A stretch of 64,000 nt of DNA from Calditrichia bacterium. GTDB lineage: Bacteria; Calditrichota; Calditrichia; RBG-13-44-9; J075. Below, one piece after another: positions 1-64,000 of this stretch (positions are counted from its first letter, which is position 1; each line of letters opens with the position of its first letter). The position numbers and the translations under genes are program-made. Location of the stretch: the NCBI GenBank assembly GCA_050633245.1, contig JBOEGD010000005.1:1-64000 (forward strand), read 5' to 3'. The notes under the pieces were generated by a model that saw only the letters and a program-made list of their open reading frames with translations, searched no databases and had not been told where the DNA came from.

Positions 1-32
1 GACTGCCGACTGCCGACTGCCGACTGCCGACT
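1..32. repeat. Heptamer tandem repeat (GACTGCC)n, about 4.5 copies, truncated by the window edge
   Basis: gactgcc-gactgcc-gactgcc-gactgcc-gact read directly, immediately after the thpR stop codon. Confidence 0.95.
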
Positions 33-592
33 CACGAATTTAAAGAAAACGATTCAACTACAGAATAGACTGCTCCCTTGGGAGATAACTTGCTTTGCAT
101 GAGATGAATTTCGTCCACAGGTATAAGGAATCTTTGCAGGGACATATTTTGAAAAGTCTGTAGCAGTTGTTGAAGATTTTGCTGACCTTTTATTCTACAT
201 AACGTGAGGTGTGGATTGTAGCGTCGCTTTTCACGGGGAAAGCCAACATCGTAGCAAGTTGTTTCTATGCCGTTCTGTAGCTGTTTGAGTGATGTAAGCC
301 CGGCACCATCAAGGCCGATCCAAAGGACGGCGGGATTTTTGAGGTTGGGAAAGGCGCCACCAGTGCCGGTACTAAGCTCAAAAGGCTGGCTGCGTGAAGC
401 GATTTGTTCGAGTGCTTCATACAGTTGTTTTTGCTGCGCGGCTTCCACATCGCCCAGAAATTTTAACGTAATATGAGTAGATTCCGGTCTTACCCAGCGA
501 GCGGGTGAAGGCACAGCACGAAGCTCGTTTATCAGTTTGCCAAGAGCAGACTCAACTCGCGGTGGAATTTTTATGGCGATAAATAAACGCAT
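32..592 (-). CDS. thpR: RNA 2',3'-cyclic phosphodiesterase (2H phosphoesterase, LigT/ThpR family)
   Basis: MRLFIAI N-terminus, two HxT motifs (HITLKFLG, PHLTL), GAFPN...VLWIG, 186 aa. Confidence 0.92.
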   Translation of the reverse strand: MRLFIAIKIPPRVESALGKLINELRAVPSPARWVRPESTHITLKFLGDVEAAQQKQLYEALEQIASRSQPFELSTGTGGAFPNLKNPAVLWIGLDGAGLTSLKQLQNGIETTCYDVGFPREKRRYNPHLTLCRIKGQQNLQQLLQTFQNMSLQRFLIPVDEIHLMQSKLSPKGAVYSVVESFSLNS

Positions 593-628
593 GGGGACAA
601 TGATGAATTATGAGTGATGAGTTGTGAA

Positions 629-3600
629 TTACGATTTATTGCTGTTATTGGGTTCGCGGCGAACAACGCGGAAGCCGAAGGAGGTATTTGATTTATGTGG
701 TGCGTCATTATTTCGTGCATTACAGCGTAGCAGGTTCGTGTCATCATAAAATGCACCACCGCGTAATGCACGGTTGTCATTCTGTGAACTAAAACGATTA
801 GCAGACCATTCCCAAACGTTACCTGCCATGTCCATTAAGCCTTCCGGTGTTGCGCCTTTGGGATAACGCCCTACCGGTGTGGTGCTTCCAATATAATTGT
901 CAAAGTTGGCCAACTCTTCGGTTGGACCCTCTACCGAATCGGGCCAGGGCCAGGTGCGCTCGCCACCGGATGCAGCCCACTCCCATTCCTGCTCAGAAGG
1001 CAGGCTGTAAATTTCAGCAGCATTATTCAGATTCTGATTTTCTATCATAGACAGCCAAAAACAATAAATTCGCGCGGCAAACCAGCTGACGCCAATAACC
1101 GGATGGTGCTCGTAGTTAAAATCGGTTAGGCGTTCCAGTTGTTCCGGGCGCAGTCGTTCACCGAGCTTATTATAAGCACCATACAGATACTCCGCCAAAC
1201 CGTCTACTCGTTGGGCAAACTCGTTCAGGCGATCTTTAAAAAGTTTCAGCGGTAACACACTTTCAACCTCTTCATCAGAGCCGTTCAGATGAGCCAGGAA
1301 GCGTTTATATTGCGCATTGGTTACGGGATACCGGGCAAACCAGCGATCCTGAGTCCGAACGGTTGATTTGGTTACAGAGTAGGTATAGCTGCCACCGGGA
1401 ATAAGAATGAACTCTGCCCCGGTTATGGGATGCGAGAAGCTATTGGTTTCTGTTTCGTCTGCTTCAACTGTCTGCTGCTGCGGAATGTTCTCGGCGGCTT
1501 CGACTGGCGGTTCGGCATTTGTCTTAGTCGGACCAAACTCAATTTCTAAAATCTCTTGCAGGTCGCGACCAATGTCATCCGGTGATTCGTAATAGCTAAT
1601 TGGATTTTCGCCTCGCAATTGCGCAAGGAAGTTTTGCATTCGGTCAATGTCGGAACCACGAGCCGCTTTTACCTCAGCTTGTGGCGTCGGTAAAAACACA
1701 CGAAGCGGTACGTTCATATTGCGGGCAATTTCGTATTGCTCTTCCAGCATGCTGCGATCTCTGCCCGACAGTTTCGGCAGAGCTTCTCCAATAACCAGTA
1801 CGAATAAGTCAGTATCGGCAAGTGTACGTTTTAGATCTTCAAAATATGTATCGATTGTTGTTGAACCGCGATCCTCAACTTCAATACGTTTGTGTCCGCT
1901 GCCTTCAATTGTTTTGATGACAGATGCATATGCCGGCACCATATCGGTGCTGGTATCCATGGCCAGGAAGATGTTTTTTGTGCCATCCGGCGTTTCGGAA
2001 CCCCCCGGGTTATAACCCGGGGCTACGTCTTGCGCCTCGCTACTTGCTTCTCCCGCTCTCCCGCTCTCCCGCTCTCCCAGTCGATCATTCAATGTTTGTA
2101 CTAACGCCGCAAGATCGTCTTCGAAATACTCGTTGCTCATGCGGATGGCCTGACGTTCCGTTAGCGTGTAAATGCTCTCGGGCAGTTCGTCCCCAGGGGG
2201 CATGTCTGCATTGTTGACCAAAACCGGAATAATCGGAATATCCAATCTCATCGCGATTTCTATCTTCAGACGTAGCTCATCGTCCGGTTTGTCGATAAGA
2301 CGATCTCCATCGCTGTTGGTGAATTCATCAAACCAGTTGTCAATGAGAACCAACACGACAGAGCTGGTTTCCAGCATTGTTTCAACATGACTGGCAAAGG
2401 TTTGTCCAATAGGGGGATCATCCAGATAGATGTTTACTCGTGTTTGCGGCATCTGTTCCGGCAAGGCCTCATGAAGACGTCGCGCCATTTCTCCGGAATT
2501 GCGCTCGCGATAGGCAATTGCAATGCGATTTTGCGGAATAGGTGTCTCTGTTGAGCTACTGCTGCTGAAGTCTTCCTGCATGCTGCCAAGGTAGCCGCCG
2601 ATAAAGGCAATTGCCTTGTCGATATCGCGTTCGGCATTTTCTCCATCTATTTGTAGCGGCTGCAGCTCTGCTAAACGCTGTATCGATTTCCGAAGTTCAC
2701 CAACAGCAGGTATTCTGGCACCACCATATAACACCGGAATGATGTACTTGTTTTGCTTTACTGCTTCTTCCAATTCATACAGAAGCCAATCACCATAGTC
2801 GTCAGTATTGACCGAAGTGGCATTCTGCACCCGCCGCAACCAATACGGGCCAATCATTGCCAGTACGATATCCGATTTTTCGATTGCTGCCTGAAAACCA
2901 GCTTCAACGGATTTAGAAGACGCAGTACTTTCCTTTCCGGAAATGGCCGCTTCACCGAACTGTTCAACCAGGCGCTCATGCAGTGGCAGCCACTCCTCAT
3001 CATAGCGATTGCCGTAATAGCTGAAATAAATTGAATTGGGCCGCGGAATAAAACCAGCGGTTTCAGTTCCCTCTAGCTTCTTGCCTCTTGCGGATTCCGG
3101 GTTGAAATCCGGTAATGAAGACTGTATGGCGCTCATTAACTCATCAAAATTTCCACGTACGACTTCCGCACCGTAGTAGGAATCCGGATTCTCGCCCAGA
3201 TCAGGTTCTACTTCATATGGTGCCCAAATAAGGCGTTTTAGTCCGGCGCTACGACTAATGGAGGCCGCCAGGTTATTATCGAAAATCGTTGATGAAACGG
3301 TATCGATATCCAAGTCGCGACTATTGAGCCCAACAAACTGGATAGCCAGATCCGCAGAGGCCAAGCAGTTCTGCATAATGAAAAAGCGAGCCAGGCTGCT
3401 TTGGCCGTCCAGTCCAAGGGGCTCTTCCGGAAGAACGGTGTAGTTTTGTTGCCGCAATTGAAACACCAACTGATCATAATATTCAGCCAAATCATAAGCA
3501 GCATCAGACAGCCAGATGTTCCTGATGTTGTCTATGTTGAGATAGTTATCTGGTGGCAGAACTTTGTTTTGTAGAGTACGGAACTGACTTTCCAGCATTT

Positions 3601-4960
3601 GCAGCAGATCATTCATCGTTTTGCGATAGCGATCCAATACCTCTCCGGTAGATTCCCGGTGGGCAATACTGGGTGGAGCGGCGGGGTCTTCCAGATGGAG
3701 CGGTAATTGAGCACAGTGACGCAGTTCAGTTGGCAGCTCGGAGAGGTCTATCGGTTCCAGCGGTAGCAGGATAATGCGATTGCGAATTGCGCCTTCGCGG
3801 ATGCCTTTAGCGCGATTGGCTTCCAGAAAGACATTGAGCTCTTGCTGAGCCGGTTCGGAGCCTAGCCAGTTCTGCGAATAAATAATTAACAATATTGCGG
3901 TATCCGGGAGCTCGGTACTTAAGTTAACTTCGAGCTTGTTGGTATTGGAAATTAGTATGTTTGCAGATAGCCGCATTACTGAGCCAATGCAGCTATCGAG
4001 GTCTTCATGGAACATTAATACCGGGCCGTCATCACTGTCGTTAAGAGCAATGGCTTCATCATTTTCATGAAAGCTGATGTAAATGTCGTTTTCGTAGTGG
4101 ACGCTTTGGGAGGCAGTCTCCTGCGCCTCCGCTCCTCCCAGATTAGAGTCAGGGGCAACGTTCGAATCGCCCGGCGCGACAACGTCTTGCTGCTCGCTTC
4201 TCGCCTGCTGTGATGTTTCTCCCGTTCTCCCGCTCTCCCGCTCTTCTTTACGTCTCTGCTCTCTGTTCTCTGTTCTTTGTTCTGGTATAGAAGGTAGTGC
4301 CAACTCAACGCTGCCAACCTTAATGTTGCTATTTCCCAACAGGGCAAACGTTTCGCGGGCTAACGGGTCGTTCCCACTTTCTAAATGATTGACGCCTGCA
4401 ACGTAAAGCAGCAAATCATCTTCACCGAGAAGCGGCTCGGCAAGCTGATCGGTGAGTTTACTGAGGCGCTGAATTTCGGCACTGTTGTGACTATGTTGCG
4501 CTTTCTGCAGCTCGAGGGCAATAGTTTGTGCGGCGCGCTCTGGTTCCAGAAAGGCAATGGCAGCAAGCTGCTGTGCCTGTAAGAAATCTTTTCTTACGTT
4601 GCTGTAGGTTCTCGTGAGCTCGCGCTCGGTATAGGCGTATAAGAACTCGGCAATTTCTCTTACCCGGCGCTGTCCAAAATCCTTATCGAGCTTTAGCTCG
4701 CTTAACAAGCCTTCGCGAACATCGCTTTTCATCTGATACATTTCATCACCGGCTTCGCGACAAAGTTGTGAAAGCAATAGATCGGCTTCAGAAATCCAGG
4801 GGGCATTGTTTACAAAGTTGATGCGAATGAGATGCAGGATTTCAGGTGTTAGTCCAAGTGGGAGCGCGGCGTGCATAGCTAAAACTATATGCGCCTCACC
4901 AAACTGGCGGGCATAGGCTTCCAGAAACTGCTGCGCAGACTGTTTGGAAAGACTGGACAT
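629..4960 (-). CDS. Multidomain effector: vWA-associated helical N-terminal domain, five TIR/DUF4062-like domains, C-terminal FGE-sulfatase (SUMF1) domain
   Basis: N-terminal LAMHAALPLGLTPEILHLIR; TIR-type first strands IYISF, IWLSD, IYFSY, IAIAY, IFLAM; W/L.xE.xxA...IIPVL motifs; C-terminal PV..VSWF.A..YC.WL, LPSEQEWEWAA, GL.DMAGNVWEW, RGG.F, GFRVV. Confidence 0.8.
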   Translation of the reverse strand: MSSLSKQSAQQFLEAYARQFGEAHIVLAMHAALPLGLTPEILHLIRINFVNNAPWISEADLLLSQLCREAGDEMYQMKSDVREGLLSELKLDKDFGQRRVREIAEFLYAYTERELTRTYSNVRKDFLQAQQLAAIAFLEPERAAQTIALELQKAQHSHNSAEIQRLSKLTDQLAEPLLGEDDLLLYVAGVNHLESGNDPLARETFALLGNSNIKVGSVELALPSIPEQRTENREQRRKEERESGRTGETSQQARSEQQDVVAPGDSNVAPDSNLGGAEAQETASQSVHYENDIYISFHENDEAIALNDSDDGPVLMFHEDLDSCIGSVMRLSANILISNTNKLEVNLSTELPDTAILLIIYSQNWLGSEPAQQELNVFLEANRAKGIREGAIRNRIILLPLEPIDLSELPTELRHCAQLPLHLEDPAAPPSIAHRESTGEVLDRYRKTMNDLLQMLESQFRTLQNKVLPPDNYLNIDNIRNIWLSDAAYDLAEYYDQLVFQLRQQNYTVLPEEPLGLDGQSSLARFFIMQNCLASADLAIQFVGLNSRDLDIDTVSSTIFDNNLAASISRSAGLKRLIWAPYEVEPDLGENPDSYYGAEVVRGNFDELMSAIQSSLPDFNPESARGKKLEGTETAGFIPRPNSIYFSYYGNRYDEEWLPLHERLVEQFGEAAISGKESTASSKSVEAGFQAAIEKSDIVLAMIGPYWLRRVQNATSVNTDDYGDWLLYELEEAVKQNKYIIPVLYGGARIPAVGELRKSIQRLAELQPLQIDGENAERDIDKAIAFIGGYLGSMQEDFSSSSSTETPIPQNRIAIAYRERNSGEMARRLHEALPEQMPQTRVNIYLDDPPIGQTFASHVETMLETSSVVLVLIDNWFDEFTNSDGDRLIDKPDDELRLKIEIAMRLDIPIIPVLVNNADMPPGDELPESIYTLTERQAIRMSNEYFEDDLAALVQTLNDRLGERESGRAGEASSEAQDVAPGYNPGGSETPDGTKNIFLAMDTSTDMVPAYASVIKTIEGSGHKRIEVEDRGSTTIDTYFEDLKRTLADTDLFVLVIGEALPKLSGRDRSMLEEQYEIARNMNVPLRVFLPTPQAEVKAARGSDIDRMQNFLAQLRGENPISYYESPDDIGRDLQEILEIEFGPTKTNAEPPVEAAENIPQQQTVEADETETNSFSHPITGAEFILIPGGSYTYSVTKSTVRTQDRWFARYPVTNAQYKRFLAHLNGSDEEVESVLPLKLFKDRLNEFAQRVDGLAEYLYGAYNKLGERLRPEQLERLTDFNYEHHPVIGVSWFAARIYCFWLSMIENQNLNNAAEIYSLPSEQEWEWAASGGERTWPWPDSVEGPTEELANFDNYIGSTTPVGRYPKGATPEGLMDMAGNVWEWSANRFSSQNDNRALRGGAFYDDTNLLRCNARNNDAPHKSNTSFGFRVVRREPNNSNKS
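2003..2026 (-). repeat. GTAG-type REP palindrome inside the CDS (GTAG+CCCCGGGTTATAACCCGGGG)
   Basis: Perfect 20-bp palindrome at 2003-2022 followed by CTAC; encodes VAPGYNPG. Confidence 0.8.
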
Positions 4961-4962
4961 AG

Positions 4963-6120
4963 TTAGAGCGCCTTTCCGCGAATAATATCTACGGCCTCAT
5001 CCAATCCGACGCGCGTGAGTGACAGCATTGGAATAGAGGAGCTGATTGAATCGGCAGAGCTGTTTTTCCAGCGTTCTTCCGGTGTCGGATTGATCCAGGC
5101 GATATGGGGTGAATAGCGACGCAGCGTTTCAAGGAATTCATTGGTGCGCCGGACGCGTGCTTTGCTGTTGGATCGGCGCGCCGCACCTCCATCGCTGATA
5201 ATCATAATGCCAGAGTCATGAAATCCGCTCAATACATCCTGTAGGGGAAGACCCGTACTGCGCTTTGCATCTGTGAATAGAGACTTTCGGGGTACGTCAT
5301 GAAAATAGTAGACCGCATAGCGCGATAGTCCACCTTGACGAACCGAGTTTAGCAATCGCTGAATAATGCGTCGAAATGGAACCATCGAGCCGCCTTCATC
5401 TACCAGTAGCAGCAATTCCGCCTGGTTGGTGCGACGAGATCGCATCACCGGATGCAGAAGAAGTCCATTTTCTGCGACCTGCTGCACGGTTCCGGGAATA
5501 TCGAGAATTGTTGCCGGGCCATCCTGGCGCATTCGCCGATAATAGCGCCAGGCGCGTTTCATGTGTCGCTGACGAATCGGATAGCTTCCGACAAGATCGA
5601 GATTGGCATTAATCTGTAGCGGCCTGATTTTTGGAATGCGGACGGCGGTCCCACCTTCCGGCATTTCCGGTAGAAAGCCTAATGGAATAGCGGTTGGTTT
5701 TGGTGATGTAGAATCGGTGTCTGGAGATAAAGCAGGTTCGTCATTTCTCGGGTTATAACCCGAGGCTACATCCTCTGTATCTTTTGTGTTGTTTGTATCT
5801 AGCTTCTCGCTATTCGTCTCTTGCTTGTTTGATTCCTCAGATTCGTCTGTCGTTTCCCGATCCTGTGTTACCAATTCCCGCTTCTCGGCAAGAATGCCCA
5901 GCAGCATCCGACCGAGTTCTTCCTGCTCTTCGCGGGATTTTCCCCAAAGGACCTGAAGCGTAAATACCATGTCTGATTCGGACTCACAGCCAAAGCCATA
6001 GGAAAATGCCTGCAAAGCCAGCTTGAACTCAGCGATGCCCAGTGAGAAGTTGTGCTGTCGTAAGCTATAGAATAGCGTGAGAAGCACGTTAAATAGTGTA
6101 GGTTGAGTAACCGCCTGCAT
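4963..6120 (-). CDS. vWA (CoxE-like) domain protein of a MoxR system
   Basis: MIDAS-like LLLLVDEGGSM, IISDGGAAR, W.NP.P..RW, LD..GTV motif; abuts the MoxR gene. Confidence 0.85.
   Translation of the reverse strand: MQAVTQPTLFNVLLTLFYSLRQHNFSLGIAEFKLALQAFSYGFGCESESDMVFTLQVLWGKSREEQEELGRMLLGILAEKRELVTQDRETTDESEESNKQETNSEKLDTNNTKDTEDVASGYNPRNDEPALSPDTDSTSPKPTAIPLGFLPEMPEGGTAVRIPKIRPLQINANLDLVGSYPIRQRHMKRAWRYYRRMRQDGPATILDIPGTVQQVAENGLLLHPVMRSRRTNQAELLLLVDEGGSMVPFRRIIQRLLNSVRQGGLSRYAVYYFHDVPRKSLFTDAKRSTGLPLQDVLSGFHDSGIMIISDGGAARRSNSKARVRRTNEFLETLRRYSPHIAWINPTPEERWKNSSADSISSSIPMLSLTRVGLDEAVDIIRGKAL
5747..5769 (-). repeat. Second in-frame GTAG-type REP palindrome (CTCGGGTTATAACCCGAG)
   Basis: Perfect 18-bp palindrome at 5747-5764 plus GCTAC; encodes VASGYNPR. 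Confidence 0.75.
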
Positions 6121-7017
6121 TTACTCGTCCTCTTCCTCGAGGCGTTGCAGCAGGTGTAGATCCTGCTGATATTTGAATAGCGTTTCCAGATAGGGAAGTT
6201 TACTGAGCGCATTTTTCTCCAGCGCAGATACATCGCTGCCCCAGAAGTGTAGCACCTTCACCCAGTCAATTAGCTCACTGGTGGATGGACTCTTGCGATA
6301 GCCTTCGACTTCTCGCATATCAATCAGCCGCCTAACTGCTGCATTAACCAGGGTTGTCTCGATTTTGTGCTTTTCTGCAGCAAGATTCACATTGATGATC
6401 TTCTTAAGGCGTTCTTCACTCGGAAAGGGAATTTGATAGAATAGACAGCGCCGCAAAAAGGCATCAGGTAGTTCTTTTTCATCATTGCTGGTAATAATAA
6501 TGATGGGATGCCCTATCGCCTGATAGGTGCGCATTGGATGACCATCTTCCAGCTCAACGACATCAAACGTTTTTTCTTCCAGCTCTCGCAATAAGTCGTT
6601 TGGAAAGTCTATGTCTGCCTTATCAATTTCATCAATCAGCACCACGGATTCTCCGGGATTCATAAATGCCTGACCGAGTGCCTGTAGCTTCACATAGTTA
6701 GCGAGATCTTTTGCATTCGGATCCTGAACCTGCGCGTCGTGCAGGCGCTTAATCATGTCGAGTAAATAGAGGCCGTCTCGTGCTCGAGTGGTAGACTTTA
6801 CATACCACTTGTATAATGGAACATCAAGTTCATGAGCAATGGCGTAGGCGAGCTGAGTTTTTCCACATCCCGGAGGTCCTTTTATCAGCAGCGGGCGACG
6901 CAGCATAATTGCCATATTTACGACGCGAGCAAGGTCGTCATTGGCAAGATAGGGATACGGTCCATTTTTACTGCCCTTAGGGGGCAGTCCGTCACCGCGA
7001 TAGCGATTGCGATCCAT
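6121..7017 (-). CDS. MoxR-family AAA+ ATPase
   Basis: Walker A GPPGCGKT, Walker B VLIDEIDKAD..FPNDLL, ITSN.EKELPDAFLRRC, PSTSELIDW. Confidence 0.93.
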   Translation of the reverse strand: MDRNRYRGDGLPPKGSKNGPYPYLANDDLARVVNMAIMLRRPLLIKGPPGCGKTQLAYAIAHELDVPLYKWYVKSTTRARDGLYLLDMIKRLHDAQVQDPNAKDLANYVKLQALGQAFMNPGESVVLIDEIDKADIDFPNDLLRELEEKTFDVVELEDGHPMRTYQAIGHPIIIITSNDEKELPDAFLRRCLFYQIPFPSEERLKKIINVNLAAEKHKIETTLVNAAVRRLIDMREVEGYRKSPSTSELIDWVKVLHFWGSDVSALEKNALSKLPYLETLFKYQQDLHLLQRLEEEDE

Positions 7018-7026
7018 TTTGGTCTC

Positions 7027-8349
7027 CTAAAACAGGTCGTTTAGTTTTATGAATAGCGATTGAGGTTTGCCGTTTGTTTCATTAAAGAGAGTCGTTGACT
7101 GAATTTTAGCATCAGCTGGCGAAAGGTTCATTTGCCTGCGCAGCCAGCTGCGGATTTCTTTTTCGGTGAAGGATTGCAGTTCCGGTAAGAGAATAAGGTT
7201 GTTCGTTTGAAAGTCTTCGTCAAAGTTTTCCAATGCGTCATCATCACAAATAAAATCATAATCGGTGCAGGTGATGGGACGTTCGTGTTCAACCAGGGCG
7301 AGCAGTTGATGCGCAAGTCCATCCGGAAGCGCTGCAACCAGCGGGATCCAGAATTGTTGTTGGAATGTTACCAGTCCATCCTGCAGGCGTTGGGCATCCA
7401 GAATGGTCAGAAGCATATCACTGCTTTCGAGAATTTGGCTTATGCGAGCAGACAGCTCATTGATATCTGCCGGTTCCCAGCCGTTTTCTATCTGATTACC
7501 GATAATGCGCAGCATATTGCTTAAACCTTGCTCCTGCCAGAGTACTTCCACATTAAATGTGATGCGCTTAATATCGCTGTTGCTTAGCTCTTCATATTCC
7601 ATGGTGAGGCGCTTGATTGCTTCATCCGTTCCTATTTCAGAGTTTTCGGCATGCACGACAAAGCAGACCGCGCGAGTAAGGTCGGAGGCATCTAACTCAT
7701 CAAGCCAGTCTTTGAATTGGCGGGTTTGCGTTTCGCGCCCGAGCTTTAGAATCGTCTGTCTGGCTTGTGGATTTCGTGATTGCGTCTCGGCTTCCCGGGC
7801 AATGCCACGCAGGCCGTCGTTTTGCCACTTTGTAACAATGCGTTGAATTTGTAATGCCATGTCAAGTACTGAGGGAAACGGCATTATCGTAGCTTCATTT
7901 TTCACCAACCGGTGGAAGGCCTTAACCGCTGCTGTATCTTCCGGTTTTTGAGGGTTTGGTTGGTCGGCCCGCTGCTTGAGATCCAGATCTATCTCACTGC
8001 CTCTTGCGGGCATTAATACCGCCATCGGTTTTTTGTAGTGCCGGGCCCAGTGATATTCCAGTTCAGTAATCGACTTTTGTATGGCATCGGGAACGCAGTC
8101 TTCAGCGGGGATTAGTGCGCCATCTGCACCGGGTATCCAGCCATAGCGATAGCCAAAAATACCAACGTAATGGCTGCTATGCTCTTTTAGCTGAGTATGG
8201 CAAACTTCCGGTGCGGGTTTATATTCCGTTACCCAGTTTTCCATCGTTATCGCTACGCCCTTGCCATATTCCTCAATTGCCTTATAGGCAGCAGGACGAC
8301 ATTCTTCCATATCGTAACTGGTAGCGCTGATGAATACTTTTACCGGCAT
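7027..8349 (-). CDS. DUF4062 (TIR-like) effector fused to an inactive STAND-like domain; likely start ATG 8349
   Basis: KVFISATSYDM...YVGIFGYRYGW...SITELEY..A (DUF4062); C-terminal half has a degenerate NTPase-like pattern, F.QQFW.PL and LPEL..F...EI..WL...GKP. The upstream ORF extension is made of heptamer repeats. Confidence 0.72.
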   Translation of the reverse strand: MPVKVFISATSYDMEECRPAAYKAIEEYGKGVAITMENWVTEYKPAPEVCHTQLKEHSSHYVGIFGYRYGWIPGADGALIPAEDCVPDAIQKSITELEYHWARHYKKPMAVLMPARGSEIDLDLKQRADQPNPQKPEDTAAVKAFHRLVKNEATIMPFPSVLDMALQIQRIVTKWQNDGLRGIAREAETQSRNPQARQTILKLGRETQTRQFKDWLDELDASDLTRAVCFVVHAENSEIGTDEAIKRLTMEYEELSNSDIKRITFNVEVLWQEQGLSNMLRIIGNQIENGWEPADINELSARISQILESSDMLLTILDAQRLQDGLVTFQQQFWIPLVAALPDGLAHQLLALVEHERPITCTDYDFICDDDALENFDEDFQTNNLILLPELQSFTEKEIRSWLRRQMNLSPADAKIQSTTLFNETNGKPQSLFIKLNDLF

Positions 8350-8356
8350 GACAAGC

Positions 8357-8385
8357 TCTGGGTTCTGAGTTCTGGGTTCTGAGGT
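8357..8385. repeat. Degenerate heptamer repeat (TCTGRGT)n upstream of the operon
   Basis: tctgggt-tctgagt-tctgggt-tctgagg. Confidence 0.8.
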
Positions 8386-8494
8386 TCGTATTTGATAATA
8401 GATAAGCACCTGAGGAAAATCAAGCGCTCTGTTGCAAGATGCATTATTATAGAGGAAGGATGGGTGATGCAGGTCTACTTAGAGCACCTGCCGC

Positions 8495-10312
8495 TTAGCG
8501 GACAGGTGCGTTATTGTCGGTATCGATATACAACTTGTAGACTGCCTGATCCAGATAGGTTGCTTCGGCTTCATCTTTGTAGCCCAGAGTGTTGATATTT
8601 GCCCGCATACCCCAGGATTTCCCTTTGCCATAAACAACCAGTTGATCGACGCCTTGAATTTGCAGGAGCGAATCTGCTTTGGCAATTGCATTTGTAAAGT
8701 CAAGATGCACACTGTCGGCAGGAAATCTATCCCAAATATAACTTATGCGTAATTTCTCGGGACTGTGAACTCGTGTTAGCGAATCACCGTCAACAACCTG
8801 AACCTTATTGATGGTATCATTACTCGCGTAAAAGTAGCTCATACTAAGCAGGAGGTCATAATTTGTAATATGTTCCACCTCTCCCGTGACTGGGGGATAA
8901 TAGTAGCGAACTCCACTATCAGTAGACCAACGTCCGACATAGTCGAAGCCAAGTTCTTTTACCAGTCTATTCGTATGGCTATAAGCACTTTTGTCATCTG
9001 CCAACAGCGTATCAAGATCAGTTGCGTAGAGTGGCTTCAATGTATTGTAGCCATAATGCTGAACGAGATACTCAACCTGCCCACTAAGCTTTTTTCTTGC
9101 CTCGAATGGAAGCGGATTAGCTGATTTTTCGATTTTTCCATCAACCAGCATGTCCTGAGCCAGCAGCGTGTTCTCGAAGCGTCCGAGTTGGTTGCTTACA
9201 GCAAGGGAAGATGACCCCCAGAAACCGAAAGTAGAAAGAAGTCCGGTAGCGCAGAGAAGCATTGGGATAATCCGGATGTCCTTTTTCGTACTCAGTAGAA
9301 AATAAATTGCGAAAACTGTAATACAAATACCGACGAGGATACCAAGATAGCGCATTTCGGTAAGACCGTAATTCGAGATGCGTTGAAAGAGTGCAATGAA
9401 AAGCAAAATGATTAGTGGAATCATGGCAATATTAAACCCACGCCATACTTTGCCCATCCAGTTAAACTCCTGCTTCTTGCTGTAGGGATACAGGAATAGC
9501 CAGGTTAGTGCAGCAACGACAGAAAATGCAATAATCAGATATCCGACCCAGCCTTTCAGAAGTTCTGTATTTAAAAGAATTCTTGCGCCATAACCATATA
9601 AGATGACCAGATACGTGCTGGCAAGTGGTAGTAAAATGAACTGTCCGAAAATACGTAGCCCACGCGGGTGCACCTCATCTTGCTCCAGCTCCTCGAAAGA
9701 ATCCGGCACTCCTGCCAGAAAGAAGAGGGTGTTAAAGATACCGGCAATTAGAATGAACAATCGCCCATAGGATTCCGCACTTATATCTACATTGAAGAGG
9801 TTTTGGATTGCGGCGAGTGCCAGTGTAAGTCCCAAATAGAGCACCCATGAAAATAGTGCCGCGGTTACGAAACGCAAAAACAACGTTTTGTTATACTGCC
9901 AGAATCCATTAATTGAGGCGTCTTTGTGCAAAAACGGTGCGAAAGCGACCAGTAAGTGGAACGCAACGCTTAAAACCGAGAACCGTACGATGTGGGTGGT
10001 TGGCCAAGAAGCTCCTGCCTCGGGCAGAGAAAAATAGAAGATACCAAGAATGGCTGTTGCTGCCAGATAGCCAATTCCTTTGGAGCCCGAAGCAAGCTTG
10101 TAGCGATCCCCGGTAATATCAATTGCCAAAAACAGGGTTAACCCCAACGAAGCAGTAATGATAATGTTTGGATATAGTCCAGTATCGGCACCACGGTCAA
10201 TTACCAGAATAGCGGCCACAGTACCAATGATGCTACAAAGAACAACGAGAGGGAAGCGGCGACATGCCGTGATCACCGCATCCGTGATAAGTTTTAAAGA
10301 TATGCTTTTCAA
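8495..10312 (-). CDS. DUF4153-family multi-pass membrane protein
   Basis: RFPL N-terminus, about 10 TM segments, FW.YNK.LF, RI..YGLT..RY motif. Confidence 0.8.
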   Translation of the reverse strand: MKSISLKLITDAVITACRRFPLVVLCSIIGTVAAILVIDRGADTGLYPNIIITASLGLTLFLAIDITGDRYKLASGSKGIGYLAATAILGIFYFSLPEAGASWPTTHIVRFSVLSVAFHLLVAFAPFLHKDASINGFWQYNKTLFLRFVTAALFSWVLYLGLTLALAAIQNLFNVDISAESYGRLFILIAGIFNTLFFLAGVPDSFEELEQDEVHPRGLRIFGQFILLPLASTYLVILYGYGARILLNTELLKGWVGYLIIAFSVVAALTWLFLYPYSKKQEFNWMGKVWRGFNIAMIPLIILLFIALFQRISNYGLTEMRYLGILVGICITVFAIYFLLSTKKDIRIIPMLLCATGLLSTFGFWGSSSLAVSNQLGRFENTLLAQDMLVDGKIEKSANPLPFEARKKLSGQVEYLVQHYGYNTLKPLYATDLDTLLADDKSAYSHTNRLVKELGFDYVGRWSTDSGVRYYYPPVTGEVEHITNYDLLLSMSYFYASNDTINKVQVVDGDSLTRVHSPEKLRISYIWDRFPADSVHLDFTNAIAKADSLLQIQGVDQLVVYGKGKSWGMRANINTLGYKDEAEATYLDQAVYKLYIDTDNNAPVR

Positions 10313-10376
10313 GATTTCACCTGTATGATTTTTTTTAACTTCTATTGCATAGATAATACAGGTTGCTGAAAAATTA

Positions 10377-11387
10377 TCAAATAATTTCGACGTTCTGCTT
10401 TTTTAGTGTGCGCTTCCTTCTCTGCTTCACAAACATGTTATTTCGCTTAACTACACTATTCTCAAGATCTTCCAGTGCATTTTTGAGATTGATATGATCA
10501 AAGGTAAATCCTTCAGCAAGAATACGCTCCGGAATGACGCGACGACTCTTTATTATGAGTTCCGTCTCGGTTCGCATAAGAAATGTACCTATTTCCAGCA
10601 TCCCGCGAGTGGCGGGCAGGCCGAAGGGCGTTTTTAAAACGCTACGCATGTTTTGCATCATCTCTCGATTGGGAATCGGGCAGGGCGAGCATATATTATA
10701 AATGCCGGTGGAGTCTGGTGAGTTGATCAGCCAGTCGAGGGAGCGACAAAAATCATCCGCGTGAATCCATGATACATACTGTTTACCATGGGCCATTTTT
10801 CCGCCCAAGCCGAGTGAGGTTAGCTTGCGTAATGTCTCGTAAACACCGCCGCTTTCGTTGCCGAACACCATCGCTGTTCGCAAAGTTATCTTACGCGTAT
10901 GTGGCGTATCGGCAGCGTTAAACTCGTTTTCCCATGCTTGAGCAACGCGAACTGAGAAGTCGTCTTTGGCGGCTGGTGTTGCCCCGACAATTCCATTGAT
11001 CTCGTCATTTGCTGCATCATACGTGTGCTTGTAGATAGTTGCCGTGCTGGAATTCAACCAGACTTTCGGTGGGCGCAGTGATTGATGAATGGCTTTGCCG
11101 AGAACATGTGTAGAGCGAATTCTGGAGCTCCAGATTGCTCTTCGATTTGACTTTGTATAGCGACAGTTTACAGATCGGCCGGCAAGGTTGATAACAGCTG
11201 TAGCATCATCGAGTTCTCGTCGCCAGTTGTCTTCGAGTGTTTTTCCATCCCACAAAACTACTTTCGCACCGCGAATAGCGCGCTGTTTTCGACTTAAAAC
11301 AACGATCTGATTGCCCAATTTGATATGCCAGTTAATCAATGTTCGTCCAAGGAAACCGGTGCCTCCGGCAATGACGATCTTTTTCAT
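10377..11387 (-). CDS. TIGR01777-family NAD-dependent epimerase/oxidoreductase (YfcH-like)
   Basis: IAGGTGFLG, VINLAGRSV, SR..ST, G.QY.SWIH..D, C-terminal SRRV.P..L...GF.F. Confidence 0.9.
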   Translation of the reverse strand: MKKIVIAGGTGFLGRTLINWHIKLGNQIVVLSRKQRAIRGAKVVLWDGKTLEDNWRRELDDATAVINLAGRSVNCRYTKSNRRAIWSSRIRSTHVLGKAIHQSLRPPKVWLNSSTATIYKHTYDAANDEINGIVGATPAAKDDFSVRVAQAWENEFNAADTPHTRKITLRTAMVFGNESGGVYETLRKLTSLGLGGKMAHGKQYVSWIHADDFCRSLDWLINSPDSTGIYNICSPCPIPNREMMQNMRSVLKTPFGLPATRGMLEIGTFLMRTETELIIKSRRVIPERILAEGFTFDHINLKNALEDLENSVVKRNNMFVKQRRKRTLKKQNVEII

Positions 11388-11428
11388 AATTTGCCCCGAG
11401 ATAGGTCCTGAGTTCTGAGTTTTGAGCT

Positions 11429-12100
11429 TTACGCGTACGGCTTAAACTCATCTACCATATCAATTAATTTTGTAGAAAACTGCTTTACCAGTGGAAGCCT
11501 TGCAGATTTTAGCAGGCGCGTAACGACGGCACAACTCTTGTCTATCAGACGATCTGTCTTTTCCTGGTTTGGCGATTTATCGTATAGCCAATAGAGGATA
11601 ATCCCCATTTTGTGTAGCCAGAGCAGCTCGGGCAGACGCTTTGCAATGGACTTAGGCACGCGCAAATCGGAGCCTTCTATAATTTTTATATATAGTTGAA
11701 TGTTGCGATTGCGCAGCTCTCGCGACTCCTCGCTAAATGGAGATAGCGTATGCTGTGGATCTGCAGCAATGCGAAAAAGTGCCTTCGATACATCGTGATA
11801 GGGTTTGGCAACTTTGATATGAGCATGTAGAGAAGCGGTCAGGCGCTTATTGAAGCTCTTTAATAGTTCGAGTTGCGGCAAGAGGATGTCTAGTTGTTCT
11901 TCGTAAGAGTTCGCATAATACTGAAAGATAATATGCTCTTTGCTTGGGAAGTAATAATAAGCTGCTCCCGGTGTTAAGCCGGATTTTTCGGCGATTCTGC
12001 GCATTGTTGTTTTCTCATAACCGTCTTTAAGAAAAAGCTCGAGTGCTGCATTCAGAATGGTTTCGCGAGTGCGCTGTGCTTTGGTCGATTTGTTCTCCAC
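11429..12100 (-). CDS. TetR-family transcriptional regulator
   Basis: TRETILNAALELF...GY..TTMRRIA...G...GAAYYYFPSKE HTH. Confidence 0.93.
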   Translation of the reverse strand: MENKSTKAQRTRETILNAALELFLKDGYEKTTMRRIAEKSGLTPGAAYYYFPSKEHIIFQYYANSYEEQLDILLPQLELLKSFNKRLTASLHAHIKVAKPYHDVSKALFRIAADPQHTLSPFSEESRELRNRNIQLYIKIIEGSDLRVPKSIAKRLPELLWLHKMGIILYWLYDKSPNQEKTDRLIDKSCAVVTRLLKSARLPLVKQFSTKLIDMVDEFKPYA

Positions 12101-12510
12101 TATGCTGCTCCCTGACGATAATGAACTGTTTGTGAATTCATAGGGGGGGCAGCTTTGCTGCTGTCTTGGGACATATTACTGCGAATGCGATTGAATAGAT
12201 AAAAGTTCAACACGTGCAGAAACCCAATCACCATTAAAACGAGCCCTACCTGAGCGGCGAGAACTTCTATCGCTTCACGAATGCTGCTGATTTCGGCAGT
12301 TATTTTCAGGTTGAGTAAGATGTATCCGAGGTTTAGTAACGTAAACGCTATAACCAAAAGCTGATTTATGGAATGTGCTAAACTGGAATTGCCAGCGAAG
12401 ACAGTTGTCAGGAATTCCTGACCGCTTCGTGAAAGGATTCTGGCCACCCAGATAGTTAGCCCCACGCTGATAAGTAGATAGGCAAGATATGTGACGACAG
12501 TGTAATCCAT
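12100..12510 (-). CDS. Small 3-TM membrane protein, first gene of the TetR operon; likely start ATG 12510
   Basis: GGAGG RBS at 12516-12520; three hydrophobic segments; LA.SIN.LL...F.LLNLGY. Confidence 0.75.
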   Translation of the reverse strand: MDYTVVTYLAYLLISVGLTIWVARILSRSGQEFLTTVFAGNSSLAHSINQLLVIAFTLLNLGYILLNLKITAEISSIREAIEVLAAQVGLVLMVIGFLHVLNFYLFNRIRSNMSQDSSKAAPPMNSQTVHYRQGAA

Positions 12511-12524
12511 GCTTTCCTCCAAAA

Positions 12525-12587
12525 TTGAACGCGTTTAAAAATATCAGCAAAAGACCGCATTGTCAATAGTTTTTTAAACATGTTTAA
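12525..12587 (-). promoter_or_regulatory. Sigma-70 promoter (TTGACA 12566-12561, 17 bp, TATTTT) flanked by two related palindromes, putative TetR operators
   Basis: TTAAACATGTTTAA (12574-12587, perfect) and TTGAACGCGTTTAA (12525-12538). Confidence 0.7.
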
Positions 12588-12595
12588 TTTTAGAA

Positions 12596-12620
12596 AAGAA
12601 AGCCGCGGTTTATCGCGGCT
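12596..12620 (-). terminator. Putative intrinsic terminator
   Basis: AGCCGCG-gtttat-CGCGGCT hairpin with an A-rich left flank (U-rich on the minus strand). Confidence 0.55.
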
Positions 12621-12633
12621 GAGGAAAGAAAAG

Positions 12634-13533
12634 CTATGCTTTAACAGTGAGTGAGGCGCCGAAGGTCCAGTTGATAACGTTTTTTAGATTATTATCGAAC
12701 GGCCTGCTGAAATAGAGACCGGGAATAAATTTTCCACGCTTAAAGTTGGCGCGCGCCGAGAATTGGTGCACCGTCTGGTCTTGAAAAAAATCTGGGTTCC
12801 GCGACATCAGAATACGTCCCTTAAGACCTGCTTCAACGCTAAAATCCTTTTTATCCTGAACGACCTGAAAGCCATATCGCAGATAGAGCTCGGGGTTGAT
12901 TTCCACATCGCGAATGGGCAATAAAATGCTGAGTCCACCTTCGCCATGATAGGAAAATTTTCCTTCCTGCGATTTATGTTTGTGAACCATTACGATTGCA
13001 GATAAATATTCAGGTGCAAAGGCCTCAACTCTTTCAACAAAATCACTAAAAATGCCCAGTGCTGTTGCTTGTCCCTTACCATCTTCAAAAAGCGTAGCGA
13101 ACGGAATACGTAATCCGGTTTCCACATATGTCGCATTTTGTTGCTTTCGGGTATTGATTCCCAGAAAGATATTACCAATTGTTGTTGCACCTCCGGATGA
13201 ATCGGAATATCCAAAGTCCCGACCTACATAAGGTGTCCCTTCATTGTTTTCCATAATGTTGTTGGGGTTTAGGTTGGGCGCATTACTGACGTAGGCAAAT
13301 GGGATTTCTGCAACGATATTAAAGGCCTGAAGTGGTTGCGAAATGCTCAGGAAAAGTGAAGAGGCCAGCGTACCGGCATTACTATTACCGCGCAAACCGG
13401 GTTTAACCCATTCAATACCAATGGCTCTTTCCCTGACTTGCATTGCCGTTAACGCCTGTGCAAAGGTCTGCGTGAATGTGAGTAGTGCGAAAACGATTTG
13501 AAATAATATAATGAGTCGTAGAGTTGGTTTCAT
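12634..13533 (-). CDS. Hypothetical exported protein, probable outer-membrane beta-barrel
   Basis: Signal peptide (..TFAQA); alternating amphipathic strands; ends WTFGASLTVKA. Confidence 0.55.
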   Translation of the reverse strand: MKPTLRLIILFQIVFALLTFTQTFAQALTAMQVRERAIGIEWVKPGLRGNSNAGTLASSLFLSISQPLQAFNIVAEIPFAYVSNAPNLNPNNIMENNEGTPYVGRDFGYSDSSGGATTIGNIFLGINTRKQQNATYVETGLRIPFATLFEDGKGQATALGIFSDFVERVEAFAPEYLSAIVMVHKHKSQEGKFSYHGEGGLSILLPIRDVEINPELYLRYGFQVVQDKKDFSVEAGLKGRILMSRNPDFFQDQTVHQFSARANFKRGKFIPGLYFSRPFDNNLKNVINWTFGASLTVKA

Positions 13534-13713
13534 CTACCATCCTTCCCAGTTGAATCGGTTTTTCCCACGCATAGATGATGTGTTAATTGATAATACTAAA
13601 AGGAGTAGCGAAAGTTCAGTAGTTTATTCGTGAATCGTGAATTGGGTTAGGTCATGTGATTAACTATATTTCCCAAAGACATCAATATGAATTAACCATT
13701 GTCCGGAAAACCA

Positions 13714-14691
13714 ATGAAACGAATCTTTATCCTTGAATTAATGCTGCTTGTCTGCCTTCTCGGATGTGATAGCACACCAGAACAAGATCACATTAAAGAA
13801 AAAGTCAATGACCAATCCGGATTGAAGCCAGAGCGGCCGATAGTTAGTTTTACATTTGATGATGGACTTACCTCAGGCCTTGCCGACTATCCGTTTGAGG
13901 AATGGAACGGAAAAATTTTAGAGTCTCTTGCCAATGCCAATTTAAAAGCGATTTTCTTCGTTACCGGTTCAAATAAAACGGATAAGCGGGGTCATGAATT
14001 ATTGCAAAGCTGGAGTAATTCCGGACACCTGATTGCAAACCACACCTGGTCTCATCCAAACTTTAGTAGTGAGAAACACACTGCGGAAGAATTTGCCAGG
14101 CAATTGAGCAAAACAGATAGTGTTATCTCACAGTATGAGACCTATTCGAAACTCTTTCGGTTTCCTTATTTGAAAGAAGGTAAGACGCGGCAAAAAGTTG
14201 ATGCCATTCGCAATGTGCTGAGTGAAAACGGCTATCGTAATGGCTATGTCACTATCGACGCTTCAGATTGGTACGTCAATAGCCGATTGATTAAGCGAAT
14301 CAAAAAGGCGGGCCGTGAAAAAACAGATTTTAATGCTTTCCGCGACTTTTATCTCAAGCATATTCTGGAGAGGGCATTGTATTATGAGGATCTCTCTTTC
14401 GAACTAACCGGTAGACATATTCCCCACTCTTTGCTACTTCATCATAACTTAACGTCCGCTCTATTTCTTGACGAGTTAATTGCGCATTTCAAAGCAAACG
14501 GCTGGCAGGTTATTGATGCGGATGCGGCCTATGAAGATAACGTTTACTCAAAAGTGCCTACCACTATTCCTTCAGGTGAGAGTTTGATATGGTCTTTGGC
14601 TAAGGAATCTGGATTGTATGACCATAAATTACGATATCCGGCTGAAGATAGTCGTTACGAAAAAGCTACGATGGACAAACTGGGGCTGTAG
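13714..14691 (+). CDS. Polysaccharide deacetylase (CE4) lipoprotein
   Basis: Lipobox LLGC; TFDDG, NHTWSH, FRFPYL, LLLHH motifs. Confidence 0.88.
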   Translation: MKRIFILELMLLVCLLGCDSTPEQDHIKEKVNDQSGLKPERPIVSFTFDDGLTSGLADYPFEEWNGKILESLANANLKAIFFVTGSNKTDKRGHELLQSWSNSGHLIANHTWSHPNFSSEKHTAEEFARQLSKTDSVISQYETYSKLFRFPYLKEGKTRQKVDAIRNVLSENGYRNGYVTIDASDWYVNSRLIKRIKKAGREKTDFNAFRDFYLKHILERALYYEDLSFELTGRHIPHSLLLHHNLTSALFLDELIAHFKANGWQVIDADAAYEDNVYSKVPTTIPSGESLIWSLAKESGLYDHKLRYPAEDSRYEKATMDKLGL

Positions 14692-14794
14692 CAATATTTG
14701 CTGTACATCTATCCTTTTTAGTTGTCAGATTGCTGCTACACTGGTAATATAAAGTCAAAATTACTTACACCCACTCTGTGAAAGTACTGACTCT

Positions 14795-15652
14795 ATGGAA
14801 AGTTCTGTTTTAACCTCTGTTGTCCTGCCTTTGTCTTTAGCTATTATTATGTTGGGAATGGGACTGTCATTAGTCATAGATGATTTTAAGCGCGTTTTTC
14901 AATATCCCACTGCCGCCCTGGTTGGGCTTACAAATCAACTGGTTTTGCTGCCGCTGATTGGATTTGCTCTGGCGGTGGCATTTAATATGGAGCCCATGCT
15001 TGCTGTTGGATTAATGATTCTCGCTTCTTGTCCTGGCGGAACGACCAGTAATTTGATTACGCATGTTGCCAGGGGGGACATTGCACTTTCAATCTCACTC
15101 ACTGCCATTGCCAGCCTGATAACGGTTTTTACTATACCGCTCATTGTTTCTCTCTCGCTGGAATATTTTGTAAACGATGGTACAACTTATATTGAGCTAC
15201 CGATCTTTAAGACGCTGCTACAGATTATGGGTATTACTATTATTCCGGTAAGTATTGGGATGCTGATTCGCCATTATAAACCAAATTTTTCAGATCGCAT
15301 GGAACGTCCAATGCGCATTGCTTCCACAGTGATTTTTGTGCTGGTGGTGCTAGGCATCATTGCTGCCAATCGGGGGATTATTCTAGACGCTTTGAAGACA
15401 CTTGGAATGGTTACGCTTGGTTTGAATGTAATAACCATGACGCTGGGTTTTTATTCTGCGCGCTTTTTTAAGCTCAACCTGAAAGAGTCAATTTCAATTA
15501 CTATCGAGAGTGGCATTCAGAATGGAACACTGGCAATCGTTATTGCTACAACCATTTTACAACACAATGATATGAGTCTGCCTGCTGCTATTTACTCGTT
15601 GGTCATGTTTTTTACGGCTGGCTTTTTAATGTGGTTTTTTGGTAGGCGCTAG
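14795..15652 (+). CDS. Bile acid:sodium symporter family transporter
   Basis: MLGMGLSL, CPGGTTSN, GDIALS, E.GIQN motifs. Confidence 0.92.
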   Translation: MESSVLTSVVLPLSLAIIMLGMGLSLVIDDFKRVFQYPTAALVGLTNQLVLLPLIGFALAVAFNMEPMLAVGLMILASCPGGTTSNLITHVARGDIALSISLTAIASLITVFTIPLIVSLSLEYFVNDGTTYIELPIFKTLLQIMGITIIPVSIGMLIRHYKPNFSDRMERPMRIASTVIFVLVVLGIIAANRGIILDALKTLGMVTLGLNVITMTLGFYSARFFKLNLKESISITIESGIQNGTLAIVIATTILQHNDMSLPAAIYSLVMFFTAGFLMWFFGRR

Positions 15653-15662
15653 GAAATTTGCT

Positions 15663-16508
15663 ATGAAAACTATCTTTCCATTTGTTTTACTGCTAAGCGC
15701 GGTTGTTTTTGCTCAACCGTTCGACTCAACGCAAACCGTTTCTCTCTGGGAGCAGGGGGCACCGGGTTTTGAAGAAAGAAAAGACGAGCCTGAAAAGGCG
15801 AAGGATTACTGGGTTAAAAATGTTCACAATCCATCGATAACAGTTTTCAGGCCAAAACAACCGAATGGCTCTGCGGTATTAATCTTTCCCGGAGGCGGCC
15901 ATGGAATTTTGGTGTATACTGGTGAAGGAGTGCAGGCAGCTGAATATCTAACTTCGCTCGGTGTCACTGCTATTGTTCTGAAATATCGGCTTTTTCGCGA
16001 AGAAGGATCGCCCTACACAATCGATCATCCGAAGGAAGATGCCGTTCGCGCAATGCGTGTGGTTCGCTCGCATGCGGCAGAGTGGAATATCGATGCGGAC
16101 CGAATTGGCGTTATGGGATTTTCCGCAGGTGGTGAGCTGGTAAATATGATATCTTACAACGATTTTCCCGGTAATATTTCTGCGAACGATCCTGTTGAAC
16201 GAGAACATGCTAATCCTAACTTTCAAATTCAGATTTACCCCGGCCCGCTTAGTATTCCCAAAACAGTCGACAAGAATGCTATTCCCGCTTTTTTGCTAGC
16301 CAGTAATAATGACGATTGCTGTTCTGAAACAATTCTGAACTTACTTCTAGCCTATCGAAAAGCCGGTGCGTCGGTAGAGGCGCATTTCTATGCAAAGGGT
16401 GATCATGGTTTTAATATGGGAAATCGGTCGGAATTCAAAACAGTTCGTGGCTGGCCGATACGTTTAGCAGAGTGGCTTGAAGATTACAACTTCTTTAAAG
16501 CGGATTAG
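15663..16508 (+). CDS. Exported alpha/beta hydrolase (acetyl-xylan esterase/BD-FAE-like)
   Basis: Signal peptide from ATG 15663; PGGG oxyanion motif, GFSAGG nucleophile, HGF. Confidence 0.85.
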   Translation: MKTIFPFVLLLSAVVFAQPFDSTQTVSLWEQGAPGFEERKDEPEKAKDYWVKNVHNPSITVFRPKQPNGSAVLIFPGGGHGILVYTGEGVQAAEYLTSLGVTAIVLKYRLFREEGSPYTIDHPKEDAVRAMRVVRSHAAEWNIDADRIGVMGFSAGGELVNMISYNDFPGNISANDPVEREHANPNFQIQIYPGPLSIPKTVDKNAIPAFLLASNNDDCCSETILNLLLAYRKAGASVEAHFYAKGDHGFNMGNRSEFKTVRGWPIRLAEWLEDYNFFKAD

Positions 16509-16707
16509 GATAAATAGAAATAAATAGCAATAGCCGGAAGAGCAAATGACGGACTGCCGGAATTCACAACAGTGCTCTCCAGCTTGTGGGATGGGCGGAA
16601 AGTGGATTTTATGCTGAGTCTGCCGGTTACTTTTTTCTTGCGCATTTGCAGAGACTTCAATACTGCCCACCTTTATTCTTTTGAAGTAACGGACTAACTG
16701 AATAGAC

Positions 16708-16758
16708 TTTCCCGATTTCCCGATTTCCCGATTTCCCGATTTCCCGATTTCCCGATTT
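16708..16758. repeat. Octamer tandem repeat (TTTCCCGA)x6
   Basis: Six perfect copies in the intergenic region upstream of the porin. Confidence 0.97.
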
Positions 16759-16897
16759 TGACAGCTTATACTTTTGCCGAATCTGCGTTACAAAACAATT
16801 GCAAATTTGTTGCAGTTTTGTTAAGCTGGTCTGTCTTTACAAGTGGCACAACTTAACTGGGACGCTTCTTGTAATCCTCTTAAAGTGCGGTGAGAAA

Positions 16898-18151
16898 ATG
16901 TCTATGGAATCAGGTTTGAACTCTTTTTTATATGTAAGTAAGCAAATTAAGAAAAGTTTACTTTCTTTTGTAATTGTGTTTTTGACGCTCGCTACTTCGA
17001 TTGATGCGCAAGACAAGTCCGGGTTTAGTTCATATTGGAAAAACGGATATTATGTAGAGAGTGCCGATGGTGATTTTAAAATGAAGTTTGGTGGAAGGAT
17101 CCAGTATCATTTCTCCATGTTTAGTCAGGACGATGATATTAATAATCTCTTTGGGACCCTCGACAATGGATCGGAATTCAGACGCCTCCGCTTTTACAAC
17201 TCGGGCACAATTTATAATTCGGTGCAATATAAACTTCAGCTTAGCTATGTAAATGGTAGCGCAACGCTGGCCGACGTCTGGATTGGATTGAAGAGTCTGC
17301 CTGTCATTGGCAGCTTGCGAGTTGGTCATCTGAAGGAGGCGTTTAGCCTGGAGATGATGACCAGTAGCAATAATATTACCTTTCTGGAACGATCATTGGC
17401 CTCAGCCTTTAAAAAGCAACGTAACATTGGAATTTCTGTATTCAATAATTTGCTGGAAAATAGGGTTGCCTGGTCGATAGGTCTCTTCCAAAATACTGAT
17501 AAGTTCGGAAACTCGATTGGCGAAGGGCGAAATATAACAGCACGGTTAGTCTATCTACCGTATGTTGACGAGGATAAACGCCAGTTTCTTCATCTCGGAA
17601 TTGCCTACAGCGATCGTCAACCGGCGGATGGAGAATATTCTGTAAAATCACGTCCGGAAGCACATCTTGCACCAGCTTATGTAGGAACCGGAACGATTAA
17701 TAATGCCTCTTCTAGCTACATGGCGGGCGGAGAAATTGCATTGAAGGCAGATCGTTTTGCTTTACAAAGCGAGTATATCGCCTCGGGTGTTGATTCGGAC
17801 TCGGGTGATTTCAGCTTCAGCGGATACTATGCCGAAGCGAGTTTCTTTCTTACAAACGATCATAAAAAATATTCCAGTTCATCGAGTGCCTTCAAAGGAG
17901 TGACTCCCGCAAAAAACTTCAACCCGGAGAGCAATTCTCCGGGATTTGGCGCATGGCAAGTCGCACTTCGCTATAGCAATATCGACCTCGCTGATAAGTC
18001 TATTTCAGGTGGAGTCCTGAACGACTTTACTGCGGGCTTGAACTGGTTCCTGAATCCTGCAACGCGTATCAGCTTGAACTATACGTTGTCGAAATTAGAA
18101 GATGTCGGGTCCAGCAACATCTTTCAAACCAAATTTCAGGTCGCTTTTTAG
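16898..18151 (+). CDS. Phosphate-selective porin OprO/OprP family (start codon uncertain)
   Basis: EFRRLR, G.LKE.FSLE..TSSN..TFLERS, G.Y.E.S.FLT, GAWQVALRYS..DL, GLNW.LN; terminal F. Confidence 0.88.
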   Translation: MSMESGLNSFLYVSKQIKKSLLSFVIVFLTLATSIDAQDKSGFSSYWKNGYYVESADGDFKMKFGGRIQYHFSMFSQDDDINNLFGTLDNGSEFRRLRFYNSGTIYNSVQYKLQLSYVNGSATLADVWIGLKSLPVIGSLRVGHLKEAFSLEMMTSSNNITFLERSLASAFKKQRNIGISVFNNLLENRVAWSIGLFQNTDKFGNSIGEGRNITARLVYLPYVDEDKRQFLHLGIAYSDRQPADGEYSVKSRPEAHLAPAYVGTGTINNASSSYMAGGEIALKADRFALQSEYIASGVDSDSGDFSFSGYYAEASFFLTNDHKKYSSSSSAFKGVTPAKNFNPESNSPGFGAWQVALRYSNIDLADKSISGGVLNDFTAGLNWFLNPATRISLNYTLSKLEDVGSSNIFQTKFQVAF

Positions 18152-18223
18152 CAAAACCATGCGGCATATTGTTGCCTGGAGTCTTACTTTAATTTCAGGA
18201 AATAACATCACCTGAAAACCTCT

Positions 18224-19285
18224 ATGAAGAAAACTCAAACAGATCTTCTTATTATTGGCGCTGGTCTTACCGGTCTGGCGCTGCATTATTATTTGAGGGA
18301 TTCCGATTTAAACATCGTGATCATTGAGGCACGCGAACGTATTGGTGGCCGGATTCATACCGTTTATAGCGATGCGCAATCACCTCTGGAGATGGGGGCA
18401 ACCTGGCTTGGCAAAAAACATGTTTCACTGGTTGCTTTGCTGCAGGAGCTGAAAATAGATGTTTTTGAGCAGGAAATGGGTAAGCATGCGATCTTTCACC
18501 CGGTTTCTACCAGTCCACCCTATGTAAGTTTGCTTCCGGAAAATATGGAGCCGAGTTATCGCATAAAAGGCGGATCGTCAGCGCTTATCAATAAGCTGGT
18601 CTCTTTTGTAGATGAAGACAATCTTTTTACTAATGAAGCTGTTCTGTCTATATCTGCCATAAATAATCGCCTTGCGGTAAAGACGTCGAGCAGGATGTTT
18701 GAAGCTGCCCATGTTGTTTCTACGCTACCTCCATTTTTACTTCACAATAGCGTGGAAATAACGCCCCCTCTTCCGACTGAATTACAGCATATTGCGAAAG
18801 GAACTCACACTTGGATGGGCGAGTCGATAAAGATTGGACTCACCTTTAATGAGCCCTTTTGGCGTGCTGAAAACAGTAGCGGTACAGTTTTTAGTAATGT
18901 TGGGGCAATTCCGGAAATGTATGACCATTCAAATCCGGAAGACACCTTCTACTCGTTAAAGGGATTTATGAACGGTGCGTACTTTTCGCTTTCCAGGGAT
19001 GAACGTTTGCAGATGATATTGAGTCAGCTGTCTCAGTATTATGGCAATAAGGTAAAGGACTATCTAGCCTATCACGAAGTGGTCTGGCAAGATGAGGCGT
19101 TCACCTATGCGCCGTATGGAGATCATATTTTACCACATCAAAATAATGGTCATCCCGTTTTTCAACACTCTGTCTTCGATGGCAGGCTTTTTATTGCGGG
19201 CTCCGAGACATCTCGTGAACATCCCGGCTATATGGATGGTGCCGTGGTGAGTGCAAGACACGTAGCTACACAACTGATAAAGTAA
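18224..19285 (+). CDS. Flavin monoamine oxidase family protein
   Basis: IIGAGLTGL, EAR.RIGGRI.T, EMGATW, AGSET....PGYMDGAV. Confidence 0.88.
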   Translation: MKKTQTDLLIIGAGLTGLALHYYLRDSDLNIVIIEARERIGGRIHTVYSDAQSPLEMGATWLGKKHVSLVALLQELKIDVFEQEMGKHAIFHPVSTSPPYVSLLPENMEPSYRIKGGSSALINKLVSFVDEDNLFTNEAVLSISAINNRLAVKTSSRMFEAAHVVSTLPPFLLHNSVEITPPLPTELQHIAKGTHTWMGESIKIGLTFNEPFWRAENSSGTVFSNVGAIPEMYDHSNPEDTFYSLKGFMNGAYFSLSRDERLQMILSQLSQYYGNKVKDYLAYHEVVWQDEAFTYAPYGDHILPHQNNGHPVFQHSVFDGRLFIAGSETSREHPGYMDGAVVSARHVATQLIK

Positions 19286-19293
19286 GAGCTTAT

Positions 19294-19378
19294 TGTAAAG
19301 ACGCACAGCAGTGCGTCTGGAGTGGATGTCTGGAAGGCTGAATGAGATAATCTGTAAAGACGCACTGCTGTGCGTCTG
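19294..19378. repeat. Two direct copies of a REP-like palindromic element TGTAAAGACGCAC-wGCw-GTGCGTCTG
   Basis: Copies at 19294-19319 and 19353-19378. Confidence 0.8.
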
Positions 19379-19441
19379 CCTTACCTGGATGAAAAAAGGC
19401 ATGAGATGATATGTGCACGAGTAAATTGAGAGGAAATGTAT

Positions 19442-19900
19442 ATGGCAGATAATACAGGAACGACCGAGGGGGCCACATGGCCAATGCCAAAGTTTCACTT
19501 TCAGGTAACGTGGGGAGACAAAAAGATGAGCTTTTCTGAGGTCAGCGGTTTGGATACGGAAACTCAACCCATCGATTATCGCCATGAAGACGCAAAACAG
19601 TTCTCGACAATTAAGATGCCCCGGATCGTCAAGACAGGTAATGTGACTCTGAAACGCGGTCTGTTTGTTAATGACAACAGCTTTTGGGATTGGCATAACC
19701 AAATAAACATGAACATTGTAAAGCGCGAGACTGTAAACATTGACCTGCTGGATGAGACTGGTAGTCCCACGATGAGCTGGACGCTTTCTAACGCCTGGCC
19801 AACCAAAATAAGTGGTGCGGATCTTAAATCAGATGGAAACGAAGTAGCGATAGGTACCCTCGAAGTAGCATTCGAAACGCTGACGGTTTCTAATTCCTGA
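19442..19900 (+). CDS. Phage tail tube protein, T4 gp19/Afp1-Afp5 (TIGR02241)-like, orphan
   Basis: P.PKFHF.V, FSEVSGL..E...IDYR, NVTLKRG, W.L.NAWP.K..G.DL..DGNEVAI.TLE. Confidence 0.9.
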   Translation: MADNTGTTEGATWPMPKFHFQVTWGDKKMSFSEVSGLDTETQPIDYRHEDAKQFSTIKMPRIVKTGNVTLKRGLFVNDNSFWDWHNQINMNIVKRETVNIDLLDETGSPTMSWTLSNAWPTKISGADLKSDGNEVAIGTLEVAFETLTVSNS

Positions 19901-19940
19901 GTCGCAGGTTTCTGAAAAGAGTAACTGGAAAGAGGCTTTA

Positions 19941-20765
19941 TTGAAAGATTTTGTTTCAGTAGTTGAAGAACATTATTATCGCCCTAATCTATACGACGAC
20001 ATTTTAAATCGTTTGAAAGAGCAAGGCATAGACTTAAACAAGGTGACCAGAGCAAATATTGCCGGCGTCGATGAGTTCCATGTAAGAGGAGCCGCTGTTT
20101 CGAAAGAGTTGGCGCGTGCAATCAACTTACAAAGCGCTAACGTATTGGATGTTGGTTGCGGTCTTGGCGGACCCTGCCGCATGCTTGCCGATGAGTTCAA
20201 TTGCCAAACAACCGGTATTGATCTATCGGAGGAATTTATAAAAACGGCAACTGGCTTATCGAAGTTGGTTGGTCTTGCTGAAAGAACCAAATTTGTGAAG
20301 GGTGATGCTACAGATTTGCCTTTTGAGGATCAAATGTTTGATGCGGTTTGGACACAACATGTTCAGATGAATATTGCAGACAAGAGTTCCTTCTACTCCG
20401 AAATAAATCGCGTCTTGGTCGATGGAGGCCACTTTATTTACTATGACATCTTCAAAAGTGGAGATGGAAATGTAGACTATCCAATGCCATGGGCAAGTGA
20501 AGCGAAAATTAGCTTCCTTGCACCAATCTCTGATATGCAAACTATACTGGAAAGCCTTAGCCTCACCAAGAGACAAACAACGGATGAAACGCAAAACGGT
20601 ATTTATTTCTTTGAAAAGCTATTGCAAAAAATTGAAAAGGATGGGCCACCCAAGCTGGGGCTGAACGTTTTGATGGGTGAATCAACAAAGTTAAAATTGG
20701 GTAATTTATTGCGCGGCCTGCAAGACGGACATCTTGTTTTGCAAAGCGGGGTTTATGCGAAGTAG
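19941..20765 (+). CDS. Class I SAM-dependent methyltransferase
   Basis: DEFH.RG, VLDVGCGLGGP.R, GIDLS, GDAT.LPFED..FD, MNI.DK. Confidence 0.88.
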   Translation: MKDFVSVVEEHYYRPNLYDDILNRLKEQGIDLNKVTRANIAGVDEFHVRGAAVSKELARAINLQSANVLDVGCGLGGPCRMLADEFNCQTTGIDLSEEFIKTATGLSKLVGLAERTKFVKGDATDLPFEDQMFDAVWTQHVQMNIADKSSFYSEINRVLVDGGHFIYYDIFKSGDGNVDYPMPWASEAKISFLAPISDMQTILESLSLTKRQTTDETQNGIYFFEKLLQKIEKDGPPKLGLNVLMGESTKLKLGNLLRGLQDGHLVLQSGVYAK

Positions 20766-20799
20766 ATAGTCGCTGGATTGATAGAACACATTTTTAGAT

Positions 20800-20834
20800 C
20801 GCGAGCGGGTTAATTAATCCGCTCGCTCTGTTTT
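20800..20834 (+). terminator. Putative intrinsic terminator
   Basis: GCGAGCGG-gttaattaat-CCGCTCGC followed by tctgtttt. Confidence 0.55.
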
Positions 20835-20966
20835 GGTAGGCAGTGCCGGGATGAACCCCGGCACGATACTTTTTTACCCTGCTGACTTCTGACAGCCTCG
20901 CTTTCGCGAGGCGATCTGACCTCTGACAGCGGAGTGGTTTGTTTTCGACTGCAAAGCGATCCGTTA

Positions 20967-23144
20967 TTACAGATTTTCCAGAAAGAACTCGGTAATCTTC
21001 GTAAACAGATGCAGTGACGTTGTTCCCCCGCTAATGCGGTGATTGCGATTCGGATAGATCATCATGTCGAATGGTCTGTTGGCGTCGATCAGTTTGTTGA
21101 TGAACTGATAGCTGTTGCCTGGATGAACATTGTCATCACCACTACCGTGGACGATCATAAGTTTGCCTTTTAGCTGACCTGCAGTACGATTGGCGTCTGC
21201 CGCATCATATCCGGCCTTATTTTCGCTCAGCAGTCCCATATAGCGTTCGGTCCAGATGGTGTCATAGTTACGGAAATCGCTAACCGAGGCCACTGCTACA
21301 CCGGCCTTGAAAAAGTCTGTTGCGCGAGTCATTATCAACATGCTTAGATAACCACCACCGCTCCATCCCCAAAAGCCAATACGAGACTTGTCGACATACG
21401 GCAGGCTTTGCAGGTAGCGAGCACCGAGAATCTGATCGGCTACTGACCATTTAGAGAGATCGCCATAAGATAGATTCTTGAAGGCTTTACCTTGTCCACC
21501 GGTACCGCGATTATCGATACAGAAAACGATGTAACCCTTTTCTGTCATCATCTGGTGCCATAGAGTTCGCGTCGGATTGCCCCAGCGATCGAGAACCATC
21601 TGAGAACCGGGTCCGCCATAACCAAATACTAAAACCGGATATTTTTTCGATGCATCAAAGTCAGCCGGCTTCATCATGTAAGCGTTCAGCTTTACACCGT
21701 CGTTGGTATTGATGATCATAAAGTCTGGATAAACCATCTTGTATTCGGAGAGTGCAGGAATGATGTTCTCTTCAAGAATGCGGACAATTTTGCCATCAGA
21801 TTTGCGCAATGTAACGTTCGTTGGAATGCGGACATTCGAGGAAAAAGAAACGTAGTGCTGAAAATCCGGCGAAAAGTTTGCGACATGCCAGCTTAAGGTC
21901 TCTGAAATTTGCTGCATGTCGCTGCCGTCTGGCTTTACGCGAAAAATATGCTGATGAATTGACGATGTTTTCTTGCCGTAAAAGTAGACCCAGCTATTCA
22001 CTTCATCAATTCCAATAATGGAACGGACTTCCCAATCGCCACTGGTAATTTGTTTTTCCTTTCCATTATAGTCGGAGAGATAGATATGGCGATAGCCGCT
22101 CTTCTCAGAGGTGAAGAGAAAGGAGTTTGAACCCTTTAGAAAAATGAAATCGTCGGTTACATCTACCCAGGCTTCGTTTTTATCTGTCATCGCAACGCTG
22201 GATTTCCCACTTGGCGTGTAGGCCATCAGCAGCTCAAGCGTATTTTGTTTGCGATTCAGGCGTTGAATAGCCAGAGTTCCCGGCGCGTTCGTCCAATCCA
22301 TGCGCGGGATGTAGATATCGTCATTGTCACCAATGTCCATCTTCTTCAGCGAAGCCGTAGCGACATCTGCAACCAAAACCGATACGATGGCATTTTGCTC
22401 ACCAACTTTCGGATACTTTAACGCCGTTGTAGCGCTGTAGTAGGGAATGTCATCGATCATTGTAAATGTTTTAACGCGTGTCTGATCGGTTCTCCAAAAG
22501 GCAATAGATTTTCCGTTCGGGGACCAGCGATAGGCATCTGCGCGTCCAAACTCTTCTTCATATACCCAGTCGAAAACACCGTTGAGAATGTTATCACTTC
22601 CATCGGAGGTCATGGGACGCGAGTCGCCGGTTTCTACATTAGCAACATACAGATTGTTGTCTCGCACATAGGCAACTGATGCGCCGTCTGGAGAAAGCTC
22701 AACATTCTGCAAATTCGGGTCGCCCTTTGCCAAAGCGATTACAGATTTGTCTTCAATGTCATAAAGAAAGTAGGGGGCAGCATACGAATGCCGCCAAATC
22801 TGTCGTTTGGGCCCGGTGATTAGCAATGTGTTTTGCATGCCGGTAGTTTGGTAGGCACTCATATCCACCTTCACGCCATTATTTGTCAGCTTGGAAGCTT
22901 CCAATATCAGCGTTTCTTCTCCGGATCCTACATTGTGGCGATAGATGTCACTCAAGCCTTCAGCGGATGTTCGGGTAAAGGTAAAAGCAGAGCCATCGGG
23001 TAACCATTGAATATTGGAAACCGTTTTACTGCTGAATTTCTTGGAAGCGAAAATGTCTTCCAGAGTGAGTTTCTTCTTGTCCTGCGCCTGCATAGCAAGC
23101 AGTCCTCCCAGCAACAGTGTACTAATGCATAATCGGAATAACAT
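20967..23144 (-). CDS. Dipeptidyl peptidase IV (S9B), exported
   Basis: Signal peptide; DWVYEEE, YPK.G, YGGP.SQ, catalytic GWSGGG, DDNVH, H.I. Confidence 0.93.
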   Translation of the reverse strand: MLFRLCISTLLLGGLLAMQAQDKKKLTLEDIFASKKFSSKTVSNIQWLPDGSAFTFTRTSAEGLSDIYRHNVGSGEETLILEASKLTNNGVKVDMSAYQTTGMQNTLLITGPKRQIWRHSYAAPYFLYDIEDKSVIALAKGDPNLQNVELSPDGASVAYVRDNNLYVANVETGDSRPMTSDGSDNILNGVFDWVYEEEFGRADAYRWSPNGKSIAFWRTDQTRVKTFTMIDDIPYYSATTALKYPKVGEQNAIVSVLVADVATASLKKMDIGDNDDIYIPRMDWTNAPGTLAIQRLNRKQNTLELLMAYTPSGKSSVAMTDKNEAWVDVTDDFIFLKGSNSFLFTSEKSGYRHIYLSDYNGKEKQITSGDWEVRSIIGIDEVNSWVYFYGKKTSSIHQHIFRVKPDGSDMQQISETLSWHVANFSPDFQHYVSFSSNVRIPTNVTLRKSDGKIVRILEENIIPALSEYKMVYPDFMIINTNDGVKLNAYMMKPADFDASKKYPVLVFGYGGPGSQMVLDRWGNPTRTLWHQMMTEKGYIVFCIDNRGTGGQGKAFKNLSYGDLSKWSVADQILGARYLQSLPYVDKSRIGFWGWSGGGYLSMLIMTRATDFFKAGVAVASVSDFRNYDTIWTERYMGLLSENKAGYDAADANRTAGQLKGKLMIVHGSGDDNVHPGNSYQFINKLIDANRPFDMMIYPNRNHRISGGTTSLHLFTKITEFFLENL

Positions 23145-23250
23145 TGCGATCCCCTATGTTTTGTTGAATTGATTGCATTTTTTTGAAGCGACCCTAATTT
23201 ACTGGAAATTGTGAATCTTGCCAATAGACAATAAAAAGCGATATTTGGAA

Positions 23251-23288
23251 TAAAAAAGGCTCCGTAAAGATTAATCTTCACGGAGCCT
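23251..23288 (-). terminator. Intrinsic terminator downstream of the giant secreted protein gene
   Basis: AGGCTCCGT...ACGGAGCCT stem preceded by AAAAAA on the plus strand. Confidence 0.75.
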
Positions 23289-23334
23289 CGTTCACACGAC
23301 CGGCCTTCAGAATTTCGGCCGCGTTCTGTGTTGT

Positions 23335-26300
23335 CTATCGCGTTAGCAACATCTTGCGAACCTTTATAAATCCTTCGGTTTGCAGTCGGTAAATGTAGAT
23401 GCCGCTTGCGAGATTACGAGCATCAAACTGCAGGGTATAAGACCCGGCTGCTGTTTGCTCATTCACTAATGTTGCTACTTGCTGACCCAACACATTATAA
23501 ACCGCCAGCGTTACGAACTGTGCCTTTGGTAAATCGAAGCTGATGTTGGTTGTCGGGTTGAACGGATTCGGATAGTTCTGACCGAGCGCGAATGTCTCCG
23601 GTAGTGCTTCAAAATCCCAAAGCAGTCCTTCACCATCTTTGTAGAGAATGTTGCTCGCCGGAACAATTCCACTACCAATGATGCGACAGGTGTTGACCTT
23701 CTTGGCAAGTGTTTTTGCCAGTCCGTCGTTCGAGCTGTTACCATCGCTCAACAAGATGGAGCAGTATGTTAATACATCTCCTGCAGTGCGACCGTCTTCC
23801 GTAACAACGGTGTATTGTCCGATTTTCAATGAAGCAAAGTTTAGAACCAGAGCTGCTAACTGCCGCCGTGCCCGCTTGTAAGTACTGGCACGACAACCTA
23901 CCTTCAACAGTCTTCGCCATTTACGGAATGTCGTTTTCTCCGCAAAAACATTGAAGTGCGGGGTATAGCGTTCATGTACTGTGTCGATATAATCGTTCAG
24001 CTCCTGCTCCGTTTCCTGTGGATTACCCCAGCTGCAGATATAAGTGCTGAACTGATACTTCCAATAGGATGCCGGGCGAGCGTGGTTACCGGTTACTTCT
24101 TCAGTTAGATAAAAATCTACGATGCTGGTGTCTTCAGCAGCGACGAGCGTTTCCTGGGGATTGCGATCCACAGCGTATCCAAGTGGCGTTACGATGCTAA
24201 CCTGATAACTGTCTGCCGGAACATTGCTGAATAGGTAGCTTCCATCCGCATCCGTGGTGATTGGCGGATAGTTTATGCTGTCATAAGCAAGTCCGGAGGT
24301 ATCGAGCAGGCTGACGGTTACACCAGGTAGTCCGATGTTATTGATGAATACCGTTCCGGATATTACTCCGGGGCCTGTTGCGATATCGCCTGCACTACCG
24401 AATGCGTAGAGTGTGTCTACTTCACAAGAACCTTCATGCATGAAAGTGATTTTATCACTGTAGTCTCCGGCAGGACCAGGACAGAATACAACCTCAAGAC
24501 ATAGACTATCGCCGGCCGGAATAACCGCACTGTCCGGATTCGCCAGAAAGTAATTGCTGCTTGCAGATATGTTGTTGATGACCAAATCGCTGGTTCCGGG
24601 ATTATAAATCTTAATGGTGTCCGGAACAACGGTCCAAGTGTTGATGGTTCCAAAGTCTATGTTCGATGAGGCGAGTTCGAATACCGGGTAGCTAGCCAAT
24701 TCCGGTTGACTGAAGCTGAATGCTTCACCCAAATCGCCAACGGTAAAACCCTGACCTTGAATAAATTCAAGACCTTCCAGTACTACCGGACTTCCAACCG
24801 GAACGATTTCCCAGGTGTCGCCACAATCTTCGGTTTTCAAAATAACACCATTATCGCCAGAGCAATATGCTACGCGTGGACTAACAATTTTACAGGCGCG
24901 TAGCGTTTCGTCTGTTCCACTAACCAGCGGCTCCCAGGTGATGCCGCCATCACGAGTGCGACAAATGGTGCCGTTTTCTCCAACGGCATAGCCAAACGTT
25001 TCACTAACAAATGCACAGTCGTAGAATGTTAAGTTAACGCCGGAGGTCAACGGCGACCATCCTCCCCCATTATAGCGACAGATGGTGCCGTTTTCTCCGA
25101 CTGCATAAGCAGTAGTGCCTACAGCGTAAATTCCGTAGAAAGTAATTGATGTGTTTGTTGGTTGTACAGACCAGCCAATTCCACTGTAGAAACAGATGGT
25201 GCCATTTGCACCTGCTGCGAAACCATAGCCGGGGTTAAGAAAGGATACGCCGTAGAAGTTCGCTGTGGTGTTTGTTGTAAATGGTAGCCAGGATTGTCCA
25301 CCATTGTCGCTGCGACAGAGTAAGCCATTGTCTCCAGCGATAAATGAGCTGTTTCCTATCAGTTTGATGGCGTTTAGATTCTCGGTGGTTCCGGTGTTGC
25401 AGTCACTCCAGGAATCCCCACCGTCTGTTGTAATGCGCAGCGTGCCGTTTGCTCCTACGATGCAGCCGTTTAATGGATCTATAAACGAAACGCCTTTCAG
25501 GTTTGTGGTAGTTCCTGTTGCCAGGCCGTTATAGCCAAGAGAGATACCACTACCGGCAAGATAAACGGTATCGATCTCACAAGATGCATCATGTGTAAAA
25601 AGCACGGTGCCGTTTGTTGTTCCCAGAGCACTTGGCGTGAAGGTGATTTCCAAATCGGCACTATCACCAGGTGCGACAGCCAGGCTTGCTGAAGCAAGAC
25701 TAAACTCTGCAGCATCAACGCTGATTTCGCTCACATCCAATAGAGCAGTTCCATTATTGATGACCCGAACCAGGCTCACATTGCTGGTCCCGATAGCCGT
25801 TGAAGCAAAGTCCAGGTTATTGCTGTTTAAAGCGAAAAGCTGAATATCGGAAACCGCGCTATTGGTAAAGCTGAATGCTTCGCCAAGATCACCGACAACA
25901 AACCCCGAACCATCGACGATGTCAAGTGCTTCTAATGCGAGAGGATAACCAAGCGCTACTTCCGCCCAGGTATCACCACAGTCTGTTGTTTCCAGAACAA
26001 GTCCGTCATCACCAATGCAGTATGCCACGCGTGGACTAATAATTTTACATCCGCGCAGAGTTTGTGTGGTTCCGCTAACTAGTGGCTCCCAGGTAATACC
26101 ACCATCATTCGTTCGGCAGATGGTACCATTTGCGCCAACAGCATAGCCGAAGCGTGAGTTTAGAAAAGCGACATCGAAAAAATTCACCGTGGTGTTGGTG
26201 ACTTGCGGTGTCCAGCTTCCGCCAATATAGCGACAAATAACACCATTCTCGCCAACTGCCCAGGCAGTATTTCCATAGGCGAATACGCCGTAAAAAGCAG

Positions 26301-29300
26301 TGGAAAGACCGGTAGTTTGGGCGCTCCAACTAGCACCATTGTAATAGCAAATTGTTCCGGCACTTCCAACAGCATAACCTGAAGAAACGTTGGTAAATGA
26401 GCTTGCATAAAAACTTGCATTGGTATTCGTGGTGAATGGTGTCCATGTTGCGCCTCCATCATAGCTCACGCAGATGACGCCATTTAGACCGGTAATAAAT
26501 GCCGCGTTACCGATTAGCTGAACTCCGGTCAGGTTGATGTTCGTTCCGGTATTGGAGAACGTCCAGGTAAGTCCACCATCGCTGGTAACAAGAACAGTAC
26601 CACCGATGCCGGTAATGCAGCCGTTTAATGGATCGGTGAAGGAGCATCCGGTGATATCCTGATAAAACCCGGTTGTCTGACGAACAAATGGAGGGTTGAT
26701 GGCAAGATCACAAACTGTGCTGCTAAACTGATAAGCTGCGCCGCTTGCACCAACGATAAATCCCTGACAGCCGGAGAAATCCAGACCTGCTAAATCGGGT
26801 GCATTGTTTATTGGAATGATTGTCCAGGTAAGGCCACTGTCAAGACTTTGCAGAAGGGTACCGTTGGCGCAGGTTGCCCAGATTACGCCTGGTGAAAAAA
26901 TCTTACATCCGGTAATGTCGAAAGTTACGCCACTGTTTAACGGAGTCCAGGTTGAACCGCCATCGTTTGTTTTGCAAATTGTGCCGTTGGCGCCTACAGC
27001 AAATCCCAAACTGGCATTCCAGAAAGCAACGTCATGGAAGTTTACGTTGGTACCAGATGTTTGAGGTAACCAAAAGCCGTTTACATACTTACAGATAATA
27101 CCATTTGTACCGACTGCCCAGGCGTACTGACCATAGGTGTAGACGCTATTAAAGCTTTCGCTGGTACCGGTAGATTGAGCAACCCAGTTAGTGCCGTTGT
27201 AAATACAGATGACGCCGCCACTACCTACAGCAAATCCATAGTATGGGTTCACAAAGCTGCTTGCGTAGAAATTGGCTGTTGTGTTGGTCACAAAAGGTGT
27301 CCAGGTAAGACCGCCGTCATAGGATGCGCAGATTAACCCGTTTGCGCCGGTAATAAACACCACGTCACCAATGACGCTAACACCGGTCAGATTTTCTACC
27401 GTTCCGGTATTAATGGCTGTCCATGTTCCTCCGCCATCGTAGGTAATGAATAAGACACCGCCAGAACCAACAGCATACCCAAGAGTCGCGTTTACAAAAG
27501 CAACGCCGGTTAGATTCTGAGAGGAGCCGATGCTGATGGGAGTAATTGTCAGTCCACTCTCCGTTGCGCTTCCGCTAACGGTTACGATATCGGGCGAACT
27601 AACGGCATTGTGTGAAAATGTAATGTTGCCGCTTTTGCCGCCCGCGCTTAGTGGTGAAAAGATTATCTGGAAGCTCAGGCTGTCGCCTGCTGCAATACTT
27701 GTAGCTGTTGGATTAAAGCTAAATTCTGCATTATCTGAAGAAACAGAAAGCGTAAGTACGCCATAGCCGTTGTTGTAAACGGTAACGCTGTTGCTGCTGC
27801 TATAGCCAACGGCGATCTCATCAAATGAAATGTTTGTATCTGAAATAGCGAAGATAGGATCTTGCTGAACCGTGTTGCTCTCAAATGTAAATCCGGTTCC
27901 ACCTGCGCCAACGACATAGCCAGTACCATTGATAAATGTAATGCCTGCCAGGCTTCCGGGCGCGCCGGTTGTGATAACTTCCCAAGTGGTTCCCCCGTCT
28001 ATTGTTTGAAGAATCACGCCGCCTTCGCATACTGCCCAGGCATTGTTATCATCCACGATGTGAATATTGTAAATCGTCAGGTTAACGCCGGTGTTTATTG
28101 TTGTCCAGCTTCCGCCTCCATTGATCGTGCGATAGATAATCCCACCACTTCCAACGATGTAGCCGTAATTAACGTTTAGAAAATACGCGCCATAGAGTGA
28201 GCCGGTTGCGCCGATGTTAATTGGTCCCCAGCTAACGCCATTCCAGTAGTAGCAAATGCCGTTTACACCAACAGCGTATGCATATGGGCCGACAGTATAG
28301 ATGCCGTAAAAGGTAGTGTTGATGCCTAAGTTTTGTGGAATCCAGCTGACACCGTTCCAATAGTAGATTCCACCGGCACTTACTGCGTATCCGGAGGTAC
28401 CGCTGGTAAACGACGCTGAGTAGAAAGTTTCAGAGGTGTTCGTTATTGTGGGTAGCCAGGTGAGGCCGCCATCAACAGAATAGCAGATATGTCCATTGGC
28501 TCCGGTTACAAACAGCGTATCATTAATAACCGTAATGCTGGTAAGATCATCGCTTATTCCAATATTTCCGGTTGTCCATGAAGAGCCGCCGTCAATTGTA
28601 ATGAGTAGTAGACCATTCTCTCCAACGATATAGCCGTTTAGGGAATCGGTAAAGACGACGCCGGTTAAACTGTCGGTGGATCCGGTGTTAATTCCAGTAT
28701 AGTTGAAGTTCTCCGGAGCAAAAAATGCCGCGATGCTGTGTGGGGCATTAACATTGTCGAAAAGATAATCACCGACTGGGCCAATCGGCTGACCGTCGAC
28801 ATATACCTCACCGATGTTGTAATCAACATCCGGCGTAATGGTATAGAAGGCGTCGCCACCTACAGCAACCGAAAGTAAGCCGGAAGGAGATATTGAACCG
28901 CCATTTCCTGCAGAGGAGACAAGCGGATAAGATGTTGCAATAAAGCTGGCAGTGATGGTATGGTTTGCAGCGATATTACCAAATGTGTAGCTGCTTAACG
29001 GTCCGAGTGAAACACCATCAACCACAACATCTTCGATATTAAAACCTGTATCCGGAGTAATGTCGAATGTACGATTTTCACCGCCCGGAACAGTTAGATT
29101 GCCGTTTGGTGTGATGACACCATTTGCACCAGCTGAGGCATTGATTGAGAAAGACAGCTGATAAAATTCAACCTGAATAGCATGATCTTCTGTGACGTTG
29201 CTAAATGTGTATTCACTCTGCGTTGCGAGATTATTACCATCGACCTCTACCCAGTCTACTGCGTAGCCCGGATCCGGGATGAATTGAAACGTCTGATCGG

Positions 29301-31812
29301 CACCATCAGTAACTATTACCGTTCCATTCGGCAGAACCTGTCCACCGAAGTTTGAAGAAACGGTTATGCTATGCGTAATTTGCTGGAAGATGGCCTGTAT
29401 CGTGTGAGGTTGATCTACTGAAACAAACTCATAGACACTGACTGCTCCAATAGATGCGCCATCTACAAAAACGTCTTCAATTTCGAAGCCGATACTGGCG
29501 GCGATCTGGAAAACCTGATCCACGCCATGGTCAACGAAAACATTGCCTGCAGGGGAAATGGTGCCGCCGCTACCTGCTTGTGCCGAAATTGGATAGCTGT
29601 TCAGCTCAAAAGTTGCTTCGATGGTATGATTTGCTGTAACGTTCGTGAACTGGTAGCTGCTGACAGCACCAAGCGCCTGACCGTCTACGGTTACGTCTAA
29701 AATATGATAGCCGATATTTGGCGCGATGGTAAAAAGCTGATCACTTCCACCGATTGCGTTTACTGTTCCATTCGGTGAAATCGTACCGCCAGTTCCTGCA
29801 GTTGTGATAATCTGATACGTTTGTGGTTCGAAGGTTGCGGAAATTGTGTGGTTTGCATTAACTGCAGTAAACGTGTAACTGGTAACGGCTCCAACAGAGA
29901 CGTCATCGACTAAAACATCTTCAACCTGATAACCGCTGATCGGTGTTATGGTGTAAGCACGATCAAAGCCGAGATCTACTGTGACAACCCCATCTGGTGA
30001 AATACTGCCGTTTGGACCTGAAGAGGAAGTGATGTCATAGGTCGGCGCGGCGGGAGGATTGCCTGCTAGCAAAACTAAATTTCCGTTGCGATACTTGGGG
30101 TTTAGCCAAACACCGTTTCCGATATCCTGACCCGTAATTGTCTCAAAAGTGTCGGTGGCTGAAGGATAATTCATCACGACAAAGCTATCGCCAAATGCGG
30201 GCTGATATCCGTTTAGAAGATTGATGTTTAGCGTTCCGTCAAGTTTTGGAGAAGCCGTGAAGCTTGAATTGTCGAAATTTGCAAGACTTTCAATTTCTAG
30301 GTCATAAGATGCGGTTTGCTCGTTTTGCACTGAGCCATTAAAATTCAGAGAAGCGATGTCGTTTTCACCTGGATCAATCTTACCGCGATTGTCCAGAAAA
30401 CCACCAATGGTGATTTGTCCATTTCCTCGAAGGAGCCCGGTGGATTCATTAATCAATGAGCTTCCGTTAAGTGTCATATTTCGAGAGGATAAAACCTCCA
30501 GCGTTCCCTGATTAAGTAAGGAGCTGGCCAGTGTAAAGACGCGATTATAGTTTCCGTCGACGCGAATGGTTGCGCCTGCAGCGTTCACGATCTGTCCGTT
30601 GGTAACCGCCAGAGATGCGTTATGGTTATTGGTAGCATAGAGCTCGAGCAGGCCGTTGTTGGTAAAGCCATTTGCAAAGGTCATGGCGCTGGTGGATGTT
30701 CGTCCATCGACTCTGAATACCGACCCGGGCTGTGTGGTGAGGTTTCCATTCCAGTTGTTAAATTGAAATGTTCGAATGACTTCGATGACGCCGTCGTTAT
30801 TGATATCAGCATCGATGATGTTGTTGTAGCTGAATTCAAGCGTATCAGTATTGGTGACGGGTAGTGTTGCTGAAAGCGTGCTCTGCTGAAAGGTAAGCTT
30901 TCGCGTCGGCAGATTAGCTACAGTCGAGTTCAGTGTTGAACTAACAAATGCGAGGCTTCCGTTTCCGGTGACCGGTCCGCCATTGTAATTCATGGTAGCC
31001 GAGGAATAGGTTAGCAAGCGATCATCGGCAATGATGAGATTTCCGGTTTGCTCATGCGTTTTGTTGAATGTTGCAGAACGATTGACTTCAATGGTTCCCT
31101 GATTGTCGACAGATGCGTTGAGTGTAAAGACGCGATTGTAGTTTCCGTCGACGCGAATGGTTGCGCCTGCAGCGTTCACGATCTGTCCATTGGTAACTGC
31201 CAGAGATGCGTTATGGTTATTGGTAGCATAGAGCTCGAGCAGGCCGTTGTTGGTAAAGCCATTTGCAAAGGTCATGGCGCTGGTGGATGTTCGTCCATCG
31301 ACTCTGAATACCGACCCGGGCTGTGTGGTGAGGTTTCCATTCCAGTTGTTAAATTGAAATGTTCGAATGACTTCGATGACGCCGTCGTTATTGATATCAG
31401 CATCGATGATGTTGTTGTAGGAGAATTCCATGCGGCCGGTATTAGTCAACAATCCGCTACCGTTTATTTGACTTGTGGTAAGCAGAATTTGGCCGTTGGT
31501 GTTAACGCTACTGGCTCCATTTAAAGTTATGATTCGGCCGGTTGAGCTGAGCGTTTGCGTATCACTGCTACCGCCGATCTCCAAACTTGCTATGTCAACG
31601 TTAATATCGAGTGAAACGGTATAGGTGCCCACCGTAGTAATGTGAACATTATCTTCGGTAGTCGGCACGACTCCGGTATCCCAGTTATTTGCATTGCTCC
31701 AGTTTCCGCCTGCGGGATTATTCCAGTAGACGTCCTGAGCAAATGCAGATGTTCCCAGTAGAAAAGCACTGAGAATAAAAAATCTTAACATCCTCTGTAG
31801 CTGCATCATCAT
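23335..31812 (-). CDS. 2825-aa secreted surface protein: beta-helix-like N-terminus, about 6 InlB-B-like Ig repeats, four YCF48/BNR beta-propeller modules, ASH/choice-of-anchor D Ig domains, SdrD-B-like domain, C-terminal sorting domain
   Basis: Signal peptide; G.ISP.G...F.I.P..GY.I.DV.VDG...YTF.NV..NHTI.A.F repeats; T.DGG.TW Asp-boxes; LGQNYPNPFNPTT...RKMLL end. Confidence 0.85.
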   Translation of the reverse strand: MMMQLQRMLRFFILSAFLLGTSAFAQDVYWNNPAGGNWSNANNWDTGVVPTTEDNVHITTVGTYTVSLDINVDIASLEIGGSSDTQTLSSTGRIITLNGASSVNTNGQILLTTSQINGSGLLTNTGRMEFSYNNIIDADINNDGVIEVIRTFQFNNWNGNLTTQPGSVFRVDGRTSTSAMTFANGFTNNGLLELYATNNHNASLAVTNGQIVNAAGATIRVDGNYNRVFTLNASVDNQGTIEVNRSATFNKTHEQTGNLIIADDRLLTYSSATMNYNGGPVTGNGSLAFVSSTLNSTVANLPTRKLTFQQSTLSATLPVTNTDTLEFSYNNIIDADINNDGVIEVIRTFQFNNWNGNLTTQPGSVFRVDGRTSTSAMTFANGFTNNGLLELYATNNHNASLAVTNGQIVNAAGATIRVDGNYNRVFTLASSLLNQGTLEVLSSRNMTLNGSSLINESTGLLRGNGQITIGGFLDNRGKIDPGENDIASLNFNGSVQNEQTASYDLEIESLANFDNSSFTASPKLDGTLNINLLNGYQPAFGDSFVVMNYPSATDTFETITGQDIGNGVWLNPKYRNGNLVLLAGNPPAAPTYDITSSSGPNGSISPDGVVTVDLGFDRAYTITPISGYQVEDVLVDDVSVGAVTSYTFTAVNANHTISATFEPQTYQIITTAGTGGTISPNGTVNAIGGSDQLFTIAPNIGYHILDVTVDGQALGAVSSYQFTNVTANHTIEATFELNSYPISAQAGSGGTISPAGNVFVDHGVDQVFQIAASIGFEIEDVFVDGASIGAVSVYEFVSVDQPHTIQAIFQQITHSITVSSNFGGQVLPNGTVIVTDGADQTFQFIPDPGYAVDWVEVDGNNLATQSEYTFSNVTEDHAIQVEFYQLSFSINASAGANGVITPNGNLTVPGGENRTFDITPDTGFNIEDVVVDGVSLGPLSSYTFGNIAANHTITASFIATSYPLVSSAGNGGSISPSGLLSVAVGGDAFYTITPDVDYNIGEVYVDGQPIGPVGDYLFDNVNAPHSIAAFFAPENFNYTGINTGSTDSLTGVVFTDSLNGYIVGENGLLLITIDGGSSWTTGNIGISDDLTSITVINDTLFVTGANGHICYSVDGGLTWLPTITNTSETFYSASFTSGTSGYAVSAGGIYYWNGVSWIPQNLGINTTFYGIYTVGPYAYAVGVNGICYYWNGVSWGPINIGATGSLYGAYFLNVNYGYIVGSGGIIYRTINGGGSWTTINTGVNLTIYNIHIVDDNNAWAVCEGGVILQTIDGGTTWEVITTGAPGSLAGITFINGTGYVVGAGGTGFTFESNTVQQDPIFAISDTNISFDEIAVGYSSSNSVTVYNNGYGVLTLSVSSDNAEFSFNPTATSIAAGDSLSFQIIFSPLSAGGKSGNITFSHNAVSSPDIVTVSGSATESGLTITPISIGSSQNLTGVAFVNATLGYAVGSGGVLFITYDGGGTWTAINTGTVENLTGVSVIGDVVFITGANGLICASYDGGLTWTPFVTNTTANFYASSFVNPYYGFAVGSGGVICIYNGTNWVAQSTGTSESFNSVYTYGQYAWAVGTNGIICKYVNGFWLPQTSGTNVNFHDVAFWNASLGFAVGANGTICKTNDGGSTWTPLNSGVTFDITGCKIFSPGVIWATCANGTLLQSLDSGLTWTIIPINNAPDLAGLDFSGCQGFIVGASGAAYQFSSTVCDLAINPPFVRQTTGFYQDITGCSFTDPLNGCITGIGGTVLVTSDGGLTWTFSNTGTNINLTGVQLIGNAAFITGLNGVICVSYDGGATWTPFTTNTNASFYASSFTNVSSGYAVGSAGTICYYNGASWSAQTTGLSTAFYGVFAYGNTAWAVGENGVICRYIGGSWTPQVTNTTVNFFDVAFLNSRFGYAVGANGTICRTNDGGITWEPLVSGTTQTLRGCKIISPRVAYCIGDDGLVLETTDCGDTWAEVALGYPLALEALDIVDGSGFVVGDLGEAFSFTNSAVSDIQLFALNSNNLDFASTAIGTSNVSLVRVINNGTALLDVSEISVDAAEFSLASASLAVAPGDSADLEITFTPSALGTTNGTVLFTHDASCEIDTVYLAGSGISLGYNGLATGTTTNLKGVSFIDPLNGCIVGANGTLRITTDGGDSWSDCNTGTTENLNAIKLIGNSSFIAGDNGLLCRSDNGGQSWLPFTTNTTANFYGVSFLNPGYGFAAGANGTICFYSGIGWSVQPTNTSITFYGIYAVGTTAYAVGENGTICRYNGGGWSPLTSGVNLTFYDCAFVSETFGYAVGENGTICRTRDGGITWEPLVSGTDETLRACKIVSPRVAYCSGDNGVILKTEDCGDTWEIVPVGSPVVLEGLEFIQGQGFTVGDLGEAFSFSQPELASYPVFELASSNIDFGTINTWTVVPDTIKIYNPGTSDLVINNISASSNYFLANPDSAVIPAGDSLCLEVVFCPGPAGDYSDKITFMHEGSCEVDTLYAFGSAGDIATGPGVISGTVFINNIGLPGVTVSLLDTSGLAYDSINYPPITTDADGSYLFSNVPADSYQVSIVTPLGYAVDRNPQETLVAAEDTSIVDFYLTEEVTGNHARPASYWKYQFSTYICSWGNPQETEQELNDYIDTVHERYTPHFNVFAEKTTFRKWRRLLKVGCRASTYKRARRQLAALVLNFASLKIGQYTVVTEDGRTAGDVLTYCSILLSDGNSSNDGLAKTLAKKVNTCRIIGSGIVPASNILYKDGEGLLWDFEALPETFALGQNYPNPFNPTTNISFDLPKAQFVTLAVYNVLGQQVATLVNEQTAAGSYTLQFDARNLASGIYIYRLQTEGFIKVRKMLLTR
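30530..31420. repeat. Near-identical 300-bp in-frame direct duplication (30530-30829 and 31121-31420)
   Basis: Offset 591 bp; only 3 mismatches seen by eye; identical about 100-aa peptide. Confidence 0.92.
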
Positions 31813-31854
31813 GATTCCCCTTTTATTGGTTGAATTGAAACTACCCTGACTATA

Positions 31855-31869
31855 TCAATTGCCGTGCCG
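31855..31869 (-). promoter_or_regulatory. Putative sigma-54 promoter for the giant secreted protein
   Basis: Minus strand CGGCAC-GGCAA-TTGA (GG-N10-GA versus consensus GG-N10-GC), about 45 nt before the ATG. Confidence 0.55.
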
Positions 31870-31945
31870 GAATCACTTCTTTGCTTCTTAAGTTGATTGA
31901 AATCAAATGTTTGTCTGTGTTTTTGAGGGTGGCTGAGCCGAAGCT

Positions 31946-31965
31946 CTGTCTGTTTTAGCAGACAG
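31946..31965. promoter_or_regulatory. Putative enhancer (UAS) palindrome CTGTCTG-N6-CAGACAG
   Basis: TGT-N12-ACA inverted repeat about 80-100 bp upstream of the sigma-54-like site. Confidence 0.45.
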
Positions 31966-32030
31966 CAAAAAGTATGTTGTCTGCGACAAAGGACAGGCAT
32001 GAAATTTGAAGGGTTGGAGATTTTGATAAT

Positions 32031-32100
32031 AAAAAACGGCAGCGAAGCAAATCTCGAGAGACTTTTAAATCTCTGTCGGAAAGGATTTGGCTGCTGCCGT
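32031..32100 (-). terminator. Long hairpin with U-tract (minus strand)
   Basis: ACGGCAGC...AAATC / GATTT...GCTGCCGT inverted repeat preceded by AAAAAA on plus. Confidence 0.55.
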
Positions 32101-32154
32101 CTGAAGTGTGATGTTTTTTATTTAGATTTCAAAATTAGTCGTGTTATTTCTAAA

Positions 32155-32281
32155 AAGACTGCTCCATTCTGACAATGCTCCAATGTGCTCTTTGAAAAAA
32201 CAATTCAAAATTTGGCTCTTTTTTTCTAAGTAAGTACGTACGTTCTAGCTCCCAAGACTGCTCCATTCTGACAATGCTCCA
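32155..32281. repeat. 28-bp perfect direct repeat AAGACTGCTCCATTCTGACAATGCTCCA x2
   Basis: Copies at 32155-32182 and 32254-32281 (period 99 bp); imperfect similarity extends about 16 bp further. Confidence 0.92.
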
Positions 32282-32352
32282 GTGTGGCCTTCGAAAAGTT
32301 ATTCAAAACCACCCCCGTATATTTCCTTAATATCCATGCTTTCGTAAAAAAT

Positions 32353-32568
32353 CTATTCATCATCAGACTTAACAGAACCAGATTCAGAACCCTGTGGCAT
32401 GTCTCCACCCTCGCAGAGAATGAGCTCGATACTAATTCGCTCACTGATCAGCCTGGCGGTTTGCCAATTTGTTGCAGTCATAATCTGATATCCCTCCCGG
32501 ACAAATAGTTCCCTTAGCTTGCGCAGGCGCTGCGAATCTTTATGCACAATCAGAACACGCTGTTTCAC
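32353..32568 (-). CDS. Truncated/atypical receiver-like peptide (71 aa)
   Basis: RVLIV...L..L..LF.REGY.I.TA......L......ELILC matches the N-half of a REC fold; AAGGAG RBS and GTG start; acidic pocket replaced (VHKD, LCE). Confidence 0.6.
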   Translation of the reverse strand: MKQRVLIVHKDSQRLRKLRELFVREGYQIMTATNWQTARLISERISIELILCEGGDMPQGSESGSVKSDDE

Positions 32569-32595
32569 TGAACAATCTCCTTTTTCTTCTTTATA

Positions 32596-32611
32596 AACAA
32601 TGATTGTGCCA
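32596..32611 (-). promoter_or_regulatory. Putative sigma-54 promoter
   Basis: Minus strand TGGCAC-AATCA-TTGT, about 30 nt before the GTG start. Confidence 0.6.
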
Positions 32612-32824
32612 GTTCAGTCAGGTGGCGTGGGACGCAAGGCAGATCTGTAGATGTAATTGCTCTTTCTCTTTTTAAGTATTTGTTCTTTATTGTTTTGTCT
32701 GGTTTTGGGGCAGGGCGTTCACCCGCCCAAAAAACTGGACGAGTAAATTCGGTACGAAGCTTAATAGGAGATGTTTGTCCGGGAAATCAGACGATTAAGC
32801 TGGGATTGTCTTTTTGGGAAGACA

Positions 32825-34564
32825 CTATTCGTTGTTCAAGTCCAATTCGTCGAGAAGCTTGTAGAGATACGTTCTATTTACGCCCAGAATGCGTGCGACT
32901 TCAGACCTTGATTTTGTCTGTAGCAGAACTCTTTTGATATGGTTTCTTCTAAACGCTTTCTCTGCTTCAGCCAATGTTCCATCTGATGGGAAAGAATCTT
33001 GAAGTGGGGCTCTTTCCAGAAGCTCTGGTGGCAAATCTGTGACGGCAATATTTTCACCTGCGGTTAAAACAACGCAGCGTTGCATCACGTTCTCGAGCTC
33101 GCGAATATTGCCTGGCCACTCGTACGTTTCCAATGCGGCGAGTGCTGCATCTGAAAGTGATAGTTGCTTGCTATCCATTGCGTGTTTTTTTAGAAAAAAC
33201 TCGGCTAATTCCCAAATATCGTCGCGGCGCTTGCGTAGCGGTGGAAGGGTTACTTCAATCACCTTCAAGCGATAATAGAGATCTTCGCGAAAGGTGCCTT
33301 CTGCAACGAGTGCTCCAAGGTTTTTGTTGGTCGCGGCAAGAATACGGATGTCAATCTTACGAGTTTTAATGCTGCCCAATCGCTCGACTTCTCTTTGCTG
33401 AAGCACGCGTAGTAGGCGCGTCTGTAGTGCGCTATCCATTTCACCAATCTCATCCAGAAATAGAGTACCGCCGTCTGCCATTTCTATCTTTCCGGGCTTG
33501 GCTTTCCGGGCACCGGTAAAAGCACCCTGATCGTAGCCGAAAAGCTCGGACTCGAGTAGATCCTTGGGAATAGCTCCGCAATTAATGGCAACAAATCGAC
33601 CGTCGGCCCGAGGGCTGTTTTGATGAATAGCCTGTGCAAAAAGCTCTTTTCCTGTTCCACTTTCCCCAAGGATTAATAAAGATGCCTCGGTTGGAGCAAT
33701 ACGCGAACCAAGACGTAGCAGCTCAAAAAGCACTCTGCTCGATCCAATAATCTCTTCACTCTTAAACTGTCCGCGGAGCTGTTCCAGGGTAAGCGTCGCA
33801 TCGGAGATAAGCTTCTTTTCCAATGCAGAGATTTCTTGCGAGACTTTCAAGCCCCGGCTTATCTGTTGTGCGAAGGATAGTAGGAAAGCTTGATCGGCTT
33901 GCGTAAACGGATTGTTTTTGTTCCGCCTATCTAAATAAACTGCGCCCAAGGTTTTAGAATTCAGCAAGAGTGGTGCGCAGAGAACAGCTTGTATATCCAG
34001 GTGCATAATGCTGTTTTGAGTTGCCAGCGATATATCGTTATGTGTATCATCGACGTGAATTGTTTGCGAATGTTGAGTGGACTGGCGAATGACCGTCATA
34101 CTCATATCGCGAGCGGCCTCGGATTCGGATTCGTCCATGTTTAGGCCAAAGGCATCCTGAAAAGCACCATCCTCGGTTGTTAAAACAATGTAGCCGGCGT
34201 CTGCCTGAAGCTCACGAGTTACGACTTCTATGGCCTTTTGAAGCAACGTGCTACGTTCGGTCTCACTCGAAAATAAGATTCCGGAAGCATAAAGTGTTTC
34301 AAGGCGTTTGTTTTCCGCTTTTAGTGCCTGAAGCTGCTGGCTATCGTTACCTTCAGAAAGTGCCAGCTGTTTTATACTTATATTAATATTGCGGTTTAGG
34401 CTTAAGACATCACTGTATAGCTCCTCAATTTGCTTTGCCGATTTTGCTGCCTGCTCTTCCTTAGCGCTATTTAAAAGGTCGGCAAAGCGAGCCGTCAGCT
34501 CTTTGAAGGATGAATCAACCTGTTGTTCCAACTCGCTACGGATGTCTTGGAAGGATTTTGCCAT
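32825..34564 (-). CDS. Sigma-54-dependent enhancer-binding protein: coiled coil, GAF, AAA+, Fis HTH
   Basis: GESGTGKE, ESELFG, GAFTGA, LFLDEIGE, FREDLYYRL, WPGNIREL, ARILGVNR..LY; GAF LCAPL....LGAVYLD. Confidence 0.95.
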   Translation of the reverse strand: MAKSFQDIRSELEQQVDSSFKELTARFADLLNSAKEEQAAKSAKQIEELYSDVLSLNRNINISIKQLALSEGNDSQQLQALKAENKRLETLYASGILFSSETERSTLLQKAIEVVTRELQADAGYIVLTTEDGAFQDAFGLNMDESESEAARDMSMTVIRQSTQHSQTIHVDDTHNDISLATQNSIMHLDIQAVLCAPLLLNSKTLGAVYLDRRNKNNPFTQADQAFLLSFAQQISRGLKVSQEISALEKKLISDATLTLEQLRGQFKSEEIIGSSRVLFELLRLGSRIAPTEASLLILGESGTGKELFAQAIHQNSPRADGRFVAINCGAIPKDLLESELFGYDQGAFTGARKAKPGKIEMADGGTLFLDEIGEMDSALQTRLLRVLQQREVERLGSIKTRKIDIRILAATNKNLGALVAEGTFREDLYYRLKVIEVTLPPLRKRRDDIWELAEFFLKKHAMDSKQLSLSDAALAALETYEWPGNIRELENVMQRCVVLTAGENIAVTDLPPELLERAPLQDSFPSDGTLAEAEKAFRRNHIKRVLLQTKSRSEVARILGVNRTYLYKLLDELDLNNE

Positions 34565-34620
34565 AAGCTGTATTCCATTACGTTTTTAAAAGATACGGAC
34601 TGAGTTTTTGAAATCCAACG

Positions 34621-34656
34621 CCTTGTAGGACTGCCCAATCGTGCGGCTCTACAAGG
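34621..34656. repeat. GTAG...CTAC REP-like element overlapping the kinase stop codon
   Basis: CCTTGTAG-gactgcccaatcgtgcggct-CTACAAGG inverted ends. Confidence 0.6.
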
Positions 34657-36628
34657 CCTCTTCAACTTCAGCAATTGTCTGATAGCGATCATCAGGATTC
34701 TTCGCTAAACAACGCTCAATTATGGCGTCGAAAGATCCGGCGTCGTCATTGCGCAACAGAGATGCGGATGTTGGAGAATCATTGAAAATAGAATGCATAA
34801 TCGATATTTCATTATCCCCTCGAAAAGGCGACTGATTGGTCAGCAGCTCATAAAGGATGACGCCGAACGAGAAAATATCTGATCGACAGTCAATCTCGCG
34901 ATTGGTTATCTGTTCCGGTGCCGTATAACCAAGCGTGCCGATGATACCGCCGGATGATGTTTGGGTGCGAATTAAGGAAGACTTCGATAAACCAAAGTCC
35001 ATTACGCGAATAGAACCAGAACCATCAAGCATAATGTTTGCCGTTTTCAGATCGCGGTGAATAATATTGCGTCTGTGGATTTCCTTTAGTGCCGAGCAAA
35101 CTTGCAATACTATCTGACGAATTTGCGATAGCGATAGCGGGTGATTCTCCTTTAAGAAGTCGGCAAGTGTTCCACCGGACAAGTATTCCATGGCAATAAA
35201 CTTACGCCCAGCCGATTCTCCAACCTCAAATGCCCGCACAATATTAGGGTGATTGAAAGAGGACAAAATAAACCCCTCACTATTCAGTCGTCGTCTGTTT
35301 TCCTCATCTTCCAACAGTTCATTATGTAGGATTTTGATCGCTACTTCTTTATCAGAGTTTTTATCGGTAGCAAGAAAGACCTTCCCCATACCACCTTCGC
35401 CAAGCAGTTTCTCCAGCCGATAGTGGGAGATAACCTTTGCCTGCCGATCTGCTACATGCCTCCAATAAAGTCTTGATATAGCTGCAAGAATAAAACCGGA
35501 AAGCAAGGTGGTTGTTAACCCGGTTACCGGAACCCAGCTGCTTGTGATGGCAAAGTAGATGTAACAACTAATCCAGATTAGCAGCAATAGCAGCACTGTC
35601 AACAGTAAGCCGCGAGAAGGTCTGAGTAAAAGAGTGCCAAAGACGATCAGCAATGCGATTAGCAGGTAAAGCGCGTAGCTCCATAATTTACTGATATCTT
35701 CCAGATAATTGGTGTGCAGGAACATTAAAAATGAATTGGCATGAACTTCCACCCCCCGCATCAATCTTTCATCGAAAACCGCCGTTGCATAGGGTGTATA
35801 GAAGCGATCTTTTGCCGATTCAACACCTCCACCGATTAAGACCACTCGTTCGCGAAACAGTTCTTTCGGAAGCGGTGTCTTTCCGGTTAACAAGCTGCTG
35901 CGATAGGTTGGAATTGCGCCTTCTTCTGCCTGAATCCAGATGCCGGCAGATGTTCTTTCCCACTTACCCGGAGGACCGACATAGTTCAGCCTTAATTCAT
36001 TATGCATATCTGGCGGTCGAACCGAGCCTTTTCCTTTTCCTGAAAAATGCTGAGCCAGAATCAACCCAATTGCCGGAATGCTATCGCCAGAATCAATAAT
36101 CCATGGCTTGATACCTTTTACCCGACCGAACACACCGCCACCAACTTGTAGCATTGCATGTCCCATGTCATAGAGCTCATCAGCAAACAGTTTTGCGGGC
36201 TTTTGAATAACTGTCGTATCTTCACGGGTCTCTTCAAGACAGATTCCGACAACGTTGTCAGCTCGGCGGAGCGAAGTAGCCAGTAGACTATCACCGGCCG
36301 GATCGGGAACAAAGCGATTTAATAGCGAGATATCCAGCGCGATAACCGCCGCTTTGTATCCATTCAGGCTGTCAATAAGATTTGCGAGATAGCGTCGTGG
36401 AATCGGATCATAATAACCGTACGGGGCAATTGCCGCTTCGTCTACCAGGACAATTGCTGCTTCGTCTACTGATTTCTCCCCAGTGATGGTGCGGAGGGCA
36501 ATGAAGTAGTCCAGTGCTCTGTCGTCATAGCGGCGGGTTGTGTTGTTGGCAAGACTATATAGGCCAAAGAGAATAGCGAGGGCACTTAAAAGCAGGCCTG
36601 TGAGTAAGATTCTAGCCGGACGATTCAT
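34649..36628 (-). CDS. CHASE2 sensor plus transmembrane helices plus Hanks-type Ser/Thr protein kinase
   Basis: CHASE2 IVLVDE...PR..LA.LI..L...A.VI.LD, D.F.TP, M.GVE.HA; kinase GEGGMG.V, VAIK, HRDLK..N, DFG, GT..Y.APE, DIFSFG. Confidence 0.92.
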   Translation of the reverse strand: MNRPARILLTGLLLSALAILFGLYSLANNTTRRYDDRALDYFIALRTITGEKSVDEAAIVLVDEAAIAPYGYYDPIPRRYLANLIDSLNGYKAAVIALDISLLNRFVPDPAGDSLLATSLRRADNVVGICLEETREDTTVIQKPAKLFADELYDMGHAMLQVGGGVFGRVKGIKPWIIDSGDSIPAIGLILAQHFSGKGKGSVRPPDMHNELRLNYVGPPGKWERTSAGIWIQAEEGAIPTYRSSLLTGKTPLPKELFRERVVLIGGGVESAKDRFYTPYATAVFDERLMRGVEVHANSFLMFLHTNYLEDISKLWSYALYLLIALLIVFGTLLLRPSRGLLLTVLLLLLIWISCYIYFAITSSWVPVTGLTTTLLSGFILAAISRLYWRHVADRQAKVISHYRLEKLLGEGGMGKVFLATDKNSDKEVAIKILHNELLEDEENRRRLNSEGFILSSFNHPNIVRAFEVGESAGRKFIAMEYLSGGTLADFLKENHPLSLSQIRQIVLQVCSALKEIHRRNIIHRDLKTANIMLDGSGSIRVMDFGLSKSSLIRTQTSSGGIIGTLGYTAPEQITNREIDCRSDIFSFGVILYELLTNQSPFRGDNEISIMHSIFNDSPTSASLLRNDDAGSFDAIIERCLAKNPDDRYQTIAEVEEAL

Positions 36629-36636
36629 TTAATAAT

Positions 36637-37584
36637 TTAATCTTCTACAGACACTTTGGCAAACTCTCTGGCATTGAGTGCTGCCGCAGATTTATTTCCC
36701 AGTCTTGTGTTTAGCGTTTCGAGTATCGTATAAACGCCGGGCATTTCGGGATGAGAAACGGCTGCTTGTTGAGCATGATCGAGAGCTGAGTGAAACAAGT
36801 TATAGCGATAATACGCTGCGCTGAGCAAAAAATTAGTCGTCACAAGCTCTCCATTAGCAGGTTTTAGCGACTCGACTTCAAGAATATCCTGTTTTAGATT
36901 GGCGTGTTCTTCGTCTCCCATAATTGAAAAATATACCTTCGCCGATTGACGGCCACTGCTATCACTAATGAACCAGAGATATTGATCTTCTGAGTCTAGC
37001 TTAGGTGCGTTTGATGGATAGGCGAACCAGGTGCCATTAGCCTGTGTTGTGTAAAAAAAGTCACTTACTTCACTTTCTATCGTCAGCGTAAAGGAGCGGC
37101 CATGTATGGTATCAATCCAGCGGAATATCGGTCGAGATTCAAGGATCTTACTTCGCCTCGGGTAGACCGTCGATAGCGTTGTGTCCTCATCCGCAGTCTG
37201 CCAGCGAGTGGTTCCGGCCACAGATTTGGATTTCTCCTTTCCCCAAAGCAAATCGGACACGACTTTGCCGAGTCCGCTTGCCTGCGAATTCTTCTTGCTC
37301 TTTGAGCTGCGAATTTTATGGCTGCCGTTATTTCGCAACACGACTTCCTTCCCGGAATAATAAATAATAACGGCTTTGCCGCTACTCCCGGCCTTAATGT
37401 GATCTCCGTTTTTAAGCTTGCTGCTACTACGGGCTTTGCTCATTATGCCGCCAGATCTAATAGTTACATCGCCCTTGATGGATGAAAAAGCTGCGACGGA
37501 CTGCGCAGAAAGCTCGGCTGGTAATCCCAGAGCCAGGAGCATTATGAAGAATGTCTTGAGTTGTATTCTCATCTTGGATCTCAA
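36637..37584 (-). CDS. Exported FecR-like/DUF928-like protein with C-terminal TPR helices
   Basis: Signal peptide; S.KG.V.I...L..GD.I.....A.I.Y N-domain; Lys/Ser linker ending AGTTR; PR.SKI...RP.FRW...YP..AP.L...QY.W; helical C-terminus. Confidence 0.6.
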   Translation of the reverse strand: MRSKMRIQLKTFFIMLLALGLPAELSAQSVAAFSSIKGDVTIRSGGIMSKARSSSKLKNGDHIKAGSSGKAVIIYYSGKEVVLRNNGSHKIRSSKSKKNSQASGLGKVVSDLLWGKEKSKSVAGTTRWQTADEDTTLSTVYPRRSKILESRPIFRWIDTIHGRSFTLTIESEVSDFFYTTQANGTWFAYPSNAPKLDSEDQYLWFISDSSGRQSAKVYFSIMGDEEHANLKQDILEVESLKPANGELVTTNFLLSAAYYRYNLFHSALDHAQQAAVSHPEMPGVYTILETLNTRLGNKSAAALNAREFAKVSVED

Positions 37585-37610
37585 TTATTTCTTTTATTGA
37601 TAGAATGCCT

Positions 37611-40577
37611 TTATTTGCCGATTAGGATGAAAGGAGACCAATAAAATGGTGATGCATACTGTTCATCTTCAATAAGCTTTTGCTTGGCTCGCCGCAGCGA
37701 ATCGGACAATTTCTTCCCTTTGGCAACACGCTCGAAAAAATTAGTCATTAATATTGCTGTAGACTGATCGGAAACCTGCCAGAGTGAGACAGTTAGGTTT
37801 TTTGCCCCCGCATATAAAAATCCGCGGGTTAAGCCAATAATTCCTTCACCACGCACGAGCTTGCCAAGGCCGGTTTCGCACGCACTTAAGACAACCAGTT
37901 CGGCATTTAGATTCAGATTATATACTTCGGAAGAATATAATACAGCATCTTCCTCTGAAGAACTGTCTGCAGCAAGAAGAAGCCCGGAAAGCTGAGGTTG
38001 TTTTTCATTCACAAATCCATGTGTCGCAAAGTGAAGATAACGATATGATGATATATCTGCCGCTTTTATTTTATCCTCATTTGCCTGTTTGTTAAGCAGT
38101 AAGGTACTGCGTTTCTTTTTACGTTTAAAGATATTAGCAACTGCCGATGTTTCTTCTCTTGTCGCAGGTAGTGGTATTACCTTGCCATCACCGCGAAATA
38201 CTGCTGATGAATCCAGTGAGCGAACAGCTGCCAGAAAGTTGTTTTTGGATTGGAGTGTATCCGATTCATCCTCAAAGCCGGGTGCGAAGGCTAAATATCC
38301 AGAGGTCTTTTCTTGTCGACGCTGTTGGGTTTCTATCATCAGTCTCGCAGAGTAGCCATAGCCAATTGTTACCTCATGAATCAGATAGTCCAACGAAGTA
38401 AATTCTGCGTTCCGTTTGGCCGGTTGTGTTAGCAGTGCTTCAAATGGTAAATAGCCAAGAATGCCATCCGGAATAATTTGAAGGTGCTTTTTCTTTTTGA
38501 GGAGCGGCTGAAGAGGTTTGAGCAAGGTGGTGTAAAGCCGATTAGCGTAGCGGGCATATAAATTAATATCGTCGCGCACTAATCCGGAACGCATGAGTTT
38601 AACCTGTTTATCCAGATCTGCCGGCTTTTTAAGCTGAAATGCTTCGACGTTTTTGCGAGTAATTACAAAGGCGTAAATTGTACTGTCGCCAAGCATATAT
38701 TCAATCAGTGCGTCTTTTTTCCCGACCAGGTGTTTTCTTACATCGGAAACTTTCACATCGTTTGTCTGATATTTTAAATTATAGTACTGCGGATATTCTT
38801 TCTCCAGCCTGGCGGTCAATTTATCCAAGTCCAGCTTCAGCTTAAAGAGGCGGTCTTTCCATCCCGGTAATCGCAGCGAATCTACTTTGGCGCCTTTTTC
38901 CTGAGACTGCAAGACCCGTTGATTGAGTGCAGCCAGTTCGAAACGAATGGTTCGTTCTTTTTCAAGTAAAGTGTCTGGAATATTGGCAAAGCGCTTTGCT
39001 TCTACATCACTCAGTGCTTCAAGAAGTGTCCCCGACTTATTCTTTTCTGCGAACAGAAAGGCCTTTTCAGTAAAAGAATCGTCATTCGTAACCTGCGCTA
39101 ATTCAAGGGCCGTTTGTAATGCGCCATCGAAGGTCGTAGCAGATTGTTTTCCCAAAAACAGTTTAGAACCTTCTGCCTTAAAACCACTTCGCAGCGATTC
39201 TACAAAACCTCCTATGCGCTCATAGGTTGCGAGTGAAAGACGAAGATCCGGTAGATTCTGTGTCTCTTTATAACGCTTTCGAAGAAGAGTGGCCTTTTGT
39301 GTCATGTTTTCCAGCACCTTTTGTTCAGAAATAGTTTCTTCTTCGCCGGGGTTTTTTGCCAAATCCATATCGTCAAAGGAATAGGACAACGCACCAAGTG
39401 CTTTTTGATACTCTACCAGGGCTTCATCGAGTTTTCCCTGATGTTCGTACATCTCCCCGTATTTTTCAAACCCTTCAGCAATAAGCTCATGAACCGATCC
39501 ATAAAGCTCATCACGCATGCTTTTTGCCAGTTCAAAGTAGTGTGTCGCACTATCATAATCTGATTGGTGATAGGCAATAGCACCTAAACTAAGTTGAGCA
39601 TAAGAGACATATGGATGGTCTTCTCCGTAGGTGTCACTGTACCGTTTAAGAGCTTCGGTAAAATAAACTTTTGCAGTATCGTATTTAGCCATATCGTAAT
39701 AGACAATGCCAAGATTATAGTGCCCTGATGATCCGCTCGCCGAATTACCATAGACATCCAATGCAATTTTGAAATGGGAAATTGCTTTTTTGAACTCGCC
39801 CATTTCGCGATAGGTATTAGCAAAATTATTGTTGATGTAACCGACGTAGGGGTGTTTGTCGCCAAAATTTATCTTAATAAGCTCAAGCGTCTTTCCGTAA
39901 TAGTCCAGGGCGCGGTTGTAGTCACCACGATTATAGCTGACAATACCCAGGTTGTTATAGCTGGCCATGATATGCGGATGGGTTTCCGGTAGTGCATTTA
40001 TTCTGATCTCTAACGCTTTCTCGAAATAGACCAGCGCATTCGTAAAGTCATCCATATCGCCATAGCTTACCCCGATATTGTTCATTACCGCCGCTACATC
40101 AACGTGATTCTCTCCATAGGCTTTGCGCCGGATTGCCAGAGCTTTGTTTAAATACTCAAAGGATGTGGCGTAATCAGCCCAGTCTTGATAGAGAGAACCG
40201 ATGTTATTATACGCTGTCCCCAGCTGAATATGATCTTCTCCCAGAAGAGGAATAGCTTCTTCTATTGATTCCAGCAATACCTGCTCGGAAGAATCCAGTT
40301 TCTGCACCATTTGCAAATTCCCGCCGACAAAAATTTTGCATTGCATATAGGGCGACCATGCTTCAGTAAGGCCTTTTTCTGCAGCCTGTTTAAAAAGATC
40401 TCGAGCTTCGAAATAGAGCATGTTAGAGCTATCCATTTTTGATGCGCTTGCTAAAGCTTTGGCCTGTTTAAATAACGACCATGCTTTTGCTGTATCAGCG
40501 GCAGCTTCGTCCGCCTGGCAAATTGTCGAAGAGAACAAAACGGCAGATAACAAGAGAAGCAATGTCGATCGAATCAT
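37611..40577 (-). CDS. Exported TPR-repeat CHAT (caspase-like) protease
   Basis: Signal peptide; NN.G..Y...G.Y..AL.Y..KAL.I...G..HP TPRs; IIPDG.L..LPFEAL, catalytic LHFATHG and LSACETG, SLW.V.D, P.YW.PF. Confidence 0.93.
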   Translation of the reverse strand: MIRSTLLLLLSAVLFSSTICQADEAAADTAKAWSLFKQAKALASASKMDSSNMLYFEARDLFKQAAEKGLTEAWSPYMQCKIFVGGNLQMVQKLDSSEQVLLESIEEAIPLLGEDHIQLGTAYNNIGSLYQDWADYATSFEYLNKALAIRRKAYGENHVDVAAVMNNIGVSYGDMDDFTNALVYFEKALEIRINALPETHPHIMASYNNLGIVSYNRGDYNRALDYYGKTLELIKINFGDKHPYVGYINNNFANTYREMGEFKKAISHFKIALDVYGNSASGSSGHYNLGIVYYDMAKYDTAKVYFTEALKRYSDTYGEDHPYVSYAQLSLGAIAYHQSDYDSATHYFELAKSMRDELYGSVHELIAEGFEKYGEMYEHQGKLDEALVEYQKALGALSYSFDDMDLAKNPGEEETISEQKVLENMTQKATLLRKRYKETQNLPDLRLSLATYERIGGFVESLRSGFKAEGSKLFLGKQSATTFDGALQTALELAQVTNDDSFTEKAFLFAEKNKSGTLLEALSDVEAKRFANIPDTLLEKERTIRFELAALNQRVLQSQEKGAKVDSLRLPGWKDRLFKLKLDLDKLTARLEKEYPQYYNLKYQTNDVKVSDVRKHLVGKKDALIEYMLGDSTIYAFVITRKNVEAFQLKKPADLDKQVKLMRSGLVRDDINLYARYANRLYTTLLKPLQPLLKKKKHLQIIPDGILGYLPFEALLTQPAKRNAEFTSLDYLIHEVTIGYGYSARLMIETQQRRQEKTSGYLAFAPGFEDESDTLQSKNNFLAAVRSLDSSAVFRGDGKVIPLPATREETSAVANIFKRKKKRSTLLLNKQANEDKIKAADISSYRYLHFATHGFVNEKQPQLSGLLLAADSSSEEDAVLYSSEVYNLNLNAELVVLSACETGLGKLVRGEGIIGLTRGFLYAGAKNLTVSLWQVSDQSTAILMTNFFERVAKGKKLSDSLRRAKQKLIEDEQYASPFYWSPFILIGK

Positions 40578-40997
40578 GAGAACACTTCCTTTCTGATAAA
40601 ACGCATAACGGCACCTTTCATGCGGTGAAAAACAAGTTGCCTGATATCAAGATCAAACATTGTACCAAAAAAATAAAACAAACGCGTCAAGAAATAATGG
40701 CGAGGTTTTAGTCTTTGCCATTGTAAATAAACGACTTATAGAAGATGTGTTGCCGGGTTCCAGGTTGAACGGCTCTGCAGTCGGGGCGTACTGCTGAGAG
40801 ATTGTCGCAAAAAACGGACAGTTTGTCTTTTCCATAAGACACTAAAGCGAAATACAGGTATCCTCACACAATAAATTATACGATTTCTGAATCACTTATT
40901 CAAGTCGGTAGGCTCTATATGGTTTCGTTTCAAACCGTACGGCGGGTTATGTGATCCGCGCAACTACAACAGAGACGCTCAGCGACTTTATTTTTAA

Positions 40998-41134
40998 CAG
41001 GTCTTAAGAACAAGTCTGTCCGGCACCGACCTCCCGCACGGACAGCACCGGGGACACGGAGCGTCCCTCATTCAATACGCAGCACAAAAGAGCATTGGGA
41101 CATGAAGGGTCCCCGGTAGTTCTTTTTAGACCTG
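40998..41134. ncRNA. Candidate structured non-coding RNA (three-way junction), family unknown
   Basis: Closing stem CAGGTCT.AAGAAC / GTTCTT..AGACCTG enclosing hairpins CTGTCCG/CGGACAG and ACCGGGGAC/GTCCCCGGT (inner GTCCC/GGGAC). Confidence 0.4.
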
Positions 41135-41236
41135 AAAAACCCGTCCTGTTGCTCCGTAATTATTTCAGATTGTAGCCAGTGATTTTTGGTGCTATTTTTA
41201 GCGCCACAAACGAATCACTTATATCATTGGCAGACT

Positions 41237-42475
41237 ATGAACTCACTTTTGCTCGTTCTTCCCTCTTCAACCTATCGTACAAATGCCTTTATGGAAGCGG
41301 CAGCACGTCTTGACGTGACGGTTCTTGTTGCATCAGACCATCGTCAGGCAATGGCAGCGCTGGTTCCTGATACAACACTTGCGCTAAACTTTCGTAAGCC
41401 GGAACAAATTCGCGAGAAGATTGCGTCCTATTTTGAAAAGAATCCTTTTTTAACTGCCATCGGAGTAGATGATCAATCTGCGCATGTTGCCGCGCAAATT
41501 AATGAGACATTGGGCCTGCCGGGTATCCCAGTTGAAGCGACAGCCGCAGCTCGCAACAAATATCTAATGCGCCAAAAGCTGGCGGCAGCGGATGTGAATG
41601 TTCCAAACTTCGATCTCCATTCTTTGGAAAAACCACAACCAGATAAACCGGTGTACCCCTGCGTGTTAAAACCGACTTTTTTGTCAGCCAGTCGTGGCGT
41701 TACGCGCGCTAATAAACCGGGAGAATTTTCACAAGCCTTTTCAGCGCTAAGGGAATTGATTCGCACGCCGGAAATTTCAGCGCGAGCCCATGATGGCGAA
41801 GCTGCGAGTATTCTGGTGGAAGATTATGTGCCGGGAATGGAGGTGGCGCTGGAAGGAATTCTAACAGACGGCGATTTTAAAAGCCTGGCCATTTTTGATA
41901 AGCCTGACCCGCTGGAAGGCCCGCATTTTGTTGAAACAATCTATGTAACACCATCTCGGCTTCCTGCCTACGTGCAGCGTGAATTGATTCATGAGACACA
42001 TAAGGCAGCGCTTGCACTTGGTATCGACAACGGACCGGTGCACGCCGAGTTGCGAGTAAATGAGCAGGGCGCCTGGATTATTGAAATTGCCGCCAGATCG
42101 ATTGGCGGGCTTTGTTCACGCGTTTTGCGCTTCTCGGAAAAGCTGGTGTTAGAAGATCTGATCTTGCGTCAGGCAATTGGTGTGGATATCTCCGAAGTGC
42201 AGCGAGAGCGGCAGGCAGCAGCGGTGATGATGGTGCCGATTCCTTCTGCCGGACGGTTAAAACGAGTGGGTGGCGTTGACGAGGCGAGTGCCGTTGAAGG
42301 TGTGGAAGACGTGATTATCTCGATCCCCAATGGGCAGGAGGTTTTGCCCATGCCTTTTGGCGGGCGCTATTTAGGATTTATCTTTGCACGCGCGGATATG
42401 CCGGAAGAAGCTGAAGATTCAATACGACGAGCGCATGCCTGCTTGAAGATCGAGATTGACGACGGTACTGCATGA
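41237..42475 (+). CDS. ATP-grasp ligase (L-amino-acid ligase-like)
   Basis: NK..MR..L, YP.VLKP....SRGV, LVE.Y.PG.E...EG, H.E.R......IE.A.R..G; likely ATG 41237. Confidence 0.85.
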   Translation: MNSLLLVLPSSTYRTNAFMEAAARLDVTVLVASDHRQAMAALVPDTTLALNFRKPEQIREKIASYFEKNPFLTAIGVDDQSAHVAAQINETLGLPGIPVEATAAARNKYLMRQKLAAADVNVPNFDLHSLEKPQPDKPVYPCVLKPTFLSASRGVTRANKPGEFSQAFSALRELIRTPEISARAHDGEAASILVEDYVPGMEVALEGILTDGDFKSLAIFDKPDPLEGPHFVETIYVTPSRLPAYVQRELIHETHKAALALGIDNGPVHAELRVNEQGAWIIEIAARSIGGLCSRVLRFSEKLVLEDLILRQAIGVDISEVQRERQAAAVMMVPIPSAGRLKRVGGVDEASAVEGVEDVIISIPNGQEVLPMPFGGRYLGFIFARADMPEEAEDSIRRAHACLKIEIDDGTA

Positions 42476-43608
42476 TGACATCCGGCGATCTGCGTTTGCA
42501 GCTTGGCGTATTCGCACTCTCTTTTGCAGCTTTTGTGAATGTGTATCTCCCGCAACCCGTACTTCCTGTTATGCAGGAAGATTTATACTCCAACACTGTT
42601 TATACATCTCTGATTATCTCTGTACTATTCCTCGGTATTGCCTTTGGTAATATTCCTTTTGGGATGGCTATCGATCGCTTACCGATTCGTCCGATTGTTT
42701 TAGCCGGTGGGTCTGTTGTTGCTGTTACCGGGGCAATTTGCTGGCAATCGTCGGATTTACGAGTGATCATCGCAGCGCGTTTTTTACAGGGATTTTTTCT
42801 TCCGGCCATTACCAGTTGCCTGGCCGCATATCTTTCCCGAACGTTACCGCGTGAGCGTCTTAATCAGGTCCTGGGTGGATATGTTGCCGCGACCGTTGCC
42901 GGCGGCCTTGTTGGCCGCATGATTTCCGGACTTTTGCTACCGGCCGAAGAATGGCGAACGGCCTTCCTGATAGGGGTGACCATAACGATTATTGCACTAG
43001 CTATCTCGTATCACTCTTTTGATAACAAGCCTCTGTCTTCGTTGGAAGTAGCAGTTGTGAGCTTTAGCGAGCTATTGCGTCAAAAGGATGTAAGACTAAT
43101 TTTAATTTCGGCGGGTTTTGGAATGGCGGCGTTTGCTTCTGTGTTTAACTTCCTGCCATATCGTTTACAGTCTCCTCCGTTTACTTTGCCGGTGCGAACA
43201 TCGACGCTGTTCTATTTGCCTTATTTGATTGGCACGGTGGCAGCCTCTTTTGCCGGCTGGATGAGTAACCGGTTTAGCAATGGCATAACCATTCTCGCTG
43301 CAACCGGTTTACTCGTCTGTTCTATGATGTTGATTATGATGCCCAGCCTGACACTTACGGTTGTTGCGTTATTGGGAATGTGTGCAGGTTTCTTTGCATT
43401 GCATTCGGCGATGCTTGCAACCCTGAACAGGAAGTTGAACTCTGGCCATGGCAGGGCAAATGCCCTCTATGTATTATTCTATTATGTTGGCGCGTGGCTG
43501 GGAATAACAGTTGCCGGATTAGTCTACGAATCTGAAGGTTGGAATAGCATGGTTGCTATTTTAACTGCACTGCTGATTGTGCCTCTGTCGTTGGGACTGA
43601 AGAGGTAG
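42472..43608 (+). CDS. MFS transporter (YnfM-like)
   Basis: F..VY.PQP.LP, ARFLQG, Y.A....GG..GR, A..LY..FYY.G; 12 TM; overlaps the ATP-grasp stop. Confidence 0.88.
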   Translation: MMTSGDLRLQLGVFALSFAAFVNVYLPQPVLPVMQEDLYSNTVYTSLIISVLFLGIAFGNIPFGMAIDRLPIRPIVLAGGSVVAVTGAICWQSSDLRVIIAARFLQGFFLPAITSCLAAYLSRTLPRERLNQVLGGYVAATVAGGLVGRMISGLLLPAEEWRTAFLIGVTITIIALAISYHSFDNKPLSSLEVAVVSFSELLRQKDVRLILISAGFGMAAFASVFNFLPYRLQSPPFTLPVRTSTLFYLPYLIGTVAASFAGWMSNRFSNGITILAATGLLVCSMMLIMMPSLTLTVVALLGMCAGFFALHSAMLATLNRKLNSGHGRANALYVLFYYVGAWLGITVAGLVYESEGWNSMVAILTALLIVPLSLGLKR

Positions 43609-44217
43609 ATGTGGCATAAACATTTATTTTACAAAGAAACTATGTCTAACTGTTTTAAAGCTTCTGTTGCGAAATTCTTCTCGGGGGCAAAATAACGTTA
43701 ATTCTATTACTACCATAAAGTCGTTATTGATACTCAAAGGCTGGTCCAGCAAATTCAAACTAAGCGCGGTATTTCAAAACCATCTGGAATATAAAGTCGA
43801 GAGACTGAGTGGCCGTAGCGGCTACATTATTACTCAGGAGAAGTTGTATCGGTTGTTGAGTGATATTGAGAGTGATTGGTTAAAATAAACAAAAACAGCA
43901 GGCTATTTATTTCAATATGGGAAACCTATAAATATTGTTTTAGGTAAGCGGCCACACCATAAAGATGTTGCTTGCCCCCAGTGCGATTAAAACCTCCGCT
44001 ATTGAAGCGGACAAAAGACAAATATAGTATTTTAACCTGCTATAAAAATCTGCTCTCTTCATATTGCTATCCTCCTTCTCGGGCTGTTGACCCGTGTTTA
44101 TTACATTTAGTAGGTGATTTTTTACACATGAAAAAACCACAAAGACGACAGCACCAAAGACAAGCATAAGGGATTCTACACCTTTACAGCTAGCCGCAAG
44201 CCTAAAACAGCACTATT

Positions 44218-44466
44218 TCAATTTTCCTTATCTTTCGGTGGATTTGGATCGTTTCCTGGTTTCACAGTATCCTTACTTCGGATTTTACCATCACGACCTT
44301 TCGTAATACGCTCGCCACCACCTTGACTTTGCAACATTTGGGTCGCAGCCTTTTCAGCTTCTTTCTGAGTATCGTGAACAGAAGAAGCCTTTGTAGCGCC
44401 CAGTTTTTTGTTTGCCCATGTTCCGTCAGGACGACGAAAAATGATGCGATCTCTTTCTTTACTCAT
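44218..44466 (-). CDS. DUF2188-family small protein
   Basis: DG.W..KK.G..KAS..H.TQ.EA...A.......GGE....GRDGKIR..D....GNDP.PP. Confidence 0.8.
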   Translation of the reverse strand: MSKERDRIIFRRPDGTWANKKLGATKASSVHDTQKEAEKAATQMLQSQGGGERITKGRDGKIRSKDTVKPGNDPNPPKDKEN

Positions 44467-44610
44467 TTTTAATTCCCCTAAAGTCTGTTAAGTGGTTCGA
44501 AATTGATACAGCAAAAAACATTCCAAAACAGTACACACGTATATACGTCATTCGCCAGCGCGCCATAACTGTCTATAACAGCCCTTTTGTATATTTTTGA
44601 CACACAATCG

Positions 44611-45993
44611 TTAAGCAGCTCTGCTTAGTCCGGCCAATCCCAGCAACGGAACAACATCCCCCCGGCCGACGTATCGCAACAGTGCTTCGCACGGCTCATC
44701 GTACGGGTCCAGAAATTCTTCATTCTGTGCGAGATTGAAACGCTGTTGGGCGTAATTCGAGTTTGGCTCATCTCGGAACGGGTGTAAGCGGGCTAAAATT
44801 TCGTTAAGCAATTTAGATGCAAAATATGCATTAGCGCTGACAACCGCCAGCTGCTCTTCCTTCACGCCTATAATATAACCGGCCCGGCGCTGCTCTTCAT
44901 ATCCTGCTGGGTCAGACTGCTTTAGTGATTCCGCTCGAACCCCTTCCATGGATACGGCTCCCCGGCTAAGCACGCTTGAACCGCCCGGCTGCAAGTAGTG
45001 AATTGCTCCCCAAACACTCTCAACACCGCCTTTACCGTCCGGATCGATACGAACACCGACATCGAAATAAGGGATTGAATAGTAAGTTGCCAGGCGATTG
45101 AGCGTGTGGCGACCACTATGGGAATCGACACAACCGACCACGATATCGCATTCCGACAACGCTTCTATCGTCCCCGCCTCACCCAGTAAATGCGGAAAAG
45201 TTTTTACATCGGTGCCGAAACCGATTCGGTCAACAGCGTCGGCAGCGACATCGACTTTTAAGCGATTGTCCTGTGCATCCTGAAGAGTCGAATTGATAAT
45301 TCGGTTCAGGTTTCTTTCTTCAACCCGATCCGGATCGACCAGAACCAATCCTCCAACACCCTGGCGTGCTAGCAGCTCTACAACGAAGCTACCGGTTCCA
45401 GAACAGCCGACTACTCCTATCGTCAACTCGGATAGAAGATCACGGGTGCCGCGCGCAAACAGTTGTCCTGTTGTGGGTTTGAAATTAGACGAGACCCGCC
45501 AAATATTGATATCGTCTCCGGCAACGGATATTGAAGCCAGTGGCGTAAAATTACCCGAGACATCTACAACCCGGCCGATCAGACGACCATCAGGCAACAG
45601 AATAACGCTGGCATGGGGATCATCCGTATCCAGCCAACTATATACCGAACCGAAAAAGCTCCGATCCGCTTTGTCGTCGAGAATTGAAAAATCTTCCCAG
45701 CCTCCCGGGTGGCTATGCAGCTTCAAAATTCCACCACCACAGGCCTCTGCTTCTTCCAGCAAGGGAATAAGTAAATCGGTCGGCCATATCAGCAAGTCGT
45801 TTTCCCTGGCCCGGCAGGTATCGTACGGAACGAGCACCAGTTTTCGAATCATAATGCAGGTCTTATTCTTACCGGTTAACCGGCCACATAACGCTATTGC
45901 TGCCGCCTCTTTGCCGTCTTCCGGAAGCAGGTGCTTCATTAAAGCCTCATGCTGCTTACCGCTCATTCGCAAATGTAAGTTGTTCGTTCTCAT
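44611..45993 (-). CDS. Fused JAB/MPN+ deubiquitinase-like peptidase and ThiF/E1-like adenylating enzyme (BubCD-like)
   Basis: N-terminal DGKEAAA...LCG and JAB motif HSHPGG...FS..DD..D; C-terminal VGCSGTGS, D.D.VE..NLNR, GCVDS..GR..LN, D.GV; RBS GGAG before ATG 45993. Confidence 0.85.
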   Translation of the reverse strand: MRTNNLHLRMSGKQHEALMKHLLPEDGKEAAAIALCGRLTGKNKTCIMIRKLVLVPYDTCRARENDLLIWPTDLLIPLLEEAEACGGGILKLHSHPGGWEDFSILDDKADRSFFGSVYSWLDTDDPHASVILLPDGRLIGRVVDVSGNFTPLASISVAGDDINIWRVSSNFKPTTGQLFARGTRDLLSELTIGVVGCSGTGSFVVELLARQGVGGLVLVDPDRVEERNLNRIINSTLQDAQDNRLKVDVAADAVDRIGFGTDVKTFPHLLGEAGTIEALSECDIVVGCVDSHSGRHTLNRLATYYSIPYFDVGVRIDPDGKGGVESVWGAIHYLQPGGSSVLSRGAVSMEGVRAESLKQSDPAGYEEQRRAGYIIGVKEEQLAVVSANAYFASKLLNEILARLHPFRDEPNSNYAQQRFNLAQNEEFLDPYDEPCEALLRYVGRGDVVPLLGLAGLSRAA

Positions 45994-46004
45994 TATTAAG
46001 GCTC

Positions 46005-46697
46005 CTATTTGTTCAATTCCCTTTGAAACCAATCGCTAATCGCCAGCAGGTGCGTTGAAATGTTGTCGATTCCCGGACGCCATGGATTTTGGGGAGTGCG
46101 ATGTCTGGACCAGCGCTGCCAGTTTTTGCCATCAAGGTTATGACCGGCAAGCGCATCAATCGGTTTGCCGTCTTTACGAGCAAGTCCGGGATTAAAATAC
46201 GCCATATCGATCTGGACACCGGGATAACCGGCTTCGATTTTCAAAGCAACATCGACATTGTCGACATTATATCCGGAGCAAACTGGGTAATCACGAATGA
46301 TTACCCAGTTACCGTTATCACGGATGGTCTCCCAGTTTACACCGAGGTTGTCCAGATCAACTATATCTTCTTCGCTCAACTCAAATGTCTTGCGAAGCGT
46401 CTCACCGTCTTTGATTTCCAAAGGAAGGGTGATAAACCGCTCGACTCCCGGTTTGGTAAAATCCACCTTCTCATCGTAACCGACTTCGATCTTCTCACCC
46501 CGAACCCGCTGATACAGACGATAACAATCCGCCGGTTTCTTACCGGCGAGTTCCAGGATTTCGCGACCGGTCATACACTCTACCCGTACGACATACTTCT
46601 CGCGATCGACGCGGATGCGATAACGGCACCCGTGAGGCGGTACTTTTTCTGTTTTTGCATAGCTCTCGATATCGATAATGCGATCTTGCATAGCCAT
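46005..46697 (-). CDS. Fused multi-ubiquitin-family Ubl and prokaryotic E2 family E (BubA-BubB-like)
   Basis: Ubl YRIRVD.......MTGREILELAGK......LYQ...VDF..PGVERF.T.P....DG followed by E2 L...D...L..LG..WET...W.II..YP...GY....V.VAL.I..GYP..QIDM.YF.P.L.R.DG..I....WQRWSRH...NPWRPG.D...TH; AAGGAG RBS before ATG 46697. Confidence 0.85.
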   Translation of the reverse strand: MAMQDRIIDIESYAKTEKVPPHGCRYRIRVDREKYVVRVECMTGREILELAGKKPADCYRLYQRVRGEKIEVGYDEKVDFTKPGVERFITLPLEIKDGETLRKTFELSEEDIVDLDNLGVNWETIRDNGNWVIIRDYPVCSGYNVDNVDVALKIEAGYPGVQIDMAYFNPGLARKDGKPIDALAGHNLDGKNWQRWSRHRTPQNPWRPGIDNISTHLLAISDWFQRELNK

Positions 46698-46864
46698 CTC
46701 CTTTCGTTTATTTTGGCTTTCGCTTATCAATACGATAAATCGTGACATCAAGAAGCATATATGGAATCAATCGGTCAAACCTGTCACGCTTGATCGTATT
46801 AGATATTGAGGGGACTATTAAAACGGGTTTTGACCTTACTTAATTCATAGGATGTTATACTAAA

Positions 46865-47551
46865 ATGAACAAACAATTTTCGCAAGAAAGCGATGATGAT
46901 CTACTTATCTATATGTGTTTACAAAAGGATGCCCGTGTGGTTGCCGAAGAAGCGCTTGTAGAGTTTTATCACCGTCACAAGGATTATGTATTTAATATTT
47001 TAAAAAATAAGCTGGGAAGCTTCGTGAAGTCAGGTATCATTGAAGAAATTCATAATGATATTTTTCTGAAAGTTTTTTTAAAAGCGGATACATATAAACC
47101 AAGCTCCAATTCCAATGTTAGATCATGGCTTGGAAGGATAGCACAAAACTCTGCGTTTGATTGGGGGGCGAAGCATAAGCGAGAATCAAACGAGATAGCA
47201 TTGGAGATTGAAGAATGGAATGGTATTGAATTAGGTAAAAAGAATAATGCTGTTCGAGTCGACCACAGAAAAGGTGCTTTAACAAATGCCTTATTGAAAT
47301 TATCCGACCGCGATAGAGAGATTCTTTTAATATCTATGGATCACTACGATCCAGAAAAGCAGAATATTGATATACCACCTGCTATACTGGAAGAATTGTG
47401 TAAACGTCACAAAACTACTCGCGAGAATATCCGGCAAATTCGCAATAGAGCAAAAAAGAAAGTCGAAAAATACTTGAAGGAACATACTCCCCATTTGCAG
47501 ACAGAATCACCTAACTCAGAACCTGGCCCTCGAGTTGTTTCCAAAGACTGA
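46865..47551 (+). CDS. ECF-type sigma-70 factor
   Basis: Region 2 (A..EFY.RH...V...EEI.NDIFLKV....Y....RSWL.RIA.N...D) and region 4 (L.KLSDRDREIL...EL......ENIRQ...RA.KK). Confidence 0.78.
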   Translation: MNKQFSQESDDDLLIYMCLQKDARVVAEEALVEFYHRHKDYVFNILKNKLGSFVKSGIIEEIHNDIFLKVFLKADTYKPSSNSNVRSWLGRIAQNSAFDWGAKHKRESNEIALEIEEWNGIELGKKNNAVRVDHRKGALTNALLKLSDRDREILLISMDHYDPEKQNIDIPPAILEELCKRHKTTRENIRQIRNRAKKKVEKYLKEHTPHLQTESPNSEPGPRVVSKD

Positions 47552-47671
47552 ATATTAGAAAAACAGCTTCAATGAAAAGTCTATCTCGTTAGTATAAAAA
47601 ACTGACGAGAATTAGTTATGCACCGTGTATTTCATAACTTCAATTATGATTACCAGGCAGGAGAAGATTCC

Positions 47672-48034
47672 ATGAGATATTCCAAAAAAGGTCCTATAGT
47701 AAAATCACCCATTTCCGAGAAAAAACTTTATGAGTTGTTTCAAAATGAAAATCTGGTTTTTCCAAAAAACAAAGAAGAAGTCGCCAAGGCAGAGAGGCGA
47801 ATGGAGGAGAAAAAGTACACTTTGCCTACAGATTTACAAGAACCGACTAAACTACTTCGGCTATTAAGGAACAACACTAGGCAAGATAAATGTTTGAAAT
47901 CAGAAACAACTCCGAACCCTGAGGTTGAAGAAAATATGGCAAGAGCTGCGAGAGAAGGCGGAAATATTTCGCCTGAGATAGAAGCTATAATGCAAAGAGA
48001 TAGAGCTAAAGCTGAAAGTAAATCAACAAAATGA
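47672..48034 (+). CDS. Hypothetical small protein between sigma and ImmA (ORF could start at 47618)
   Basis: GGAGA RBS before ATG 47672; FP...EEV...E and MARAAREGG; ATGA overlap with the next gene. Confidence 0.65.
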   Translation: MRYSKKGPIVKSPISEKKLYELFQNENLVFPKNKEEVAKAERRMEEKKYTLPTDLQEPTKLLRLLRNNTRQDKCLKSETTPNPEVEENMARAAREGGNISPEIEAIMQRDRAKAESKSTK

Positions 48035-48879
48035 AACGAACTATTTCTAAGGCGAAAGAACAAGATATCTGTGATTTAGCGGAGGCTGTAGCCGAAGAAT
48101 ATACTACCGAGAGTTCCGATAAGGCAAACCTTGAGTTAATTGCTGAACAAAACGATATAACATATAGTTATGGACATTACGGCGAATCTTTTGATGGAAT
48201 GCTCGAGCATAAAAGCTCCCGCTTTCATATTTATTGTAACCTTGATAGACTCAAAAAATCGAATTCACCGAGATCGCGATTTACTTTTGCACATGAATTA
48301 GGACATTATTATATAGACGATCACAGAAATGCATTGGAAAGTGGAAAGGTTCCGGCCCACCCATCGATTTGTGAGTATCAATCAAAGAATATAGTAGAGC
48401 AAGAAGCAGACTTATTCGCGTCTAATTTACTTATGCCCGCTTCAAGGTTCAGCTCTTTGGTCGATTCGACACCTATTGGAGCAGAAAGTATATTTAAAGC
48501 GGCAAATCAGTTCAAAGTTTCTCTTTCAAGTGCAGCTGTCAGATATTGCAAAAGTGATATCGTTCCCTGTACTATTATTAAGTGGAGTCAAAGAGGCTAT
48601 GACTGGAAATTAATTTCTCTATCTACTTATAAAGCGACCCTAAGGAAAACAATAGAAAAAATTGGGGACATTCCCAGAGACTCTCCAACGTTTCGGATAT
48701 TAAATGAGGAGAGGCCTAAGGAAGGTTTTTTCGAAGCGGGCACGACAGTCGCACACTGGTTTCCGTATATTGATCATTCCTCGCAAAAAAAATCAATATT
48801 AATCGAGCAAGCTATCTCGCTTGGTTCCTATGGCGCTATTACCATTCTCTTCCCGGAATCCGGTCAGTATTCGAGTTAG
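48031..48879 (+). CDS. ImmA/IrrE-family zinc metallopeptidase (CapP-like)
   Basis: FDG.L, R.RFTFAHELGHY, E.EAD.FAS.LLMP, F.VS..SA..R; C-terminal GAF-like extension. Confidence 0.9.
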   Translation: MKRTISKAKEQDICDLAEAVAEEYTTESSDKANLELIAEQNDITYSYGHYGESFDGMLEHKSSRFHIYCNLDRLKKSNSPRSRFTFAHELGHYYIDDHRNALESGKVPAHPSICEYQSKNIVEQEADLFASNLLMPASRFSSLVDSTPIGAESIFKAANQFKVSLSSAAVRYCKSDIVPCTIIKWSQRGYDWKLISLSTYKATLRKTIEKIGDIPRDSPTFRILNEERPKEGFFEAGTTVAHWFPYIDHSSQKKSILIEQAISLGSYGAITILFPESGQYSS

Positions 48880-49122
48880 CCTATACACAAAGCGGTCAAC
48901 TGGATCTGCTGATCGGCGTGTATGTACTGGAGATGGACCGTCAGACTCCACAGCACGATTTGCCATGATGATGTGTATAGGCGGGGGAAATAGAAACATC
49001 AAAAACTTTGCCGCAACAAAAAGTAGATGAGAATAAAGCTAAGAAATAGTATTATATAGGTTTCTTGTATAATTTATTGCTGAAAATGTCATTGTTAGAA
49101 TTGAAACTCTTGAGAGAATTTT

Positions 49123-50121
49123 ATGCCTAAAAAAAAGATGGTTAAAAATATTCAAGAATCTTTTAAGACCAACAAATTCCTAACCCAAGTAGTAACCAGT
49201 ACTATAGCATCTGCGATCGTCTCTGTTGGAACCATGTTTTTTTTCATCCTTCCCAATCAACTTGCAGATATAGAGAAGAAGTTAGACAGCCTAATTTTGG
49301 TACAAAGTGACTCGACAACTGATTTTCAAATAGGTTCAAGAGGCAATCGCAAAGTTGACATAAAAGAGAGCGGTGATCTTAAAGGGGTAAATATCGTACA
49401 GGGTGACAATAACGCGATAGGTTCATCCCCGCAAGAATTAAAAGAGGCTATTGTTAATGATGAATTTAAGGGAATGTTGTATGAAGCAATTCAAGGACAA
49501 CCCATACCGAAAGATTTTAACATCACAAACAAGTACATAACTGTAAAAAAGTTTGAATTTATTCCTGATGCTGACAACGAGACGCCTGAAACTTCGGGAT
49601 ATAATAATTATCTAAAATCAATGCAAGCTCAAGTTAAGACAAAGCAGCAAATAACAGAAGAAGTTCTAGCCGAAGTAGATTCGGGAAACCTTAAGGGATT
49701 TGAATACACACAAAAAGAGATAGATGACAAGATTTCTTATCGCTTAAATCAAAGCAAACAAACATACGACAGACTCAAACTCGCTCAACGAAGTTTGGCG
49801 GGCAATATGATGCGTAATAGTAGTTCAGATATGAATTTGGATGAAGTTCCGGGAAAAATAGATTACGCAATAGAAAACCTTACAAACGAGCCCTATATGA
49901 TCATATACATAACTTATTCATGTTTAAACAAACAAGGGATAAGAATAGGTAAAGGCAGTATATCACTCGAAAACATACCTCCAAAGGCGACTGTCAAAGG
50001 TATTATACCTTTAGAAGATGTAAAACTTTCAAAAGCTGATCTGACAGACAAAGTGCAGATCGATGGAATTTATGACGCGCAGACAATCATGCAATATGCA
50101 AGAAGGTTAAACATTAGATAG
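49123..50121 (+). CDS. Hypothetical membrane-anchored protein with coiled coil and C-terminal FxLYD-like beta-sandwich
   Basis: One N-terminal TM; C-terminal I.N.T......I.ITY..LNK.G..IG......NI.P. Confidence 0.55.
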   Translation: MPKKKMVKNIQESFKTNKFLTQVVTSTIASAIVSVGTMFFFILPNQLADIEKKLDSLILVQSDSTTDFQIGSRGNRKVDIKESGDLKGVNIVQGDNNAIGSSPQELKEAIVNDEFKGMLYEAIQGQPIPKDFNITNKYITVKKFEFIPDADNETPETSGYNNYLKSMQAQVKTKQQITEEVLAEVDSGNLKGFEYTQKEIDDKISYRLNQSKQTYDRLKLAQRSLAGNMMRNSSSDMNLDEVPGKIDYAIENLTNEPYMIIYITYSCLNKQGIRIGKGSISLENIPPKATVKGIIPLEDVKLSKADLTDKVQIDGIYDAQTIMQYARRLNIR

Positions 50122-50370
50122 CCTGAATCTTAAAACTACTCTTCACCGGCACCGTACTCAGCTTCTCTCCAAAACCCAGCACATGCTCGCCGGTGTAGAG
50201 AACAATCCCACGCACGAAGCGATCGCCCAGCGATTCGGAAAGGTTTCGCAGCCCGCGAAAGTCGCCGCTCTTGACGTCGGAGCTTCCCTTTACCTCAATG
50301 CCGACGACGTTGCTAGCAGTGTCTTCCAGCAGAATATCCACTTCCAAACCGTTCCGGGTGCGGAAATTTT
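50114..50370 (-). pseudogene. 3' remnant of an AAA_14/DUF4143 ATPase-nuclease gene
   Basis: FRTRNGLEVDILLE......GIEVK.S......DFRGLR.L.......F.RGIVLY.G; only the C-terminal about 85 codons remain. Confidence 0.75.
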
Positions 50371-50377
50371 ATCAAAT

Positions 50378-51643
50378 CTACTCCGCCAAACGAAATCCTT
50401 TAAACTGCCAGCGCTTACTCGTTTGGAAAAAGTTGCGGTAGGTTATCCTTGCATGATTCTTCGAGGTTGCGCATGATGAGCCGCGCAGTACCATCTGATC
50501 GATCATAAACTTTCCGTTGTACTCGCCAAGTGGACCGCCAGTGCGTTTGTAGCCGGGATAAGGCAGATAGCTGCTGCCGGTCCATTCCCAAACGTCGCCC
50601 ATCATTTGAAACAGACGTCCATCTCCTTGAACAGACGACTTGGTTGCCGGTTGTGGATGATACGCCTCGCTGTCAAAGTAATTGCCTTCTGCTCCTTCAA
50701 CGTTGCAACGTCTTGCTGCAACTTCCCACTCTGCTTCCGTCGGCAATCGCTTGCCGGCCCAAATTGCGTAGGCGTCCGCTTCATAGTAGCTTACGTGGCA
50801 AACCGGCGCCTGCAGGTTTAGTTTGCGCAATCCACCGAGAGTAAACTCATACCACTGATTATCTACCTTTTGCCAATAAAAGGGCGTTTGCAGAGTTCCA
50901 TTCTTAACCTGTTCCCAGGCATCCGACAGCCAAAATCGAAAGTCATTATAGCCACCGTCCTCAACGAATCTTAGATAATCGCCATTTGTTACCAGGCGAT
51001 TTTGCAGCTTGAAATCAGCGAGATACTGTTTGTGGACAGGACGCTCATTATCGTAGTAAAATCCATTACCCTGATAACCGATTTCGACCACACCACCGGC
51101 GAATTCAATAAATTGGGATGTAAGTGCCGGACCGTCATTGTCGGGAAGATTTTCGCGATAAGCCGGCTGAAGCGGATTACTGGCAAAAATGTATTTTATA
51201 TCGGTGATTAACAATTCCTGATGCTGTTGCTCGTGGTTGAGCGCAAGGACGAGCGTATCGCAAAACTCGCCCCATTTTGCATCATCTACATTGTCAATTA
51301 AGTCGCACATATGGTTGGTAATGTGCGCACGATAGGCCATTACCTCGCCAACTGTCGGACGCGAGAGGCTGCCACGCATATCGCGGTTTACGCGGGTGCC
51401 GAAAGATTCATAGTAGGAGTTGAATACGAACGCATACTCGGGATGGTAAGGTGTATATCCGGAAATGTATTTGTCGAGAAAAATAGCTTCATAGAACCAG
51501 CTGGTGTGTCCAAGGTGCCATTTGGGCGGGCTCACATCTAAAATAGGCTGAATAACATAGTCTTCTACACTTAGCGGAGCACAAATGTCTTCGGTTGTTT
51601 GACGCACTGCGAGAAAAAAGCGGGTTAGTTCTGCGCGATTCAT
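50378..51643 (-). CDS. egtB: Ergothioneine biosynthesis sulfoxide synthase EgtB (DinB-like plus FGE domain)
   Basis: SP.KWHL.HT.WF.E, FNSYY, RG..SRP, HEQQHQEL..TD, DNE.P.H, GDVWEWT, EYNGKFM, RWQF.G.RL. Confidence 0.88.
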   Translation of the reverse strand: MNRAELTRFFLAVRQTTEDICAPLSVEDYVIQPILDVSPPKWHLGHTSWFYEAIFLDKYISGYTPYHPEYAFVFNSYYESFGTRVNRDMRGSLSRPTVGEVMAYRAHITNHMCDLIDNVDDAKWGEFCDTLVLALNHEQQHQELLITDIKYIFASNPLQPAYRENLPDNDGPALTSQFIEFAGGVVEIGYQGNGFYYDNERPVHKQYLADFKLQNRLVTNGDYLRFVEDGGYNDFRFWLSDAWEQVKNGTLQTPFYWQKVDNQWYEFTLGGLRKLNLQAPVCHVSYYEADAYAIWAGKRLPTEAEWEVAARRCNVEGAEGNYFDSEAYHPQPATKSSVQGDGRLFQMMGDVWEWTGSSYLPYPGYKRTGGPLGEYNGKFMIDQMVLRGSSCATSKNHARITYRNFFQTSKRWQFKGFRLAE

Positions 51644-51809
51644 TTACTCTCCTTTAAAATTGGACGCGTCTTTTCGGACGTTATTAAAATTGGGTCTTTT
51701 AACTTAGCCCAAGACAACGCCCTTTTCAAATGGATAAAGGAAAAAGTATCTACATTCAAATTAAAGATAGAGCATTGTCTCTATGGATATGAATGGCTAT
51801 TATTGACGC

Positions 51810-52601
51810 ATGAATAACTCGTTTAAAAGCAGGATTGCATCGCCGCTGATACACTACTTTGGCAGAAGAAAGGAGCGGCGAAAGTTTACCAAACCGCCTG
51901 TTATTATTGGCGGGTGTGGGCGTTCCGGTACCACCCTGTTGCTGTCTATACTTTCTGCGCATCCGGCGATCCACGTCTTGCCCTGGGAATCTCGCATCTT
52001 TGCACAGTGGAATAAGGTAGATCAGTCTGAGGAGAGCTGTGGACTGGAGTATCTGCCGAAGCGCCTTGACAGGCTTTACCGAAATTTTTTGGGAAATCGC
52101 ATTCCTCCTTCCGTCGATCGATGGTGTGAAAAAACACCTTCAAACATATTATTTCTTCCGCAGACGCTGGCCTGGTTTAACAATCGCGTCAAATTTATAC
52201 ATATTATCCGGGATGGCAGGGATGTAATGACCTCAATTCATCCTGACGATCCGGCAAAATACTGGGTAGAGCCGGAGCGCTGGGTGCGCGATACGCGAGC
52301 GGGTTTGGTCTATCGTGAACATCCAAGTGTACTGACTATCAAGTATGAAGATCTGATGACAGATCATCAACAGAGCTTGCAAAAAATATGCGAGTTTATT
52401 GAAGCTGACTTTGTTGAGGAAATTCGTTCCTGGCATGAGCATGCGACACTGCGAAAAAACCAGGCCTGGTTTGACCGTCTGAAAAAACCACATACGAATT
52501 CGATTCGCAAATGGGAAAAACCGGAACATGCGGATCGTTTGAAAATACTGCTGGGGAATGATGAGGTTGTTGCGCTATTGGAAGAGCTGAAATACGTTTA
52601 G
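51810..52601 (+). CDS. Sulfotransferase (Sulfotransfer_3 family)
   Basis: PAPS-binding GCGRSGTTLL, W.EKTP, IIRDGRDV..S, .KYEDL. Confidence 0.9.
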   Translation: MNNSFKSRIASPLIHYFGRRKERRKFTKPPVIIGGCGRSGTTLLLSILSAHPAIHVLPWESRIFAQWNKVDQSEESCGLEYLPKRLDRLYRNFLGNRIPPSVDRWCEKTPSNILFLPQTLAWFNNRVKFIHIIRDGRDVMTSIHPDDPAKYWVEPERWVRDTRAGLVYREHPSVLTIKYEDLMTDHQQSLQKICEFIEADFVEEIRSWHEHATLRKNQAWFDRLKKPHTNSIRKWEKPEHADRLKILLGNDEVVALLEELKYV

Positions 52602-52602
52602 G

Positions 52603-52722
52603 CGGTGAACGGTGAACGGTGAATGGTGAACGGTGAACGGGCAGAAAAGGAAGTGAGAAACGAAAGTGAGAAACGAAAGTGAGAAACGAAAGTGAGAAAA
52701 GAAGGTGAGAAACGGTGAGAAG
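52603..52722. repeat. Compound tandem repeat: (CGGTGAA)x5 then (AAAGTGAGAAACG) about x5
   Basis: Read directly between two convergent genes. Confidence 0.92.
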
Positions 52723-52819
52723 CAGTCAGAAAGACCCATAAGCACCGTAGGTGTGCCCCATTGAGTGAAGCGCCCAATCAATGAGCGCTCCTCGAAAATA
52801 ATCACTCATATATCACCAA

Positions 52820-53698
52820 TTACTTCAACAATACCAACTTTCTGGTCTGCACAAAGCCATCCGTCTCAAGCTGGTAGAAATAAATTCCACCGGAAAGATC
52901 CTGCGGCTGCCACTCGGCCTTATAGCTTCCGGGAGTCAGCTCTTCATTTACCAGCGTTTCAACTTCCTGCCCAAGTGGATTAAAAATCGTCAGCTTTACG
53001 TTGCTGGTTTTGGTGGTTGAAAATTCAATGGTCGTCGATGGATTGAACGGATTTGGATAGTTCTGCATCAGCTTGAAGGATTCGGCTACTCCGGCATCTT
53101 CAAGTGGTTCTACTCCTGTGGCGAACGCAAACTCCAGGTCATCAACCTGAATCGTAGCAAATGTTGTTTGTTCTGGAGATGCGGATGCGGTAATCCCCAT
53201 AATTATACTGGCAAAAGCGGCATCTCCGCTTCCAAAGTAAACAATAGGTACATTAAATGGCAAATAGCTTTGAGTGAGTTGGCTGAAACTCCCGCTTCCG
53301 GTTGCGATCGGTGTCCTTCCAGCATCACTGATGATAATACTAACGGCTAACGCAACGCCAAAAGAACCCTCCAGGCTGTCCAATTTGTAAAACCCGTTGA
53401 GTGAGCTGTAGTTTTGGGTGATCGGAAAAAAATTGTCGATTTCGTTCCCGGTCCCAATTATTGGAGGGATGGGATCATCTGGCCCGGAAATGAGTTCTCC
53501 AAGAATAGCGGATGAACCACTATTTGCGTCTCCTGTTTCCGTGACATTTGTAAGGATACCCGGAAGGTTGCTGGTAAACCATCCGTTAGGTTCTCCACCC
53601 GTCCAATTTTCGAATCCGGGGTTGGGGATTTCGTTTTGCGCTGATAATAGTGTTGTGAATGCCACAATACATAGCATACTGTAAAGAAAAATTTTCAT
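52820..53698 (-). CDS. Secreted carbohydrate-binding-like protein with C-terminal sorting domain
   Basis: Signal peptide; IPN.GFENW....P.GW...VDDL; QNYPNPFNPST...RKLVLLK. Confidence 0.75.
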   Translation of the reverse strand: MKIFLYSMLCIVAFTTLLSAQNEIPNPGFENWTGGEPNGWFTSNLPGILTNVTETGDANSGSSAILGELISGPDDPIPPIIGTGNEIDNFFPITQNYSSLNGFYKLDSLEGSFGVALAVSIIISDAGRTPIATGSGSFSQLTQSYLPFNVPIVYFGSGDAAFASIIMGITASASPEQTTFATIQVDDLEFAFATGVEPLEDAGVAESFKLMQNYPNPFNPSTTIEFSTTKTSNVKLTIFNPLGQEVETLVNEELTPGSYKAEWQPQDLSGGIYFYQLETDGFVQTRKLVLLK

Positions 53699-53816
53699 TT
53701 TTCCTCCTGGAAAGGATAGTTAAGGGGAGTTCTTATCCAAAATTAGCAGGATTTTCGGTGCAAAGCTGTGAGTACCGTCAGAATGTTTTGCAAATGAGGA
53801 AGTATGTAGGAGTAAC

Positions 53817-53859
53817 CAGATGAAAACCCGGTTGATCTGGTTGACCGGATTTTCATCTG
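53817..53859. terminator. Intergenic hairpin (terminator-like)
   Basis: CCAGATGAAAA.CCGGT...ACCGG.TTTTCATCTGG inverted repeat. Confidence 0.55.
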
Positions 53860-53870
53860 GAATCAAATAG

Positions 53871-56177
53871 TTACTTCAGTAGCATCATTTTGCGAACGAT
53901 ACTGTTGCTTCCAGCTTCAAGCTGATAATAGTAAACACCACTCGGAAGCTGATCTGCCTGGAACTGTGTTGTGTAGCTTCCAGCAGGTTGCTGCTCGTTA
54001 ACCAAGACCGAAACGGTTTGCCCCAACGTGTTGTAAATCTTCAGAGTCACATCGCTGCTCTCAGGAAGCCGGTAGGATATCGTCGTTGAGGGATTGAACG
54101 GATTCGGATAGTTTTGATCCAGCTCGAAGTACGTGATGCCAGCTGTTGACCCATCACTGATTCCTGTTATTACAGATGTAACTGCACCAACGGCATCAAT
54201 CTTACCATTGCCCCAAACAACATTTGGTGTTCCCACCGGACGTGCACTGCTCGCCAGAATGGAGCGTACATCAGCGACATTCAGTCCGGGATTGCGTTCA
54301 AGCATTAGCCCGATAACGCCGGCAACGTGTGGTGCGGCCATGCTGGTGCCCTGCTGCTTAATAAGCTCTCCACTTACGTGAATATTTTCTGCCTGAACGC
54401 CAACGCCGATAGTTAAATCGAAAGAGGCGGCAGACAATATTGCTTCACCCGGTGCAGTGATGTCTGGTTTAAGACGACCATCGCGGGATGGGCCGATGCT
54501 GGAAAAGCTGGAAATATTTCCAATTGTCGGGTTGCCCGGCTGGTTCTGAGTTGTGCCGTTTAGATCGACCCACTGGTTTTTTGTTACATAAGAACCGACC
54601 GTTATTATATCATTAGCCGTGCCGGGAACACCGATAGTGAGGTTAGAATCACCAGGACGAAAAAAGGTGCCTGAATCCTGTGTAAATGCACCGCCAACAA
54701 CCATCCAGGCGTCAAAGGTGCCACTGCCAAATGTATAGAGAGACCAGAAGACCTGATCAATCGGCCAGGAACCGTTTTGGCTGTCAATAAGAATCTGAAC
54801 GCGGCTGGCGCCATTTTGCGGATCGCTTGTTACAGAAGCATCGATGCTAACGATACCGAGCGTTCCGGTGCCCGGGTCGAAATTAATGTTCTGAGCGTTT
54901 TGTCCCGGAGCAACCGGGTTGGTAAATCCGAGTAGAGTGCCATATAGATCGTATGCTGCTAACCCAACACTGATGCTTCCGCTATCATACCACATATCGA
55001 CCAGAGAAACCTGTGAACCTTGATTAACGGTCCAGACTGTTTCCAGAGCATCATTATAGCTGGTGCCGGCTTGCGTGGCATAGCTCGCATGAATAATGCT
55101 GCTGCCTTCATTTCCACCTGCCGCGACAATAATACGTCCGGAGCCGGTGAGCGCATCCAGCGCTTGTTCGTAAAGAGACGTACCGTCGTGTGGACCATAC
55201 TGTCCACCAAGGCTTAAATTGATTACAGCTGCTTCATTCAATTCAGACGCTTTACTGAAAATATAAGCACAACCATTCACCACATCGGTGTCGGAAAAAC
55301 CACCAGCGCTATTATGGTCGCGAATGCCTTTTACAAAAACAATATCTGACTCAGGGGCGGTTCCGACATAGCCGTTTACCGCAGAGCCATTTCCGGCTGC
55401 GGTTCCGGTTACGTGCGTACCATGTCCGCCTCCGCCATTACCATCAATTTGCGTGGCGCTGCCGTTCTGCATTTCGGCATCTGTCCATTCACTGCCATAA
55501 TTATAGCCAGCCGGTGGATTTCCAGTGCCGGACATGTCCCACAAATATTTTATACGAATAGATCCGTTTGCCCAAAAGTCTGAGTGAGCAAAGTGGAGAC
55601 CGCTATCCAGAACGCCTACGACAACCCCATCACCTGTATAAGCCACCGGTAGACCGGCATTTCCGGTATGAACCAGATTGGCACCAATTTCTATGTGGCT
55701 TTCATTCAACATCGGCTGATTTATGGAGCTTAATGCAATATGTGAAACAGTGTTTTTGGAAGCTACTGCATAGACTTTGTCGAGTGGCAATTCGACAACT
55801 AAAATGTCTTCGATAATTGTAGCGACACTACCGCCAAGGCTTGTTACATCGGCGCTGGTTGCCGAGGTCGTGGAACTCTCTATAAATAGTTGAACGGTAG
55901 CGAGATTGGTATAGTCCAGCTGAATTGCAGCGACGTCTGCGAAGCGGGCCATTTCTACATCTACAGCTTTGTTGGTTCTAATGGCTCCTTCATATGAACG
56001 AACCATAGAGCGCAGTAGCGGATCGATCTTGTTGTCATACTGCTTGGCAGATTCCAGATTGTCAGAGATATTGATGCGCTTATTTGCATCAGCTTTTTGT
56101 TTTTCAAAACGCGATTCAGCAAACAAAAAACCGCTTGCCAAAAAGCTCAGAATAATAAATCGTATAAGAAAATTCAT
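53871..56177 (-). CDS. Secreted subtilisin-like S8 serine peptidase with prodomain and C-terminal sorting domain
   Basis: Catalytic triad VLDSG, GHGTHV, GTSMAAPHV; AAGGNEG; KPDITAPG; QNYPNPFNP C-terminus. Confidence 0.93.
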   Translation of the reverse strand: MNFLIRFIILSFLASGFLFAESRFEKQKADANKRINISDNLESAKQYDNKIDPLLRSMVRSYEGAIRTNKAVDVEMARFADVAAIQLDYTNLATVQLFIESSTTSATSADVTSLGGSVATIIEDILVVELPLDKVYAVASKNTVSHIALSSINQPMLNESHIEIGANLVHTGNAGLPVAYTGDGVVVGVLDSGLHFAHSDFWANGSIRIKYLWDMSGTGNPPAGYNYGSEWTDAEMQNGSATQIDGNGGGGHGTHVTGTAAGNGSAVNGYVGTAPESDIVFVKGIRDHNSAGGFSDTDVVNGCAYIFSKASELNEAAVINLSLGGQYGPHDGTSLYEQALDALTGSGRIIVAAGGNEGSSIIHASYATQAGTSYNDALETVWTVNQGSQVSLVDMWYDSGSISVGLAAYDLYGTLLGFTNPVAPGQNAQNINFDPGTGTLGIVSIDASVTSDPQNGASRVQILIDSQNGSWPIDQVFWSLYTFGSGTFDAWMVVGGAFTQDSGTFFRPGDSNLTIGVPGTANDIITVGSYVTKNQWVDLNGTTQNQPGNPTIGNISSFSSIGPSRDGRLKPDITAPGEAILSAASFDLTIGVGVQAENIHVSGELIKQQGTSMAAPHVAGVIGLMLERNPGLNVADVRSILASSARPVGTPNVVWGNGKIDAVGAVTSVITGISDGSTAGITYFELDQNYPNPFNPSTTISYRLPESSDVTLKIYNTLGQTVSVLVNEQQPAGSYTTQFQADQLPSGVYYYQLEAGSNSIVRKMMLLK

Positions 56178-56240
56178 CTTTTATTCCTTTGTAAACGGTA
56201 TAACATTGGTTCATTTGGTAATAATTTAAAATCGAACGGA

Positions 56241-56579
56241 TTAGCGATTAAGCATGTTCCTTTCTTGCGAAAGCTGAAGAGTTTCTACGATTTCCATCGA
56301 TGCCAACTCCGAAATGGCATTCGCAGAACCGCTGGCTGTCATGATAGAGCCAGCCATGGTTTCCACCGTAACACCCATCCTTTGCATTGCTTCTTTTAGT
56401 TCCGTAGCCGGTGCTTCACTGAGCTTGGCCAGAACCTGAATTTTGGTGTCGCTATTACTTTCAGATAATTCATTGATACGCTTTTGAAGCGCAGAGTCCA
56501 TTTTAGGATAGCCTGCCATATTTTGACTTCCGCAAGATGCGAATGCCAGAAAAGCAGCTATTAGCAGCAGTAGCTTCAT
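56241..56579 (-). CDS. Small lipoprotein resembling a standalone subtilase propeptide (I9-like)
   Basis: Lipobox FASC; aligns by eye with the prodomain of the adjacent S8 peptidase. Confidence 0.65.
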   Translation of the reverse strand: MKLLLLIAAFLAFASCGSQNMAGYPKMDSALQKRINELSESNSDTKIQVLAKLSEAPATELKEAMQRMGVTVETMAGSIMTASGSANAISELASMEIVETLQLSQERNMLNR

Positions 56580-56929
56580 TTTTCCCCCTGATGTTATGTG
56601 AATGTGCTATCATATACGGCATGTTGATGTGTCTTTTCAACAATTTATGCTTTTATTCTATTCTTGTCTTTGTCCGTCAGCACTCTTTGGGCTAAGAACG
56701 ATTCGACTTTTTATTGCTCTCATCAGGGCAAAAACTGGGTTATTTGCTTTAATCTTAAGGCAAAGTAAATTAATACAACTCGGATTTCGGAGAGATGTCT
56801 TGCAAATAACTTACTTGAAATGAATATTTTTTATTCTTAGATTCAGCGGATTCATTAATCTCGATTCAATTCTTTAGAAAATCATCAGGTACTAATTTAT
56901 TATTAGTCTAATATCTTTTCGGAGGTTCT

Positions 56930-57586
56930 ATGAAAACATGGATTTACATGTTTGTGGTTACTGCAATGGCATTAATGCTTACCAATTGTGGTGAAGATGC
57001 AATGTCACCCGAACCCAACCAAAGCCCGACAATTACATCAGTTACTGCCGCTCTTTTAACCCTCTCACCGGGACAAACAACTACCGTTACAGTTGCGGCA
57101 AGTGACCCGGATGGTGATAACCTAAGCTATTCCTACACGGCTACAGGTGGGACGGTAGTTGGAAATACCAATTCTGCTACATTCACTGCCGGACCAAATG
57201 CCGGTAATGCGTCGGTAACCGTTTTGGTTAGTGACGGACAGGGCGGTAGCGTTAATGGTTCTGTTTCCTTAAATATTGCTCAATTGGCTCCAACGGTAAA
57301 TATTTCTGCGCAGTCCGTACCGGCAGGTGGTGGTGGAGAGTGTCTTTTGTTCACGGGTGTTCCTCAGGAAGAACTGGTTTTTAACAGCGTTAAAATTACC
57401 AATCCGATCAGTGAGTTTGTAACTTTTAATATTGGTGGTGTTACTGTTGTTGCCAACCAGCCGGTAGATTTGCAGGCTGCAGGTTCATGTTATACGAAGC
57501 GTAGCGGTGTGTATACCTTTGAGTTTACCGGAACTCGCCCTGGTGGCGGCGCGTTTACAGCGACTTCCAGCTATACTCAGCAGTAG
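56930..57586 (+). CDS. Lipoprotein with Ig-like (PKD/Big) domain
   Basis: Lipobox LTNC; NQ.P.I.......A.DPDGD.LSY.Y....V.VSDG.GG; GGAGG RBS. Confidence 0.8.
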   Translation: MKTWIYMFVVTAMALMLTNCGEDAMSPEPNQSPTITSVTAALLTLSPGQTTTVTVAASDPDGDNLSYSYTATGGTVVGNTNSATFTAGPNAGNASVTVLVSDGQGGSVNGSVSLNIAQLAPTVNISAQSVPAGGGGECLLFTGVPQEELVFNSVKITNPISEFVTFNIGGVTVVANQPVDLQAAGSCYTKRSGVYTFEFTGTRPGGGAFTATSSYTQQ

Positions 57587-57644
57587 GTAGTGCAAGCTGC
57601 GAAGCTGTTTGGAAACGATTGGCTTGTTAAATATCAATTTATCG

Positions 57645-57684
57645 AAGAGTCCTCATTGATAATATCTATGAGGACTCTTTTTTT
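57645..57684 (+). terminator. Intrinsic terminator
   Basis: AAGAGTCCTCAT...ATGAGGACTCTT followed by TTTTT. Confidence 0.8.
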
Positions 57685-57755
57685 ACTTTTTTCTATGTGA
57701 GAATTGACATTTGATAAAGGGATTTGAGTAACTCCTTTGCATTTTATGGTGGGAG

Positions 57756-58364
57756 TTACTTCTCGTTTGAGCCTAATCGTGTATCGGCTTCTGTTAAATT
57801 GCGCAGGTGGGCAACGATTTGTCCAAGCTCTTCCTCATCTAACTCGGTTACAGCTGTTTGATAAACAGCTTGGCCGTCGTCACTAAATAGAATGATATTG
57901 CAGGATTTTTCAACCTGCTGATACGTCTTTGCAAACTCCCCTTTCCAATCCAATAAAATCCAAACTGCCGGATCTTTGGGAAAAAAGCGCTTTACGATTC
58001 CCCGCACAAAGAACGGTACTTTACGCATATCTGCAACGGGCAGAAAACGCACTTTTTCCGTATCATCACCAAGCGAATCCAAAATAGCCATAGACCAACG
58101 CTCATTGTAGTCGCTTCCCTTTTTGTCGCTAAGAACAGCAATCAGCACTTGCCCCTCAAAATCCTGATGTGTATAGGTGCTGTCAAACTGATCGTTTAGT
58201 TTGAACGGGATAAGTTGATCCTGGCCCAATGCCGGTGCGGTTAGCAAAAACGTACCGCTTAAAAGAAAAATTTGCAGAAAAAAGGTAAATTTTACACAGT
58301 TCATTTGGTATTTTCCGTATTTTTTAAGCACAATCAGCATAATGCAATTTTGCTTCCATGACAA
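57756..58364 (-). CDS. Exported thioredoxin-fold protein (YtfJ/ATP10-like); start uncertain (possibly 58304)
   Basis: F.L.DQFD......F.G...I....D..GS....W...VAD...VP.F.R......ILLDW.G. Confidence 0.6.
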   Translation of the reverse strand: MSWKQNCIMLIVLKKYGKYQMNCVKFTFFLQIFLLSGTFLLTAPALGQDQLIPFKLNDQFDSTYTHQDFEGQVLIAVLSDKKGSDYNERWSMAILDSLGDDTEKVRFLPVADMRKVPFFVRGIVKRFFPKDPAVWILLDWKGEFAKTYQQVEKSCNIILFSDDGQAVYQTAVTELDEEELGQIVAHLRNLTEADTRLGSNEK

Positions 58365-58452
58365 TGTATATCGTCATGACTTTGCATATGTTCCGCGAAT
58401 TTACGAAGTTCGTTTATAACAAATCCACTATGTTTTTATTTCTGGAGTTGGT

Positions 58453-59733
58453 GTGACTAAGCGGGAAACCATTTCAGTTTCGGGAAGCGATGTTCGTCAG
58501 CGCAATATTTTTATTGCCGGCGCGCGCGCAAAGAAACCACTTGTTCCTATCGATATGGCAGAGCTTGCAGACGCTGCACGTAAGAAGTTGCCATTACCGG
58601 CGTTCGCTTATATTGCCGGTGGCGCTGGCAATGAAGAGACGATGTTGGCGAATCGGGAAGGTTTTTCTCGTTGGCGAATTGTTCCACGCATGCTCCGCGA
58701 TGTTTCCCAACGTGATACATCTATTGAGCTATTCGGTAAGCGCTTGCCTTCCCCGCTGTTGTTTTCCCCCATTGGCGTCCTTGAACTGGCTCATCAAGAG
58801 GCTGATGTGGCTGTTGCCAAAGCAGCCGCAGAAGAAGGTGTCCCGATGATTTTCTCAAATCAGGCAAGCCGCTCAATGGAAGACTGTGCAGATGCGATGG
58901 GGAATGCCGATCGTTGGTTTCAGCTGTATTGGAGCAAGTCGGATGACCTGGTTCGCAGCCTTGTAAAGCGTGCGGAGAACTGTGGTTGTAAGGCAATTGT
59001 TGTTACGCTCGATACCATGTTGCTCGGCTGGCGAACTCGCGATCTGGATTTGGCCTACCTGCCTTTTTTGCAGGGCAAAGGTATTGCCCAGTATACCAGC
59101 GATCCTGTTTTTTTGAAAATGCTGGATGAACCTATGGAAACATCGGCAGCAGGCCCGATTAATTTGGCTGCCATAAAAACGCTGTTGCAAATGACACGAG
59201 CATTTCCCGGCGGATTTTTGGAAAACTTGCGTTCGGGTAAACCGCGTGCTGCAGTTCAAAAGTTTATTCAAATCTTTGCCCGCCCCTCACTTACCTGGGA
59301 AAACCTGGCCTTTCTCCGAGACATTACCGGGCTACCGATTTTACTTAAGGGCATTCTTCATCAGGGTGATGCGCGGCGAGCTTTAGAATATGGGATTGAC
59401 GGAATTATTGTCTCGAACCATGGTGGTCGGCAGATCGATGGCTCAATCTCGTCCATTGCAGCACTGCCGGGTGTTGTGGATGCGGTGGATGGGAAAATTC
59501 CAGTAATTTTTGATAGCGGTGTTCGTGGCGGAGCAGATATATTCAAAGCTCTTGCTCTCGGTGCTACCGGAGTATGTATTGGAAGACCGTATGTGTATGG
59601 GCTCGCACTTGCAGGCTCAGCCGGAGTTGCAGAAGTTATACAAAATCTTAAAGCAGATTTTGAAATAACCATGGCCTTAAGCGGTTGTCGAAATACGTCT
59701 GAGATTGTGCGGGAGTGTTTGGTTGAGCAGTAA
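58453..59733 (+). CDS. FMN-dependent alpha-hydroxy acid oxidase / lactate 2-monooxygenase
   Basis: Y..GGAG.E.T...N, PR.LRD, WFQLYW, LKGI, SNHGGRQ.DG, DSGVR.G.D..KALALGA, GRP. Confidence 0.92.
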   Translation: MTKRETISVSGSDVRQRNIFIAGARAKKPLVPIDMAELADAARKKLPLPAFAYIAGGAGNEETMLANREGFSRWRIVPRMLRDVSQRDTSIELFGKRLPSPLLFSPIGVLELAHQEADVAVAKAAAEEGVPMIFSNQASRSMEDCADAMGNADRWFQLYWSKSDDLVRSLVKRAENCGCKAIVVTLDTMLLGWRTRDLDLAYLPFLQGKGIAQYTSDPVFLKMLDEPMETSAAGPINLAAIKTLLQMTRAFPGGFLENLRSGKPRAAVQKFIQIFARPSLTWENLAFLRDITGLPILLKGILHQGDARRALEYGIDGIIVSNHGGRQIDGSISSIAALPGVVDAVDGKIPVIFDSGVRGGADIFKALALGATGVCIGRPYVYGLALAGSAGVAEVIQNLKADFEITMALSGCRNTSEIVRECLVEQ

Positions 59734-59853
59734 GGCAGTGAGTGAGCCCATAACTTTAGTCGTGGGTGAACAGGTTAGGTGTCAAGTGCCCGATTAGCGA
59801 AACGCCCAATAAACACCACAGTTGCCCCCATTTATACTATCACTCATCATGCA

Positions 59854-60927
59854 TCAATTCACTGGCGGCATTGTCTCGATTAAAATACGTTGTGTTTGAT
59901 TCGTCGTCAGTGCGCTCATACTGCGGGTATAGTCGCTCGACAGAACCCATCCCCCGTTTAGATCTATTTCTATGTTTGCTCGATCGGAAATGTTGAAGCT
60001 GGGCAGCTCTTCTAAATCCAATGGTTTGCCGGTGCTCATAGTAAGCTGCTTCAAAAATGTAACGACAAAATTTCTGGCTTCCTCCGGATCGACATCTTGC
60101 CCCCAATTGATTTTTGCTCGATTTGCCGTTTGATCATAGTCCACCAAGACAATAAATCCATACCCCTTCATGGGGTCTCCACCGAGAAAGTTGGGTAAAG
60201 TAGTTTCAAAGCGGATGGTGTCTCCAATAGCAAAGACGCCGCCACTGGCAATGTGCATTAAAGTAAGTGGTTCTGATAATTCAGAGCGAATAAATTCTGG
60301 CGATATCATTTTGCTCATTAAAGCACGAAAGGTCTTTTTTTCCTTGGCAGTCTTAAATTCCTTACTCGCATTGGCTGCAAGCCTGTCGACCAAAAGCTCG
60401 ATACTGCTTATAAGTTCATCGGAATTTAGCAAGCGAAGTGGGCTGCCAGTGCTATCGACCTGAAAAAGTATGCTTTCGTGCTGGACCAGATTTCCCAGCT
60501 TACTTACTCGTTTTGAAATGGCTCCCGGTGAGTTGGAGTCTGTGTTGCGATAAACCCATTCCATCACATATCCTTCAGCGTTGCCTTCTTTTATCAGAAC
60601 GTCTATGTTTGAAACGCTATTTTCATCGGTTTTTATCTTTCCGGCATCGGTCTTTTTACGCTCTTCGGTAATTCGAATCGTATACTTCTGTCCCTGCGTA
60701 CGTTTGAACGGGAGAGCGAATACTTCTTTAACCTCATTTGTGCTACTGTCAATTATGGAGTCTACTCTGGGAAAGCTGTCATTCGCTTTTACTGTATGTG
60801 TAAGACTGTCTGCTTGCGCACCAAACAGATCCGAAATGTCGGTTGCGACACGTCTTTCAGAATTTGCGGGATTGCAGCCGCACAGAATCAAATAGCTGAA
60901 AAAGCAAAGAACACGAGAGAAAGTCAT
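59854..60927 (-). CDS. Hypothetical lipoprotein
   Basis: Long ORF; lipobox ILCGC if started at ATG 60927. Confidence 0.6.
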   Translation of the reverse strand: MTFSRVLCFFSYLILCGCNPANSERRVATDISDLFGAQADSLTHTVKANDSFPRVDSIIDSSTNEVKEVFALPFKRTQGQKYTIRITEERKKTDAGKIKTDENSVSNIDVLIKEGNAEGYVMEWVYRNTDSNSPGAISKRVSKLGNLVQHESILFQVDSTGSPLRLLNSDELISSIELLVDRLAANASKEFKTAKEKKTFRALMSKMISPEFIRSELSEPLTLMHIASGGVFAIGDTIRFETTLPNFLGGDPMKGYGFIVLVDYDQTANRAKINWGQDVDPEEARNFVVTFLKQLTMSTGKPLDLEELPSFNISDRANIEIDLNGGWVLSSDYTRSMSALTTNQTQRILIETMPPVN

Positions 60928-61001
60928 TAATAAGGTCCCGAGGTTAAAAAGGAATTGGAATAAACATAGCATCTAAGAAGTAGATTTGCAATTCGGGGCA
61001 T

Positions 61002-61034
61002 AAAAAAAGCTCCCCGCATAATTGCAGGGAGCTT
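61002..61034 (-). terminator. Intrinsic terminator of the OmpA gene
   Basis: AAAAAAAGCTCCC-GCA...TGC-AGGGAGCTT. Confidence 0.75.
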
Positions 61035-61055
61035 AAAAGCCAAAGCAGATAAAGA

Positions 61056-61721
61056 TTAGTTGTTGGTTGCTTTCTCAGCAGCCTTCTTCAGATCTTCATT
61101 TGCAAAAATAGCAACTTCTACGCGACGGTTAGTTGCGCGGCCAGCGTCAGTGCTATTGTCAGCAACTGGCTGAGCTTCGCCAAAACCATTAACGGTAAAG
61201 CGACTTGCGTCTACTTCAAGAGCGGACAGATAGCCATATACAGACTCAGCACGCTTCTTGGAAAGCTCAAGATTGTACTCTTCACGACCTGTGTCGTCAG
61301 TGTGACCTTCAAGAACGATGTTAGTGTCCGGATACTTCTGCAGAATTGTCGCCATATTCGTCAAGTTGTCCTTGCTGGCCTGCTTCAGATTCGAGCTGTT
61401 TACGTCGAACAGTAAACCGGAGTCAAAAGTAATTTTGATACCTTCGCCAACACGTTCGATTTTAGCACCTTCGATATCGCGCTGCATCTCTTCAGACTGC
61501 TTGTCCATGTAGTTACCGATATATGCACCAGCGGAACCACCAACAGCAGCACCAACAATTGCACCAACTGCAGTGTTACCGGCAGCTTTACCAATAAGAC
61601 CACCAATTACAGCTCCGGCAGTACCACCGATACCGGCACCTTTTTTGGTGTTGCTCATATTACAGCCAACGCTTAGCATCAGCAATGAGGTAGCCATTAC
61701 AGCAATAAGAATCTTCTTCAT
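61056..61721 (-). CDS. OmpA-family lipoprotein with glycine zipper (YiaD-like)
   Basis: Lipobox SVGC; GA.IGG..GA.IG zipper; EGHTD.TG...YN..LS.KRA, G.GE..P...N....GR..NRRVE. Confidence 0.93.
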   Translation of the reverse strand: MKKILIAVMATSLLMLSVGCNMSNTKKGAGIGGTAGAVIGGLIGKAAGNTAVGAIVGAAVGGSAGAYIGNYMDKQSEEMQRDIEGAKIERVGEGIKITFDSGLLFDVNSSNLKQASKDNLTNMATILQKYPDTNIVLEGHTDDTGREEYNLELSKKRAESVYGYLSALEVDASRFTVNGFGEAQPVADNSTDAGRATNRRVEVAIFANEDLKKAAEKATNN

Positions 61722-62107
61722 TATACATCCTCCTTAAGAATGAATTAATTATCAAATAATAATTAGTAAATATGCTCTATTGAAATTGACCAGAATTCTG
61801 GCCGATTAAAATGTCTTAACAATGCATACTTTACTGAAAGTTGATGAACCGAACGCATAATATGGTGAAAAATGCTGCGACAATAAACCAAAAAAATAAA
61901 AATCTTGCATTCATATATCTGCGTTTTTTGTTCCGGTTTTTTAGACTGACAGGTTGTTAAAAAGTCACTTATGTTCAAAAACAAAGCGATTGCAAAAACT
62001 GTAAGGGAAAAATATATTGCTTTGGGTTGCGACCAATAGTGTTCGACCCTGTCTGAAAAGACAAATGATAGTATACTACATCTTTTAGCTGCAGGCGGAA
62101 TTTACAT

Positions 62108-64000
62108 ATGAGCGTTTTCGAAAAACTTGGGCAGTTTTATCTCGGTAAAGTCTACGATAGTAAAAAAGAAGAAACGACCGATAACTATTTATTGTACGAT
62201 TCGAAAGATCTTGTCACACATGCGATGTGTGTCGGAATGACCGGAAGTGGCAAGACCGGGCTATGTATCGGTTTACTGGAAGAAGCCGCAATTGATAATA
62301 TTCCTGCTATTATTATTGATCCCAAAGGCGATATGGGAAATCTGTTACTCGGTTTTCCGGGGCTTAGCAAGAAAGAGTTTTTGCCTTGGGTGAACCCGGA
62401 TGAAGCCTCTCAGAAAAATTTATCCACTGAAGAGTTTGCAGATAAACAAGCTGCGCTTTGGAAGAAAGGACTTGCCGGTTGGGGGCAAGACGGTAAACGG
62501 ATAAAGAAGCTGCACGATACAGCAGAATTTACAATCTACACTCCTGGAAGTAGTGCCGGATTACCCGTTTCTATTGTGCGGTCTTTTGCTGCGCCATCCG
62601 CCCAGGATCTGGGCGATATGGATTTGTTGCGCGATCGGGTGCAAACTACCGCGTCTGGATTGCTGCAATTATTGGGAATAAAGGGCGATCCGCTTCAAAG
62701 CCGTGAGCATATCTTATTGGCATCGATTATCGAGACGTCCTGGCTGGCGGGAAAAGATCTCGGACTCGCGGATATTATCCAGATGATTCAAAATCCACCA
62801 ATGAAGCAAATCGGTGTTTTTGACATAGAGTCTTTTTATCCGTCCAAAGAACGTTTTAAACTCGCGATGACGCTCAACAACTTGCTTGCCGCGCCAGGGT
62901 TTAAGCCCTGGATGGAAGGAGAAGCATTAGAAATAGACAGCATGCTGTTTTCTCCTGAAGGTAAACCTAAAATAAGCATCTTTTCGATTGCGCACTTGTC
63001 CGATTCCGAACGCATGTTTTTTGTAACGCTGTTGTTGAATCAATTACTTGGATGGATGCGTCGTCAATCTGGTACTACAAGTTTGCGCGCATTACTTTAT
63101 ATGGATGAGGTGTTTGGCTACTTACCGCCGATTGGCGAGCCACCATCAAAAAAACCGCTACTTACATTGTTGAAGCAGGCTCGAGCATTTGGATTAGGCG
63201 TGGTGCTTTCTACTCAGAATCCGGTTGACCTCGATTACAAAGGCTTGTCCAATATGGGAACCTGGTTTATCGGGCGCCTTCAGTCTGAAAATGATAAAAA
63301 TCGATTAATTGAGGGACTTACCAGTGCCCGCGGAAGCGGTTTGGACAAAAAGACCCTTATGTCGCTGATTTCTAATCTGCAAAAGCGAGTCTTTCTAATG
63401 AACAATGTGCATGAGAAAGAACCGGTGTTGTTTAGCACCCGTTGGGTAATGTCCTATCTGCGTGGGCCGTTAACGCGTGACCATATTAAAGTGTTAATGG
63501 ACGATAAAAAAGCGAGTAAAGTGGAGAAGCCAAAGAAGAGCTCTGGCAAGGTAAAGAATGTTGCTGCCACTGCTTCAACTCCCGGGGGGCGCCCGAATTT
63601 ACCTCCGGACATCAATCAATATTTTTCGCCGATTTATAAGAGAATAACCGGAACTGTCACTTATCATCCCTATTTGTTTGCCGGTGGTGATGTTCACGTC
63701 ATGAATGCCCGCTACAATGTCTCGCAGAAAGGTGAGGTTGCGCATATCCTGGCTATCGGCGACGATGTTGGTCTGCCGGTTTGGGATGAGTCGGAGACGT
63801 TTACTTTCCATACCGACATTCTTCATACCGAACCGGAGCATGGCGCCTCCTATCTTGCGCCGGGCTCTGCGATTTTGAAAACAGCGACTTATAATAAGTT
63901 GGATAAACAATACGAGTCTTATGTATATCGTAACTATTCGCTACGCCTGTTTCAAAGTAAGTTGTTTAAGCTAACGTCTCAGCCTCATGAAACGGAAGGT
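62108..64000 (+). CDS. HerA/FtsK-like (DUF87) ATPase, runs off the window end
   Basis: Translated manually: MSVFEKLGQFYLGK...LVTHAMCVGMTGSGKTGL...IIDPKGD...LLYMDEVFGYLPP...KQARAFG.GVVLSTQNPVDLDYKGLSN. Confidence 0.88.
   Translation, partial: MSVFEKLGQFYLGKVYDSKKEETTDNYLLYDSKDLVTHAMCVGMTGSGKTGLCIGLLEEAAIDNIPAIIIDPKGDMGNLLLGFPGLSKKEFLPWVNPDEASQKNLSTEEFADKQAALWKKGLAGWGQDGKRIKKLHDTAEFTIYTPGSSAGLPVSIVRSFAAPSAQDLGDMDLLRDRVQTTASGLLQLLGIKGDPLQSREHILLASIIETSWLAGKDLGLADIIQMIQNPPMKQIGVFDIESFYPSKERFKLAMTLNNLLAAPGFKPWMEGEALEIDSMLFSPEGKPKISIFSIAHLSDSERMFFVTLLLNQLLGWMRRQSGTTSLRALLYMDEVFGYLPPIGEPPSKKPLLTLLKQARAFGLGVVLSTQNPVDLDYKGLSNMGTWFIGRLQSENDKNRLIEGLTSARGSGLDKKTLMSLISNLQKRVFLMNNVHEKEPVLFSTRWVMSYLRGPLTRDHIKVLMDDKKASKVEKPKKSSGKVKNVAATASTPGGRPNLPPDINQYFSPIYKRITGTVTYHPYLFAGGDVHVMNARYNVSQKGEVAHILAIGDDVGLPVWDESETFTFHTDILHTEPEHGASYLAPGSAILKTATYNKLDKQYESYVYRNYSLRLFQSKLFKLTSQPHETEG

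Follow-up and report, generated by a model that had tools for sequence, protein, structure and literature searches.

A three-gene module encoding an ECF-like sigma factor, a small all-helical protein and a CapP-type M78 metallopeptidase lies head-to-head with a Type I Bub-like operon in the 64-kb stretch of DNA analysed here (hereafter, the window). We propose, at a probability of roughly 55%, that this triad works as a protease-gated sigma/anti-sigma switch exerting positive control over the Bub-like operon and over itself. Computation established the gene families, the conservation of the gene order, the predicted binding of the small protein to the sigma factor, and an oriented motif shared by the two operons.

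A conserved triad divergent from a Bub-like operon

The genes of the locus, together with two smaller features, were assigned as follows.

44218..44466, minus strand: DUF2188 protein at the end of the operon (Pfam DUF2188 1.5e-18, PADLOC PDC-S16 3e-20)
44611..46032, minus strand: JAB peptidase-E1 fusion, BubCD-like (Pfam ThiF 2.1e-27; PADLOC E1-E2 models)
46005..46697, minus strand: Ubl-E2 fusion, BubAB-like, first gene of the operon (Pfam Multi_ubiq 2.8e-14, Prok-E2_E 1.6e-34)
46865..47551, plus strand: ECF-like (group 4) sigma-70 family factor, 228 aa (Pfam Sigma70_r2, TIGR02937)
47584..47610, plus strand: 10-bp hairpin of doubtful significance, between the sigma gene and the small-protein gene, which are 120 nt apart
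47672..48034, plus strand: small all-helical protein, predicted anti-sigma, 120 aa (longest ORF from 47618)
47930..48013, plus strand: conserved C-terminal module of the small protein, EN-M/L-ARAAREGG-x-I-x-PE...M-x-x-DR, candidate CapP recognition/cleavage region
48031..48879, plus strand: CapP-type M78 (ImmA/IrrE) metallopeptidase, 282 aa (PADLOC capP, Pfam Peptidase_M78)

The layout given by a prior sequence-only reading was recovered, with small corrections to two gene starts: the three genes are divergent from the Ubl-E2 gene across a gap of 167 nt (46698-46864), the small-protein gene is coupled to that of an HELGH metallopeptidase through an ATGA overlap (ATG at 48031, TGA at 48032-48034), the string MARAAREGG is present in the small protein, and the absence of an XRE/HTH repressor holds, as none of the 21 ORFs scanned from 37.6 to 53.7 kb matched an HTH or XRE family. 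The Ubl-E2 gene, which the same reading started at ATG 46697, was also found, but its start is more likely the second ATG, at 46691, because a GGAG abuts the first. The longest ORF of the small gene (47618-48034) would encode 138 aa; the start is most likely ATG 47672, yielding 120 aa, because a GGAG lies 7 nt upstream, relatives measure 113-130 aa and the database entry has 120 aa.

The minus-strand operon exhibits the organization of Type I Bub (6E.1; Ye et al., PMC11601596), its first gene encoding a Ubl-E2 fusion and its second a JAB-E1 fusion, the Prok-JAB match of the latter (1.6e-4) being below cut-off. It departs from Type I Bub in two respects: the DUF2188 gene replaces DUF6527/BubE in its usual place, no DUF6527 match having been obtained among ORFs of at least 50 aa between 43.6 and 46.8 kb, and the regulator would be the sigma triad. 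In the same study, Bub operons carry CapH+CapP (168 of 544) or CapW regulators, and the word 'sigma' has 0 occurrences in the table of Bub regulators (Dataset EV1).

The order sigma factor, small protein, M78 peptidase was conserved in 10 of 10 related genome loci, and the arrangement of the triad is thus more than chance. These loci were retrieved with one exact peptide pattern, LARAAREGG, taken from a 49-row alignment sharing ARAAREGG, and since only this pattern was searched they constitute a biased sample covering part of the family. In the window and in nine of the ten loci, the 3' end of the small gene contains an in-frame start for CapP; gene starts in loci from metagenome-assembled genomes are crude ORF calls. 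The same order was found on two annotated plasmids, from Chryseobacterium and Segatella, and an Isosphaeraceae plasmid looks similar, its CapP being a tblastn match only. In profile comparisons, the Bacteroidota relatives were recognized with probabilities of 89% and 50% for the small protein and of 70% and 82% for the sigma factor. The triad extends from Bacteroidota plasmids to Planctomycetota and Acidobacteriota.

As a minor feature, the hairpin at 47584-47610 was returned by a terminator-like scan and has no clear T tract; a fold z-score of only -1.66 led us to discard it as a significant structure. Rfam gave no match between 43.5 and 50.5 kb.

The sigma factor, the small protein and the peptidase

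The sigma protein matches Pfam Sigma70_r2 (1.9e-7, 31.2 bits; cut-off 24) and TIGR02937 sigma70-ECF (53.7 bits; cut-off 42.9). Its region 4 falls below the Pfam cut-off (16.5 vs 24.1), a match that exceeds the cut-off in 5 of 10 relatives, and no match to region 3 or region 1.1 was detected in the window protein. This layout, with regions 2 and 4 only and about 200 aa, corresponds to group 4 (ECF) factors, the window protein having in addition a long linker between regions 2 and 4 and an insertion within region 4. It could be aligned with the sigma factors of the 10 related loci, and a word-indexed protein search returned only the window's own protein.

A word-indexed search with the small protein likewise returned only the window's own protein, and its relatives were collected by an exhaustive search of cluster representatives, which yielded 188 at E ≤ 1e-3, nearly all of 113-130 aa. 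No Pfam, NCBIfam or PDB match was obtained, and neither an anti-sigma-domain sequence nor a zinc-binding motif was present according to Pfam and NCBIfam; the protein may work like a class I anti-sigma domain without being a member. The family is characterized by the N-terminal motifs GW..P.T.EEV..AE and LP..L.DP and by the C-terminal motif ENLARAAREGG.I.PE.E..MR.DR..AE. The latter module, near whose ARAAREGG string the sequence-only reading had placed a candidate cleavage site, is the most conserved part of the family, and the five invariant columns in an alignment of 75 sequences include A93, R94 and R111, the Ala93-Arg94 pair being encoded at 47948-47953.

The AF2 model of the small protein comprises six helices (pLDDT 84.6, pTM 0.39), and confident helices combined with a low pTM are expected of a partner-wrapping protein. 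Foldseek found 0 matches to this model in the PDB, the ESM Atlas held no usable match, and the family profile returned nothing below E=0.025 among PDB sequences, its best match, a short LacI-family stretch, being judged not meaningful. A search for longer or fused forms found none, which is weak evidence; P0150, a 215-aa representative in which a sigma N-terminus is joined to the small protein, was read as a deletion or assembly product, and the repetitive 613-aa P0018 was dropped from the family as a false positive. Separately, the C-terminal helix-turn-helix with its Arg recalls the cleavage domain of CapH, a resemblance that is only a pattern.

Complex prediction for the sigma factor and the small protein gave a score of 0.82 in three runs, the best of three controls reaching 0.13, and part of the 0.82 may reflect likeness to the solved ECF sigma/anti-sigma complexes that exist. 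In calibration, 116 of 157 solved complexes attained the score mark, as did 2 of 215 mismatched pairs; these counts hold only roughly here because our own alignments were supplied to the prediction. Contact agreement between runs was at least 84% and partner pLDDT at least 64. On the small-protein side the predicted interface spans residues 13-69, the N-terminal two-thirds, including the conserved P31, V37, E41 and P52; on the sigma side it spans residues 24-97, with the region 2 helix 56-72, and residues 137-204. No small-protein residue beyond 69 takes part, and the ARAAR motif stays free. Known anti-sigma domains block core binding by covering sigma regions 2 and 4, and the small protein is predicted to contact the same two regions, as a cognate anti-sigma would. 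The proposal that it is a soluble anti-sigma thus gains support as far as predicted sigma binding is concerned.

The peptidase matches Pfam Peptidase_M78 (8.4e-12) and PADLOC capP (2.9e-47), residues 10-273 aligning with profile positions 2-238 of 242, a nearly full-length match that includes the C-terminal (GAF) part. Its HELGH motif and the glutamate of EQEAD align with H97, E98, H101 and E128 of E. coli CapP, and the HExxH zinc site with the catalytic Glu and the third-ligand Glu was invariant in 11/11 and 13/13 aligned sequences. By alignment, three of the five ssDNA-contact positions of E. coli CapP appear to be kept (the equivalents of R90, W196 and Y264, not those of K195 and W280). Of 13 triad peptidases, 11, among them that of the window, have a Cys followed by Glu/Asp within a longer switch loop, and the two Bacteroidota ones lack it, such an acidic Cys loop not being universal among the CapP family; the Cys aligns three positions off E. 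coli C114. The hydrophobic CapH-docking surface of CapP is replaced in the window protein, which fits a different substrate.

An oriented motif upstream of both operons

A promoter-like, oriented motif, TGTCACG-N6-7-CGTAT(A), precedes the sigma gene, and the intergenic gap contains two copies.

46727..46747, minus strand: motif copy 2, TGTCACGATTTATCGTATTGA, 29 nt upstream of the Ubl-E2 start 46697
46782..46802, plus strand: motif copy 1, TGTCACGCTTGATCGTATTAG, 62 nt upstream of the sigma start codon

The copies face opposite ways and form a 19-nt inverted repeat that is 89% complementary. A pattern search of the 64-kb window returned two exact-pattern matches, against 0.06 expected. The sigma gene is preceded by the motif in the window and in loci L001-L010, the copies of L002 and L010 being variants. 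A position weight matrix (PWM) trained on nine sigma-upstream sites, with which copy 2 scores 16.1 bits, gave 11 further matches of at least 16 bits in 235 kb, whereas 200 shuffles gave a mean of 0.6 and a maximum of 4. Seven of these 11 lie upstream of, and face, another ORF: the window Bub operon, Multi_ubiq/ThiF in L004, CD-NTase in L007, ABC transporters in L001 and L008, and two in L003. An eighth is the sigma-upstream site of L010. Among the operons with such copies in related loci are Bub-like, CBASS and ABC-transporter ones. The motif reads in one direction, and its copies form divergent pairs in precisely those loci whose neighbouring operon is itself divergent (the window, L002, L004 and L013).

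These copies, located before each operon of the window and before the sigma gene in related loci, favour the claim of the sequence-only reading that the sigma factor drives the Ubl operon, and we infer that the sigma factor reads the motif. A palindromic operator was rejected as an interpretation, since the motif is directional and the short dyad ACG-N6-7-CGT, present in many copies, is missing from the Bacteroidota ones; a sigma-54-like reading (TGGCACG) was also discarded, its GG being absent from the motif sequence. A sigma-70 promoter scan performed at chance level (12 found, 14.3 expected).

The spacing of the motif counts against the proposal. An autoregulated ECF promoter would have -35 and -10 blocks 16-17 nt apart, as is usual; here the blocks are 6-7 nt apart, and the compact motif would therefore be an unusual promoter architecture.

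Proposed mechanism, rival explanations and known systems

In the mechanism that we favour, the 120-aa protein would at rest clamp the ECF-like sigma factor, with residues about 13-69 on regions 2 and 4, and hold it off RNA polymerase. The CapP-type peptidase would be activated by ssDNA, arising from DNA damage or phage infection, by analogy with CapH/CapP and IrrE/DdrO. It would then cut the free C-terminal module, most likely between Ala93 and Arg94, a position comparable to the hydrophobic/Arg site of CapH, and the anti-sigma would be inactivated or destabilised; analogy, the conserved adjacency of the two genes and their overlap point to the small protein as the substrate. The freed sigma factor would read both opposite-facing motif copies, copy 1 driving the sigma, anti-sigma and CapP genes and so providing feedback and reset, and copy 2 driving the Ubl-E2, JAB-E1 and DUF2188 genes. 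A point against this mechanism is that the proposed cleavage region is located outside the predicted sigma interface; loss of dimerisation or exposure of a degron are guesses as to how the sigma would be released.

Two rival explanations concern the substrate of the peptidase and the nature of the small protein. The sigma/anti-sigma pair could be real while CapP acts on the sigma or on another host substrate, or while another signal frees the sigma. In favour of this explanation are the position of the conserved C-terminal module, away from the predicted sigma interface, and the lack of any recognisable relationship between the small protein and the CapH cleavage domain. We nonetheless hold it to be unlikely: CapP follows the small gene in 10/10 genome loci and overlaps it in 9/10, the most conserved module of the small protein would be left with no part in sigma binding as predicted, and characterised CapP and IrrE cleave the product of the adjacent gene, as does ImmA. 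Alternatively, the small protein could be a divergent CapH-type repressor acting on paired sites, so that CapP would de-repress both operons and the sigma would be accessory or cargo. The PADLOC capH model does match the Bacteroidota relatives in L012 (5.3e-11) and L013 (3.2e-5), Lau et al. (2022) call such systems 'capH and capP alongside' a sigma, and many motif copies carry the short dyad. However, these two relatives match no canonical CapH profile, and the PADLOC model may have been built from a mixed set. Neither the window small protein nor any of five relatives is matched by an HTH model from Pfam, NCBIfam or PADLOC, while canonical CapH proteins match the generic HTH_VI, RmrA and control-protein models in the same search; hhalign of four canonical CapH gave a probability of 0.3% against the small-protein family and of 0.1% against the L012 protein; and the small proteins of the window, L004 and L007 have no capH match at all. 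The lack of a fold match of the model in the PDB, the directional motif whose dyad the Bacteroidota copies lack, and sigma binding predicted by a wide margin over controls argue in the same direction, leaving a repressor distinctly improbable.

It is very unlikely, in our view, that the triad is a self-contained stress module merely adjoining the Bub genes, whose expression would be sigma-independent. For such a module speak the loci (4 of 14) whose closest operon, motif-bearing or adjacent, encodes an ABC transporter, the several loci in which no defence gene was recognised, and the G+C content of the triad region, 0.38-0.41 against 0.48 for the Bub genes, a difference by which the two parts may differ in origin. 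Against it, motif copy 2 faces the Bub start codon from 29 nt away, and L004, L007 and L002 show the same arrangement ahead of a Bub-like, a CBASS and an E2-E1-JAB-patatin operon, respectively. Finally, because complex prediction gives binding and not its sign, the small protein might act as a positive co-factor or chaperone of the sigma, cleavage by CapP ending the response after stress; we consider this extremely unlikely, as the predicted interface covers sigma region 2 (helix 56-72) and region 4 in the manner of anti-sigma domains, and a damage-activated protease that ends defence would run counter to all characterised Cap regulators.

The proposed protease-gated sigma switch has its closest counterparts in CapH+CapP (Lau et al. 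2022; Calloji et al. 2026 preprint), IrrE/DdrO of Deinococcus and ImmA/ImmR of ICEBs1. With CapH+CapP it shares the peptidase family, including the full-length capP match, HExxH, third zinc ligand and a putative Cys-containing switch loop, three of the five putative ssDNA contacts, translational coupling of the peptidase gene to a small upstream partner gene, and a position alongside Bub, CBASS and Pycsar operons or divergent from them. In contrast to CapH, the window partner lacks both an HTH and any recognisable homology to canonical CapH, and it is predicted to bind a sigma whose dedicated gene precedes the pair; the CapH-docking surface is not conserved, and control would be positive, by activator release, instead of de-repressive. 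As for novelty, Lau et al. (2022) already report a sigma-70-family gene beside 'capH and capP' in 24 CBASS systems, in a sentence that gives no mechanism, and literature searches on M78/CapP-family peptidases with sigma or anti-sigma factors turned up nothing further on such a mechanism. CapK+CapS (EMBO J 2026, PMC13373217) is also comparable, being a regulator pair derived from sigma control, located upstream of Bub and other immune operons and responding to ssDNA, but CapS is a DNA-binding repressor inactivated by phosphorylation, with no sigma, whereas a real sigma and proposed proteolysis are involved here.

A second comparison is with ECF sigma/anti-sigma pairs controlled by proteolysis. 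RseA, with DegS/RseP, and RsiW, with PrsW, are ECF anti-sigmas under regulated proteolysis. As in such pairs, a group 4 sigma shares its transcript with a partner predicted to sit on regions 2 and 4, the promoter is likely autoregulated and has a CGTAT(A)-type downstream block, and the sigma would be freed by anti-sigma proteolysis. Unlike RseA and RsiW, the window anti-sigma would be a soluble protein that has neither a transmembrane segment nor a zinc-binding anti-sigma-domain signature, and, unlike in envelope cascades, the protease is a cytoplasmic M78/GAF protein expected to sense ssDNA.

To our knowledge, the known adjacent defence regulators CapW/BrxR, CapH+CapP and CapK+CapS all lift repression. 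Host-killing defence operons need tight control, and a private sigma gated by a protease would bring in a positive mode of control that amplifies itself, with the triad as a portable three-gene switch acting on a defined 20-nt target. We tentatively extend this proposal, at slightly less than even odds, to a distinct Cap class in which an ssDNA-activated M78 protease would destroy a soluble anti-sigma of a new family and a private sigma would act on a compact promoter, switching on Bub, CBASS and Pycsar operons together with some non-defence operons; such "CapH" proteins would then be anti-sigmas. If true, this would explain the sigma genes beside the 24 CBASS systems, and it would correct a likely annotation error, the scoring of Bacteroidota relatives of the small protein as capH.

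Gene content around the triad

As the sequence-only reading had described, genes for an ECF-like sigma factor, a small protein and an HELGH peptidase lie on the forward strand of the window, beyond a 167-nt gap from the Ubl-E2 gene of a Bub-like operon. These three genes, referred to here as the triad, and other genes considered below are the following:

46865-47551, + strand: sigma gene, 228 aa; Sigma70_r2 and TIGR02937 ECF superfamily above cut-offs
from 47672 (most likely start), + strand: small-protein gene, 120 aa
48031-48879, + strand: peptidase gene, 282 aa; HELGH; Peptidase_M78; PADLOC capP nearly end to end (2.9e-47)
44218-44466, - strand: DUF2188 gene, at the end of the Bub-like operon; PADLOC PDC-S16
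37611-40577, - strand: TPR-CHAT protein, 988 aa, 4 kb past the Bub operon
52820-53698, - strand: Por_Secre_tail (type IX secretion sorting) protein, from a domain match

Region 4 of the sigma factor matched below threshold, and for the small-protein ORF searches of Pfam, NCBIfam and PADLOC all came back empty. Its start at 47672 is the likeliest because GGAG lies 7 nt upstream, relatives measure 113-130 aa and the 120-aa form is present in the database. The ATGA overlap with the peptidase gene and the MARAAREGG string are both present in the sequence, and the claimed absence of an HTH repressor holds across the 21 ORFs scanned at 37.6-53.7 kb, none of which matches an HTH family. A 120-nt spacer (47552-47671) separates the sigma and small-protein genes, unlike in most related loci, where they abut or overlap; it contains a 10-bp hairpin that proved statistically not unusual.

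On the opposite side of the gap, the Multi_ubiq+Prok-E2_E gene comes first, then a JAB+ThiF gene and the DUF2188 gene. This layout corresponds to Type I Bub (6E.1) as defined by Ye et al. (PMC11601596), but the DUF6527 (BubE) gene, stated there for all Bub operons, was undetected in the window operon. The stretch in which the operon ends (43600-44600) also holds a 75-aa ORF without any match, and the TPR-CHAT protein may be a further conflict-system gene of the neighbourhood. The Por_Secre_tail domain suggests a Bacteroidota/FCB-group host, whereas the nearest relatives found for the triad come from Planctomycetota-Verrucomicrobiota-type MAGs, a discrepancy that hints at horizontal transfer. 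G+C falls to 0.41 and 0.38 over the triad and the next ORF (46001-50000), compared with 0.48 in the Bub genes and 0.45-0.49 in the flanks, so regulator and cargo may have different origins; this next ORF (332 aa, 49123-50121) gave nothing in a family search except a weak FxLYD match.

The small-protein family and its predicted partner

A word-indexed search for relatives of the small protein and the sigma factor returned the window's own proteins only. An exhaustive search with the small protein, by contrast, yielded at E<=1e-3 a family of 188 cluster representatives, with very few outside the range of 113-130 aa. Alignment of 75 of these revealed an N-terminal conserved part (GW..P.T.EEV..AE, then LP..L.DP) and a C-terminal one (ENLARAAREGG.I.PE.E..MR.DR..AE), in which A93, R94 and R111 are invariant. 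When one genome per species was scanned for the peptide pattern LARAAREGG only, 10 loci were found in MAGs from Planctomycetota, Lentisphaerota, Victivallales and Acidobacteriota. In all ten, the small gene is flanked by genes of the sigma-70 family on one side and Peptidase_M78 on the other, and in nine an in-frame peptidase start overlaps its end, gene starts in these MAGs being our own crude ORF calls. Furthermore, tblastn with the peptidase produced matches at such sites on three plasmids, from Chryseobacterium (divergent from a Pycsar system, according to its annotation), Segatella copri and Isosphaeraceae, where the peptidase is unannotated. In profile comparisons over the full length, the two Bacteroidota small proteins matched the window family with 89% and 50% probability, and their sigma factors matched the window sigma family with 70% and 82%. 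The small protein thus represents a genuine family, as yet without a name, that goes together with this sigma factor and this peptidase. One cluster representative, P0150 (215 aa), joins approximately the first 90 residues of the sigma family straight to a full small protein; it probably arose by deletion between adjacent genes, and it independently shows that they are neighbours in another genome.

The small protein was also compared with CapH. Canonical members, drawn from four CapH/CapP pairs on plasmids beside CBASS or Bub operons, match both PADLOC capH and a number of generic HTH models. For the small proteins of the window and of two related loci (L004, L007) there was no match at all, and the two Bacteroidota ones match capH only (5.3e-11, 3.2e-5). 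The canonical CapH profile, however, recognised neither the Chryseobacterium small protein (0.1% probability) nor the family (0.3%). With no HTH and no homology to canonical CapH, the small protein does not qualify as a CapH, nor as a standard anti-sigma domain. We infer that sigma-associated small proteins were probably among the sequences behind the PADLOC capH model, in agreement with a sentence of Lau et al. 2022 placing a sigma-70-family gene beside 'capH and capP' in 24 CBASS systems. The sigma-associated system had thus already been glimpsed, without interpretation.

The AF2 model of the small protein contains six confident helices (pLDDT 84.6), and its low pTM (0.39) indicates that the protein by itself does not form a compact fold; Foldseek against the PDB gave zero matches. 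Structure prediction of the sigma factor with the small protein, using in-house alignments of 11 and 75 rows, respectively, scored 0.82 in three runs, compared with 0.13 for the best of three controls; the mark used for this score was attained by 116 out of 157 solved complexes and by 2 out of 215 mismatched pairs. Contact agreement between runs was at least 84% and partner pLDDT at least 64. The confident interface comprises small-protein residues 13-69, including the conserved N-terminal motifs, and, on the sigma, residues 24-97 and 137-204, which involves region 2 as well as region 4. The C-terminal module contributes nothing to the listed residues, unlisted ones being uncertain rather than shown to be free. 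The model supports rather than proves binding of the small protein to the sigma factor; likeness to solved ECF sigma/anti-sigma complexes may contribute to the score, and with in-house alignments the calibration counts hold only approximately.

A directional motif and the operons beside related triads

The 167-nt gap holds a 19-nt inverted repeat, each arm of which is one TGTCACG-N6-7-CGTAT copy facing a start codon, 62 nt ahead of the sigma gene (46782..46802, +) and 29 nt ahead of the Ubl-E2 gene (46727..46747, -). Two exact matches to the pattern are present in the 64-kb window, where 0.06 would be expected, and the motif precedes the sigma gene in nine of the ten related genome loci (L001 and L003-L010), L002 carrying a variant. 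A weight matrix trained on nine sigma-upstream sites was run over 235 kb, with 200 dinucleotide shuffles as background. At >=16 bits it gave 20 hits, 11 of them outside the training set (shuffle mean 0.6, maximum 4), and at >=20 bits 15 hits, six outside (shuffle mean 0.05). Of the 11 non-training hits, seven precede another ORF and point toward it: ahead of the window Bub operon, a divergent Multi_ubiq operon (L004), a CD-NTase gene (L007) and ABC transporter genes (L001, L008), with two more in L003. One further hit is the site ahead of the L010 sigma gene, and three are unplaced or within genes (L006 8040, L010 10442, L010 6331). The Segatella plasmid carries a divergent motif pair, TGTCACGATTTT(A/G)GTA, and the Chryseobacterium plasmid a weaker variant.

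An inverted repeat between divergent operons could be read as a palindromic operator. Nevertheless, the motif is directional, is doubled exactly where a second operon starts, and moves with the triad across phyla of differing housekeeping promoters. These features argue against an operator and point to a putative promoter that the triad sigma would read, even though the 6-7 nt between its blocks is at odds with normal ECF spacing.

Among 14 loci (the window, ten genome loci and three plasmids), five have recognisable defence neighbours: the Bub-like operon in the window, Multi_ubiq+ThiF in L004, an E2-E1-JAB-patatin fusion in L002, a Type II CBASS (SMODS, E1, JAB, SAVED) in L007, and Pycsar on the Chryseobacterium plasmid. 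Four others (L001, L006, L008, L010) have an ABC_tran/ABC2_membrane_6 transporter nearby, and neighbour genes of the remaining loci gave no nameable system. Such variety indicates a portable regulator, not bound to ubiquitin-like systems. In Phycisphaerae-type loci (L001:11450-11470, L008:10419-10439, L006:2615-3634), the transporter is preceded by the motif at an equal 43-nt distance in two and lies directly 3' of the peptidase gene in one, so the switch is not confined to known defence cargo.

In L002 (2414-7098, -), the fusion divergent from the triad (1,153 aa) combines E2, E1, JAB and patatin phospholipase, and ahead of it lies a 408-aa protein that matches metallo-beta-lactamase weakly. 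The arrangement is reminiscent of a 6A/Cap2-Cap3 system that carries its own effector. In the Lentisphaerae MAG L003, a single ORF of ~1,640 aa (2217-7148, +) just upstream of the triad contains beta (Rpb2_3, Rpb2_6, Rpb2_7) and beta-prime (Rpb1_2 to Rpb1_5) RNA polymerase domains. It is far below rpoB plus rpoC in length, with a motif copy at its 5' end (2225-2245), and could represent either a small fusion polymerase controlled by the triad sigma or an ORF-calling artefact.

A proposed proteolytic switch

Starting from the gene families, gene order, predicted binding and shared motif, all of which have computational support, we infer a switch in which the small protein would hold the sigma factor at rest. 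Single-stranded DNA would activate the peptidase, which would cut the C-terminal module; the released sigma would then use the twin motifs to transcribe the Bub operon as well as its own. The candidate site, Ala93-Arg94, is proposed by analogy with the CapH cleavage site Phe82/Arg83 in Lau et al. 2022, and falls outside the predicted sigma interface. The earlier proposal of a cleavable anti-sigma has gained a predicted contact with both sigma regions, and that of a sigma transcribing the Ubl operon has gained motif copies before both operons; the cleavage, its site and trigger, and the sigma as reader of the motif are proposals. The scheme would share with CapH/CapP the peptidase family, its placement and probably the signal, and with ECF sigma/anti-sigma systems a pair released by proteolysis. 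No sigma factor appears in the Bub regulator table consulted (Dataset EV1 of PMC13373217), and in the literature searched no M78 peptidase is described as having an anti-sigma for its substrate.

For comparison, the peptidase was aligned with a plasmid-borne CapP of E. coli, the residues of which agree with the numbering used in the Corbett-lab preprint (PMC13228613). It retains R90, H97, E98, H101, E128, W196 and Y264, and its switch loop is longer, with Cys followed by an acidic residue. The same preprint describes six hydrophobic CapP surface residues that dock the CapH C-terminal helix; their equivalents here are Y, gap, M, E, H and Y, a tentative mapping given ~25% identity over the docking segment. 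As judged from this alignment, the retained residues together with the replaced docking surface are consistent with an enzyme that shares the ssDNA-gated chemistry of CapP but has another substrate.
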